NCBI RefSeq assembly: GCF_006345805.1
Contig: NC_042997.1
Span: 211,110,001 to 211,174,000 of the forward strand
Source of the DNA: Octopus sinensis
Lineage: Eukaryota
Reading direction: 5' to 3'
DNA length: 64,000 nt
Within the stretch, counting starts at the first letter, position 1. Every line of letters starts with the position of its first letter. A program made the translations under genes and the position numbers. Below, one piece after another: positions 1 through 64,000 of this stretch. Under the pieces are notes generated by a model that saw only the letters and a list, made by a program, of their open reading frames with translations, had not been told where the DNA came from and made no database searches.

Positions 1-834
1 TTAGGATGTGCTAGAAACAACAGCCAGATCTCCCTTAAATCACACATTTTCCTCTGAAATTATTAACATTTATTTTTTAACTGAAAATGTTTCACTCACG
101 GGTTTTAAGTGCTTAGTGAAAAGAAAAAGGTCGAAATCATTTCAGACTGGGGTGGCGAGAGGGTGGTAGGATTTTTTAAAAATGTAAATTTTCAAAATTT
201 TCCTTTTTTCTGTGAGAAAATGACTTCCATCATTCTGAAGACTTTGGTAAAAAAACATTGGAAAAAATCCCCGTCAAAACAGAGAGATTCCAACTTGCAT
301 GGGCTGTCTGATCCGAAACTCCATTTTCCCAAAACTCCCCACCTTGCCTCCCTTCCAAAAATTTTACCTACAAATTTCTTTGTAATCATAATCTACACTG
401 TTTGAAAGTTATTTGTATAAAATTTCATTAGAAAATACCTATTTTCCGGAAAGTTCCCTGGGAAAATGTCGGCTCTTGTGAATTTTCAGAAACTCCTCTC
501 CCCAATGCCTCTGAAAATTTTTCCACCAAATCTTTACATAAACTCAGTCTAAAGGATATAAGCGATTATTTGGTGCATTCATTTTTCTGGAGATTATGAG
601 GCAACAAAGTCAGTTGGGGTATCAAACTGTAGTTGTGCCTTTTTTCAATAAAAACTAATGTTAATGGATTAACATTAACTTTCATTACATTTTCAAAGAA
701 TTAATGGATTAATGATTAACAAAGTTAACTTTTTGGTTAACAGATTAATGATTAATGATGTTAACTTTTTGATTAACAGTGTCCACCTCTGGTTTTATGT
801 ATGTATGCTCATGTATATACTTGCATATTTAGAC

Positions 835-1077
835 ATGCGACATGTAAAAAGCACCAACCAATCGTGGCCGTTTGCCAGCCTGCTCTGGCCCTCGTGCCAG
901 CGGCACGTAAAAAACCCACTACACTCATGGAGTGGTTGGCGTTAGAAAGGGCATCCAGCTGTAGAAACACTGTCAAACCAGACTGGAGCCTGGTGCAGCC
1001 TCCATGGCTTACCAGATCCCGGTCGAACCATCCAACCCATGCTAGCATGGAAAACGGACGTTAAACGATGATGATGA
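835..1077 (+). mobile_element. 5'-truncated RTE 3'-UTR tail element, ending in (GAT)n; one of several dozen copies in the window
   Basis: Contains cactacactc..gagtggttggcgttag(g)aagggcatccagctgtagaaac...catgctagcatggaaaacggacgttaaacgatgatgatg. The same sequence terminates the RT-bearing RTE at 34150-37446. Confidence 0.85.
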
Positions 1078-1300
1078 AACTTCTGGAATGTTTTACAGAT
1101 TTTTACAGTTCCACTGATGGACTGGATCTGTAGTCTTTGAATTAGCTTTCTCCTTTCTGGTTTTGAGAAGCCTAATTTCTCAAGATTGGTATTTAGGCAG
1201 TATGTTACATATCCCAGGGTCCCAATAATTACAGGTATAAACCTGAACTTGTAATCTGGATAGAGCAACTGCAATTTTCTTAATAGTGTGTGAAGTTGCA
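1078..1300 (-). pseudogene. C-terminal fragment of an RLE-clade (R4/Dong-like) non-LTR retrotransposon ORF
   Basis: Part of ORF 942..1370(-): LLRKLQLLYPDYKFRFIPVIIGTLGYV...LGF...LQIQSISGTVKICKTF, resembling the 'PVVIGALG...LQK..LLGT.KI' tail of R4-type elements (recalled family pattern). Confidence 0.65.
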
Positions 1301-1652
1301 TGGTCTCATTCGGCTGTTGGGCTGACAATTTCTCAACTCGACGCTTTCCCTCAAATAAGGCGAACTTCATTTCGAGTTTCTCCTGTCTGTTGAGATGAAT
1401 TGTGTTCCAGCTGGATACTTTTGTAATTCTCTCCTTTTCCAGCTGTCACAGATGTTCTACATGGTGAATATTAGGAGAAAAGCGAAGATGTCTTCGTTTG
1501 CCGTCGACTAACAGAAAGAATGAGCGCTAAAAAAATACTAAACACATGGATGGTAGGGGGTGATATATGAAATATTTGGCTGTTATTTCTAGCAAGTGTA
1601 ATGCCTGCATGTGTGGCTGGCTTTGCTTCGTAGTTGTCTCCCTTGCTGTATT

Positions 1653-1870
1653 CTTTTCTACTCTAGGCACAAGACCCCAAATTTTTTGGTGACGGGAGGG
1701 GCAGTCGATTACATCTACCCCAGTGCGCACTGGTACTTAATTTATCGACCCCGAAAGGATGAAAGACAAAGTCGATCTCGGCGGAATTTGAAACTCAGAA
1801 CGTAAAGACAGACGAAATACCGCTAAGCATTTCGCTCAGTGTGCTAACGTTTCTGCCAGCTCGCCGCCTT
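1653..1870 (-). mobile_element. tRNA-derived SINE (family B) with a 16-bp TSD
   Basis: Minus-strand head aaggcggcgagctggcagaaacgttagc..., a B-box-like motif and the core gcctttcatcctttcggggtcgataaa. TSD tctcccttgctgtatt at 1637-1652 and 1871-1886. Confidence 0.9.
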
Positions 1871-2121
1871 TCTCCCTTGCTGTATTGTATGACTGGTATT
1901 GCTGAAAGAATGTGTACTAAAAAATAAAATACTAAACATCTAGATGGTGGAGGTTGATTTATGAAATATTTGGCTGTTATTTCTAGTAAGTGTAACGCCT
2001 GCCTGTGTGGCTGGCTTTGGTTCGTTGTTGTCTCCCTTGCTCTATTGTACGGGTGATGTTGCGGGAAGAATGTTTGCTTAACAAAAAAATATTAAATCCA
2101 TAGACGGTAGTGGGTGATTTA

Positions 2122-2542
2122 ATAAGGTGGCGAGCTGGCAGAAACGTTAGCACGTCGGGCGAAATGCTTAGCGGTATTTCGGCAGCCAGTACGTTCTGGG
2201 TTCAAATTCCGCCGAGGTCGACTTTGCCTTTCATCCTTTCGGGGTCGATAAATTAAGTACCAGTTACGCACTGGGGTCGATATAGTTGACTTAATCTGTT
2301 TGTCTGTCCTTGTTTGTCCCCTCTGTGTTTTAACCCCTTGTGGGTTGTAAAGAAATAGGTATTTCGTCTGCCGCTACGTTCTGAGTTCAAATCCCGCCGA
2401 GGTCGACTTTGCCTTTCATCCTTTCGGGGTCGATAAATTAAGTACCAGTTACGCACTGGGGTCGATGTAATCGACTTAATCCGTTTGTCTGTCCTTACCT
2501 GTCCTCTCTGTTTTTAGGCCCCTTCTGGGTAGTTAAGAAACA
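2122..2542 (+). mobile_element. Head-to-tail SINE-B dimer (full copy plus 5'-truncated copy) within one 16-bp TSD
   Basis: A-box tggcgagctgg, B-box gttcaaatt/gttcaaatc. Second copy starts at ggtatttcg (~2358). TSD ggtagtgggtgattta at 2106-2121 and 2543-2558. Confidence 0.9.
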
Positions 2543-2849
2543 GGTAGTGGGTGATTTACGCAATATTTGGCTGTTATTTCTAGCAAGTGTAACGCCTGCC
2601 CGTGTGTGTGTGTGTGTGTGTGTGTGTGGTGGCTTTGGTTCGTAGTTGTCTCCCTTGCCGTGTTGTAACGAGTGGTGTTGCAGTGAGCATGCGCACTGGT
2701 GTACTCATTGTCAGCGATGCAAGTTGTGAGGCTTCAGCAATAAAACTGGCGATGGAGACGTGAAGAAGGCTCTCTCACCTCTTTAACCTCTTCTACTGCA
2801 CAAACAGACATTGAGCAAACCCTTCCAGCAACTGGTGTTGTCTGTCTAC

Positions 2850-3050
2850 CCGTGTGTATATATATATATATATACATACACAGCCGTGAATATTGTCGGA
2901 GTATTCTTCCAGGTTAGTGATTTCATTAAAACACACACACACACTATACACAACAACAACAACAACATACACACACATAACACACACACACACACACACA
3001 CACATACAACAACAACAACAACAACACACACACACACACACACACACAAC
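2850..3050. repeat. Compound microsatellite (TA)n/(CA)n/(CAA)n
   Basis: Direct reading; explains the low-complexity ORFs 2793..3164, 2811..3209 and 2846..3052. Confidence 0.95.
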
Positions 3051-3318
3051 AAACTGTTTGCTCTGATTGGCGGCGGCGGCGCCGAGTGGCGCTCTGAGTG
3101 TGGCGCATGGCTTGCTGTGTTGTTTGTGTGTCAGTGTGTCCCGAAACACCAACAGATCAAACACAAGATCATCCTAATCGGCGCTTGTATGCAACATTTA
3201 ATAAGCTAAAGCATATATATACACATATATACATACACATATATGTATTTTCTGCGTAGTGAGATAAAAAAACAACCCCCCAAGGCTGTATAGGTATCAG
3301 AGCATTTCTAGAGAGAAG

Positions 3319-3370
3319 GTCTTACAGCTGTTTCTGTGATGTTAATTAATGATATCCCTTCCTCGGAGAC
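3319..3370 (-). ncRNA. Degenerate type I minimal hammerhead-ribozyme-like motif (Penelope type)
   Basis: Minus strand GTCT-CCGAGGA-A-GGGATAT..ACATCACA-GAAAC-AGCT-GTA-AGAC. Stem I GTCT/AGAC is perfect; core CUGANGA has U4->C; stem III is palindromic ACAGCTGT; cleavage triplet GUA; stem II is imperfect. Confidence 0.6.
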
Positions 3371-3427
3371 GGTGTGAGGGGAGAAATTAAGTCATGGTTA
3401 GTTTCGATCTGATACAAAACAGAGAGT

Positions 3428-3429
3428 AA

Positions 3430-3463
<34 letters not shown>

Positions 3464-3568
3464 GTAAATCTATATATATATATATATATACAGATTTACA
3501 TATATATATATATATACACATATATACATATTCATATATATTTATATGTAAATCTATATATATATATG
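3428..3568. repeat. (TA)n-rich microsatellite tract
   Basis: Direct reading. Confidence 0.95.
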
Positions 3569-4117
3569 AGTCCAGTAAGAGTGGTTCTTGTACTCTGCAG
3601 GAAGAAGCATTGGTGCTGCCTCATTGCAAAGTCGGCAGTCGCGTCATACCAATAATATTTTTGGCCAATTATTTTCCTTTTTTTTCACTGTTTTTTTTAT
3701 TTATTATTTTAATACTTTGAAGACGATAAAAATATTCGTTGAAAAAAAAAAAAAAGAAAAAGAATATCAAAGAAAGAAAGAAAGGAAAGAAGAAGGAAGA
3801 GAAACGAGGAGAATTCTTTGTTCGAATTACGTTTAGTTGTGGAATTAATGGTTTAGATTTAAAATCTATCCAGTTTCAGCGCTTGACATTTATTCTTGTC
3901 TTTCGTTAATGTAATGAAGCAGTTTTTCTCTTCTTTATATACATGTTTGTTTGTGTACACGCACACACACACACGAAGCTGACATCTCTTTAAGACATAT
4001 TTATATCCTTGAAATAATTATATATATATATATATATATATACCGAGATATACATATATACCCACACACACATACATACACATGTGTATATACACACGTT
4101 TTGTTACATATGTGTGC

Positions 4118-4154
<37 letters not shown>

Positions 4155-4714
4155 TACATATATAATGTATGTAGTTATAGTTATATGTTTGTTTTGTTAT
4201 GGTTCGTTCATACTATATATATTTATATATATCATCGTTTTACATTCGCTTTCCATGCTTGCGTGGGTTGGACGGGTTGCTACAGTCAGTCCTGCTTATC
4301 TAAACGGATCAAAGGATCGCATTTCACTCGCGCGTTTCATCGTTGGATTACTTTCTGCGACCCGATGCCTTTCCTGTCAACAACCATTGCGCAGAATGTA
4401 CTCGAGTGCTTCTTTTCGTAACACCAGCCAGAAAGGTGACAAATCGGTGACAGTGCTGTTAAGGGATCTTCACCTCGCTGCATCTTTGCTCGCTCAGCAA
4501 CGTTTTACAGCGCGGGAGTCATGAATGATTGTGACTTGTGATAGACGAGTGATTGAGGTACTCGACATTCCGTGATACGTATGTATGACCAAAATAAGCT
4601 TTGATGTAGATCAGAGAGATTGAGCAATAAGGTTGGTGGTAGCAAGAATGAGAATTAGACGTGCGTTGTATCAGTGAATAGTTACACGAGTGTTGGTTGG
4701 AGTTTCAAATAGGT

Positions 4715-5060
4715 CATCATCATCATCATCATCGTTTAACGTCCGCTTTTCATGCTAGCATGGGTTGGACGGTTCAACTGGGGTCTGGGAAGCCCGAAGG
4801 CTGCACCAGGCTCCCATCAGATCTGGCAGTGTTTCTACAGCTGGATGCCCTTCCTAACGCCAACCACTCCGTGAGTGTAGTGGGTGCTTTTTATGTGCCA
4901 CCGACACTGGCGAATGGCCACGCTCGGATGGTGTTTTTTATGTGCCACCGACACAGGTGCCAGACGAGGCTGGCGAACGGCCACGCTTGGATGGTGTTTT
5001 TTATGTGTCACCGACACAGGTGCCAGACAAGGCTGGCGAACGGCCATGCTCGGTCCAGTG
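4715..5060 (-). mobile_element. RTE 3'-UTR tail element with 2-3 hairpin modules
   Basis: (CAT)n followed by gtttaacgtcc..ggatgcccttcctaacgccaacc and repeated tttttatgtgccaccgacac modules. Confidence 0.85.
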
Positions 5061-6715
5061 ACATATTTTGTTACATTGGAAGAAATGGCGAACAGAGATC
5101 CCCTGCCGTCCCTACTAGTGAAATTGAGAAGAGGAAGGAGTGATTGAGAGAATAGGGGTATGGATTTGAGAGGCATGAGAGATAAAAAGCATTGACCATG
5201 GTAAGAAGAATGAAAGGTAGAGATGATAGAGGTGTTATAGATGAGGGACTGTCAGTGAAGCCTTTGATGTAGATGTGATACTATATATATCATCATCATC
5301 ATTCTTTAACGTTTGTTTTCCATGCTGGCATGGGTTGGATGGTTTGACAGGAGTAGCAAGTCAGAGGGTTGCACCAGCTCTAAGTGTTTGTTCTGGCATG
5401 GTTTGTATTGCTGGATTCCCTTCCAAATGCCAGCCACTTTACAGTGTGTCCTGGGTGCATTTTATGCAGCATCGGTTCTTTTTACAAGGTACCAGCACTC
5501 ATGCTTTTTATGTGGTACTAGCACTGACAGGGTCACTGAGTACCTTGCAAGACAAAAGCTCCCTTTAAAAACTGGGAGTAGGGATTAGTATTGAGGCATG
5601 GGTGGTATTGTGCCAGTTGGTGAGAAGTTAAAGGTAGAGAGGGACAGAGGACTGTGCCCTGTTATGGAGTAGATACATGAAATGCTCGAGAGTAAATGGT
5701 ACGGAAACAACTGGCGCTCGGTCGGTTATGACGAGTGTTCCGGTTCATCTGCACAGTTCATGAAATTCATGCACAAGTGGCTGAGCGCTCCACAGAAATA
5801 TATGTCATCTTTATGTAGTTCTTGGAGAGATTCAGTGTGTTGCAGAGTGTGACAAGGATGGCCCCTTTGAAATACATTTTTGCCAGCTGAGTGGACTGGA
5901 ACAACAGGTAACATGAGAACAGGTGTAACAGCCCTATAACTAAACCCCCTTTACATCCTAAACAATCCAGATTAAGCTAACAAGCAAATACTCTGCACAT
6001 ATCTAACTTCCATAAACCCACATGGGTCAGATGAGTGCTGATGAAGGGCAACCCCCCCTCCTTCTCCCAAAGGGTAATGGCATATGCACTCATTAGCCAT
6101 CTCGATACAAAATGTAGCAAAAATCAATGCTGGCTACAATTTCTGTAGAAATGATGTAAAGATCACTGCTAACACAGTAGAATGTGGTGTTGGCCTATAA
6201 AAACATAGAATATACGTTACAGTATAATATTATGGTTGCATAATGAAGTACCACGTACCTACAAATCATTAACATGGTAAACTATGCACTAATTAGCCTC
6301 CAAGCCTATCATTATAACAAACTTTATAATTACCAGAACCCCTTCCACTAAATACAGAATTAACCTCCAATAACACAATCTCTCTTATCAGCATTACTAA
6401 TTACAACAAACTGCAACAAATAAGAGACTCGGTGAAGGATCTGCAGCTAGAACTGAACCAGAAGCAGATTAAAACTAAAGTAAAGAAATATCTGTAGCTG
6501 TAAGGAGTGGTGCAGCCATACATGGGCAGAAAATGTCAACAATAGAATGAGACTGTACCGACACTTAAGAAGTGATATCTTACATTGCACAAAAAAGGGG
6601 GAGTCTGCATTGTTGCTTGACATGCTGGAATAAATACTAAAACGTCCTTCAAATAGCATCTTGAAGGTAGGACACATTGGATAATGTAAACCTGCTGAAT
6701 GGCGGCCTCGTATTT

Positions 6716-7465
6716 TCCGATGCCAGCGCCGCCCCGACTGGCTTCTGTGCCAGTGGGACATGAAAAGCAGCATCCAAACGTGGCCGATGCCAGCGCCGCC
6801 TTCACTGGCTTCTGTGCCGGTGGTACATGAAAAGCACCATCCGAACGTGGCCATTGCCAGCGCCGCCCCGACTGGCTTCTGTGCCGGTGGCACATGAAAA
6901 GCACCATCCGAACGTGGCCATTGCCAGTGCCGCCCCGACTGGCTTCTGTGCCGGTGGCACATGAAAAGCACCATCCGAACGTGGCCGTTGCCAGTGCCGC
7001 CTTCACTGGCTTCTGTGCCGGTGGCACATGAAAAGCACCATCTGAACGTGGCCATTGCCAGCGCCGCCCCGACTGGCTTCTGTGCCGGTGGCACATGAAA
7101 AGCACCATCCGAACGTGGCCATTGCCAGTGCCGCCCCGACTGGCTTCTGTGCCGGTGGCACATGAAAAGCACCATCCGAACATGGCCGTTGCCAGCACCG
7201 CCTTGGCTGGCTTCCGTGCCAGTGGCACGTTAAAAGCTCCAACCGATCGTGACCAATGCCGGACCCCCCTGGCACCTGTGCAGGTGGCACGTAAAAAGCA
7301 CCCACTACACTCACGGAGTGGTTGGCGTTAGGAAGGGCATCCAGCCATAGAAACACTGCCAGATCAGACTGGTGCCTGATGCAGCCTCCTGGCTTCTCAG
7401 ACCCCAGTCGAACCATCCAATCCATTCTAGCATGGAAAATGGACGTTAAATGATGATGATGATGA
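6716..7465 (+). repeat. RTE 3'-UTR tail carrying an expanded 67-bp tandem array (7 near-identical units plus diverged ones)
   Basis: The gcaccatccgaac motif (or close variant) recurs at 6767, 6834, 6901, 6968, 7035, 7102 and 7169 (period 67), then the standard tail ends in (GAT)n at ~7465. Confidence 0.92.
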
Positions 7466-7539
7466 CTGGGCATGTTTGACGACAGCCCAGTATTTACCCT
7501 GGTGTACATGGGGGCCATAGAATTGGTTCTCGAAAAGAA

Positions 7540-7711
7540 GAGGGAACAAGGCTACTGTGATGCAAATAATCTATTGATCTGCAACACCAACTTCAGGAAG
7601 CCAGCCAGCAACCTGATAACCTACCAATCAGGTGGTTATGCTAGCCAGATTGGTTACATTCTCACCAGGGAGCGGAATGTATGGTTGCTCTAAATACAAA
7701 GACCCTCTCAG
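7540..7711 (+). pseudogene. RTE LINE AP-endonuclease fragment (left part)
   Basis: CDANNLLICNTNFRKPASNLITYQSGGYASQIGYIL matches the APE 'NT.F.K...TY.SG...SQIDYIL' pattern; it continues at 9514 after the DNA transposon. Confidence 0.85.
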
Positions 7712-9508
7712 CACATTGTGCCCAGAGTGGGAATTTATCATTTTTGGAAGTTTTCCCCCTGATGTTTAAAATGCATATTTTCTGGTTCTCTAAACTCGAG
7801 ATTACAAAGCAAAAAACTTGAGTTTAAAATAATGTCTGGTTCAATTTTTCTAGCTCTTTAAAGTCAGCCAATTTAACGAAATTTACATTTTTTTTTGAGT
7901 ATTTTATGATCAAACATTTTCTTTCACAAAAAAGATTTTTAACCTCTGTTTGAACTTATTTAGAAGTATTTTTTATTGTCTTTCAGTCAAGCCACAGTTT
8001 AGAGTGCATAGGCCAACATAAATTTGAGAAAATAGGGGATGCATTAGAAATATCCAAATTTTTGGTAAAACCCCCTCAAATTTGATAATTTTTTTAAAAA
8101 GGACAAATTTTGACATATTAAGGGTTGACATATTTGACATCCTTAACATTTATATGTAAACTGTGGGAAAAAAAAATCAATTCAAAGGAGTTAAGAGAGC
8201 ATACAGAAAGTATAATTCCAATTTGGGTACCAAACATCAAAACCAACCAAAATTGGGTCAAATTGGTAATTATTGACCCCAACGTGATTAAACAGGTATG
8301 AAAACAGGAAACATAAAATGGACTCAAAACCTAATAACTTTCTTGAAATAATTGATCTTAAATGCATTTTTTTTAGTATTTAACCTATTTTATGGGGTAA
8401 AAATCTGATTAGGAAGGTGAGATTCTGGCTTGGAGGATTTTGCTCTGCTTACACTGAAATTGAAGAAGGGCTGAAATACGAGATAACAAAACGAAAGTAT
8501 TCTCAACACATCCCTGGATTGAAACTTTACCATAGTCTACCCCACCTCACATCATCCTCATCATCGTTTAACGTCCGTTTTCCATGCTGGCATGGTTTGG
8601 ATGGTTCAACTGGGGTCTGGGAAGCCAGGAGTCTGCACCAGGCTCCAGTCTCATCTGGCAGTGTTTCTACAGCTGGATGCCCTTCCTAATGCCAACCACT
8701 CCGTGAGTGTAGTGGGTGCCTTTACGTGCCAGGCGAGGCTGGCAATGGCCATGATCGGTTGGTGGTTTTTACGTGCCACCGACACAGAAGCCAGTCAAGC
8801 CGGCGCTGACATCGGCTACATACGGATGGTGCTTTTTAGGTGCCAGGGTAGGCTGGTAATGGCCATGATCGGTTGGTTCTTTTTACGTGCCACCGGCACG
8901 GAAGCCAGTCAAGGCAGCACCACACCTCACCACAAAGGAAAATACAATCAATCTCCCCTATGATTCACAAAGAAAATCCGAATCATTTGCACTAAATTGT
9001 GAAAACTGATCACTTATTATTCACAACAAATATTAAAGCGACAATGTCAAACAATAAATATGCGTAATATGGGCCCAGTCAGTGATTCGATTCTTGATTG
9101 TTCTTCTGTCAAAGCAGACACCTTCTTATGTTTTGAAGAGATGGGCTGTGTGACCAACTTCACCACAAACAGAATAACTTGGGCTGGGACATTCCAAAGC
9201 AGTTGCTGGATGCAACATGATGGACATTCTTCTGAAGATGTCATGGGTGTTATCTTTGATTGAAAGTTGGCGAGATCTTGCAGATAATCGTTTTTAACCA
9301 CAATACACCAAAAAGGCAATTTTGGTCAGTATGCCCTGATTTTGTTAATCCAAATCCCCATAGACAAAAAAACCCAATTAATCTTGGTTCCAGCTGATAG
9401 CCCTTAAAATTGTGGTTTAAATAAGCCCTCAACCACTATCCGGTGATTATTTTAACCTAAGATATGATTTTTTTTTTCCCCCGAAATAGCCAATCTGGGC
9501 ACAATGTG
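7712..9508. mobile_element. Non-autonomous DNA transposon with a Transib/RAG-like end signature
   Basis: TIRs CACATTGTGCCCAGAGTGG (7712-7730) and, on the reverse strand, CACATTGTGCCCAGATTGG (9508-9490). 5-bp TSD CTCAG (7707-7711) / CTCTG (9509-9513). Excision restores the RTE EN reading KTLSGEECIPQHRL. No transposase ORF is visible. Confidence 0.75.
8551..8922 (-). mobile_element. RTE tail element nested in the Transib-like element, 8-bp TSD
   Basis: TSD cacctcac at 8543-8550 and 8923-8930; standard tail sequence between them. Confidence 0.85.
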
Positions 9509-9513
9509 CTCTG

Positions 9514-10225
9514 GTGAAGAATGTATCCCTCAGCATAGACTAGACGTTAGTGACTTCAGACTCCAGGCCAGAAGGATGCCGAGAAGCAGGCCAAATCTGG
9601 AAAAGGTTTCAGAAGCTTATATATACTTCATAAATTTGGGGACATCCTAATTGAAAAATTTGGTGAGAGGGAGGTGGAGTTACAAAATTGTGACATTAGA
9701 GGGCAATTGAGAATTCCTGCAGGACAACTTGCTAAGTGCCACAGACCAAATCTGTGGGTGGTGCAAAGTCCCAACCAGAGCTTGGGTAATGTAGTGGTGA
9801 AACAATACTGTAGACAGGGCTATTAGAGCATAGAAACAGATCTGGAAAACCTGGGGAGCTGTATCAGATCGCCAGAAGGGAAGCTAGGAGACAGGTATAT
9901 CTAGCCAAGGGAGAAGCAGAAAAGAGGAAGTTTGCCTATGTTTAGTGATGCAAGGACCAAAGAACAGTGTGCAAGAGAAAATTGTGATGTCATAGGAGAG
10001 AAATGTGTCTGCATGGATGATAGTGCAGCTGCATTTAATGATTCTGCCAAGAAAGAGGCTTGCAGATGCCATTATGATAGACTGCTGAATGTGGAGAATG
10101 AATGGGAAGAGGAGAGTTTGCCAAAGGTTGACCCAATTGAGGGACAAGCTACCCGAATTGATAGTACCTTGGTAGATAAAGCAATTGACAGGGAAAGCCT
10201 CCAGCCTATCAGGAATCACTGCTAA
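9514..10225 (+). pseudogene. RTE LINE endonuclease C-terminus and linker toward the RT
   Basis: GEECIPQHRL at the start; ORF 9932..10225 HYDRLLNVENEWEEESLPKVDPIEG..LVDKAI; a shifted frame gives TGKASSLSGITA (KTGKAPGPSGI motif). Confidence 0.85.
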
Positions 10226-11103
10226 AGTGGATCTTTTTTTCTTCAAAGCTTGGTTCAAACGCTCTAATTGCTGACAGTAGACTTGAGCATTGATTGTTGC
10301 ATTAGGTGGTAACAATTCAAAGTGAATTACTCCTTTGCAATCCCACCAGATAGAGAGAAGAACCTTTTTTTCCCATGAAGTTCCCTTTCCGGTTGTGGTT
10401 GAGCTTTTTCCTTTTTACCAATCCACTGTTTACGACATTTAACATTTCGAAAGAAGATCCATTTTTCATCACCAGTCACAAGTCTATCCAAAAAGGGTGA
10501 AATGAGTTTGCGAGAATGGAGAGAAGAGCAGATGTCAACTCAGGATTTGTGGTTGCTTTTGGACAATTCATGAGGTACCCATTTTCCAAGTTTAGGAACC
10601 TTTCCAAGTTGTTGAAGATGATGATAAACAGTTGTATGGTTTGAACTAAGCTTTATTGCCAATTCTTCAACTGATAATGCAGGATTTTCTTCAAGTAATG
10701 CCTCAAGGAGCTTATCATCAAACTCAACTGGACGTCCTGTTCGATCTTCATCTTCAATGCTGAAATCTCCACTTCTGAATTTTGCAAACCATCTTCTACA
10801 AGTTCTTTCATTCAAGCATTCTTTCCCATAAACTGAGTGTATGTTTTGAGTCGCTTCTGCTGCAGAGTTTCCCTTTTTTGTACTCATAAAGCATTATGTG
10901 CCTTAAATGCTCTTTGGATACTTCCATAGGATTTTAATCAAAGAAATTTTAATTCTATTCTGTAAAACAATTTTTTATTAGTTTAAATATATAGAAATGT
11001 ATAAAAATAATTTTTAATTCCATTAGACATTCTAAAATACTATTAAATTTCATTCAATTTTAAAAAAGGTAAAATCGGACAGAACTTATGGGTTGACCTG
11101 ATA
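10221..11103 (-). mobile_element. Mariner transposon remnant (5' TIR plus 3'-truncated, frameshifted transposase)
   Basis: TIR-like tatcaggtcaacccataagttctgtccga at 11103-11075. Protein MEVSKEHLRHIMLYEYKKG/NSAAEAT..CRRWFAKF..GRP..WVPHEL..VTGDEKW..LLPPNATINAQVYCQQL, with a frameshift at ~10875 and a stop at 10540. Confidence 0.92.
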
Positions 11104-11834
11104 AATATGTTCCTAGTATGGACGAAACCTAGAGGGACCAAATTACACATGTAAAATGCAGAACTAAATTACTTGCCTGTTTTTGGCTCTTGTACTTCAC
11201 TAGTGATGACTAATAAGGATTGTGTCTAACATAATCAGAACACCTAAAATCTGAGAGGGGGTTTTGTCTATTAGATCAGATTGGAGCCCGATGCAGCCTC
11301 CTGGCTTCCCAGACCCCAGTTGAACCGTCCAACCCATGCCAATGATGATGATGATTGACTTCAGTTACTTCTCAGATACTTTAGTTTATTGAACCTAAAA
11401 GGATGAAAGGCGGTGCTGATCCCAATGGGATTTCTATTCAGATTTGAATAAAGGAGTAGAAGAAACACAACAAGGTATTTTGTCCAGCAAGTTTACCAAT
11501 CTTGTTTCAGATGAGTATGTTAGGCACAAGGCTACAAATTTGGGAAGAACAATATAGACTATTTAATTACCCCTTTGTACTTAAGTGGAATGCTTTGTGA
11601 TTTGAACATTGCACTGATGGTCTCAAGACTGCAGTTTTGAATCCCAGACTGGGCAGTGCATTATATCACATTGCTCCAGTTCATTCAGAGGTAAATGAGT
11701 AACCCTGCAACAGACTAGCATCCCATCCAGGTGTGGATGGGTCATTTTGATCACTTTTACACCATGGAAAGCAGGTAATTGGTCAGCTGTCCAGAGGTCG
11801 CTAAAGTTGATGAGGAGTGGCTCGTTAGAGCTGT

Positions 11835-12875
11835 TCAAGCCGTGTCAGTAAGGTGAGAGTCAGCCTTGAATACAAGATGGAGTTTACCAGGGACCAGTCC
11901 ACTCTTCTGCATCATAGTTCTCCAGGCCATAACAGAGCAATTCAAAACTGGATGCCCATGGGAAATGCTATATGCTGATGAGCTTGCTCTTATTGCAGAA
12001 TCTGAAGCAGAAGTGGAGAAGAAGTTTTGGGTCTCGAAGCAAAACCTGGAATCAATGAGCCTGAAAGTTAACTTAGCAAAGACTAAAGTTGTTATAAGCA
12101 AGAAAGCAGACAAGACTCCCCTTCCATCAGGTAGATGGAAAATGGTGGTGGTGGTGGTGGAGGTGGAGGTATGTAGGGAAGGGGTCTAAGCTATGGATGC
12201 ATAAGAGATGCAGTGGAATCGTAGGTAGGTTAACAGATGGGGTTGCTTTCATGTGTGGCAGATGTGCAGGAACAATAAGCACTAAGGGCACGAGGGACTT
12301 TGTCAAATGCCCAGGAGGCTCTCTTGAGGTAGTAAATAGTTTCTGCTATTTAGGTGACCAGATTAGTAAAGGGGGTGGATGCTCTGCAAGTATTGTTTCT
12401 AGAATAAGAATAGGGTGGAGGAAGTTCAGAGAGCTGCTACCTCTGTTGGCAACGAAAGGACTCTCAGAGTGAAAGGTAGATTGTATGATGCCTGTGTGCC
12501 AACGGCTGTATTACACGATAGGGGGACATGGGCTTTGACTGGAGAGGAATGAACATTGTATGCTTCATTGGATTTGCAACACGAGTGTGCATGACCAACA
12601 GAGCAGAACTGTATTGAGAGAAAAGTTGGGCATAAGAGGGACTGGAATGTGGCGTGCAGGAGAGGAGAATGTGGTGGTTTGGACTTGTGATGTGTCTGTG
12701 TGTGAAGAAGTGCCTGTCACTGAAGGTGGATGATACCTATGGGAGAAGGAGGCTGAGGAAGGCATGGGAGGAAGTGGTGAGGACTGATCTTAGGCTCACA
12801 GACGAAATGACAATGGACCAAAATATTTGGCACTATGAGGCTCTACCTGCCCACATTGGCAAAACTGAGGGCTAG
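11835..12875 (+). pseudogene. RTE reverse-transcriptase C-terminal half, disrupted
   Basis: PLLFxIV..CPWEMLYADELALIAES..KTKV; HKRCSG..CGRC; SFCYLGDQ..RIRIGWRKFRELLPLL; ERRMWWFG..GRRRLRKAWEEVV. Confidence 0.92.
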
Positions 12876-13248
12876 AAGTGTTGTGTCCCACCCACGTGTA
12901 ACAGCAACCTTTTCACAAACCCTACCCCAAGAAACCGACCTACATCACCTCTTCTAAACAGCATCTTTCTCTTCATAAACTATGATTGTCTTCCTTTGTC
13001 ACCTTTCCTGTCCTGCTCACTGTATCACTGCTTTCCCCACTCCCTATTTTTCTACCCAGGTTGTTGCAATCCCCACTCCTTACTTGTGCCTTCTTGGCAA
13101 CACATGTGTATGTTTATGTCCTTTGTACCCCTCTTTTCTTTACTCTACCATCCCATCTATGCTCTGATTCTTGTTACTTGTGAGTATACCCTGGCATTTC
13201 ACCATCTCTCTTACATTGGTATATTATTGTTATTTTATATTTCTATTA

Positions 13249-13411
13249 GGCACACGAGTGGCTGTGTGGTAAGTAGCTTGCTAACCAACCACATGGTTCC
13301 GGGTTCAGTCCCACTGCGTTGCATCTTGGGCAAGTGTCTTCTGCTATAGCCCCGGGCTGACCAATGCCTTGTGAATGGATTTGGTAGACGGAAACTGAAA
13401 GCAGCCTGTCG

Positions 13412-13442
<31 letters not shown>

Positions 13443-13642
13443 CTGTGTTTGCCCCCTAGCATTGCTTGACAACCGATGCTGGTGTGTTTACGTCCCCGTC
13501 ACTTAGCGGTTCGGCAAAAGAGACCGATAGAATAAGTACTGGGCTTACAAAAAATAAGTCCCAGGGTCGATTTGCTCGACTAAAGGCGGTGCTCCAGCAT
13601 GGCCGCAGTCAAATGACTGAAACAAGTAAAAGAGAAAAAGAG
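13249..13642 (+). mobile_element. tRNA-derived SINE (family A) with a central (TA)n(TG)n tract
   Basis: Head gagtggctgtgtggtaagtagcttgc..ggttccgggttcagtccc, then ccttgggcaagt-like core and tail gactgaaacaagtaaaagag. Other copies: 20175-20612, 30774-31430, 31815-32185(-), 38031-38492, 45069-45508, 55475-56140, 56520-56880(-), 59808-60568. Confidence 0.9.
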
Positions 13643-13772
13643 TATATATAATTTTCTAGATGGTGTAATTTAATTGTTCAATTTGAATTGATAAAAGGTG
13701 TTTTTTTCTAATTTATATGTGTGGTGGTTCTCTAGTCCTTATGCAGAGTCTGATCACCTCTTGTACTTACAC

Positions 13773-14085
13773 CTAAGATCCATCATGGTGTCTGATGTGG
13801 CTTTTTAGACCAGACAATGTATTAAAAGGACACCCACATAGATTGCATATCCAATGTGGACCAATAAGAGTTGCAGTTGAGTTCTGCTCTTTGTGGATCT
13901 TAAAATGTCTTTTGAGGCCTCCGTTAGATTTACAGACCTCATGGCATACACAGCATTGAAAGGTGTGCACAAATATACAGGTACAGTTGTTGGTGGAGGT
14001 TTGTTTTTCATGGGTCCTCAAATGAGATTTGAGTCCAGCCAAAGAAAGGTGTAATCTGACACAAACTGTGCACACATCATCACTG
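13773..14085 (-). pseudogene. Three C2H2 zinc fingers, open frame, at the LINE C-terminus
   Basis: CTVC..SLAGLKSHLRTH, CCVCHEVCKSNGGLKRHFKIH, CNLCGCPFNTLSGLKSHIRHH. No TGEKP linkers. The ORF start codon lies in an inserted tail repeat. Confidence 0.8.
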
Positions 14086-17000
14086 TTTAATGTCGGTTTT
14101 CCATGCTGGCATGTGTTGGACTGTTTGACAGGATCTGACAAACCAGACGACTTCACCAAGTTCTATTGCCTGCTTTGGCATGGTTTCTATAGCTGGATGA
14201 TCTTCCTAGCACCAACCATTTTACAGAGTGTATGGGGTGCTTTTTATGTGGCACCAGCACTGACAGGGTCACTAAAGTAACTTGCAAGACAAAACCCCGT
14301 CAGCTGGGAGTGGGGGTGGCTTTGTGCCAGTTGATGAGGTGCGCACTTATGTGCTCATATGTCCATATGTGTACTCTGTGGCTGTTGTAAAGTACATTCC
14401 TCCCACTGCTGTGATCTGTGACTGCCATTGTACTCTAGTAGCCACAATATTTACTAGTCATCGGATACCATTGTATCTCTTCGTGCTGGAATAGTAATAC
14501 ACTAACATCTTCTGTCATACATGTCAAGTGCTTTGCTATTAAACTAAACTGCCCAGTAACAAATTTTTCTGCAATTTTAGAACTTATAAATTTAGCTTCA
14601 TAAAATGCTAACGTTAAACTCAGAATATATACATCTGTATGTAATGGTTCTCAACTCACTTTGGAGTATAACCGCTTTCCTGTTGCAGTCTGTTACAAGT
14701 TTGATAGCATTTCTGCCATGGGCCCTCCAATAACTGCCTAGTTCTGAATTTGTTTTAAATTTTTAGCAATAAAGTGCATAATTTTGTCCAAATCACACCA
14801 ACGGTAGTGCCACCCTCATCCAAAAGGGATTTTTAGCCTTGTAGTAGATGAACATACCTTTAGACATAAATGACTGCAGTGTTCGACTGGTGTTGTTGGA
14901 ACTCTATACACATAAACACCTCATGCAAGTCTCCCAATGGGTGCACAAGTCTGCCTTTTAAAGTGTCATATGACCACAAACTCGATGGGCAAGATTATCT
15001 CTGGACTTTCTATCATGCTGAACATTCTTCACTTTTTTGGTCATTATGTTGCACTATTTGATGGGGGAATTTCAGTTCCTCAAACTGTGGACTGCCATTA
15101 GCTTCTGTTCAATATCAGATGTTCCCAAGGAACCGTCTTGTTGTTTAAGGATATAAAATTGTTACTGTAATGTCATGAAATTTCCGTTTTGTTTTTGTGT
15201 TGGGGTCACAACTAATTCTGTAAAGAAATGACTTTGGAAACCTTAAATCATCAAGATGAGTGACAGGATCCAACGATTGCATATATTAGATGAGAAGGCA
15301 AGCATCCATACTACAACATTTGTGTCAGGTGTAAAAGATTTCCATCTCATGTTTAATATATGTCTGAGAAATCTTGCATGTCTTGGATGAGTTTTTGCAA
15401 GGAACATCATCATCATCATCATCATCGTCGTTTAGCGTCCGTTTTCCATGCTAGCATGGGTTGATGATGTGAATGTCATAGAGGCAAACCTTGGGGAACA
15501 GCTTCAAATCCCTTTTTGAACTGATTCATTTTTCCTGTGTCCCAAGTACAATTTAAGCCTGGATAATTCTTAAATTGATTTTGGAATCTAAGCATTCTTT
15601 CCTGGAGACACAAGAAAATCCACTACATCAAGTCTGATCCCTTGGACAAATTCATCATCATCATCGTTTAATGTCCGCTTTCCATGCTAGCATGGGTTGG
15701 ACGATTTTTGACATTGGGCTGGCGAACCAGATGGCTGCACCAGGCTCCAGTCTTGATCTGGCAGAGTTTCTACAGCTGGATGCCCTTCCTAACGCCAACC
15801 ACTCCGAGAGTGTAGTGGGTGCTTTTTATGTGCCACTGGCACGGGGCCCAGTCAGGTGGTACTGGCAACAATCTCGCTCACTTTTACATATGTCTTTCCT
15901 GGAGAAGGTCTAAAACATCATCTTATTGTTCTTCAGGTTTATTGTTAAGCCCTGAAGCAGTACAGTCACTGGAGAAGAGGTTCTAGGGTTATAAAGGGCT
16001 TTGATTTAGAAACAATTCATAACCAGCAGTTTACTTGTTGTGCAATAGCTAAGATGCATCCATCACAGTCCTTAACCCTTTAGCATTTAAACCAGTCATC
16101 ATTACCATCATCATCATCGTCGTCATTGTCATCATTATCATTTAACATCTGTTTTCCATGCTGGCATGGGTTGGACAACTTGACAGGAGCTGGCAAGTCA
16201 GAAGCCTGCAATGAGCTCCACTGGCTGTTTCGGCATCAATTCTACAACTGGATGCCTTTCCTAATGCCAACCACTTTACAGAGTGGGTTGAATGCTTCCT
16301 ATGTGGCATCAGCATTGGTCCAGATATCCTGTCTGTTTTATGTTCAGTATGGCCAGATCTGGTCTCTTACACCTACTCTACAATGTCATTCTAAAATAAA
16401 CAATCACATCATTGAAATCTTGAAGCTACAAGATGATGCCTAATTCTAAATGAGCAATAAACTGGCCAAAGACATCTGAATGCCAAAGGGTCAAATATTC
16501 AAGTAGCTGTTGTAGAGCAAAGCTAAGAACTCACTTGGCGCAGAGGCAAACCGTCTTCGAATCAGTTCTCTTAGAAACCCCTTTTTAGTTTATACTTGTG
16601 TCAAGTTGGACAAACAAATCGACAAACTTAGGTGGCCGCCTCAACTTACCCAACACTCACCACTGTATCAAAGGGTTTCACAGGATCAATGAAAACTCAG
16701 CAGAAGGGAAGAAATCCCTGTTCATTTCTTCTGCAACAGTCTAATGCTTCTACCAAATCTAAATCCACATTGAGAGTAGGGGACAATGAGGGAATATCTG
16801 TCGGTAGTCTCAACAAGTGTTACAAGTTAAGGAAATACCATGGAAGTTACCAAATTTGCGCTTGGTGCCTTTTTTTCTTGTGCAGTAAAATCAGTGTAGC
16901 TGTGGAACTGGTGAATCATTCCATATGTTAACAGTTCTTGTGGTCACAGCCAATATATCCCCACCAAGCTTAATAACTTCAGTTGGTACATGCTCACTTC

Positions 17001-17330
17001 ATGCAGTTTTGACTTCCTCTGTCGTAGACTTATTATCCATTTCTTTACTAACATGGCACTGCAAAAGATTTTTCTGTGACTTATCTATTTTGGATGGATT
17101 GGGGAAAGAGGTTCTGTGGAATGCTTTATTGATCTCTTCAGAATCTGATGCTGAAAAGTATTTCTGATTACTGATTAAAACCTATCCATCTTTGAAATGT
17201 AGAGAAGCAGTGATTGATTGGTGAGGTTGAAATACTTGTTTTAACAGGCAGTACATATTCTTTGGTGTCTTTTTTGTGAAAGTCCAATTGAATATCTGTG
17301 GATCTGACTAACCACCACATGCTTGACGTT
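13773..17330 (-). pseudogene. Degenerate RTE-BovB-like LINE (RT plus C-terminal C2H2 finger array), interrupted by tail insertions
   Basis: Minus-strand remnants: SQCGFRFGRS (~16770), FIDPVKPFDTV (~16680; FIDLTKAFD motif), ARFLRHILNMRW (~15350), and C2H2 fingers at 13780-14980. Confidence 0.75.
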
Positions 17331-20300
17331 AAACAATGATGATTGGTGGGACATACAAAAATCACTGAGTACACTCCGTAAAGTGGTTGGTGTTAAGAAG
17401 GGCATCCAGCCATAGAAACCATGGCAGAACAGACAATTGGAACATGGTGTGGCTCCTGGCCTTGCCAACTCCAGTCAAACTGTCCAGTCCATGCCAGCAT
17501 GGAAAACGGACATTGGATGATGATGATGATGATGATATTTGTTGGCAACAAGCTGTAAAAGTAACTCAAAGGTCAAGGAGTTCTTACATGACACCCATCA
17601 TGCATAGTAAGTGATAAATCTGATAAGTACCTTGGACAAAATTCTGGACACTTGAGTCTCTTTTACACCTTTCTGCTGATTACAAAATAACAAAGATGTA
17701 GGTGAGGTCTTATTGTTAAGAAGCTAACTTTCCAATCATGTACTGTAAACCAGTACAACCTGTGTCAGTGGGGTAGAAAGGGCTCCTTAGCCGTAGTGAA
17801 GGCAATCTGTCTAGGGAGATAACCTTACAACAAATCCCTTGGTCCGTAGATTAGAAATACTGGGTTGACGTCCAGCGGGAACAGCTTTGTTTCATGGAGG
17901 AGGAAAGATCTTCTTTAGTGCTTGGTTGTACAATGCTTTCCAATGTGTGTAGTAGCGACACGCGCACACATTATTAACCATTTGAAAAAACTATGTCTCG
18001 ACCACAGTTGAACAATGATGATGATGCTTTTAAGTTCAGTCCCACTGTGTGGCACTTAGGCAGGTGACTTTCTGTCTTCCACTCTAGCCCTGGGTTGAGA
18101 GAAGCTGAAAGAATTGTATCTCACACACACATCTGTGTGTGTGTCTGTGTGTCAGTGTGTATATAACTTTGTTTTCATATGAGATGGTTGTAAACAAGAG
18201 CCACTGTCATGCAAGTGATGTTGTTTCTTTCTGGTCTTTCATAAAAGACATGTTTAACCATGGGGGAAACCTTGCTTGGAAACAGGAAAGGCAACCAGCT
18301 ACAGAAAATCGTATACAAAAGTGGACGTTAAAATAATGATGGTGTGTGTGTGTGACTAATGACTGAGACCTTTGGTGACATGCTGTGCTTGAGAAGTGAA
18401 ATCCTAGTTGTGGTGGGACCTGTGGCACGTAAAAAGTGCTTTTCGAGCATTGGGTCCCACAGAGGCAATGTGACCAATGCTGGTGTTGCATAACTAGCAC
18501 CCATGTTGATGGCATGTAAAAAAAAAACAACCTTTTGAGCATTGGGCCTCACAGAGGCAATGGCAAATGACCGAAACATTTGGCAATATGCTGGGCATGA
18601 AAAGAAGGTCCATCAAGCCGAGGGAAATCTAATCACTGGAGATACTTGTGTCACACAACAGGGACCTTCACCGATGGCATGCAAAAGCATCTGTTACGCT
18701 CTCAGAGTGATTGGCACTGAGGTCTGGTGCAACCCCTCAGCTCACCAACCCTGGTCAAGCTGTCCAACCCATGCCAGCATGAACAGTGGACATTAAATGA
18801 TAATGATACTGTATGTATATATATATGTGTGTGTGTGTGTAAATATATATATATAATGTTTGGTGTTAGGAAGGGCATCCAGCTGTAGAAACACTGCCAG
18901 ATCAGACTGGTGCCTGGTGCAGCCTCCTGGCTTCCCAGACCTCGGTCGAACCATCCAACCCATGCTAGCATGGAAAATGGACGTTAAACGATGATGATGA
19001 TGATATATATATATATATATATATGTAAATGTTTAGTTAAATATATTCAATGAGAATATTATACACTGAATTTACATTGAGTGCTCTATTGTATCAAAGT
19101 GTTAATACTATTAAAGTATTTATGTATTTAATATGAGTGATTATATATATATATATATATTGATAGAGAAGGCTCAGCAAGTAAAGTGAGACCACAGCCG
19201 TGACTGATGCCAGTGTCACATGACCAGCCCATTTAAAAATTTAAAAGTACCCTTGAATCATTGAGCAATACATGACACTTGATAAGACCTATTGAGTCAA
19301 GTAAAATCAAAATGGAAATTGTAGTTGTAGCTGATACCAGTGCCACCCGACTGGCACTTGTGCTGGTGGCACATAATAAGCACCATTCAAGCGTGGGTTG
19401 ATGTCAGTGGCCCCGACTGGCTCCTGTGCCGGTGGCACATAAAAGGCACTGCCCGAACATAGTTGATGCCAGTACTGCGTGATTGACTTCTGTGCCAGTA
19501 GCATGTAAAAGGCACCCACTACACTCTTGGAGTGGTTGGCATTAGGAAGGGCATCCAGCTGTAGAAACCATGCCAGACCAGATTGGAGCCTAGTGCAGCC
19601 TACTAGCTTGCCAGTCCCCAGTCAAACCGTCCAATCCATCCCAGCATGGAAAACAGACACTAAATGATGATGATGATGATGATATAGTTCTGCCAGATCA
19701 AGACTGGAGCCTGGTGCAGCCTTCTGGTTCGCCAGCCCACAATGAAACCATCCAACCCATGGTAGCATGGAAAGCGGATGTTAAACGACAATGATGATGA
19801 TTCCTGTTTTGCAAGTTACTTGGCACTTCACAAGTGCTGGTGGTATATAAAAAAAAAAACCCCAGTGCAGGGCACTGTGCTGTAGAGTAGTTAGTATTAG
19901 GGAGAGCATTGAACAGTAAAAAAGCATGCGGAAGCTGACATGGAGTACAATGCAAACCTGTGGCTTGGCGGATCCTGTCTAACCAACGAACTCCTACCAG
20001 CATGGAAAATGGATGTTAATGATGATATATAGTTTATAGATTAGAGACAAGTATTCTCCTTATAGAATACACTTTGTAGTGCTCAAGAGATACGAACTGG
20101 AGCAGGTAGGGGAGTAAATATAAGGATAAGCAAGTTGATATACAAATACATTTGATACAATTTTTTTACAGATAGGCGCAGGAGTGGCTGTGTGGTAAGT
20201 AGCTTGCTAACCAACCACATGGTTCCGGGTTCAGTCCCACTGCGTGGCATCTTGGGCAAGTGTCTTCTGCTATAGCTCCGGGCCGACCAATGGCTTGTGA

Positions 20301-20339
20301 GTGGATTTGGTAGATGGAAACTGAAAGAAGCCCGTCGTA

Positions 20340-20396
<57 letters not shown>

Positions 20397-20614
20397 ATGT
20401 GTTTGTGTGTCTGTGTTTGTCCCCCCAGCATTGCTTGACAACTGATGCTGGTGTGTTTACGTCCCCGTCACTTAGCAGTTCGGCAAAAGAGACCGAGAGA
20501 ATAAGTACTGGGCTTACAAAGAATAAGTCCCGGGGTCAATTTGCTCGACTAAAGGCGGTGCTCCAGCATGGCCGCAGTCAAATGACTGAAACAAGTAAAA
20601 GAGTAAAAAGAGAT

Positions 20615-21192
20615 AGGAGCACTCTGTCGGTTACAACGACGAGGGTCCCAGCTGATGCGATCAAGGGAACAGCTTGCTCGTGGAATTAACGTGCAAGTGG
20701 GTGAGCACTCCACAGACTCATGTACCCTTAACGTAGTTCTCAGGGAGATTCAGTGTGACTCATAGTGTGACCAGGCTGGCCTTTTGAAATACAGGTCCTA
20801 CTTGTTTTTGTCAGCTGAGTGGACTGGAGCAATGTGAAATAAAGTGACTGGATCAAGGGCACAATGCATCACCGGGAATTGAACTCACGACCTTATGATC
20901 ATGAATGGAATGCCCTAACCCATTTCTTTATTACCCACAAGGGGCTAAACACAGAGGGGACAAACAAGGACAGACATAGGTATTAAGTTGATTACATCGA
21001 CCCCAGTGCGTAACTGGTGCTTAATTTATCGACCCCAAAAGGATGAAAGGCAAAGTCGACCTCGACGGAATTCGAACTCACAACGTAACGGCAGACAAAA
21101 TACCGCAAAGCATTTCGCCCGGTGTGCTAACGCTTCTCCCAGCTCGCCGCCTTGACTAGGCAGATGGCCTAACCACTAGGCCCTGTGCCTTC
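20615..21192 (-). mobile_element. CORE-type tRNA SINE (family C), split by a SINE-B insertion at ~20918-21153
   Basis: ggagcactc.gtcggttac..gctgagtggactggagcaa..ggaattgaactcacgacc; cctaacc is repeated on both sides of the nested SINE-B. Other copies: ~5700-5905, 24658-24890, 45510-46090, 49516-49748, 59000-59322. Confidence 0.8.
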
Positions 21193-21255
21193 ACTTATAC
21201 AGCTGATGCACATATGTGTGCATATGCAAAAGAGTGTGACTTACACAGAATATAA

Positions 21256-21459
21256 ATGATATCAAGAATTAAAGGGATTGAGTAAGAGTTTTACGAGTCC
21301 AACAGCTGTTTCTGGGAGCTTGGTGGTCCAAAATAATGATTGTAACTTGATTTCATCATCAGATACCACCAACCTCCTTTATCAGGGAAGAATTTTACAA
21401 GTCCAACTGCTGTTGGATTCTTAAAACTCTTACTCAACCCTTTTCATCCCTGATGTCAT
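21256..21459. mobile_element. ~200-bp hairpin MITE
   Basis: aagggattgagtaagagttttacgagtccaacagc pairs with gctgttggattcttaaaactcttactcaaccctt; an inner IR ggagcttggtggt/accaccaacctcc is also present. Duplicate at 46152-46355. Confidence 0.75.
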
Positions 21460-21679
21460 ATATGCCCTGTGTAAGTTGGTTTTCTACAGCTGGATGCCCT
21501 TCCTGATGCCAACCACTCCAAGAGTGTAATGAATGCTTTTACATGTCACCATAACGGGTGCCATTTGCGTAACACCAGTATCTATCACAATTGCCATATT
21601 GCTTAGCTTGATGGATCTTCTGTTCAAGCACAACATTATGCCAAAGGTATTGGTTATTGCCTCCGTGAGGCCCAACACT

Positions 21680-21935
21680 CGATAGGAACTCAGCCACTTT
21701 GCCCCTGTGAGGCCCATCGCTCAAAAGGAACTCTGGTCACTTTGCCTATGTGAGACATGATGCTTGAAGGAACTCAGCCACTTTGCCTCTGGATGGCCTG
21801 ACACTTGAAAGGAACTCAGCCACTTTTGTCTCTTTCAGGCCCAACACTTGAAAGGAACTCAGCCACCTTTGTCTCTTTGAGGCCCAACACTTGAAAGGAA
21901 CTGAGCCACTTTTGTCTCTTTCAGGCCCAACACTT
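21680..21935. repeat. 43-bp minisatellite adjoining RTE ORF-end-like sequence
   Basis: Unit aaaggaactcagccacttttgtctctttcaggcccaacacttg, 3-4 good copies plus diverged ones; the adjacent ttgcctccgtgaggcccaacac reads VLGLTEA on the minus strand. Duplicate at ~46578-46830. Confidence 0.8.
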
Positions 21936-23003
21936 GATTCATAATAGTTAAAATAGTTACAGAGAGGCAGGAGAGGTCAGGTGATGAAGATATTGATAGG
22001 GGGGAAAGAAAATAGGAAGGTCCTGAACTTGTGAGCACCATGAATGATGAAGGGGTTTGTCCCAGAATCTCCTAAGTCTCCCTCTTCTAAAGGTTCCATT
22101 CAACACTCCTTTATACAGCTGTCAGCTTCCATCATATGCTCATAGAAGCATAATCTTTTCCCTTGTACACTGATTGCTCTTCTTTCGTCCAATTCTTCTC
22201 TCTGCTTATTAACCCTCCAATGTTCATGCAAACTAACAATATATGTGCAGTGAAGTGTATCTACTTAATTTCTTCCTACTCTTTGCAAATCCTCTCTCTT
22301 CAAGATCCATATCTCATTACGGTGCAGCATTGCACATGCAATATGATACATTCTTATCACTCTCTCTCTCTCTCTCTCACTCACACATTACTCCCCTTCC
22401 TCCATCACTCTCTTACACCAATCTCCCCCTGCCCTCACCCACTCCCATTGTACTGCAACTTCCCAAACACTTTACAAGTCATCAGCCCCTCTCCTGTCTC
22501 CCACTTCCAGTTGTGACTGACATGGCTACCTCACTAGTGTTGGTGCCTCAACATAAAGCAGCCAGTACACTCTATAAAGAGGTTGGAGACAATGTAAGGT
22601 GGAGAGCATTCTTTAGTCCTGTTGAGGGCATAACATCTTTAGTGGTGGTGCCAAACAAAGAATGCAGCCCCTGTACATGTGTGAAGTGGTTGGTATTGGG
22701 AAGGGCATCAACCAGCCAAATCAAGCATCCAAGCCCTGGGTTATTGGATCCTGTCAAACTGTTAAAGCCGTCCCAGTTTAGAGAGTGGATGCAAAATAAT
22801 AATAATAAACGTTACTACTAAAGGCACAAAGCCTGAAAGTTTGGGGAAAGGGGGCTAGTCGATTACATCTCCCCCCCCAATACCTCACTGGTACTTAATT
22901 AATCAACCCTGAAAGGTTGAAAGGCAAAGTCGACCTCGGTGGAATTTCAACTCAGAATGGAGCAACGGGTAAAATGTTGCTAATTATTTCTGTTAGCTTG
23001 CCA

Positions 23004-23925
23004 CATCATCATCATCATCACCAGTTAACGGCCGTTTTCCATGCTGGCATGGGTTGGATGGTTTGACTGGGGTCTGGGAAGCCATGGAGGCTGCACCAGG
23101 TTCCAGTCTGATCTGGCAGTGTTTCTACTGCTGGATACCCTTCCTAATGCCAACCACTCCAAAAGTGTAGTGAGTGCTTTTTACATGCTACCAGCATGGA
23201 AGCCAGTCAGGTGGTACTGGCATCGAATGGTGCTTTGTACGTGCTATCGGCACAAGAGCCAGTCGACCAATTGGGGGTGGGGATGGCATCTACGACGTTC
23301 AAATGGTGCTTTTTACGTGTCACTGGCATGGAAGCACTGACATCGGCCACAACTACAATTTCCATTTGATTGTGATTTGATTTTTGATTTTGATTTAGAT
23401 TTACTCAGTAGGTTTCCTCAAACCTATTGTTGCCCGACAATTTAAAGGTGCTTTTTAAATGGGCTGGTTATGCGACACTGGTGTAGGCTATCGCTGTGAT
23501 CTCACTTTCTATGTCAGGTCTTCTCAGTCACAGCATACCTCCAGAGGTCTCGGTCTTTCGTCATTGCCTCTGTGAGGCCCGTTTGAAGGTCATGCTTCAC
23601 CACCTCATCCCAGGTCTTCCTGGGTCTACTTCTTCCACAAGTACCCTCCACTGTTAGGGTGTGACACCTCTTCATGCAGCTCTCCTCATCCTTACACAGC
23701 ACATGACGATACCAGTGCAGCTGTCTCTCTTGTACACCACATTTCTCTCAGAGCGCTTACACTCAGTCATGTATGCACACTGACATTACACATCTAGCGG
23801 ATCATACTAACTTCATTTCATTCATGCCTATGCATGTCCTCCGCAGTCACGGCCCATGTTTCACTGCCATGGAGCATAGCAGTTCGCACACATGCATCAT
23901 ACAGTCTACCCTTCACTCTGAGCAA
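23004..23925 (-). mobile_element. 5'-truncated RTE (ORF C-terminus, (AAATC)n-like tract, hairpin modules, tail)
   Basis: ORF 23514..23702(-) GTCGRSRPRKTWDEVVKHDL..GLTEAMTKDRDLWRYAVTEKT. Duplicate at 47915-48854. Confidence 0.9.
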
Positions 23926-24154
23926 TAAAACAATAATAATCCTTTCTACTAGAGGCACAAGGCCTGAAATTTTGGGGAAGGGATTAAATCGATTACGTTG
24001 ACACCAGTGCGTAACTGGTACTTATTTCATTGATCCCGAGAGGATTAAAGGCAAAGTCAACCTCGGCAGAATTTGAACTCAGAATGTAGTGGCGGGCGAA
24101 ATGCTGCTGATCATTTTGTCCAGTTTGCTAGTGATTTTGCCAGCTTGTTGCCTT

Positions 24155-24231
24155 ATAATAATAATAATAATGATAATAATAATAATGATAATAATAATAA
24201 TGATAATAATAATAATGATAATAATATAATG

Positions 24232-24268
<37 letters not shown>

Positions 24269-24270
24269 TA
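24155..24270. repeat. (AAT)n/(GATAATAATAAT)n microsatellite, longer than its paralogue at ~49083-49122
   Basis: Direct reading. Confidence 0.95.
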
Positions 24271-25440
24271 ATCCTTTGTACTATTGGCACATGGCCTGAA
24301 ATTTGAGGGGAAGGGGGCTAGTCGATTACATGAACCCTAGTGTGTAACTTATACTTAATTTATCGACCCCGAGAGGGTGAAAGGCAAAGTCGGCCTTGGT
24401 GGAATTTGAACTCAGAAAGTTAAGCTGGATAAAATGTTGCTAAGCATTTCGTCCGGTGTGCTAACGATTCTGCCAGCTCGCCACCTTCAACAACAACAAT
24501 AATGTTGATGATGATGATGCGTGATACATAAACTGTCGTGATCAGCCGTCAGAGTTCGATATGAGAATGTTTGCTCCGCCTAAAACAGGAATTTATACAT
24601 ACGCACGCACCTAGTATTTATGTATGCACTTATCTTTACAATAAATTTTTATATGGATATGGAAGCACTCCGTCGGTTACGACAACGAGGGTTCCGGTTG
24701 ATCCGAATCAACGGAACAGCCTGCTTGTGAAATTAACGTGTAAGTGGCTGAGCACTCCACAGACATGTGTACCCTTAACGTAGTTCTCGGGGATATTCAG
24801 CGTGACACTCACAACGCCCGGTCTGGGAATTGAAACCGCGATCCTATGACCGCGAGTCCGCTGCCCAAACCACTGGGCCATTGCGCCTCCACAATTTTTT
24901 ATAAAATGGAATAAATATGGTGGAGGCTTGAGAATGATACAGTCGTAAATCGTCGTCTTACAAAACAAACAAGTTATACGTTAGTCTTTGGTTTCCTTTA
25001 ATTAAATAAATTAATCAATTAACGAAGAATTGTATCGATGACTGCAATTTTCTTTAGTTGAAGTGTCGATGATACATTCACAAGGAAATCGAATTTAGTG
25101 AAACGTAGGTGGCCCAGAATTATACGTGTGTGTGTGTTCTTAAGGATCGTTTTGGTCGATTGTGTGTCTAAATGCAAGCTTCTGCTTAATTCAGTGTGGT
25201 AACCTGTTGGAATTTAAACGGCCTATATTATTAATTGAGCTCTTAATTACTGTGGATATATGTATTATGTTTTGTTTTATGCAACACAACATCCCTCTCT
25301 TCTCTTTAATTAAAGAGAGGGATGATACATAAAACAAAACACAATTATATATATATATATATGATGATGATGACATATATATAATATATATATATATAAT
25401 ATATTATATATATATATATATATTAATATATATATATCTA

Positions 25441-25609
25441 GGGAGAATTCACGAAAAAAACAAAAGACGAAGACAGTTGGTGTAAACAACAAACAGATAA
25501 CGCTGGGGAAGCGAAAAAGTCTTTAACATTTCGAGCCTACACTCTTCCGCAGAAAGGAACAAGGAGAGAAAATAAAGAATATGTAGTGGCTAGCGATCTA
25601 TCATGGCGA

Positions 25610-25610
<1 letters not shown>
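25441..25610 (-). mobile_element. Putative Penelope-like terminal-repeat fragment
   Basis: Short AT-flanked fragment containing the hammerhead-like motif at 25521-25556; family assignment is by recalled motif only. Duplicate at 50261-50430. Confidence 0.55.
25521..25556 (-). ncRNA. Degenerate minimal type I hammerhead-like motif
   Basis: Minus strand CTTT-CTGCGGA-A-GAGT-GTAG-GCTC-GAAAT-GTT-AAAG. Stem I CTTT/AAAG; stem II GAG(T/C)/GCTC; core has A6->C. Confidence 0.6.
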
Positions 25611-25642
<32 letters not shown>

Positions 25643-26129
25643 ACATTAGAGGCTTCCATCATAGGAAAGCCTTGTGCTAGAAAGAGCAGTAGCAACTCAA
25701 ACCACTAATCTTTTTTTTGTACTAGGCCACTGGTAATAATAATTTCTATAATTCTTATTACACCTAATATATATATATATATATATACTATATATATATA
25801 TATATTATGACTACTAGATCAGACATGACTTGCGCCTATTGTGTTAAAATATCCTAGTGTTCTTTTAGTTGAAATACTGCCATTGTATTTCGTTCCTGTT
25901 TCTATACTACAGAAAGACTTCATTGCAGTTCCGAAGACACATTTGTTTTCATCATTTATTGTGCCTTCACCCATACACAACATGGTCGTAGCCCCCCCCC
26001 CCGCTGATCCCCCGCTACTTATGCGCGTGTCGTTGCTATTTTGGTCGTCTTTCATCGTCGCATGCACACACACACGCACGCAATATTGATACGGAATAGA
26101 ACCAAAGTGTAACTAATATATATATATAG

Positions 26130-26165
<36 letters not shown>

Positions 26166-26378
26166 CACGATAGTGTGTCTATAGCCAGCTGGAGGAGATA
26201 TCTTCCTGGGGCTACAAACTACAGTAGCATCCACCCTTAGGGGTTAGCCATATTCAAATGGCAAATATGCGTCACGATATATATATATATATATATATAT
26301 ACGCACACACATACTGTATTTATTATTCAGACATGAAACAAACTGTATGCAACTATATATATATATATACATACATAG

Positions 26379-26566
26379 TAGAGGGAAACCACTATGTGGA
26401 CACCCTTATGCTAGAAATAGATCCGCTATGGTCTTACCACTAAGAAATGTTCTCTAGAAAAATTAGCAAAACAACCGAAACGTAATTGAGCTAAACATTT
26501 CTTAGTGGTAAGACCATAGCGGATCTATTTCTAGCATAAGGGTGTCCACATAGTGGTTTCCCTCTA
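26379..26566. mobile_element. MITE with ~70-bp near-perfect TIRs
   Basis: tagagggaaaccactatgtggacacccttatgctagaaatagatccgctatggtcttaccactaagaaatgtt and its exact reverse complement, with a ~45-bp spacer. Duplicate at 51185-51370. Confidence 0.9.
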
Positions 26567-26691
26567 ATATGTATATAATGCAATTTTACTGAACTTTCAG
26601 TTTTTTTTATATGCTAGACCACTGGTGTGAAACCGATGTTAATTAAATTAATATCTAATTTCTTACCCTCATTTTAAATTTATACTATATA

Positions 26692-27177
26692 CTAGCAGTA
26701 TCGGCCCGGCGTTGCTCGGGTTGAAGGAAATCTATATAAGCATTTATAGATTATAGCCAAAAAGTAGCAAAAAAATGCATTAAAAATGGAAAAAATGATG
26801 GTAAATTTTTTTTAAAAATCGTTGACTCATCGTAGACATTTTAGAGAGTTACTTCCCTTATATAATAGCGAAAAATGCATTAAATGGAAAAAATGATGGT
26901 AAATTTTTTTTTAATCGTAGACTCATCGTAGACATTTTTAGAGAGTTACTTCCCTTATATAATAGCGAAAATGCATTAAAATGGAAAAATGATGGTAAAT
27001 TTTTTTTTTAAAAATCGTAGACTCATCGTAGACGCGCGCTAATACCCAGAAGGACTCGATATGAATCACGACTATAAGATACCCGGTTTTGGTTACACTG
27101 CACCGCAAATGTGGGAGTAGTTAGGAATCTAAATCGTAGGAGACAGACAGCACACACCTCACTTTTATATATAAAGA
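26692..27177 (-). mobile_element. Non-autonomous Helitron with an internal ~97-bp tandem repeat
   Basis: Minus strand starts A|TCTTTATATATAAAAG and ends with hairpin CCCGAGCAACGCCGGG plus CTAG|T. Duplicate at 51499-51895 has one fewer internal unit. Confidence 0.85.
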
Positions 27178-27485
27178 TTATTATATCTCAACATAGAAAG
27201 AAAATGCGAGAGGGGACAGGTTTTATTACATGGAACCAAAGTGTATGTAAGTGTGGGTGTGTGTGTGTATTAGAAAGAGAGTAATATAAACACACACACC
27301 ATGGTTTTTTATGGCAGATTGAAATCCAAATGTCTGTACTGCGTGTTTTAATTTCTGGTAATTTCCCATCCCACCAAACCGGTCCAAACTCCGACACACA
27401 CACACACACCCGATATTCGTTTTTTTTTTTTATATCGTCTCGGCTCTAGAACCTTCTACCATCCTACCATACACACAAATACATG

Positions 27486-27748
27486 GTGCTACTGTCGAAC
27501 AGAGGTCCCGGTGCGCACACGCGCAGTCGCGCATCCGCGCTAGCCAGCCGTGACTAGTCGATCCTACAACGACTACCGAGCAAAGTAAACACTAAATAAA
27601 TAATTTTTGTTAAACAAAATAAATAAAACACAAAAACACAAAGTAAATAACACAAAAACACAAAGTAAGGATCGACTAGTCACGACTAGTTGGCGCGGAT
27701 GCGCGTGTACGCGAGTGCGCGCACCGGACCACTGTTCTCAAGTAGTAC
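27486..27748. mobile_element. CpG-rich inverted-repeat element (MITE-like) with an (acacaaaa)-rich core
   Basis: gaacag..cggtgcgcac..gcgcatccgcgc..gtgactagtcgatcct pairs with aggatcgactagtcac..gcgcggatgcgc..gcgcaccgga..ctgttc. Duplicate at 52212-52457. Confidence 0.7.
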
Positions 27749-30700
27749 CCAAATATATTTATATATTTATATAAAGCTCCACGTACTCGCTTTTTTTTGT
27801 TACACACGTTTAAATACTGCTCTCTCCCCCCACTCTCTATGTATGTATGTATGTGCGCGCGCGCATGTATATACATAAAGAGAGAGAGAGAGAGATAATT
27901 AGTAATTTCTCATTTTGCTCCCCCCCGCCCCAACCTCGACCCCTTCCGTGGGCTCTGTTGCCTTCTAATATATTCCTTTATCGTAAATGTGTTCTCCATA
28001 GAATGCTTAACCTTATTCTATTTACTCAATCTTATCGCACCTGTATTTACGTAATTGATTCCCCGTCTCTTCTACCTGCCAATACTCGGTGTTTTATTTT
28101 AAATCTTCTCATCCAACTTACATATAATGCGTCTTGTGTACGAAACGTTCTTGACTTTATTATTATTATTATTATTATTGTTTGTGTTGTGTGACAATCA
28201 CTATGCTGTTGTTCATTGCTTTCGTTAATACAATAATCCATACCGGAATGATTAAGGAATTAAGTGATCGTTAATCCTATTTCCGTGTTTGCTTACTCAT
28301 ATCAGTTTGTTGTTGTTGTTGTTGTTTGATTAAACTGTTTATAGCCTCAAGTCAGTGTTTTCCTAAATAGAACTGATGTCATTCGACCGCAAGCATCAAA
28401 ATAAATGTTTTTATCAGCTGTGTTTCATTTAGTTCCAACTGATAACAACACATACGATAACAATAATGATATAACAATAACGATAATAATAATGATAATA
28501 TAAGATAATAGAATGATTATTTTCCATTGTAAAGGTCAGAACTAATTTCCTTATAAATAATTTATCTTTTCATTGTTTTCTGATTATATATACACATATA
28601 CACACATATACACATGCATACATATGTATGTATTGCACTGCTGTACTCAAGAAGGCCTGTGCACCCCCAGCACAATTGATAACGGTGCTGGTGTCACGTG
28701 AAAGGCACTCGTGTTGGTGTCACATTAAAAGTGCTAATTAACGTCTCTGGAGTGGTTGGTGTTAGGAAAGGCATCTTCGGTAGAAACCAACCCAGAAGAG
28801 ACAACGGAGGCAGGTGAGGCCCCTGCCTTACTGGCTCTGGTCAAACTATCCAAAGCATGCCAGCATGGAATGAAGCATTCTGTGATGCTGAGGATGTGTG
28901 CATGTATACATACAGGTATACATACAGGTACCTCCATGCATATACTTGTGTGTGGGTTTTGTTTTGAATATGATTTCTATCAGCAACAAAAGCTCCCTTC
29001 TCAGTGCAGGACTGGTATCCTGGATTGGAATAATTTTAGTGACCTAGGGCAGTGCTGCCTTTTTTTTTTTGGCCAGTGTGCCAGGGAGCAGTAATTTTCT
29101 TAGTAATATTGACCTTTGAAGTTATGATGTGATTGAGAAGACCTGGCAACTAAAGTGAGATCGCAGCCACGCATGTCCGGCCCTGTTAAGAATAACCCTG
29201 ATGCATTGAGCGATATTATTTGCTTGAAAGACCAATTGAGTCAGAAAAACCAATATTGTAGCTGTGGCCAGTGACCCTGACTGGCTCCAATGCGGGTGGC
29301 ATGTAAAAAGCACCCACTACACTCTCAGAGTGGTTGGCATAGGAAGGGCTTCCAGCTGTTTGAAACATTGCCAGATCAGACTGGAGCCTGGTGCAGCTGC
29401 TGGCTCTCCAGACCTCACTCAAACCATCCAACCCATGCCCAGCAGGAAACAGACATTAAACGATGATGATGATGATGATGATATATGTACTGAATATTAT
29501 AAAAGTTGACAATTTTTTTTATCTTGTATTTATTTTGTAAACAAATAATACAATCTTACCAAACATTTTATTATGTTTCTTTTCTGGAAAGTCGATGCAT
29601 ACCGGCAGCTGATGGCTCGCCGACCGGCACGAGTCTATGGACCACTGTTTTGGAGTAGCACCGACCTAGGGTATAGTCACAGCTGACTGATAAACTATAT
29701 CACCAGCTGTGGGGAGAACTTTTCAAAATGTTAAACTTCTCAGCTTCATAATTATTACTAAGGTTGGCTTGCGAAGACATGTGGGGCAAGCGAAATCGAA
29801 ATCGAATTGAACCAGCCAGGATCCCTGATCTGGTGGTACGTAAAAAGCACTATCCGACTCGTGGCTGATGCCAGCGCTGCCTTGACTGGCTTCCGTGCTG
29901 GTGGCACATAAATACTCTAATCCACCGTGGCCGTTGCCAGCCTCCTGCCTGGCACCTGTGCAGGTGGCACGTAAAAAGCTCCCACTACACTCACGGAGTG
30001 GTTGGCGTTAGAAGGGCATCCAGCTGTAGAACACTGCCAGATAAGACTGGAGCCTGGTGCAAGCCTTCTGGCTTCCCAGATCCCCGGTCGAACCGTCCAA
30101 CCCATGCTAGCATGGAGAACGACGTTAAACGATTTGATGATGATGTTTGCTTTTTGTCTTCATCCTTCTAGAATGATGAAATAAGTTCCTTGTCAAATCA
30201 TCATCATCATCACTTAGCATCCGTTTCCATGCTGGCATGGGTTGGACGGTTTGGACTGAAAACTGGTAAGCCGGTGGGGTCCTGCACCAGGTTCCAATCT
30301 GATTTGGCAAGGTTTCTATGCTAGATGCCCTCCCTAACACCAACCACTCTGAGGGTGTAGTGGGTGCTTTTTATGTGCCACTGGCAGAGTGCCATTGACC
30401 TGACACTGGCATCGGCACAACTATGCAACTACGGTCTCACTTGGCTTGACACATCAGCACAAGCACAGTGTATCATCACCCGTCACTGCCTCCATGAGGT
30501 GCAATGCTCGAATGGTGCCTTTTATGTGCCACTGGCAGAGGTGCCAGTCAGATGGCACTGGCACCGGTCACGACTATGATTTTAATATTGAGTGTAAATT
30601 GAAGTGATTATCTTTCTCCTAATTTCAATGGATAATGCAGTGGTTTTTGTCTATGGACCCCTAAAATTCCTATTTACTTGGGTGTGGCCCCTCATAACCA

Positions 30701-32805
30701 TTTGACATTTGAAAAAAATTCCAGCATATTTTTATAATTAAATATTAGGAATTGCATAAAAAAATTAAGATATGGCAGGAGTGGTGTGTGGGTAAGAAGC
30801 TTACTTCCCAACCGCATGGTTCTGGGTTCAGTCCCACTGTGTGGCACCTTGGGCAAGTGTCTTCTACTATAACCTCAGGCTGACCAAGCCTTGTGAGTGG
30901 ATTTGGTAGATGGAACTGAAAGAAGCTTATCATCATCATCATCGTTTAACATCCTCTTTTCCATGCTGGCATGGTTGGACGGTTCGACCGGGGATCTGGG
31001 AACTAGGCTCCAGTCTGATCTAGCAGTGTTTCTACAGCTGGATGCTCTTCCTAACGCCAACCACTCCGTGAGTGTAGTGGGTGCTTTTTACGTGCCACTG
31101 GCACAGGATCCAGGCGAGGCTGGCAACGGCCACAATTGGTTGGTGCTTTTTACATGCCACCGGCACTGGTATCACAACTACAATTTCCATTGATTTTTTT
31201 ATATAACGTATATATTTTATGTGTGTCTGTGCTTGTCTCTCTCACCATTGCTTCACAACCAATGTTGATGTACTTGCGTCCTCATAACTTAGTGGTTTGG
31301 CAAAAGAGACCGATAGAATAAGTACTAGGTTTACAAAGAATAAGTCCTGGGGTCGATTTGTTCGACTAAAGCAGTGCTCCACCAGCATGGCCGCAGTCAA
31401 ATGACTGAAACAAGTAAAAGAATAAAAGAATAATAGAAACACATTTGGTGCATTGAAGAAGTACAAGCAATTTTGTTTGCAGATAAATTTTACCAAAAAA
31501 TCTTCTGTGGACCTTTGAAGGGTCATATGGATTGACCCCAGTTGAGCAAATTGGATAGAAGTAAACAAGTCCAACCACCAGGATGGCTTGTTTGCTGTAG
31601 CCATGGTCTGGAGAAGGCTTTTCATGAAGTACCGTAACGTATCACAAGCTACATGCGTCTTGCGAAAGGTCTTCTCCAGAATCTGGGAGTCACTATGGGA
31701 AACCTGATTTAGGCCAGGAGACCCTTCCACTTCATGGAACCGACACCGATCCTTTGACATTCTCCCCCCCACACACTCCCTCTTGTAAAATTTTTAAATA
31801 AATTAAAAACTATACTCTACTCTTTTACTTTTTTCAGTCATATGATTGTGGCCATACTGGAGCACCGCCTTTAGTCGAGCAAATCACCCCCAGGACTTAT
31901 TCTTTGTGAGCCCATACTTATTCTTCGGTTTCCTTTTTGCCGAACTGCTAAGTTTCGGGGACATAACACACCCAGCATTGGTTGTCAAGTGATATTGAGG
32001 AACAAACACAGACACACCACGACGGGCTTCCTTCAGTTTCCACCCACCAAATCCACTCACAAGCTTTGTTCAGCCTGAGGCTATAGAAGAAGACACTTGC
32101 CCAGGTGCCACACACAGTGGGACTGAACCCGAACCATGTGGGTTGGTAAGCAAGGCTACTTACCACACAGCCACCTTCCTGCACCTGTAGTGAATAAAAA
32201 TTTCCTTGATTTAAAATACTTCCAGCATATTTTTATGCTGTTATGTTTTCGAAAAGAAATATTTAAAGAAACTTAATGAAACACTTAATGAAATTGATAT
32301 CAATCCACTTTTGCTGTTTCCTACTCTCTCTCTCTCTCTCCCTTGCTCTTCCCTCTGGCTGGGTTGCCAAGTCTCCTCTACAGAAGCACACCTATTTCTG
32401 CCCTCATTCTTCGTCACTCTCTCTCTCTCTCTCTGTCTTTTTCTCTTGTTTTTCCCTCTGACCAGGTAACCAAGTATCTCCTTTACATCAACATAATTCC
32501 TTTTCTTGCAAGGTACTTGGTGACCCTGCCACTGCTAGTGCTACATTAAAAGCATCCAGTCCACACTGTAAAGCAGTTGGCATTTGGAAGGGCGTCCAGC
32601 TGTAAAAAATCATGTCAAAACTAACCTCATCTGTGCTAGTGCCATGTAAAAAGCTCTGAGTCCACTCTGCAGAGTGGTTGGTGTTAGGAAGGGCATCCAG
32701 CTGTAAAGACCCTGTCGAAACCGACACACAGGGTAGTTTTTCTCCCTGGCCAGCTCCTGTCAACTGTCCTACTCATCATGGAAGATGGACATTAAACTAT
32801 GATAA

Positions 32806-33278
32806 TCTATATATATAAAACTGAGAATGTGTGTGTGTGTGTCTGTCTGTCTGTGTGTGAATCCCTAAAACTTGAGAACTACACAATCAATTTCATTCAA
32901 ATTTTACACATGCCTTACTTAGGGTCCAAGACCCAAGTTAAAAAGATTCTCAACAATTCAAATTCTCTGGTTGACACTAAGACACCCACCCCCAACAGGG
33001 GCCTTAACTCTCACATTTTAGAGCTCCATGACCTTCATTTTTCAGGTGCAAAATCCTTTTTACAGGTTCAGTAAGACTGGAATTTTGGAATCTGTGCATA
33101 AAAATCAGTAGTATGGGATACATGTGTTATGATTACAATTCTTTTAGGGTGTGTAAAGAGGGAAATAACCCTCATTGCAATTTTGATGAAATTCGAAACA
33201 TAGATATTCTAGTTCATTACAGAAAAGTCTAATTCTTCAATTGAATGTAACACGGGCAATGCCGGGTATCTCTGCTAG
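32806..33278 (+). mobile_element. Non-autonomous Helitron (second family)
   Basis: 5' end A|TCTATATATATAAAACTGAGAATG(TG)n; 3' hairpin CACGGGCAATGCCGGG followed by TATCTCTGCTAG. The next base is A rather than the canonical T. Confidence 0.7.
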
Positions 33279-33490
33279 AATATATATATATATCTCCCCA
33301 TGCCGGTGGCACGTAGCACCATCTGAGTGGCTGGCGTTAGGAAGGGCATCCAGCCGTAGAAACACTGCCAGATCAGAATGGGCCTGGTGCAGCCTTCTGG
33401 CTTCACAGTTGAACCGTCCAACTCATGCTAGCATGGAAAGCGGACGCTAAATGATGATGATATATATATATATACATAAACACACACACA

Positions 33491-34151
33491 TACAAAGTCA
33501 AGTCAAAAATTATCCGCACCTCCGCCATAACATCTCTTTATTATTGTCACACTGCCTTCTGCACATGTGTACTTATGGTTGGTACTATTGTGGTCATGGG
33601 ATTGAAGTTTGTGCCTGATTGCACCATTTTTCTTTCTGGCTTTACAGTGTAAGCACGGCCACTCCACTAGCCATGTGCACCAAAGAAGAAAAAAGAACAG
33701 TCATCCGGTTCTCTGGTCGGAAGGTGTGTCAGGGGCTGAAATTCATTGGAGGCTTTTAGCACAATATGGAGGCTTTTAGACAATGCACTACCGTGTAGTG
33801 GTGTGTCTGGGTGGATCAAGAAGTTTAGAAGTAGGTGGACAATGAAGAAGGAGCAGGAAGCCTGTTAACCTCCACCACTGACGAGAAGATTCAGCAAGCT
33901 TGAGAGATGGTAAAGGTGAACCGGTTCCCCATTACCATCTCTCGGATCACTGCTTCTTTGTTCTTCTTTCATACACATCACTAGTGCAGTAGCTATGCTT
34001 ACACTGTAAAGCCAGAAAGAAAAATGGTGCAGCCAGGCTCAAACTTTGATCATGTCCCCACAATAATACCAACTGTAAGTACGCATGTGCAGAAGGCAGT
34101 GTGACAATAATGTTATGGTGAAACTGAGGATAATTTTTGACTTCCCCTCTA
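33491..34151 (+). mobile_element. Mariner-derived element with ~165-bp inverted ends and a transposase N-terminal remnant
   Basis: 33491-33660 is the reverse complement of ~33990-34151 (aagtcaaaaattatcc..ccataac..ttattgtcacactgccttctgcacat..ctggctttacagtgtaagca). Internal remnant MCTKEEKRTVIRF..EGVSGAEIH..WIKKFRS. Confidence 0.8.
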
Positions 34152-35425
34152 CTGATGCTATATTCCTGGTAAGACAGCTGCAGGAGAAATACCTAGCCAA
34201 AGATAAGCCCTTGTACCTGGCTTTTGTTGACTTGGAGAAAGCCTTTGACAGGGTCCCCCGATCCCTTATCTGGTGGTCAATGAGGAAACTAGGGATAGAA
34301 GAATGGTTGGTGAGAGCTGTGCAAGCTATGTACAGAGACGCTGCTAGTAAGGTGAGGGTTGGCAACGAGTACAGTGAAGAATTCCGGGTAGAGGTTGGGT
34401 CCACCAAGGTTCAGTCCTCAGTCCCCTCCTATTTATCATAGTCCTCCAGGCAATAACGGAGGAATTCAAGACAGGTTGCCCCTGGGAGCTCTCTATGCTG
34501 ACGACCTTGCTCTAATTGCTGAGTCACTATCAGAACTGGAGGAGAAGTTTCAGGTGTGGAAACAAGGATTAGAATCGAAGGGCCTTAGAATCAACCTAGC
34601 CAAAACCAAAGTCCTAATAAGTAGGAAGGTAGATCAATCACAAACGCCTTCAGGTAGATGGCCCTGCTCGATCTGTAAAAAAGGTGTAGGTAGAAACTCT
34701 ATAAGATGCACCAAGTGTAAGCTATGGACACAAAGGAAGGCTAACTAGGAAAATAGTTTTTGTCTGTGGCAAATGCTCAGGAGCAATAAACACTGGAAAT
34801 GTGCAGAGACCAACTTCTGCCACGTTCCAGGGAGACAAACTAGAAGTAGTTGATAGCTTCCGCTACCTAGGAGACCAAGTCAGTAGCGGGGGTGGGTGTG
34901 CTGAAAGTGTAACTGCTAGAGTAAGAATAGCCTGGGCAAAGTTTAGAGAGCTCTTACCCCTGCTGGTGACAAAAGGCCTCTCGCTCAGAGTAAAAGGCAG
35001 ACTGTATGATGCAGTGTACGTAAGCCATGCTACATGGTAGTGAAACATGGGCCGTGACTGCTGAGGATATGCGTAAGCTCGCAAGAAATGAAGCCAGTAT
35101 GCTCCGATGGATGTGTAATGTCAGTGTTCATAATCGTCAGAGTGTAAGTTCCTTGAGAGAAAAGTTGAACCTAAGAAGCGTCAGTTGTGGTGTGCAAGAG
35201 AGACGGCTGCGCTGGTATGGTCATGTGACGAGAAAGGCTGAAGATAGTTGTGTGCAAAAGTGCTACACCCTAGCAGTTGAGGGAACCTGTGGAAGAGGTA
35301 GACCCAGGAAAACCTGGGACGAGGTGGTGAAGCACGACCTTCGAACTTTAGGTCTCACTGAGGAAATGTCTAGAGACCGAGACCTATGGAAGTATGCTGT
35401 GCGTGAGAAGACCCGGCAAGACTAG
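34150..35425 (+). pseudogene. RTE reverse transcriptase, 5'-truncated, several frameshifts
   Basis: TDAIFLVRQLQEKY..AFVDLEKAFDRVPR; YADDL; SFRYLG; LHGSETW; RRLRWYGHV; GRGRPRKTWDEVVKHDL..EKTRQD*. Confidence 0.95.
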
Positions 35426-37446
35426 TCAGGCCATAACCCGTGGCCCCTACCTGGGACGTAGTCAGTCCTCCTGTGCATACCTTCCTTCTTGTGACACTTA
35501 TGAAGACCTGTTGAGGCAAATGAAAATCAATCAAAAATCAAATCAAACCAAATCAAAATAGATGAACATCAATGGAATTGTATCTTTGTGGTTCCAGTAC
35601 CGGTGGCCACAAAGAAAACCATCCGAACGTGGCCGTAGCCAGTACCGCATCGACTGGCCTCCGTGCTGTGGGCACAACAAACACCATCTGATCGTGGCCG
35701 TTCGCCAGCCTCATCTGGCACCTGTGTCGTGGTGGCACATAAAAACACCATCCGAAGACCCGGCGACGTAGTCAGTCCACCTGTGCATACCTTCCCTCTT
35801 ATGACACTTGTGAAGACTGTTGAGGCAAGTGTGTGACACTTGTGAAGACCTGTTGAGGCAGAGGCAAGTGTGTGACACTTGTGAAGACCTGTTGAGGCAG
35901 AGGCAAGTGTGTGACACTTGTGGAGACGTGTTGAGGCAAGTGTGTGACAAGTGTGACACTTGTGAAGACCTGTTGAGGCAAGTGAAAATCAAACCAAATC
36001 AAAATAGATGAACATCAATGGAATTTGTATCTTTGTGGTTCCAGTACCGGTGGCACACAAGAAAACCATCCGATCGTGGCCGTTCGCCAGCCTCATCTGG
36101 CACCTGTGTCGGTGGCACATAAAAACACCATCCGAAGACCCGGCGACGTAGTCAGTCCACCTGTGCATACCTTCCTACTTATGACACTTGTGAAGACCTG
36201 TTGAGGCAAGTGAAAATCAAAATCAAATCAAATCAAATCAAACCAAATCAAAATAGATGAACATCAATGGAATTTGTATCTTTGTGGTACCAGTACCGGT
36301 GGCACACAAGAAAACCATCCGAACGTGGCCGTAGCCAGTACCGCATCGACTGGCCTCTGTGATGTGGGCACATAACAAACACCATCCGATCGTGGCCGTC
36401 CGCCAGCCTCATCTGGCACCTGTGTCGGTGGCACATAAAAACACCAACCGAAGACCCGGCAAGACTAGTCAGGCCATAACCCATAGCCCCTACTTGGGAC
36501 GTAGTCAGTCCACCTGTGCATACCTTCCTTCCTTCTTGTGACACTTGTGAAGACCTGTGAAGACCTGTTGAGGCAAGTGCTGTTGAGGCAAGTGAAAATC
36601 AAATCAAATCAAATCAAAATAGATGAACATCAATGGAATTTGTATCTTGTGGTACCAGTGCCGGTGGCACACAAGAAAACCATCCGAACGTGGCCGTAGC
36701 CAGTACCGCATCGACTGGCCTCCGTGCTGTGGGCACGCAACAAACACCATCCGATCGTGGCCGTTCGCCAGCCTCATCTGGCACCTGTGTCGGTGGCACA
36801 TAAAAACACATCCGAAGACCCGGCAAGACTAGTCAGGCCATAACCCGTGGCCCCTACCTGGGACGTAGTCAGTCCACCTGTGCATACCTTCCTTCTTGTG
36901 ACATTTGTGAAGACCTGTTGAGGCAAGTGAAAATCAAATCAAATCAAAACAAATCAAAATAGATGAACATCAATGGAATTTGTATCTTGTGGTACCAGTG
37001 CCGGTGGCCACACAAGAAGATCATCCGAACGTGGCCGTAGCCAGTACCACATAGACTGGCCTCCGTGCTTTGGGGACGTAACAAACACCATCCGATCGTG
37101 GCCGTCCGCCAGCCTCATCTGGCACCTGTGTCGGTGGCACATAAAAACACCATCCGAGCGTGGCCGTCTGCCAGCCTCGTCTGGCACCTGTGTCGGTGGC
37201 ACATAAAAACACCATCCGAGCGTGGCCGTTCGCCAGCCTCGTCTGGCACCTGTGTCGGTGGCACATAAAATCACCCACTACACTCTCGGAGTGGTTGGCG
37301 TTAGGAAGGGCATCCAGCTGTAGAAACACTGCCAGATCTGACTGGCCTGGTGCAGCCTTCGGGCTCCCCAGACCCCAGTTGAACCGTCCAACCCATGCTA
37401 GCATGGAAAACGGACGCTAAATGATGATGATGATGATGATGATGAT
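35407..37446 (+). repeat. RTE 3' UTR built of five ~350-bp macro-units followed by the terminal (GAT)n tail
   Basis: gaagacccggc restarts at ~35407, 35754, 36134, 36450 and 36814. Each unit has gtgacacttgtgaagacctgttgaggcaag, (AAATC)n-like repeats and gtg-ggt-ggcac hairpin modules. Confidence 0.9.
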
Positions 37447-37540
37447 AATAATTTGAGGGAATATTATTCCTAACTTACAGGGAAAAATTCAATTTAGAAA
37501 TATTAAATCAAATTTCACAAAATATAATATATATATATTA

Positions 37541-37806
37541 TTTCTAACTTTTATATCATTATCATCGTTTAACGTCCGTTCTCCATGCTAGCATGAGTTA
37601 GACGGTTCGACCGGGGATCTGGGAAGCCAGAAGGCTGCACCAGGCTCCAGTCTTTTCATCCAGCTGTAGAAACATTGCCAGAAAAGACTGGAGCCTGGTG
37701 CAGCCTTCTGGCTTCCCAGATCCCCGGTCGAACCGTCCAACCCATGCTAGCATGGAGAACGGACGTTAAACGATGATAATGATGATGATGATATAAAAGT
37801 TAGAAA
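37541..37806. repeat. Fold-back (inverted) duplication of an RTE tail plus its flank; ~117-bp arms, 23-bp spacer
   Basis: 37541-37657 is the reverse complement of 37681-37806, including the non-repeat flank tttctaacttttata/tataaaagttagaaa. Confidence 0.92.
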
Positions 37807-38243
37807 AAAACACCTTTTATCAATTCAAAATGAACAATTAAATTACACCATCTAGAAAATTACATATAATAGAAATATTAAATATAAAATAACAATAATA
37901 TACCAATGATTAAGTAAATTGCAAAATAATAATAAAACGTATATACCACATATATACATTTTATTTATTATTTTGCAATTTACTTAATCATTGGTATATT
38001 ATTGTTATTTTATATTTAATATTTCTATTAGGCGCAGGAGTGGCTGTGTGGTAAGTAGCTTGCTAACCAACCACATGGTTCCGGGTTCAGTCCCACTGCG
38101 TGGCATCTTGGGCAAGTGTCTTCTGCAATAGCCCCGGGCCGACCAATGCCTTGTGAGTGGATTTGGTAGACGGAAACTGAAAGAAGCCTGTCGTATATAT
38201 GTATATATATATATATATATAATATATATATAATATATATATA

Positions 38244-38283
<40 letters not shown>

Positions 38284-38562
38284 TTGTTTGTCTGTGTTTG
38301 TCCCCCTAGCATTGCTTGACAACCGATGCTGGTGTGTTTACGTCCCCGTCACTTAGCGGTTCGGCAAAAGAGACCGATAGAATAAGTACTGGGCTTACAA
38401 AGAATAAGTCCTGGGGTCGATTTGCTCGACTAAAGGCGGTGCTCCAGCATGGCTGCAGTCAAATGACTGAAACAAGTAAAAGAGAAAAAGAGTATATATA
38501 ATTTTCTAGATGGTGTAATTTAATTGTTCAATTTGAATTGATAAAAGGTGTTTTTTTCTAAT
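37795..38562. repeat. AT-rich palindrome (~140-bp arms) with SINE-A inserted in the right arm
   Basis: 37795-37935 pairs with 37956-38030 plus 38493-38562 once the SINE (38031-38492) is removed. Confidence 0.88.
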
Positions 38563-38642
38563 TTATATATATATATATATGTGTGTGTGTGTGGTGGTTC
38601 TCTAGTCCTTATGCAGAGTCTGATCACCTCTTGTACTTACAC

Positions 38643-41600
38643 CTAAGATCCATCATGGTGTCTGATGTGGCTTTTTAGACCAGACAATGTATTAAAAGGA
38701 CACCCACATAGATTGCATATCCAATGTGGACCAATAAGAGTTGCAGTTGAGTTCTGCTCTTTGTGGATCTTAAAATGTCTTTTGAGGCCTCCGTTAGACT
38801 TACAGACCTTCTGCCATACACGGCATTGTAAGGTGTGCACAAATATACAGGTACAGTTGTCGGTGGAGGTTTGTTTTTCATGGGTCCTCAAATGAGATTT
38901 GAGTCCAGCCAAAGAAAGGGGTAATCTGACACAAACTGTGCACACATCATCACTGTTTAATGTCGGTTTTCCATGCTGGCATGGGTTGGACTGTTTGACA
39001 GGATCTGACAAACCAGACGACTTCACCAAGCTCTATTGCCTGCTTTGGCATGGTTTCTATAGCTGGATGATCTTCCTAGCACCAACCATGTTACAGAGTG
39101 TATGGGGTGCTTTTTATGTGGCACCAGCACTGACAGGGTCACTAAAGTAACTTGCAAGACAAAACCCCGTCAGCTGGGAGTGGGGGTGGCTTTGTGCCAG
39201 TTGATGAGGTGCGCACTTATGTGCTCATATGTCCATATGTGTACTCTGTGGCTGTTGTAAAGTACATTCCTCCCACTGCTGTGATCTGTGACTGCCATTG
39301 TACTGTAGTTGTTGTTGTACTCTAGTAGCCACAATACTTACTAGTCATGGGATACCATTGCATCTCTTCGTACTGGAATAGTAATACACTAATATCTTCT
39401 GTCATATATGTCAAGTGCTTTGCTATTAAACTAAACTGCCCAGTAACAAATTTTTCTGCAATTTTAGAACTTATAAATTTAGCTTCATAAAATGCTAACG
39501 TTAAACTCAGAATATATACATCTGTATGTAATGGTTCTCAACTCACTTTGGAGTATAACCGCTTTCCTGTTGCAGTCTGTTACAAGTTTGATAGCATTTC
39601 TGCCATGGGCCCTCCAATAACTGCCTAGTTCTGAATTTGTTTTAAATTTTTAGCAATAAAGTGCATAATTTTGTCCAAATCACACCAACGGTAGTGCCAC
39701 CCTCATCCAAAAGGGATTTTTAGCCTTGTAGTAGATGAACACACCTTTAGACATAAATGACTGCAGTATTCGACTGGTGTTGTTGGAACTCTATACACAT
39801 AAACACCTCATGCAAGTCTCCCAATGGGTGCACAAGTCTGCCTTTTAAAGTGTCATATGACCACAAACTCGATGGGCAAGATTATCTCTGGACTTTCTAT
39901 CATGCCGAACATTCTTCACTTTTTTGGTCATTATGTTTCACTATTTGATGCGGGAATTTCAGTTCCTCAAACTGTGGACTGCCATTAGCTTCTGTTCTAT
40001 ATCAGATGTTCCCAAGGAACCGTCTTGTTGTTTAAGGATATAAAATTGTTACTGTAATGTCATGAAATTTCCGTTTTGTTTTTGTGTTGGGGTCACAACT
40101 AATTCTGTAAAGAAATGACTTTGGAAACCTGAAATCATCAAGATGAGTGACAGGATCCAACGATTGCATATATTACATGAGAAGGCGAGCATCCATACTG
40201 CAACATTTGTGTCAGGTGTAAAAGATTTCTATCTGATGTTTAATATATGTCTGAGAAATCTTGCATGTCTTTGATGAGTTTTTGCAAGGAACATCATCAT
40301 CATCATCATCATCGTCGTTTAGCGTCCGTTTTCCATGCTAGCATGGGTTGATGATGTGAATGTCATAGAGGCAAACCTTGGGGAACAGCTTCAAATCCCT
40401 TTTTGAACTGACTCATTTTTCCTGTGTCCCAAGTACAATTTAAGCCTGGATAATTCTTAAATTGATTTTGGAATCTAAGCATTCTTTCCTGGAGACACAA
40501 GAAAATCCACTACATCAAGTCTGATCCCTTGGACAAATTCATCAACATCATCGTTTAATGTCCGCTTTCCATGCTAGCATGGGTTGGACGATTTTTGACT
40601 TTGGGCTGGCGAACCAGATGGCTGCACCAGGCTCCAATCTTGATCTGGCAGAGTTTCTACAGCTGGATGCCCTTCCTAACGCCAACCACTCCGAGAGTGT
40701 AGTGGGTGCTTTTTACGTGCCACCGGCACGGGGGCCAGTCAGGCGGTACTGGCAACAACCTCGCTCACTTTTATATATGTCTCTCCTGGAGAAGGTCTAA
40801 AACATCATCTTATTGTTCTTCAGGTTTATTGTTAAGCCCTAAAGCAGTACAGTCACTGGAGAAGAGGTTCTAGGGTTATAAAGGGCTTTGATTTAGAAAC
40901 AATTCATAACCAGCAGTTTACTTGTTGTGCAATAGCTAAGATGCATCCATCACAGTCCTTAACCCTTTAGCATTTAAACCAGTCATCATTACCATCATCA
41001 TCATCGTCGTCATTGTCATCATTATCATTTAACATCTGTTTTCCATGCTGGCATGGGTTGGACAACTTGACAGGAGCTGGCAAGTCAGAAGCCTGCAATG
41101 AGCTCCACTGGCTGTTTCGGCATCGATTCTACAACTGGATGCCTTTCCTAATGCCAACCACTTTACAGAGTGGGTTGAATGCTTCCTATGTGGCATCAGC
41201 ATTGGTCCAGATATCCTGCCTGTTTTATGTTCAGTATGGCCAGATCTGGTCTCTTACACCTACTCTACAATGTCATTCTAAAATAAACAATCACATCATT
41301 GAAATCTTGAAGCTACAAGATGGTGCCTAATTCTAAATGAGCAATAAACTGGCCAAAGACATCTGAATGCCAAAGGGTCAAATATTCAAGCAGCTGTTGT
41401 AGAGCAAAGCTAAGGAGAACTCACTTGGCACAGAGGCAAACCGTCTTCGAATCAGTTCTCTTAGAAACCCCTATTTAGTTTATACTTGTGTGAAGTTGGA
41501 CAAACAAATCGACAAACTTAGGTGGCCACCTCAACTTACCCAACACTCACCACTGTATCAAAGGGTTTCACAGGATCAATGAAAACTCAGCAAAAGGGAG

Positions 41601-42220
41601 AAATCCCTGTTCATTTCTTCTGCAACAGTCTAATGCTTCTACCAAATCTAAATCCACATTGAGAGTAGGGGACAATGAGGGAATATCTGTCGGTAGTCTC
41701 AACAAGTGTTACAAGTTAAGGAAATACCATGGAAGTTACCAAATTTGCGCTTGGTGCCTTTTTTTCTTGAGCAATAAAATCAGTGTAGCTGTGGAACTGG
41801 TGAATCATTCCATATGTTAACAGTTCTTGTGGTCACAGCCAATATATCTCCACCAAGCTTAATAACTTCAGTTGGTACATGCTCACTTCATGCAGTTTTG
41901 ACTTCCTCTGTCGTAGACTTATTATCCATTTCTTTACTAACATGGCACTGCAAAAGATTTTTCTGTGACTTATCTATTTTGGATGGATTGGGGAAAGAGG
42001 TTCTGTGGAATGCTTTATTGATCTCTTCAGAATCTGATGCTGAAAAGTATTTCTGATTACTGATTAAAACCTATCCATCTTTGAAATGTAGAGAAGCAGT
42101 GATTGATTGGTGAGGTTGAAATACTTGTTTTAACAGGCAGTACATATTCTTTAGTGTCTTTTTTGTGAAAGTCCAATTGAATATCTGTGGATCTGACTAA
42201 CCACCACATGCTTGACGTTA
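38643..42220 (-). pseudogene. Duplicate of the RTE-BovB-like LINE with C2H2 array
   Basis: ORF 38643..39029(-) is the paralogue of 13773..14159; finger 2 reads CRVW (Cys lost). Confidence 0.75.
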
Positions 42221-43725
42221 AACGGTGATGATTGGTGGGACATAGAAAAATCACTGAGTACACTCCGTAAAGTGGTTGGTGTTAAGAAGGGCATCCAGCC
42301 ATAGAAACCATGGCAGAACAGACAATTGGAACATGGTGTGGCTCCTGGCCTTGCCAACTCCAGTCAAACTGTCCAGTCCATGCCAGCATGGAAAACGGAC
42401 ATTGGATGATGATGATGATATTTGTTGGCAACAAGCTGTAAAAGTAACTCAAAGGTCAAGGAGTTCTTACATGACACCCATCATGCATAGTAAGTGATAA
42501 ATCTGATAAGTACCTTGGACAAAATTCTGGACACTTGAGTCTCTTTTACAACTTTCTGCTGATTACAAAATAACAAAGATGTAGGTGAGGTCTTATTGTT
42601 AAGAAGCTAACTTTCCAATCATGTACTGTAAACCAGTACAACCTGTGTCAGTGGGGTAGAAAGGGCTCCTTAGCCGTAGTGAAGGCAATCTGTCTAGGGA
42701 GATAACCTTACAACAAATCCCTTGGTCCATAGCTTAGAAATACTGGGTTGACGTCCAGTGGGAACAGCTTTGTTTCATGGAGGAGGAAAGATCTTCTTTA
42801 GTGCTTGGTTGTACAATGCTTTCCAATGTGTGTAGTAGCGACACACGCACACATTATTAGCCATCTGAAAAGACTATGTCTCGACCACAGTTGAACAATG
42901 ATGATGATGCTTTTAAGTTCAGTCCCACTGTGTGGCACTTAGGCAGGTGACTTTCTGTCTTCCACTCTAGCCCTGGGTTGAGAGAAGCTGAAAGAATTGT
43001 ATCTCACACACACATCTGTGTGTGTGTCAGTGTGTATATAACTTTGTTTTCATATGTGATGGTTGTAAACAAGAGCCACTGTCATGCAAGTGATGTTGTT
43101 TCTTTCTGGTCTTTCATAAAAGACATGTTTAACCATGGGGGAAACCTTGCTTGGAAACAGGAAAGGCAACCAGCTACAGAAAATCGTCCTTCACTGGATT
43201 TCAGTATACAAAAGTGGACGTTAAAATAATGATGGTGTGTGTGTGTGTGTGTGACTAATGACTGAGACCTTTGGTGACATACTGTGCTTGAGAAGTGAAA
43301 TCCTAGTTGTGGTGAGACCTGTGGCACGTAAAAAATGCTTTTCGAGCATTGGGTCCCACAGAGGCAGTGTGACCAATGCTGGTGTTGCATAACTAGCACC
43401 CATGTTGATGGCATGTAAAAAAAACCAACCTTTTGAGCATTGGGCCTCACAGAGGCAATGGCAAATGACCGAAACATTTGGCAATATGCTGGGCATGAGA
43501 AGAAGGTCCATCAAGTCGAGGGAAATCTAATCACTGGAGATACTTGTGTCACACAACAAGGACCTTCACCGATGGCATGCAAAAGCATCTGTTACGCTCT
43601 CAGAGTGATTGGCACTGAGGTCTGGTGCAACCCCTCAGCTCACTAACCCTGGTCAAGCTGTCCAACCCATGCCAGCATGAACAGTGGACATTAAATGATA
43701 ATGATACTGTATGTATATATATATA

Positions 43726-43768
<43 letters not shown>

Positions 43769-45242
43769 GTTTGGTGTTAGGAAGGGCATCCAGCTGTAGA
43801 AACACTGCCAGATCAGACTGGTGCCTGGTGCAGCCTCATGGCTTCCCAGATCCCCGGTCGAACCGTCCAACCCATGCTAGCATGGAAAATGGACGTTAAA
43901 CGATGATGATGATGATATATATATATATGTAAATGTTTAGTTAAATATATTCAATGAGAATATTATACACTGAATTTACATTGAGTGCTCTATTGTATCA
44001 AAGTGTTAATACTATTAAAGTATTTATATATTTAATACGAGCGAATATATTTATATATATTGATAGAGAAGGCTCAGCAAGTAAAGTGAGACCACAGCCG
44101 TGACTGATGCCAGTGTCACATGACCAGCCCATTTAAAAATTTAAAAGTACCCTTGAATCATTGAGCAATACACGACACTTGATAAGACCTATTGAGTCAA
44201 GTAAAATCAAAATGTGGCTGATACCAGTGCCACCCGACTGGCACTTGTGCTGGTGGCACATAATAAGCACCATTCAAGCGTGGGTCGATGTCAGTGGCCC
44301 CAACTGGCTCCTGTGCCGGTGGCACATAAAAGGCACTGCCCGAACATAGTTGATGCCAGTACTGCGTGATTGACTTCTGTGCCAGTGGCACATAAAAGGC
44401 ACCCATTACACTCTTGGAGTGGTTGGCATTAGGAAGGGCATCCAGCTGTAGAAACCTTGCCAGACCAGATTGGAGCCTAGTGCAGCCTACTAGCTTGCCA
44501 GTCCCCAGTCAATCCGTCCAATCCATCCCAGCATGGAAAACAGACACTAAATGATGATGATGATGATGATGATATAGTTCTGCCAGATCAAGACTGGAGC
44601 CTGGTGCAACCTTCTGGTTCGCCAGCCCACAATGAAACCATCCAACCCATGGTAGCATGGAAAGCGGATGTTAAACGACAATGATGATGATTCCTGTTTT
44701 GCAAGTTACTTGGCACTTCACAAGTGCTGGTGGTATAAAAAAATAAAAAAAAAAACCAGTGTAGGGCACTGTGCTGTAGAGTAGTTAGTATTAGGGAGAG
44801 CATTGAACAGTAAAAAAGCATGCGGAAGCTGACATGGAGTACAATGCAAACCTGTGGCTTGGCGGATCCTGTCTAACCAACGAACTCCTACCAGCATGGA
44901 AAATGGATGTTAATGATGATATATAGTTTATAGATTAGAGACAAGTATTCTCCTTATAGAATACCCTTTGTAGTGCTCAAGAGATAGGAACTTGAGTAGG
45001 TAGAGGAGTAAATATAAGGATAAGCAAGTCGATATACAAATACATTTGATACAATTTTTTTACAGATAGGCGCAGGAGTGGCTGTGTGGTAAGTAGCTTG
45101 CTAACCAACCACATGGTTCCGGGTTCAGTCCCACTGCGTGGCATCTTGGGCAAGTGTCTTCTGCTATAGCTCCGGGCCGACCAATGGCTTGTGAGTGGAT
45201 TTGGTAGATGGAAACTGAAAGAAGCCCGTCGTATATATGTAT

Positions 45243-45293
<51 letters not shown>

Positions 45294-47252
45294 ATGTGTT
45301 TGTGTGTCTGTGTTTGTCCCCCCAGCATTGCTTGACAACTGATGCTGGTGTGTTTACGTCCCCGTCACTTAGCAGTTCGGCAAAAGAGACCGAGAGAATA
45401 AGTACTGGGCTTACAAAGAATAAGTCCCGGGTCAATTTGCTCGACTAAAGGCGGTGCTCCAGCATGGCCGCAGTCAAATGACTGAAACAAGTAAAAGAGT
45501 AAAAAGAGATAGGAGCACTCTGTCGGTTACAACGACGAGGGTCCCAGCTGATGCGATCAAGGGAACAGCTTGCTCGTGGAATTAACGTGCAAGTGGGTGA
45601 GCTCTCCACAGACTTGTGTACCCTTAACGTGGTTCTCAGGGAGATTCAGCGTGACACGGTGTGTGACCAGGCTGGCCTTTTGAAATACAGGTCCTACTTG
45701 TTTTTGTCAGCTGAGTGGACTGGAGCAATGTGAAATAAAGTGACTGGATCAAGGGCACAATGCATCACCGGGAATTGAACTCACGACCTTATGATCATGA
45801 ATGGAATGCCCTAACTCATTTCTTTACTACCCACAAGGGGCTAAACACAGAGGGGACAAACAAGGACAGACATAGGTATTAAGTTGATTACATCGACCCC
45901 AGTGCGTAACTGGTGCTTAATTTATCGACCCCAAAAGGATGAAAGGCAAAGTCGACCTCGGCGGAATTTGAACTCACAAAGTAATGGCAGACAAAATACC
46001 GCAAAGCATTTCGCCCGGCGTGCTAACGCTTCTCCCAGCTCGCCGCCTTGACTAGGCAGATGGCCTAACCACTAGGCCCTGTGCCTTCACTTATACAGCT
46101 GATGCACATATGTGTGCATATGCAAAAGAGTGTGACTTACACAGAATATAAATGATATCAAGAATTAAAGGGATTGAGTAAGAGTTTTACGAGTCCAACA
46201 GCTGTTTCTGGGAGCTTGGTGGTCCAAAATAATGATTGTAACTTGATTTCATCATCAGATACCACCAACCTCCTTTATCAGGGAAGAATTTTACAAGTCC
46301 AACTGCTGTTGGATTCTTAAAACTCTTACTCAACCCTTTTCATCCCTGATGTCATATATAACCTGTGTAAGTTGGTTTTCTACAGCTGGATGCCCTTCCT
46401 GATGCCAAGCACTCCGAGAGTGTAGTGAATGCTTTTACATGTCACCATAACGGGTGCCATTTGCGTAACACCAGTATCTATCACAATTGCAATATTGCTT
46501 AGCTTGATGGATCTTCTGTTCAAGCACAACATTATGCCAAAGGTATTGGTTATTGCCTCCGTGAGGCCCAACACTCGATAGGAACTCAGCCACTTTGCCC
46601 CTGTGAGGCCCATCGCTCAAAGGAACTCTGGTCACTTTGCCTATGTGAGACATGATGCTTGAAGGAACTCAGCCACTTTGCCTCTGGATGGCCTGACACT
46701 TGAAAGGAACTCAGCCACTTTTGTCTCTTTCAGGCCCAACACTTGAAAGGAACTCAGCCACCTTTGTCTCTTTGAGGCCCAACACTTGAAAGGAACTGAG
46801 CCACTTTTGTCTCTTTGAGGCCCAACATTTGATTCATAATAGTTAAAATAGCTTACAGAGAGGCAGGTGGGGTCAGTCGATGAAGATATTGATTGGGGGG
46901 AAAGAAAATAGGAAGGTCCTGAACTTGTGAGCACCATGAATGATGAAGGGGTTTGTCCCAGAATCTCCTAGGTCTCCCTCTTCTAAAGGTTCCATTCAAC
47001 ACTCCTTTATACAGCTGTCAGCTTCCATCATATGCTCATAGAAGCATAATCTTTTCCCTTGTACACTGATTGCTCTTCTTTCGTCCAATTCTTCTCTCTG
47101 CTTATTAACCCTCCAATGTTCATGCAAACTAACAATATATGTGCAGTGAAGTGTATCTACTTAATTTCTTCCTACTCTTTGCAAATCCTCTCTCTTCAAG
47201 ATCCATATCTCATTACGGTGCAGCATTGCACATGCAATATGATACATTCTTA

Positions 47253-47294
<42 letters not shown>

Positions 47295-49081
47295 ACACAT
47301 TACTCCCCTTCCTCATCACTCTCTTACACCAATCTCCCCCTGCCCTCACCCACTCCCATTGTACTGCAACTTCCCAAACACTTTACAAGTCATCAGCCCC
47401 TCTCCTGTCTCCCACTTCCAGTTGTGACTGACATGGCTACCTCACTAGTGTTGGTGCCTCAACATAAAGCAGCCAGTACACTCTATAAAGAGGTTGGAGA
47501 CAATGTAAGGTGGAGAGCATTCTTTAGTCCTGTTGAGGGCATAACATCTTTAGTGGTGGTGCCAAACAAAGAATGCAGCCCCTGTACATGTGTGAAGTGG
47601 TTGGTATTGGGAAGGGCATCAACCAGCCAAATCAAGCATCCAAGCCCTGGGTTATTGGATCCTGTCAAACTGTTAAAGCCGTCCCAGTTTAGAGAGTGGA
47701 TGCAAAATAATAATAATAAACGTTACTACTAAAGGCACAAAGCCTGAAAGTTTGGGGAAAGGGGGCTAGTCGATTACATCTCCCCCCCCAATACCTCACT
47801 GGTACTTAATTAATCAACCCTGAAAGGTTGAAAGGCAAAGTCGACCTCGGTGGAATTTCAACTCAGAATGGAGCAACGGGTAAAATGTTGCTAATTATTT
47901 CTGTTAGCTTGCCACATCATCATCATCATCACCAGTTAACGGCCGTTTTCCATGCTGGCATGGGTTGGATGGTTTGACTGGGGTCTGGGAAGCCATGGAG
48001 GCTGCACCAGGTTCCAGTCTGATCTGGCAGTGTTTCTACTGCTGGATACCCTTCCTAATGCCAACCACTCCAAAAGTGTAGTGAGTGCTTTTTACATGCT
48101 ACCAGCATGGAAGCCAGTCAGGTGGTACTGGCATCGAATGGTGCTTTGTACGTGCTATCGGCACAAGAGCCAGTCGACCATTGGGGGTGGGGATGGCATC
48201 TACGACGTTCAAATGGTGCTTTTTACGTGTCACTGGCATGGAAGCACTGACATCGGCCACAACTACAATTTCCATTTGATTGTGATTTGATTTTTGATTT
48301 TGATTTAGATTTACTCAGTAGGTTTCCTCAAACCTATTGTTGCCCGACAATTTAAAGGTGCTTTTTAAATGGGCTGGTTATGCGACACTGGTGTAGGCTA
48401 TCGCTGTGATCTCACTTTCTATGTCAGGTCTTCTCAGTCACAGCATACCTCCAGAGGTCTCGGTCTTTCGTCATTGCCTCTGTGAGGCCCGTTTGAAGGT
48501 CATGCTTCACCACCTCATCCTCTTCCTGGGTCTACCTCTTCCACAAATACCCTCCACTGTTAGGGTGTGACACCTCTTCACGTAGCTCTCCTCATCCTTA
48601 CACAGCACATGACGATATCAGTGCAGTTGTCTCTCTTGTACACCACATCTGTTGCTTCTTATGTCCAACATTTCTCTCAGAGCGCTTACACTCTGTTGTG
48701 TATGCACACTGACATTACACATCTAGCGGATCATACTAACTTCATTTCATTCATGCCTATGCATGTCCTCCGCAGTCACGGCCCATGTTTCACTGCCATG
48801 GAGCATAGCAGTTCGCACACATGCATCATACAGTCTACCCTTCACTCTGAGCAATAAAACAATAATAATCCTTTCTACTAGAGGCACAAGGCCTGAAATT
48901 TTGGGGAAGGGATTAAATCGATTACGTTGACACCAGTGCGTAACTGGTACTTATTTCATTGATCCCGAGAGGATTAAAGGCAAAGTCAACCTCGGCAGAA
49001 TTTGAACTCAGAATGTAGTGGCGGGCGAAATGCTGCTGATCATTTTGTCCAGTTTGCTAGTGATTTTGCCAGCTTGTTGCC

Positions 49082-49123
<42 letters not shown>

Positions 49124-50340
49124 GTAATCCTTTGTACTATTGGCACATGGCCTGAAATTTGAGGGGAAGGGGGCTAGTCGATTACATGAACCCTAGTGCG
49201 TAACTTGTACTTAATTTATCGACCCCGAGGGGGTGAAAGGCAAAGTTGGCCTTGGTGGAATTTGAACTCAGAAAGTAAAGCTGGATAAAATGTTGCTAAG
49301 CATTTCGTCCGGTGTGCTAACGATTCTGCCAGCTCGCCGCCTTCAACAACAACAATAATGTTGATGATGATGATGCGTGATACATAAACTGTCGTGATCA
49401 GCCGTCAGAGTTCGATATGAGAATGTTTGCTCCGCCTAAAACAGGAATTTATACACACGCACGCACCTAGTATTTATGTATGCACTTATCTTTACAATAA
49501 ATTTTTATATGGATATGGAAGCACTCCGTCGGTTACGACAACGAGGGTTCCGGTTGATCCGAATCAACGGAACAGCCTGCTCGTGAAATTAACGTGTAAG
49601 TGGCTGAGCACTCCACAGACACGTGTACCCTTAACGTAGTTCTTGGGGATATTCAGCGTGACACTCACAACGCCTGGTCTGGGAATCGAAACCGTGATCC
49701 TATGACCGCGAGTCCGCTGCCCAAACCACTGGGCCATTGCGCCTCCACAATTTTTTATAAAATGGAATAAATATATGGTGGAGGCTTGAGAATGATACAG
49801 TCGTAAATCGTCGTCTTACAAAACAAACAAGTTATACGTTAGTCTTTGGTTTCCTTTAATTAAATAAATTAATCAATTAACGAAGAATTGTATCGATGAC
49901 TGCAATTTTCTTTAGTTGAAGTGTCGATGATACATTCACAAGGAAATCGAATTTAGTGAAACGTAGGTGGCCCAGAATTATACGTGTGTGTGTGTTCTTA
50001 AGGATCGTTTTGGTCGATTGTGTGTCTAAATGCAAGCTTCTACTTAATTCACAGCAGTGTGTTAACCTGTTGGAATTTAAACGGCCTATTATTATTTAAT
50101 TGAGCTCTTAATTACTGTGGATATATGTATTATGTTTTGTTTTATGCAACACAACATCCCTCTCTTTCTCTTTAATTAAAGAGAGGGATGATACATAAAA
50201 CAAAACACAATTATATATATATATATATAATGATGATGATGACATATATATATATATATAGGGAGAATTCACGAAAAAAACAAAAGACGAAGACAGTTGG
50301 TGTAAACAACAAACAGATAACGCTGGGGAAGCGAAAAAGT

Positions 50341-50376
50341 CTTTAACATTTCGAGCCTACGCTCTTCCGCAGAAAG
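50341..50376 (-). ncRNA. Duplicate hammerhead-like motif with a perfect stem II
   Basis: CTTT-CTGCGGA-A-GAGC-GTAG-GCTC-GAAAT-GTT-AAAG. Confidence 0.6.
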
Positions 50377-50427
50377 GAACAAGGAGAGAAAATAAAGAAT
50401 ATGTAGTGGCTAGCGATCTATCATGGC

Positions 50428-50485
<58 letters not shown>

Positions 50486-50618
50486 CATTAAAAAATACAT
50501 TAGAGGCTTCCATCATAGGAAAGCCTTGTGCTAGAAAGAGCAGTAGCAACTCAAACCACTAATCTTTTTTTTGTACTAGGCCACTGGTAATAATAATTTC
50601 TATAATTCTTATTACACC

Positions 50619-50649
<31 letters not shown>

Positions 50650-53600
50650 TATGACTACTAGATCAGACATGACTTGCGCCTATTGTGTTAAAATATCCTA
50701 GTGTTCTTTTAGTTGAAATACTGCCATTGTATTTCCTTCCTGTTTCTATAACTACAGAAAGACTTCATTGCTGTTCCGAAGACACATTTGTTTTCATCAT
50801 TTATTGTGCCTTCACCCATACACACATGGTCGTAGCCCCCACCCCCCGCTACTTATGCGCGTGTCGTTGCTATTTTGGTCGTCTTTCATCGTCGCTTGCA
50901 CACACACACGCACGCAATATTGATACGGAATAGAACCAAAGTGTAACTAATATATATATATAGAGAGAGAGCACAGATAGTGTGTCTATAGCCAGCTGGA
51001 GGAGATATCTTCCTGGGGCTACAAACTACAGTAGCATCCACCCTTAGGGGTTAGCCATATTCAAATGGCAAATATGCGTCACGATATATATATATATATA
51101 TATATACGCACACACATACTGTATTTATTATTACAGACATGAAACAAACTGTATGCAACTATATATATATATATACATACATAGTAGAGGGAACCACTAT
51201 GTGGACACCCTTATGCTAGAAATAGATCCGCTATGGTCTTACCACTAAGAATGTTCTCTAGAAAAATTAGCAAAACAACCGAAACGTAATTGAGCTAAAC
51301 ATTTCTTAGTGGTAAGACCATAGCGGATCTATTTCTAGCATAAGGGTGTCCACATAGTGGTTTCCCTCTAATATGTATATAATGCAATTTTACTGAACTT
51401 TCAGTTTTTTTTATATGCTAGACCACTGGTGTGAAACCGATGTTAATTAAATTAATATCTAATTTCTTACCCTCATTTTAAATTTATATATATATATACT
51501 AGCAGTATCGCCCGGCGTTGCTCGGGTTTGTAAGGGAAATAACTATATAAGCATCTTTAGAGAGTTATAGCCAAAAAGTAGCAAAAATATGCATTAAAAA
51601 TGGAAAAAAATGATGGTAAATTTTTTTTTAAAATCGTTGACTCATCGTAGACATTTTTAGAGAGTTACTTCCCTTATATAATAGCGAAAAAATGCATTAA
51701 AATGGAAAAAATGATGGTAAATTTTTTTTTAAATCGTAGACTCATCGTAGACGCGCGCTAATACCCAGAAGGGCTCGATATGAATCACGACTATAAGATA
51801 CCCGGTTTTGGTTGAACTGCACCGCAATATGTGGGAGTAGTTAGGAATCTAAATCGTAGGAGACAGACACACAACTTCACTTTTATGTATAAAGATATAT
51901 ATATCTCAACATAGAAAGAAAATGCGAGAGGGACAGGTTTTATTACAGACTGGAACCAAAGTGTGTGTGTGTGTGTGTGTGTGTGTGTATTAGAAGAGAG
52001 TAATATAAACACACACACAATGGTTTTTATTGCAGATTGAAATCCAAATGTCTGTAGCTGTGTGTTTTAATTTTCTTGTAATATTTCCCATTTCCCACCA
52101 AACCGGTCCAAACATCCGACACACACACACACACACGATATTCGTTTTTTTTTTTTATATCGTCTCGGCTCTAGAACCTTCTACCAGCCTACACATACAC
52201 ACAAATACACGGTGCTACTGGCGAACAGAGGTCCCGGTGCGCACACGCGCAGTCGCGCATCCGCGCCAGCTAGCCGTGACTAGTCGATCCTACAACGACT
52301 ACCGAGCAAAGTAAACACAAAAACACAAAGTAAATAATTTTTTAAACAAAGTAATTAACACAAAAACACAAAGTATGGATCGATTAGTCACGACTTGTTG
52401 GCGCGGATGCGCGTGTACCCGAGAGCGCGCATCGGGACCACTGTTCTCAAGTAGTACCCAAATATATTTATATATTTATATAAAACTCCACGTACTCGTT
52501 TTTTTTTTTGTTACACACGTTTAAATACTGCTCTCCCCCCCCCACTCTCTATGTATGTATGTATGTATGTGCGCGCGCGCATGTATATAGATAAAGAGAG
52601 AGAGAGAGATAATTGTTAGTAATTTCTCATTTTGCTCCCCCCCGCCCCAACCTCGACCCCTTCCGTGGGCTCTGTTGCCTTCTAATATATTCCTTCTATC
52701 TTAAAATGTTTCCCATAGAATGCTTTACCTTATTCTATTTACTCAATCTCATCGCACCTGTATTTACGTAATTGATTCCCGTCTCTTCTACCTGCCAATA
52801 CTCGGTGTTTTATTTTAAATCTTCTCATCCAACTTACATAATAATGCGTCTTGTGTACGAAACGTTCTTGACTTTATTATTATTATTATTATTATTATTA
52901 TTGTGTGACAATCACTAATGCTGTTGTTCAATTGCTTTCGTTAATAAACAATAATCCATACCGGAATGATTAAGGAATTAAGTGATCGTTAATCCTATTT
53001 CCGTGTTTGCTTACTCATATCAGTTGTTGTTGCTGTTGTTTGATTAAACTGTTTATAGCCTCAAGTCAGTGTTTTCCTAAATAGAAACTGATGTAATTCG
53101 ACCGCAAGCATCAAAATAAATGTTTTATCAGCTGTGTTTTCATTTAGTTCCAACTGATAACAACAACAATAACGATAACAATAATGATAATAATAATAAT
53201 AATAATAATAGAATGATTATTTTCCATTGTAAAGGTCAGAACTAATTTCCTTATAAATAATTTATCTTTTCATTGTTTTTCTGATTATATATACACATAT
53301 ATACACACATATACACATGCATACATATGTATGTATTGCACTGCTGTACTCAAGAAGGCCTGTGCACCCCCAGCACAATTGATAACGGTGCTGGTGTCAC
53401 GTGAAAGGCACTCGTGTTGGTGTCACATTAAAAGTGCTAATTAACAGTCTCTGGAGTGGTTGGTGTTAGGAAAGGCATCTAGCGGTAGAAACCAACCCAG
53501 AAGAGACAACGGAGGCAGGTGAGGCCCCTGGCCTTACTGGCTCTGGTCAAACTATCCAAAGCATGCCAGCATGGAAAGCGAGCATTCTGTGATGCTGAGG

Positions 53601-56600
53601 ATGTGTGCATGTATACATACAGGTACCTCCATGCATATACTTGTGTGTGGGTTTTGTTTTGAATATGATTTCTATCAGCAACAAAAGCTCCCTTTCTCAG
53701 TGCAGGACTGGTATCCTGGATTGGAATAATTTAGTGACCTAGGGCAGTGCTGCTTTTTTTTTTTTTGGCCAGTGTGCCAGGGAGCAGTAATATTTCTTAG
53801 TAATATTGACCTTTGAAGTTATGATGTGATTGAGAAGACCTGGCAACTAAAGTGAGATCGCAGCCACGCATGTCCGGCCCTGTTAAGAATAACCCTGATG
53901 CATTGAGCGATATGATTTGCTTGAGAAGACCAATTGAGTCAAGAAAAACCAATATTGTAGCTGTGGCCAGTGACCCCTGACTGGCTCCAATGCGGGTGGC
54001 ATGTAAAAAGCACCCACTACACTCTCAGAGTGGTTGGCATAGGAAGGGCTTCCAGCTGTTGAAACATTGCCAGATCAGACTGGAGCCTGGTGCAGCTGCT
54101 GGCTCTCCAGACCTCACTCAAACCATCCAACCCATGCCAGCATGGAAAACAGACATTAAACGATGATGATGATGATGAATATATGTAATGAATATTATAA
54201 AAGTTGACAATTTTTTTTTATCTTGTATTTATTTTGTAAACAAATAATACAATCTTACACAAACATTTTATTATGTTTCTTTTCTGGAAAGTCGATGCAT
54301 ACCGGCAGCTGATGGCTCGCAGACCGGCACGAGTCTATGGACCACTGTTTTGAGTAGCACCGACCTAGGGTATAGTCACAGCTGACTGATAAACTATATC
54401 ACCAGCTGTGGGGAGAACTTTTCAAAATGTTAACTTCTCAGCTTCATAATTATTACTAAGGTTGGCTTGCGAAGACATGTTGGGGCAAGCGAAATCGAAA
54501 TCGAATTGAACCAGCCAGGATCCCTGATCTGGTGGTACGTAAAAAGCACTATCCGACTCGTGGCCGATGCCAGCGCTGCCTTGACTGGCTTCCGTGCTGG
54601 TGGCACATAAAATACTCCAATCCGACCGTGGCCGTTGCCAGCCTCGCCTGGCACCTGTGCAGATGGCACGTAAAAAGCTCCCACTACACTCACGGAGTGG
54701 TTGGCGTTAGGAAGGGCATCCAGCTGTAGAAACACTGCCAGATAAGACTGGAGCCTGGTGCAGCCTTCTGGCTTCCCAGATCCCCGGTCGAACCGTCCAA
54801 CCCATGCTAGCATGGAGAACGGACGTTAAACGATGATGATGATGTTGCTTTTGTCTTTCATCCTTCTAGGAATGATGAAATAAGTCCTTGTCAAATCATC
54901 ATCATCATCACTTAGCATCCGTTTTCCATGCTGGCATGGGTTGGACGGATTGACTGAAAACTGGTAAGCCGGTGGGGTCTGCACCAGGTTCCAATCTGAT
55001 TTGGCAAGGTTTCTATGGCTAGATGCCCTCCCTAACACCAACCACTCTGAGGGTGTAGTGGGTGCTTTTTACGTGCCACTGGCATGAGTGCCATTGACCT
55101 GACACTGGCATCGGCCACAACTATGCAACTACGGTCTCACTTGGCTTGACGCATCAGCACAAGCACAGTGTATCATCACCCGTCACTGCCTCCATGAGGT
55201 GCAATGCTCGAATGGTGCCTTTTATGTGCCACTGGCAGAGGTGCCAGTCAGATGGCACTGGCATCGGTCACGACTATGATTTTAATATTGAGTGTAAATT
55301 GAAGTGATTATTCTTTCTCCTAATTTCAATGGGATAATGCAGTGGTTTTTGTCTATGGACCCCTAAAATTCCTAATTTACTTGGGTGTGGCCCCTCATAA
55401 CCATTTGACATTTGAAAAAAATTCCAGCATATTTTTATAATTAAATATTAGGAATTGCATAAAAAAATTAAGATAGGTGCAGGAGTGGGTGTGTGGTAAG
55501 AAGCTTATTTCCCAACCTCATGGTTCTGGGTTCAGTCCCACTGTGTGGCACCTTGGGCTAGTGTCTTCTACTATAACCTCAGGCTGACCAAAGCCTTGTG
55601 AGTGGATTTGGTAGATGGGAACTGAAAGAAGCTTATCATCATCATCATCGTTTAACATCCGTTTTCCATGCTGGCATGGGTTGGATGGTTCGACCGGGGA
55701 TCTGGGAAACTAGGCTCCAGTCTGATCTGGCAGTGTTTCTACAGCTGGATGCCCTTCCTAACGCCAACCACTCCGTGAGTGTAGTGGGTGCTTTTTACGT
55801 GCCACTGGCACAGGAGCCAGGCGAGGCTGGCAACGGCCACAATTGGTTGGTGCTTTTTACATGCCACCGGCACTGGTATCACAACTACAATTTTCATTGA
55901 TTTTTTTTATATACACGTATATATTTTATGTGTGTCTGTGCTTGTCTCTCTCACCATTGCTTCACAACCAATGTTGATGTACTTGCGTCCTCATAACTTA
56001 GTGGTTTGGCAAAAGAGACCGATAGAATAAGTACTAGGTTTACAAAGAATAAGTCCTGGGGTCGATTTGTTCGACTAAAGGCAGTGCTCCAGCATGGCCG
56101 CAGTCAAATGACTGAAACAAGTAAAAGAATAAAAGAATAATAGAAACACATTTGGTGCATTGAAGAAGTACAAGCAATTTTGTTGCAGATAAATTTTACC
56201 AAAAAAATCTTCTGTGGACCTTTGAAGGGTCATATGGACGGACCCCAGTTGAGCAAAATTGGGATAGAAGTAAACAAGTCAACCACCAGGATGGCTTGTT
56301 GCTGTAGCATGGTCTGGAGAAGGCTTTTCATGAAGTACCGTAACGTATCACAAGCTACATGCGTCTTGCGAAAGGTCTTCTCCAGATCTGGGAGTCACTA
56401 TGGAAACCTGATTTAGGCCAGGAGACCCTTCCACTTCATGGAATCGTTGACAATTTATCCCCCACACACTCCCCTCTTGTAAAATTTTTAAATAAAATTA
56501 AAAACTATACTCTTACTCTTTTACTTGTTTCAGTCATTTGACTGCAGCCATGCTGGAGCACCGCCTTTAGTCGAGCAAATCAACCCCAGGACTTATTCTT

Positions 56601-57109
56601 TGTGAGCCCAGTACTTATTCTGTCGGTTTCTTTTGCCGAACTGCTAAGTTTCGGGGACATAAACACACCAGCATTAGTTGTCAAGTGATATTGAGGGGAC
56701 AAACACAGACACACAACGACGGGCTTCCTTCAGTTTCCACCCACCAAATCCACTCACAAGGCTTTGGTCAGCCTGAGGCTATAGAAGAAGACACTTGCCC
56801 AAGGTGCCACACAGTGGGACTGAACCCGGAACCATGTGGTTGGTAAGCAAGGCTACTTACCACACAGCCACTCCTGCACCTGTAGTGAATAAAAATTTCC
56901 TTGATTTAAAAATACTTCCAGCATATTTTTATGGTGTTATTTTTTCGAAAAGAAATATTTAAAGAAACTTAATGAAAACACTTAATGAAATTGATATCAA
57001 TCAATATTCAGTCAATTATATTGATATAGTTGGAATATTTTATATAAATAATGTGTTTGGTGAATACTAGTTACCATTGCATTGGTATCTGGCTGGGAAT
57101 TCATATATA

Positions 57110-57655
57110 TCATCATCATCGTTTAACGTCCGTTCTCTATGCTAGCATGGGTTGGACGGTTCGACCGGGGATCTGGGAAGCCAGAAGGCTGCACCAGGCT
57201 CCAGTCTTATCTGGCAGTGTTTCTACAGCTGGATGCCCTTCCTAACGCCAACCACTCCGTGAGTGTAGTGGGTGCTTTTTACGTGCCACCTGCACAGGTG
57301 CCAGGCGAGGCTGGCAACGGCCACGGTCGGATTGGTGTATTTTATGTGCCACCGGCACGGAAGCCAGTCGAGGCGGCGCTGGCATCGGCCACGAGTCGGA
57401 TAGTGCTTTTTACGTACCACCAGACCAGGGATCCTGGCTGGTTCAATTCGATTTCGATTTCGCTTGCCCCAACATGTCTTCACAAGCAAAGGGGGTTGGC
57501 ATGGTGCCTGTCGTACGGTCGGATTGGAGTATTTTACGTGCCACCGGCACGGAAGCCAGTGGAGGCGGTGCTGGCATCGGCCACGAGTCGGATAGTGCTT
57601 TTTACGTACCACCAGACCAGGGATCCTGGCTGGTTCAATTCGGTTTCGATTTCGA
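57110..57655 (-). mobile_element. Young RTE tail element with an internal ~150-bp duplication
   Basis: 57110-57483 is a near-identical reverse complement of 54480-54845; the module cggattgg..gccacc..cacgagtcggatagtgc..gggatcctggctggttcaattcg occurs twice. Confidence 0.85.
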
Positions 57656-57656
57656 T

Positions 57657-57688
<32 letters not shown>

Positions 57689-58324
57689 CACACACACACA
57701 CACATATACATATATACACATAGATTTTCCTGTACACGTGAGACACAAACCCACATCTCTTTATTTCCACAAGTGTGCTAGCCAACTGCACCAATGTACA
57801 ACCTTGCTTCTCTCTGTTAGATTTAAGAACTCTAATTCGTTCATAGTGTTGTTTTTGTAAACAAACTTTCAGGTGGTTTTACTGTGATGGTCTTTGTTAA
57901 GCGGCATCGATGTTCTGTAAATAATAATAATAATAAAGTAAAACCTATTGAGTCGAGTAATATCGCTGTTGTGGCTTATGTCAGTGCCGCCTGACTGGCT
58001 CCCATGCTGGTGGCACGTAAAAGGCACCCACTACACTATTGGAGTGATTGGTGTTAGGAAGGGCACCCAGTTGTAGAAACCATGCCAAATCAGATTGGGG
58101 CCTGGTATAACCTCCTGGCTTGTCAGTCCTAAGTCAAACTGTCCAACCCATGCCAGTTTGGAAAGCGGAGGCTAAATGAAGATAATTAAAGATTATAAGC
58201 AATCACCGTGCAATGACTAAAGAAAATAGTCTGATAATGGGGCTTATAAGCCATTGATGGTAAAAAGTAGGTTTTCCCGTATGTGTGGGATCATCACAGT
58301 AAAAGCACATATATTTTTATACAC

Positions 58325-58450
58325 GCACACACACATACATACGTGCATGCATACATACATACATACATACGTACATGCATACATACATGCATACATACAT
58401 CATACATACATACATACATACATACATACACACATATGTACGTACGTATG
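58325..58450. repeat. (TACA)n microsatellite
   Basis: Direct reading. Confidence 0.95.
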
Positions 58451-59344
58451 ATCCAGGTGTAGGAAGAAAGTCAGCTTCAAGCAGTCTGAAGTAAATAGAA
58501 AAAAAACAACTTTCAGAGACAAGAGTGGTTTATTGAGATGGAAGGGTGCAGGTTTTTTTTTCATATTGAAGTATGATAAACAGTAAAAAGTTCATTTTAT
58601 ATTTCCCGATAGGTGGCCATGGTTGCTGGGTGTGCAAATATGAACAACCCTCCATGTGTTAACATGTACCTCCTTATTACAATGTAAACATTTATTCAAT
58701 CAAGATATCCTTCACTTGAAGAGTAGCCTGTGGTACTCACCTCTCTTGGGTATTTATCACTTCTGAGGTTCCGTTCACTATGGAACATATGTAGCCCAAA
58801 TCTTATCTACTCTGCTCCTTAACTCTTCATCATCATCGTCATCATCGTTTAACATCCGCTTTCCATGCTGGCATGGGTTGGACGGTTTGATTGAGGGCTG
58901 GCGATCCAGAAGGCTGCACCGGGCTCCAGTCTGATCTGGCAGAGTTTCTACAGCTGGATCCCCTTCCTAATGCCAACTACTCCGAGAGTGTATATATAAC
59001 TCTTGTATATGTACATATATCACGTGATCACTTGACCGACCAGGCTATCAGATGTTGCTACACATCGCTGTTCACAATGTGCTTCGCATTGTTTTAGCCT
59101 TCAAATGACGCTACCCCGCTGGCTAAGCGAGCAGGCCAACAGAAGAAAGAGTGAGAGAAAGTTGTGGTGAAAGAGTACAGCAGGGCTCGCCACCCCCTGC
59201 CGGAGCCTCGTGGAGCTTTAGGTGTTTTTGCTCAATAAACACTCACAACGCCCAGTCTGGGAATCGAAACAGCGATCCTACGACTGCGAGTCCGCTGCCC
59301 TAACCACTGGGCATTGCACCTCCATATACACACACATATATATA

Positions 59345-59384
<40 letters not shown>

Positions 59385-60589
59385 GTACGTATACACACAC
59401 CAAATAAATGAGTAACAATTAAAGGACAGGTGTCAGTCCATTACAGCCATTTCTAACGAATTTTTTAATTGATTAACGAGTATATTATATCATTACAAAA
59501 ACTATTTTCTTCAGATGACTGCAGGAATCTTACAATGAAGGACGTTTAAAATAATTTTTAAAAGATCATTTAAAAACCACAGCGACATACATATTCAGTG
59601 ATTCTGCTACTAGTGTAGTTGCAATTAGCTCTGAATAGTAGCTGAAGAGCAGATTATATAATCAATTGGGTTAAGTTGACTGCATACATTACCTGAATAT
59701 CATTCTGTCAGTACTTCCGTACCGAGGGAGTCATATAAAAATTGTTGTGTGTGCATTTCATTCTGACCTAACTAGGTACCTCAACTTTAAGTACCTTATT
59801 CAACTAAATCTTGTTTGGAGTGGCTGTGTGGTAAGAAGCTTGCTTCCCAACCACATGGTTCTAGGTTCAGTTCCACTATGTGGCACCCTAGGCAAGTGTC
59901 TTCTTCTATAGCCTTGGGCCAATCAAAGCCTTGTAAGTGGATTTGGTAGACAGAAACTGAAAGAAGCCTGTTGTATGTATAGGTCCACCTGACTGGCTCC
60001 TGTGCCGGTGGCACTTAAAAAGCACCATTTGAACGTGTTCATTGCCAGGCCCGCCTTACTGGCTCTTGTACCATACTAACGTGATTGTTGCCTGTTCTGC
60101 CTAACTGGCTCCCGTGCCAGTGGCACATAAAAAGAACCATAGGAACGTGATTGTTGCCAGACCTGCCTTACTGGCCCCTGTGCTAGTGGCACGTAAAAGC
60201 ACCCACTACACTCTTGAAGTGGTTGGCGTTAGGAAGGGCATCCAGCTGTAGAAACTCTGCCAGAACAGATTGGAGCCTGGTGCAGCCACTGGCTCTCCAG
60301 ACCTCAGTCAAATCATCAAACTCATGCCAGCATGGAAAGTGGACGTTAATCGATGATGATGTGTGTGTGTGTCTGTGTTTGTTCTCCCACCATCACTTGA
60401 CAACTGATGTTGGTGTGTTTACGTCCCCGTAACTTAGCGGTTCGGCAAAAGAGACCGATAGAATAAGTACTAGGCTTACAAAGAATAAGTCCTGGGGTTG
60501 ATTTGCTCGGCTAAAGGCAGTGCTCCAGCATGACCACAGTCAAATGACTGAAACAAGTAAAAGAGTATCTGTACACACTCGCATCTGCC

Positions 60590-61030
60590 CCATCTCGCAT
60601 CTTATCCCTGTTAAGTCATTCCTCTCTTTCATCTTCCTAAAACCCATTTGTTTGTCACTCTTCTAACTATGGCACTATTCACCTTCTGTACTCCTATGTG
60701 AGCAGAATCTGCACATATTCCATCCTACCTTTTGTGCTGCCAGTTATCCCTCTCTTGGAACCACTTCATTTGACATCCATCCATCATTCTCAATAGCATC
60801 ACTTCTCACATTATTTTCCACTGATGACCCCTTTTCTGTGCCACAAATTATTTCTCCTGAGCTACAATGTCTTATCTCATCCTTAGTACCTTCTTTTTTT
60901 CTGCTCATCATTCTCAACATCTTGTACCATGAGGATATTTCTGACATCTCATCACTGCCATCCTTATCTCTCTTCCTAGCTACTCTTATCCAACTTTATA
61001 TAATGTGGGGTAGCTGTGTACCTGCTCTAT
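60590..61030 (-). pseudogene. Highly degenerate RTE-like ORF C-terminal remnant
   Basis: ORF 60744..60947(-) SWYKMLRMM..GEIICGTEKG..VENNV..DAIENDGW loosely follows the RTE 'WxGHVLR..G.R.RGRP..W..D' region. Confidence 0.4.
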
Positions 61031-62251
61031 AGCAACATGCTTGTTCCTGTGCCGCTATCAAACTTTGGCCTGTTCGCATCTGGTATAGAGCCCCCACTCA
61101 CTTGAGAGAGCCTTTCCTTTGTCTTGTTAGTTACTTGGTGGACTCTACGAGTTTCAGTACCAAGAAAAACATCCAGTATATGCTGCCAAGAGATTGGCAC
61201 TAGGAAGGGCATCAGGCATCTGACCATCCACCCCTGGGTAGCAGTAGCTTTTCCTTTCTTTCACACCCTTCATTGCTCTCTCTACAATACTTGTTTCTTT
61301 ATTACCCACAAGGGGCTAAACACAGAGGGGTCAAACAAGGACAGACATGGGTATTAAGTCGATTACATCGACCCCAGTGCGTAACTGGTACTTAATTTAT
61401 CGACCCCGAAAGGATGAAAGGCAGAGTCGACCTCGGCGGAATTTGAACTTGGAACGTAACGACGGACGAAATACCGCTAAGCATTTCGCCCGGCGTGCTA
61501 ACGTTTCTGCCAGCTCGCCACCTCTCTTTACAATACTGCTGCCATCTTGCATGGCTATTTCTGCTGTTGGCTTCACATGTGATGGATCCTTTTGTTATTT
61601 TCCTCATTCAACATCCTCTCAATAACACATCCATGTCTCTTTATTCTTTCTTTTCTGTAACATTAAGGCAAAATGTTCCACCATCGTTCCGAATACACGT
61701 CTCAACGACATCTCGGCTTTCTCTGGCACACTCTCATAAAATAACACAACACTCTCCACCTCTCATTCCCATAATCCTCATATCCCAGAGCATCTACGAA
61801 CCCCTTACTTTCTGATTCTTCTCCAGCTAAGTATACCTGCTGGCCATTTTCTCTTCTAATGGCTTCATTATACACTCTTACTCATTTATACACTCACTCT
61901 GCCTGTCTGTCTGTCTGTCTCTCGCTCTCTCTATACACACGCACACACACATACACAATATATATGTATATGTATCAAGAAGACTGATACCACACAGCAG
62001 AAGCATTAAGGCCCCCACATCCCCTGGTGAATGTCCTGTGCTGGTCCCCACATAAAAAGTACTTGAGCTGGTGCCACATAGAAGTGCCATGTTAAAAGCC
62101 CCCAGCCACTTTCTGTAAAGTGGTTGGCATTAGGAAGAGCATTCAACTGTAGAAACCATGCCAAATTACTAACCAAACTGGAATCTGGTGCAGCTTTCCA
62201 ATATATACACACATACATACATTATACATACAATTGTGTATGTATATATAT

Positions 62252-62287
<36 letters not shown>

Positions 62288-62305
62288 ATATAATATATTA
62301 TATAT

Positions 62306-62642
62306 GTTATATTTCGGAATGGTCATATTGCCAGTTTAGCCAATAAAAACACACGCACTATATATTTGGTGTTATTTTGCTTCAGTGATATTTATTTTTT
62401 ACATTAATCTTAATCTTATTTCGGCAAAATACAAAATGGCTGACGGTTAGTAAGGAGAGACACAAGTAAGTGAGAAGAAAACAAAGGACCACTGATGCGG
62501 TCACAGAGTGTGACGAAAAACTTTGGCCGAATAAGATTAAGATTAATGTAAAAAATAAATTCACTGAAGCAAAATAACACCAAATATATAGTGCGTGTGT
62601 TTTTATTGGCTAAACTGGCAATATGACCTTCCGAAATATAAC
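62306..62642. mobile_element. Hairpin MITE with ~120-bp TIRs in a (TA)n tract
   Basis: gttatatttcggaa.ggtcatattgccagtttagccaataaaaacacacgcactatatatttggtgttattttgcttcagtga..cttaatcttatt pairs with 62527-62642. Confidence 0.9.
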
Positions 62643-62758
62643 AATATCTGTTTTCAACACACGACTTCACATAAAAATCTTGCACAACAAATATTTAAAC
62701 GTAATAATATATATATATATATATATAATAAAATATATATATATATATAATATATATA

Positions 62759-62797
<39 letters not shown>

Positions 62798-63092
62798 TAT
62801 AATATAATATATATATTTTCATTATTTTATATCTGCTTCTCTGGGTTGGTCAGTTTCTTTTGCACTCATTTTTTTTTTCAATTCAGTTTTTATTGGCTCA
62901 AAAAGCAAAAGCAAGGACATGGAGCTATGTACAGGGAGGGTGGTCATACAAAGAGTTCAGGCCATTTCTGGTCAAGAGAGACTTTGAACTGAGCATTTGT
63001 CGGCATCATTTCTTTTCTCACTAATGATTGAGAGAAAACTGCTGATTTCTATTGTGTATGAGATGGTTTTTATAGCTAGTTAGATGCCCTTC

Positions 63093-64000
63093 CACTTTAC
63101 AGCAAGGATTGGGTGCATCTTACAGCAAGGACTGGGTGCACTTTACCAACCACTTTACAGAAAGGACTGGGTGCATCTTACAGCAAGGACTGCATGCACT
63201 TTACCAACGGCTTTAATGTAAGGACTTGGTGCATCTTACAGCAAGGACTGGGTGCACTTTACTAACCACTTTACAGCAAGGACTGGGTGCACTTTACCAA
63301 CCACTTTACAGAAAGGACTGGGTGCATCTTACAGCAAGGACTGCATGCACTTTACCAACTGCTTTAATGTAAGGACTGGGTGCATCTTACAGCAAGGACT
63401 GGGTGCACTTTACCAACCACTTTACAGCAAGGACTGGGTGCATTTTAACCAACCACTTTACAGCAAGGACTGGGTGCACTTTACCAACCACTTTACAGCA
63501 AGGACTGGGTGCACTTTACCAACCACTTTACAGCAAGGACTGGGTGCACTTTACCAACCACTTTACAGCAAGGACTGGGTGCACTTTACCAACCACTTTA
63601 CAGCAAGGACTGGGTGCACTTTACCAACTACTTTACAGCAAGGACTGGGTGCACTTTACCAACCACTTTACAGCAAGGACTGGGTGCACTTTACCAACCA
63701 CTTTACAGCAAGGACTGGGTGCACTTTACCAACCACTTTACAGCAAGGACTGGATGCACTTTACCAACCACTTTACAGCAAGGACTGGGTGCACTTTACC
63801 AACCACTTTACAGCAAGGACTGGGTGCACTTTACCAACTACTTTACAGCAAGGACTGGGTGCACTTTACCAACCACTTTACAGCAAGGACTGGGTGCACT
63901 TTACCAACCACTTTACAGCAAGGACTGGGTGCACTTTACCAACTACTTTACAGCAAGGACTGGGTGCACTTTACCAACCACTTTACAGCAAGGACTGGGT
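63093..64000. repeat. 35-bp minisatellite/satellite running off the window end
   Basis: Unit ctttacagcaaggactgggtgcactttaccaacca, homogeneous from ~63460; the proximal part alternates 23- and 35-bp variants. Confidence 0.97.

Follow-up and report, generated by a model that had tools for sequence, protein, structure and literature searches.

A relic of a CAC-tipped DNA transposon, probably Transib, inside a decayed RTE-like retrotransposon of Octopus sinensis

The window analysed here, a 64-kb stretch of DNA (64,000 nucleotides) from Octopus sinensis, contains a decayed retrotransposon that is split by an AT-rich insert with inverted ends. The parts of this locus, with positions counted from the first base of the window, are as follows.

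7466–7711, + strand: left part of the host retrotransposon, encoding the C-terminal portion of the APE-type endonuclease of a decayed RTE-like element with endonuclease and reverse transcriptase (EN+RT)
7707–7711, no strand assigned: left putative copy of the target-site duplication (TSD), CTCAG, a CTNAG palindrome
7712–9508, no strand assigned: inserted element, 1,797 bp now and about 1,417 bp before a nested insertion, AT-rich and non-coding
7712–7730, + strand: left terminal inverted repeat (TIR), CACATTGTGCCCAGAGTGG, with the heptamer CACATTG
9490–9508, − strand: right TIR, with the reverse complement CACATTGTGCCCAGATTGG
9509–9513, no strand assigned: right putative TSD copy, CTCTG, matching the left copy at 4/5 positions
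9514–12634, + strand: right part of the host retrotransposon, comprising (G)EECIPQHRL..., a linker and the reverse transcriptase, with YADE at about 11.9–12.1 kb

The host of the insertion is predicted to be a decayed EN+RT, RTE-like non-LTR retrotransposon, of the kind whose single open reading frame encodes an APE-type endonuclease followed by the reverse transcriptase. Specifically, tblastn shows the host to be colinear with the proteins P0003, P0007 and P0010. Residues 170–246 of P0003 (domains Exo_endo_phos at 29–240 and RVT_1 at 551–755) align to 7468–7690 and residues 254–374 to 9516–9875, the right part as a whole being colinear with residues 254–951. This right part is decayed, and further insertions, one of them a mariner fragment, interrupt it; a Pfam scan places an RVT_1 match in the window at about 11.9 kb, and BLASTP matches the right part to P0001, with the joined translation running ungapped across the junction. 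Joining 7711 to 9514 gives ...ALNTKTLSGEECIPQHRLDVSDF and restores ...NTKTLS|GEECIPQHRL. The first-pass annotation had regarded the rejoined endonuclease motif KTLS|GEECIPQHRL as fixing both ends of the insert; the motif is indeed restored upon removal, but the conclusion about the ends was overstated, because the frame can be rejoined only by assuming a separate 1-nt deletion some 20 nt upstream of the junction. The left host part reads in frame A to ...QIGYILTRERNVWLL (...NVWLL*) and, after this deletion, in frame C (NTKTLS).

The number of bases gained with the insert bears directly on its classification. Of 42 related retrotransposon proteins, 41 have 16 residues between QxDYIL and GE(E)C (as do 21 of the 22 distinct sequences), and removing 5 nt together with the insert yields TRERNVWLL?NTKTLS, likewise 16 residues, with N, K and L falling on the conserved [ND]-x-K-[VI]-[IVL] positions. 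The LL-K-[DN] of the rejoined host also agrees with the closest relative, P0003 (VRSRDRRLLKDV...). An HMM test of the junction gave 58.3 bits with 4 nt removed, in one frame, versus 36.5 + 23.8 bits with 5 nt removed, in two frames. Since this test is not decisive, we prefer the removal of 5 over 4 nt on the residue-level comparison with the relatives, which supports a probable net gain of five extra bases at the junction. The insertion itself and its exact limits are clear to within five ambiguous bases.

The ends of the insert carry the 19-bp TIR described in the first-pass annotation. The left TIR and the reverse complement of the right one match at 18 of 19 positions, the tips read 5'-CAC...GTG-3' with the heptamer CACATTG at both ends, and the likeness of the left end to the right end fades inwards, reaching weakly to about 7736. 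The signature of the element termini is CACATTGTGCCCAGA. Because the inverted repeat continues for 2 nt (AG/CT) outside CAC, the boundary between TIR and TSD is not unique. The inverted repeat alone is weak evidence, since about 0.2 such 19-mer inverted repeats (at most one mismatch, within 5 kb) are expected by chance per 64 kb in Markov shuffles. The 5-bp TSD proposed earlier, CTCAG/CTCTG, is present as described, yet it is a single, imperfect copy (4/5) and the same bases can be divided differently: AGCAC...GTG with a perfect 3-bp CTC/CTC duplication, or 4-bp duplications matching at 3/4, either of which would point to other lineages of the CACTA/Mirage/Chapaev (CMC) assemblage. Flanks of the remaining lengths from 2 to 9 nt match at 0/2, 1/3, 0/4, 1/6, 4/7, 2/8 and 3/9, none as good as 4/5. 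Among the 174 inverted CAC...GTG pairs in the window, this element alone has 5-bp flanks that match at 4/5 or better, and no 3- or 5-bp duplications were found at the other pairs. Both tips coincide with the break in the retrotransposon alignment and the flanks match at 4/5, so a chance coincidence is very unlikely. A real TIR-bounded, non-autonomous DNA-transposon insertion is thus supported.

Further features lie inside the insert.

7751–7759, + strand: left copy of the subterminal motif TTTTCCCCC, from a motif search of the window
8550–8919, − strand: SINE-like repeat of 370 bp that inserted later, nested between the copies of a 10-bp duplication
9474–9482, + strand: right copy of TTTTCCCCC, in the same (direct) orientation as the left one

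The nested repeat has its own 10-bp duplication (CCCCACCTCA at 8540–8549, CCACACCTCA at 8920–8929), from which the original element is put at about 1,417 bp, with a GC content of 33.6%. The window holds more than 50 fragments related to the SINE-like repeat (72–92% identity), and inverted-repeat matches as well. By comparison, TTTTCCCCC occurs twice in the whole window, both times inside the element. The A-rich block near the right end, GAATTTATC, TTTTCCCCC and GTTTAAAAT are candidate end motifs of the element.

Nothing in the element has recognizable coding capacity. A six-frame Pfam scan found no domain in it, and no homologue among 5.8 billion proteins was returned for a concatenated query made of all 21 interior segments that run from stop to stop over 38 amino acids or more. 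The interior open reading frames are also absent from the protein collection. Searches of the element and the window revealed neither an open reading frame for a RAG1-core-like Transib transposase of about 700 amino acids nor a remnant of RAG1L or RAG2L; in the window, the only transposase outside the element is a mariner Transposase_1 fragment. The window contains no further copies of the element, both of its halves being single-copy, and a search of the window for the TIR pattern with three mismatches allowed returned chance-level matches alone. The 19-mer TIR had no match among viral contigs and five among metagenome contigs, about the chance expectation and without a paired end or further similarity. 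A literature search with the TIR string retrieved primers and unrelated sequences only, and scans with Rfam and for tRNAs, over both the window and the region, were negative.

By its CAC...GTG tips the element belongs to the CACTA/Mirage/Chapaev/Transib (CMCT) group, and within this group we regard it as probably a relic of a non-autonomous cut-and-paste transposon of the Transib superfamily. Transib is favoured because of the five extra bases, the CACATTG heptamer and an A-rich tract inside the right end, which with its counterpart at the left end is arranged as follows.

7731–7739, + strand: GAATTTATC, 12 nt after the left heptamer; the best nonamer match at the left end, 5/9, not significant
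9466–9477, − strand (the inward strand): A10TC tract, its A-run starting 24 nt after the right heptamer

The last 9 nt of A10TC are AAAAAAATC, the exact Transib nonamer consensus (PMC1131882), at a spacer of 27 nt; an A-run of 9 or more where the A10 run starts, at either end, has an empirical probability of about 0.0015, a figure obtained post hoc. The heptamer matches the Transib consensus CACAATG at 6/7 positions (PMC1131882). These results agree with the first-pass annotation, which had likened the ends to V(D)J recombination signal sequences (RSSs): CACATTG is one base (6/7) from the RSS heptamer CACAGTG, the A10 run begins 24 nt past the right heptamer, and the left end has no nonamer at 12 nt. 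With the V(D)J 23-RSS the right end shares this heptamer, a spacer of about 24 nt and the position of an A-rich nonamer, but it is a transposon end and not a recombination signal. Transib ends in general are already known to resemble RSSs in this way.

Of the superfamilies described with CAC tips, only Transib fits the combination of these tips with a net five bases. The earlier use of CAC tips and a 5-bp TSD as diagnostic needs qualifying, since hAT5 elements also make 5-bp duplications. For non-autonomous elements, Repbase looks for the same TSD length and for termini that differ at no more than one of positions 1–11 from those of a classified family (PMC4455052). The closest described parallels are the non-autonomous Transib-N1_AG, Transib-N2_AG and TransibN1_SP (Kapitonov & Jurka 2005, PMC1131882), which share with the octopus element CAC...GTG tips, a heptamer one base from CACAATG, a 5-bp duplication (probable in the octopus element) at a palindromic target (CTNAG in the octopus; CASTG and CAWTG in two mosquito Transib-N families), an A-rich nonamer-like block about 23–27 nt inside one end, and no coding capacity. 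The octopus element differs in that it is a single copy with an imperfect duplication, its spacer is 24 nt (to the A-run) or 27 nt (to the exact nonamer) rather than 23, its other end has no A-rich block, and its target region is not GC-rich. Specifically, the 35-bp target region has 40% GC against 42% in the window (the pentamer itself has 60%), unlike the GC-rich targets typical of Transib (PMC1131882), which are a preference and not a strict criterion. The Transib reading is also weakened by the repeat record: in published RepeatModeler/RepeatMasker tables, Octopus bimaculoides and O. vulgaris both have a CMC-Transib entry of 0 (PMC8967140), and just one Transib element turned up in a mollusc-wide survey of DDE transposases (PMC10294476). 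Two squid genomes, by contrast, do have CMC-Transib listed (PMC8967140). We infer membership of Transib as most likely, from one old copy that cannot prove it.

The best surviving alternative, unlikely in our view, is a non-autonomous element from a different CMC lineage, namely EnSpm/CACTA, Chapaev or Mirage, which also have CAC...GTG tips but make 2–4-bp duplications; the 5-bp match would then be a CTC duplication of 3 bp with two more bases matching by chance, or a 4-bp duplication with one mismatch. CA..TG termini are common to all CMCT lineages, whose duplications range from 2 to 5 bp; Chapaev has invariable CAC/GTG tips and 3–4-bp duplications; and the octopus tables that list CMC-Transib as 0 do annotate CMC-Chapaev-3 and CMC-EnSpm (PMC8967140). 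If the left end is read as AGCAC, CTC at 7707–7709 and CTC at 9509–9511 agree perfectly. However, this reading leaves two extra bases, at one tip only, unexplained, whereas symmetric CAC...GTG tips leave 2-, 3- and 4-nt flanks that match at no more than 0/2, 1/3 and 0/4, and the window has no other CAC...GTG pair carrying a 3-bp duplication. Chapaev3 elements (Zhang et al. 2014, PMC4079192; Novick et al. 2010, PMC3014272) resemble the octopus element in their invariable CAC/GTG tips and short TIRs, have abundant non-autonomous derivatives and belong to a CMC lineage actually annotated in cephalopod genomes, but their 3-bp TWA duplications, between A and T, differ from the CTCAG/CTCTG flanks. 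Chapaev3 was rejected as a candidate: the 3-nt flanks are CAG and CTC, with no TWA.

Less probable still is a different or undescribed superfamily with 5-bp duplications, such as hAT5, or an inverted repeat that by coincidence borders an unrelated insertion or rearrangement. Much of the octopus repeat content is unclassified (PMC8967140, Table S1), hAT5 families do make 5-bp duplications, and, as given above, inverted repeats of this quality arise by chance about 0.2 times per 64 kb. Against this, hAT5 is excluded because the third terminal base of hAT elements, whose tips are of the YARNG type, is always G (PMC1131882) and that of the insert is C, and both octopus genomes have an entry of 0 for hAT-hAT5 (PMC8967140); coincidence has to contend with tips that fall exactly at the alignment break. 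Two other readings of the tips were tried and rejected: hAT via CAG/GAG tips results in no 5- or 8-bp duplication, and a solo LTR would have TG...CA, not CA...TG, tips.

A derivative of a RAG1L–RAG2L (ProtoRAG-type, RAGL) transposon is the least probable of these rival readings: RAGL elements share CAC tips and, probably, 5-bp duplications with the insert and occur in some molluscs (oysters and mussels, a few non-autonomous ones among them), but the protostome TIR consensus CACTWMCAAACKTYKBB, with its conserved A-rich TR2 at positions 8–10 (Martin et al. 2020, PMC7204232), has little beyond CAC in common with the element TIR CACATTGTGCCCAGAGT (positions 4–17, ATTGTGCCCAGAGT; TGC at 8–10), RAGL-B TIRs lack the A-rich nonamer that the right end carries, and no RAG1L or RAG2L genes, which form a convergent pair between the TIRs of such transposons, lie nearby. 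Of the label 'Transib/RAG-like' in the first-pass annotation, the Transib half is thus favoured by the tips, the five bases and the right-end layout, whereas the RAG-like half does not fit the TIR. We also give a small chance to a bolder version of the Transib reading, in which the relic, in the octopod lineage, would have RSS-like asymmetric ends (heptamer-12-GAATTTATC versus heptamer-24/27-A-rich nonamer) and represent a 12/23-type family outside insects.

Under the Transib reading, a DDE transposase acting in trans would have recognized the CAC-tipped inverted ends and excised the element, which would then have inserted into CTCAG (or CTCTG) in the endonuclease region of an RTE-like retrotransposon that was already in place. 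The pentamer would have been duplicated when the cut, staggered by 5 nt, was repaired; later, one duplicated base would have mutated, the SINE-like repeat would have entered the element and the whole locus would have decayed. We infer, rather than observe, the type of transposase, the mobilization in trans and a nick-and-hairpin mechanism like that of Transib and RAG. Because the copy is old, a living autonomous partner, which the first-pass annotation had expected elsewhere in the genome, need not exist.

The find is a modest and fairly ordinary one, a 1.8-kb non-coding transposon relic of known type, and nothing at the locus suggests a RAG-like element or current activity. Its bearing on the origins of V(D)J recombination is only general, as for every Transib end. 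If the assignment to Transib is confirmed, a RAG1-core-type transposase would once have been active in the octopod lineage, the patchy mollusc record of the superfamily would be extended, and searches of cephalopod genomes for its family, and for an autonomous copy should there be one, could start from this element.

The element, a 1,797-bp insert at 7712-9508 that is single-copy within the window, carries CAC...GTG inverted ends and splits a decayed EN+RT (RTE-like) retrotransposon copy. Its left and right terminal inverted repeats (TIRs) are identical at 18 of 19 positions, with weaker likeness up to ~25 nt, and the element is AT-rich (33.6% GC vs 41.9% for the window). The host copy was aligned to P0003, its closest relative, a retrotransposon protein with Exo_endo_phos and RVT_1 domains.

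Features of the element and protein-to-DNA alignment of its host retrotransposon to P0003
7468-7690, + strand: P0003 residues 170-246
7707-7711: left flanking pentamer, CTCAG
7712-7730, + strand: left TIR, CACATTGTGCCCAGAGTGG
8550-8919: nested SINE-like repeat inside the element, with >50 related fragments in the window
9490-9508, - strand: right TIR, reverse complement CACATTGTGCCCAGATTGG
9509-9513: right flanking pentamer, CTCTG
9516-9875, + strand: P0003 residues 254-374
9965-10186, + strand: P0003 residues 417-490
11896-12634, + strand: P0003 residues 689-951

In Markov shuffles, 19-mer inverted repeats no more than 5 kb apart, allowing one mismatch, arise at ~0.2 per 64 kb, so the TIR by itself is weak proof and the context counts. 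Full-length EN+RT retrotransposon proteins, retrieved with the related protein P0001 as query, map colinearly on the + strand across the element, and the residues left unaligned at the P0003 break account for just the 21 nt preceding 7712 and the 7 nt following 9508; the TIR tips therefore fall at the break. When 7711 is joined to 9514, the translation (...NTKTLSGEECIPQHRLDVSDFRL) aligns without gaps to P0001 (...SNVKVILGEECASQHRLLVGDFRV). The window has 174 CAC...GTG inverted pairs, of which the element alone has 5-nt flanks matching at 4/5 or better. The CAC ends, CTCAG/CTCTG flanks and rejoined endonuclease reported by the first-pass annotation are confirmed.

Among named proteins, a chimeric Octopus bimaculoides UniRef entry comes closest to the host retrotransposon (74% identity over 54 aa). 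Downstream of the element, an ORF at 9887-10315 (- strand) partially matches mariner Transposase_1 (PF01359, E = 8e-07), indicating that a mariner fragment inserted into this host copy. Three further RTE-like fragments, at 34148-35404 (+), 23529-23931 (-) and 48510-48860 (-), comprise RT and C-terminal parts only, and none covers the endonuclease region for an empty-site control. The latter two are paralogues within a direct segmental duplication of ~18.9 kb (13432-32305 and 38281-57002, 94-97% identity, starts ~24.85 kb apart), and the element lies outside both copies. Near-perfect, hairpin-like inverted repeats at 26390-26555 and 51195-51359 (~165 bp), likewise paralogues within the duplication, and at 62305-62643 (~340 bp) may be MITE-like elements; a tandem-like block occupies 63092-64000 (self-matches offset by ~60-210 bp, 90-93% identity).

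Classification of the element hinges on the number of duplicated bases. The spacing from QxDYIL to GE(E)C is 16 residues in 41 of 42 relatives (21 of 22 distinct sequences). Frame A of the window gives QIGYIL-TRERNVWLL before a stop, and frame C reads NTKTLS to base 7710, with base 7711 opening the next codon; the shift between them requires a 1-nt deletion in ...CTC-TAAAT..., probably located in an A-run. Given this deletion, removal of 5 nt restores 16 residues (TRERNVWLL?NTKTLS) followed by G(g|gt)EEC, with N, K and L of frame C at the conserved [ND]-x-K-[VI]-[IVL] positions and LL-?-N paralleling LLKD of P0003 (VRSRDRRLLKDVNAWS). The rival removal of 4 nt stays in frame A throughout (...LL*IQRPSQGEEC) with no extra deletion, and HMM scores are about equal (58.3 bits vs 36.5 + 23.8 bits for 5 nt). 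The 4-nt reading, however, misses all of the conserved positions, and its flanks (TCAG vs CTCT) agree at 0/4; we therefore take the net surplus to be 5 nt, with high confidence. The partition of these nucleotides is not unique.

Partitions of the 5 surplus nucleotides
(i) CAC...GTG with CTCAG/CTCTG: 4/5 match
(ii) AGCAC...GTG with CTC/CTC: 3/3 match
(iii) either tip lengthened by one base, with a 4-nt duplication: 3/4 match

Only partition (i) has symmetric, canonical tips, and it requires one substitution, in an obviously old insertion. The TIR formally extends 2 nt outward of CAC (AG/CT), a pattern that a palindromic CTNAG target would give.

The CACTA/Mirage/Chapaev/Transib clade has CAC...GTG tips as its hallmark and makes duplications of 2-5 bp. 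In the Transib TIR consensus, CACAATG is followed after a 23-nt spacer by AAAAAAATC; the duplications are 5 bp long, and the 5-bp targets of some families are palindromic (PMC1131882). The element resembles it in its heptamer (6/7), in its palindromic putative target CTNAG and at its right end, where an A10 run starts 24 nt after the heptamer and the last nine bases of the A-rich tract are exactly AAAAAAATC, although at spacer 27; for an A-run of 9 or more to begin within a 5-nt window at one end or the other, the empirical probability is ~0.0015, a post hoc figure. It differs in that its target region is not GC-rich and the left end of this single copy has just GAATTTATC (5/9, not significant) at spacer 12.

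EnSpm, Chapaev and Mirage produce 2-4-bp duplications, which the element does not fit with symmetric tips, its 2-, 3- and 4-nt flanks matching at 0/2, 1/3 and 0/4. Chapaev3, the CMC lineage most abundant in the published cephalopod annotation (PMC8967140), duplicates TWA between A and T (PMC4079192; PMC3014272), and no such duplication flanks the element. hAT5 also gives 5-bp duplications, but hAT termini invariably have G as their third base (PMC1131882) where the element has C, and alternative CAG/GAG tips yield no duplication. The TIR consensus of RAG1L-RAG2L (ProtoRAG-type) transposons, CACTWMCAAACKTYKBB, has AAA at positions 8-10 (PMC7204232), where the element has TGC. Of the earlier Transib/RAG-like label, the RAG-like half is thus unsupported, and the Transib half is plausible but unproven.

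CMC-Transib stands at zero in O. bimaculoides and O. vulgaris, but makes up 0.20% of repeat copies in Architeuthis dux and 0.05% in Euprymna scolopes (Marino et al. 2022, Table S2; PMC8967140); the octopus annotation does list CMC-Chapaev-3 and CMC-EnSpm (PMC8967140), and a mollusc DDE survey found one Transib element (PMC10294476). The octopus zeros and the single mollusc Transib lower the prior, and we therefore assign the element to Transib with moderate confidence. Extrapolating from established facts on the family, a DDE transposase acting in trans would have bound the CAC-tipped ends, nicked and formed hairpins at the flank/heptamer border, as is the cleavage route of Transib and RAG, and integrated the element with a 5-nt stagger.

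A six-frame scan of the element found no Pfam domains, no interior ORF had homologues in a protein collection, and searches of viral and metagenome contigs with the 19-mer TIR found no relatives. TTTTCCCCC occurs just twice in the window, at 7751-7759 and 9474-9482, subterminally in the element and on the same strand, hence direct relative to the TIRs; GTTTAAAAT lies at 7764 and 7822, with its complement near 9449, ~53 nt from each end. Both may be transposase-binding motifs, or chance.

The repeat landscape of the window is octopus-like, with a dominant SINE and RTE-type LINEs. The SINE-like repeat (6717-7465, 8550-8919 and >50 other places) combines a conserved ~160-bp section ending in a (GAT)n-like tail with 67-bp units arranged in a variable tandem array (8.8 of them at 6721-7302); it has no tRNA-like match in Rfam or ARAGORN, and probably corresponds to the SINE classes dominating octopus genomes. 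The nested copy is flanked by its own 10-bp duplication (CCCCACCTCA/CCACACCTCA), so the original element measured ~1,417 bp and is older than the nested insertion. Further marks of age are the single mismatches in the TIR and in the duplication, the ~72-92% identity of the nested copy to its relatives and a host retrotransposon full of stops. The element copy is old, and does not imply a living autonomous partner.
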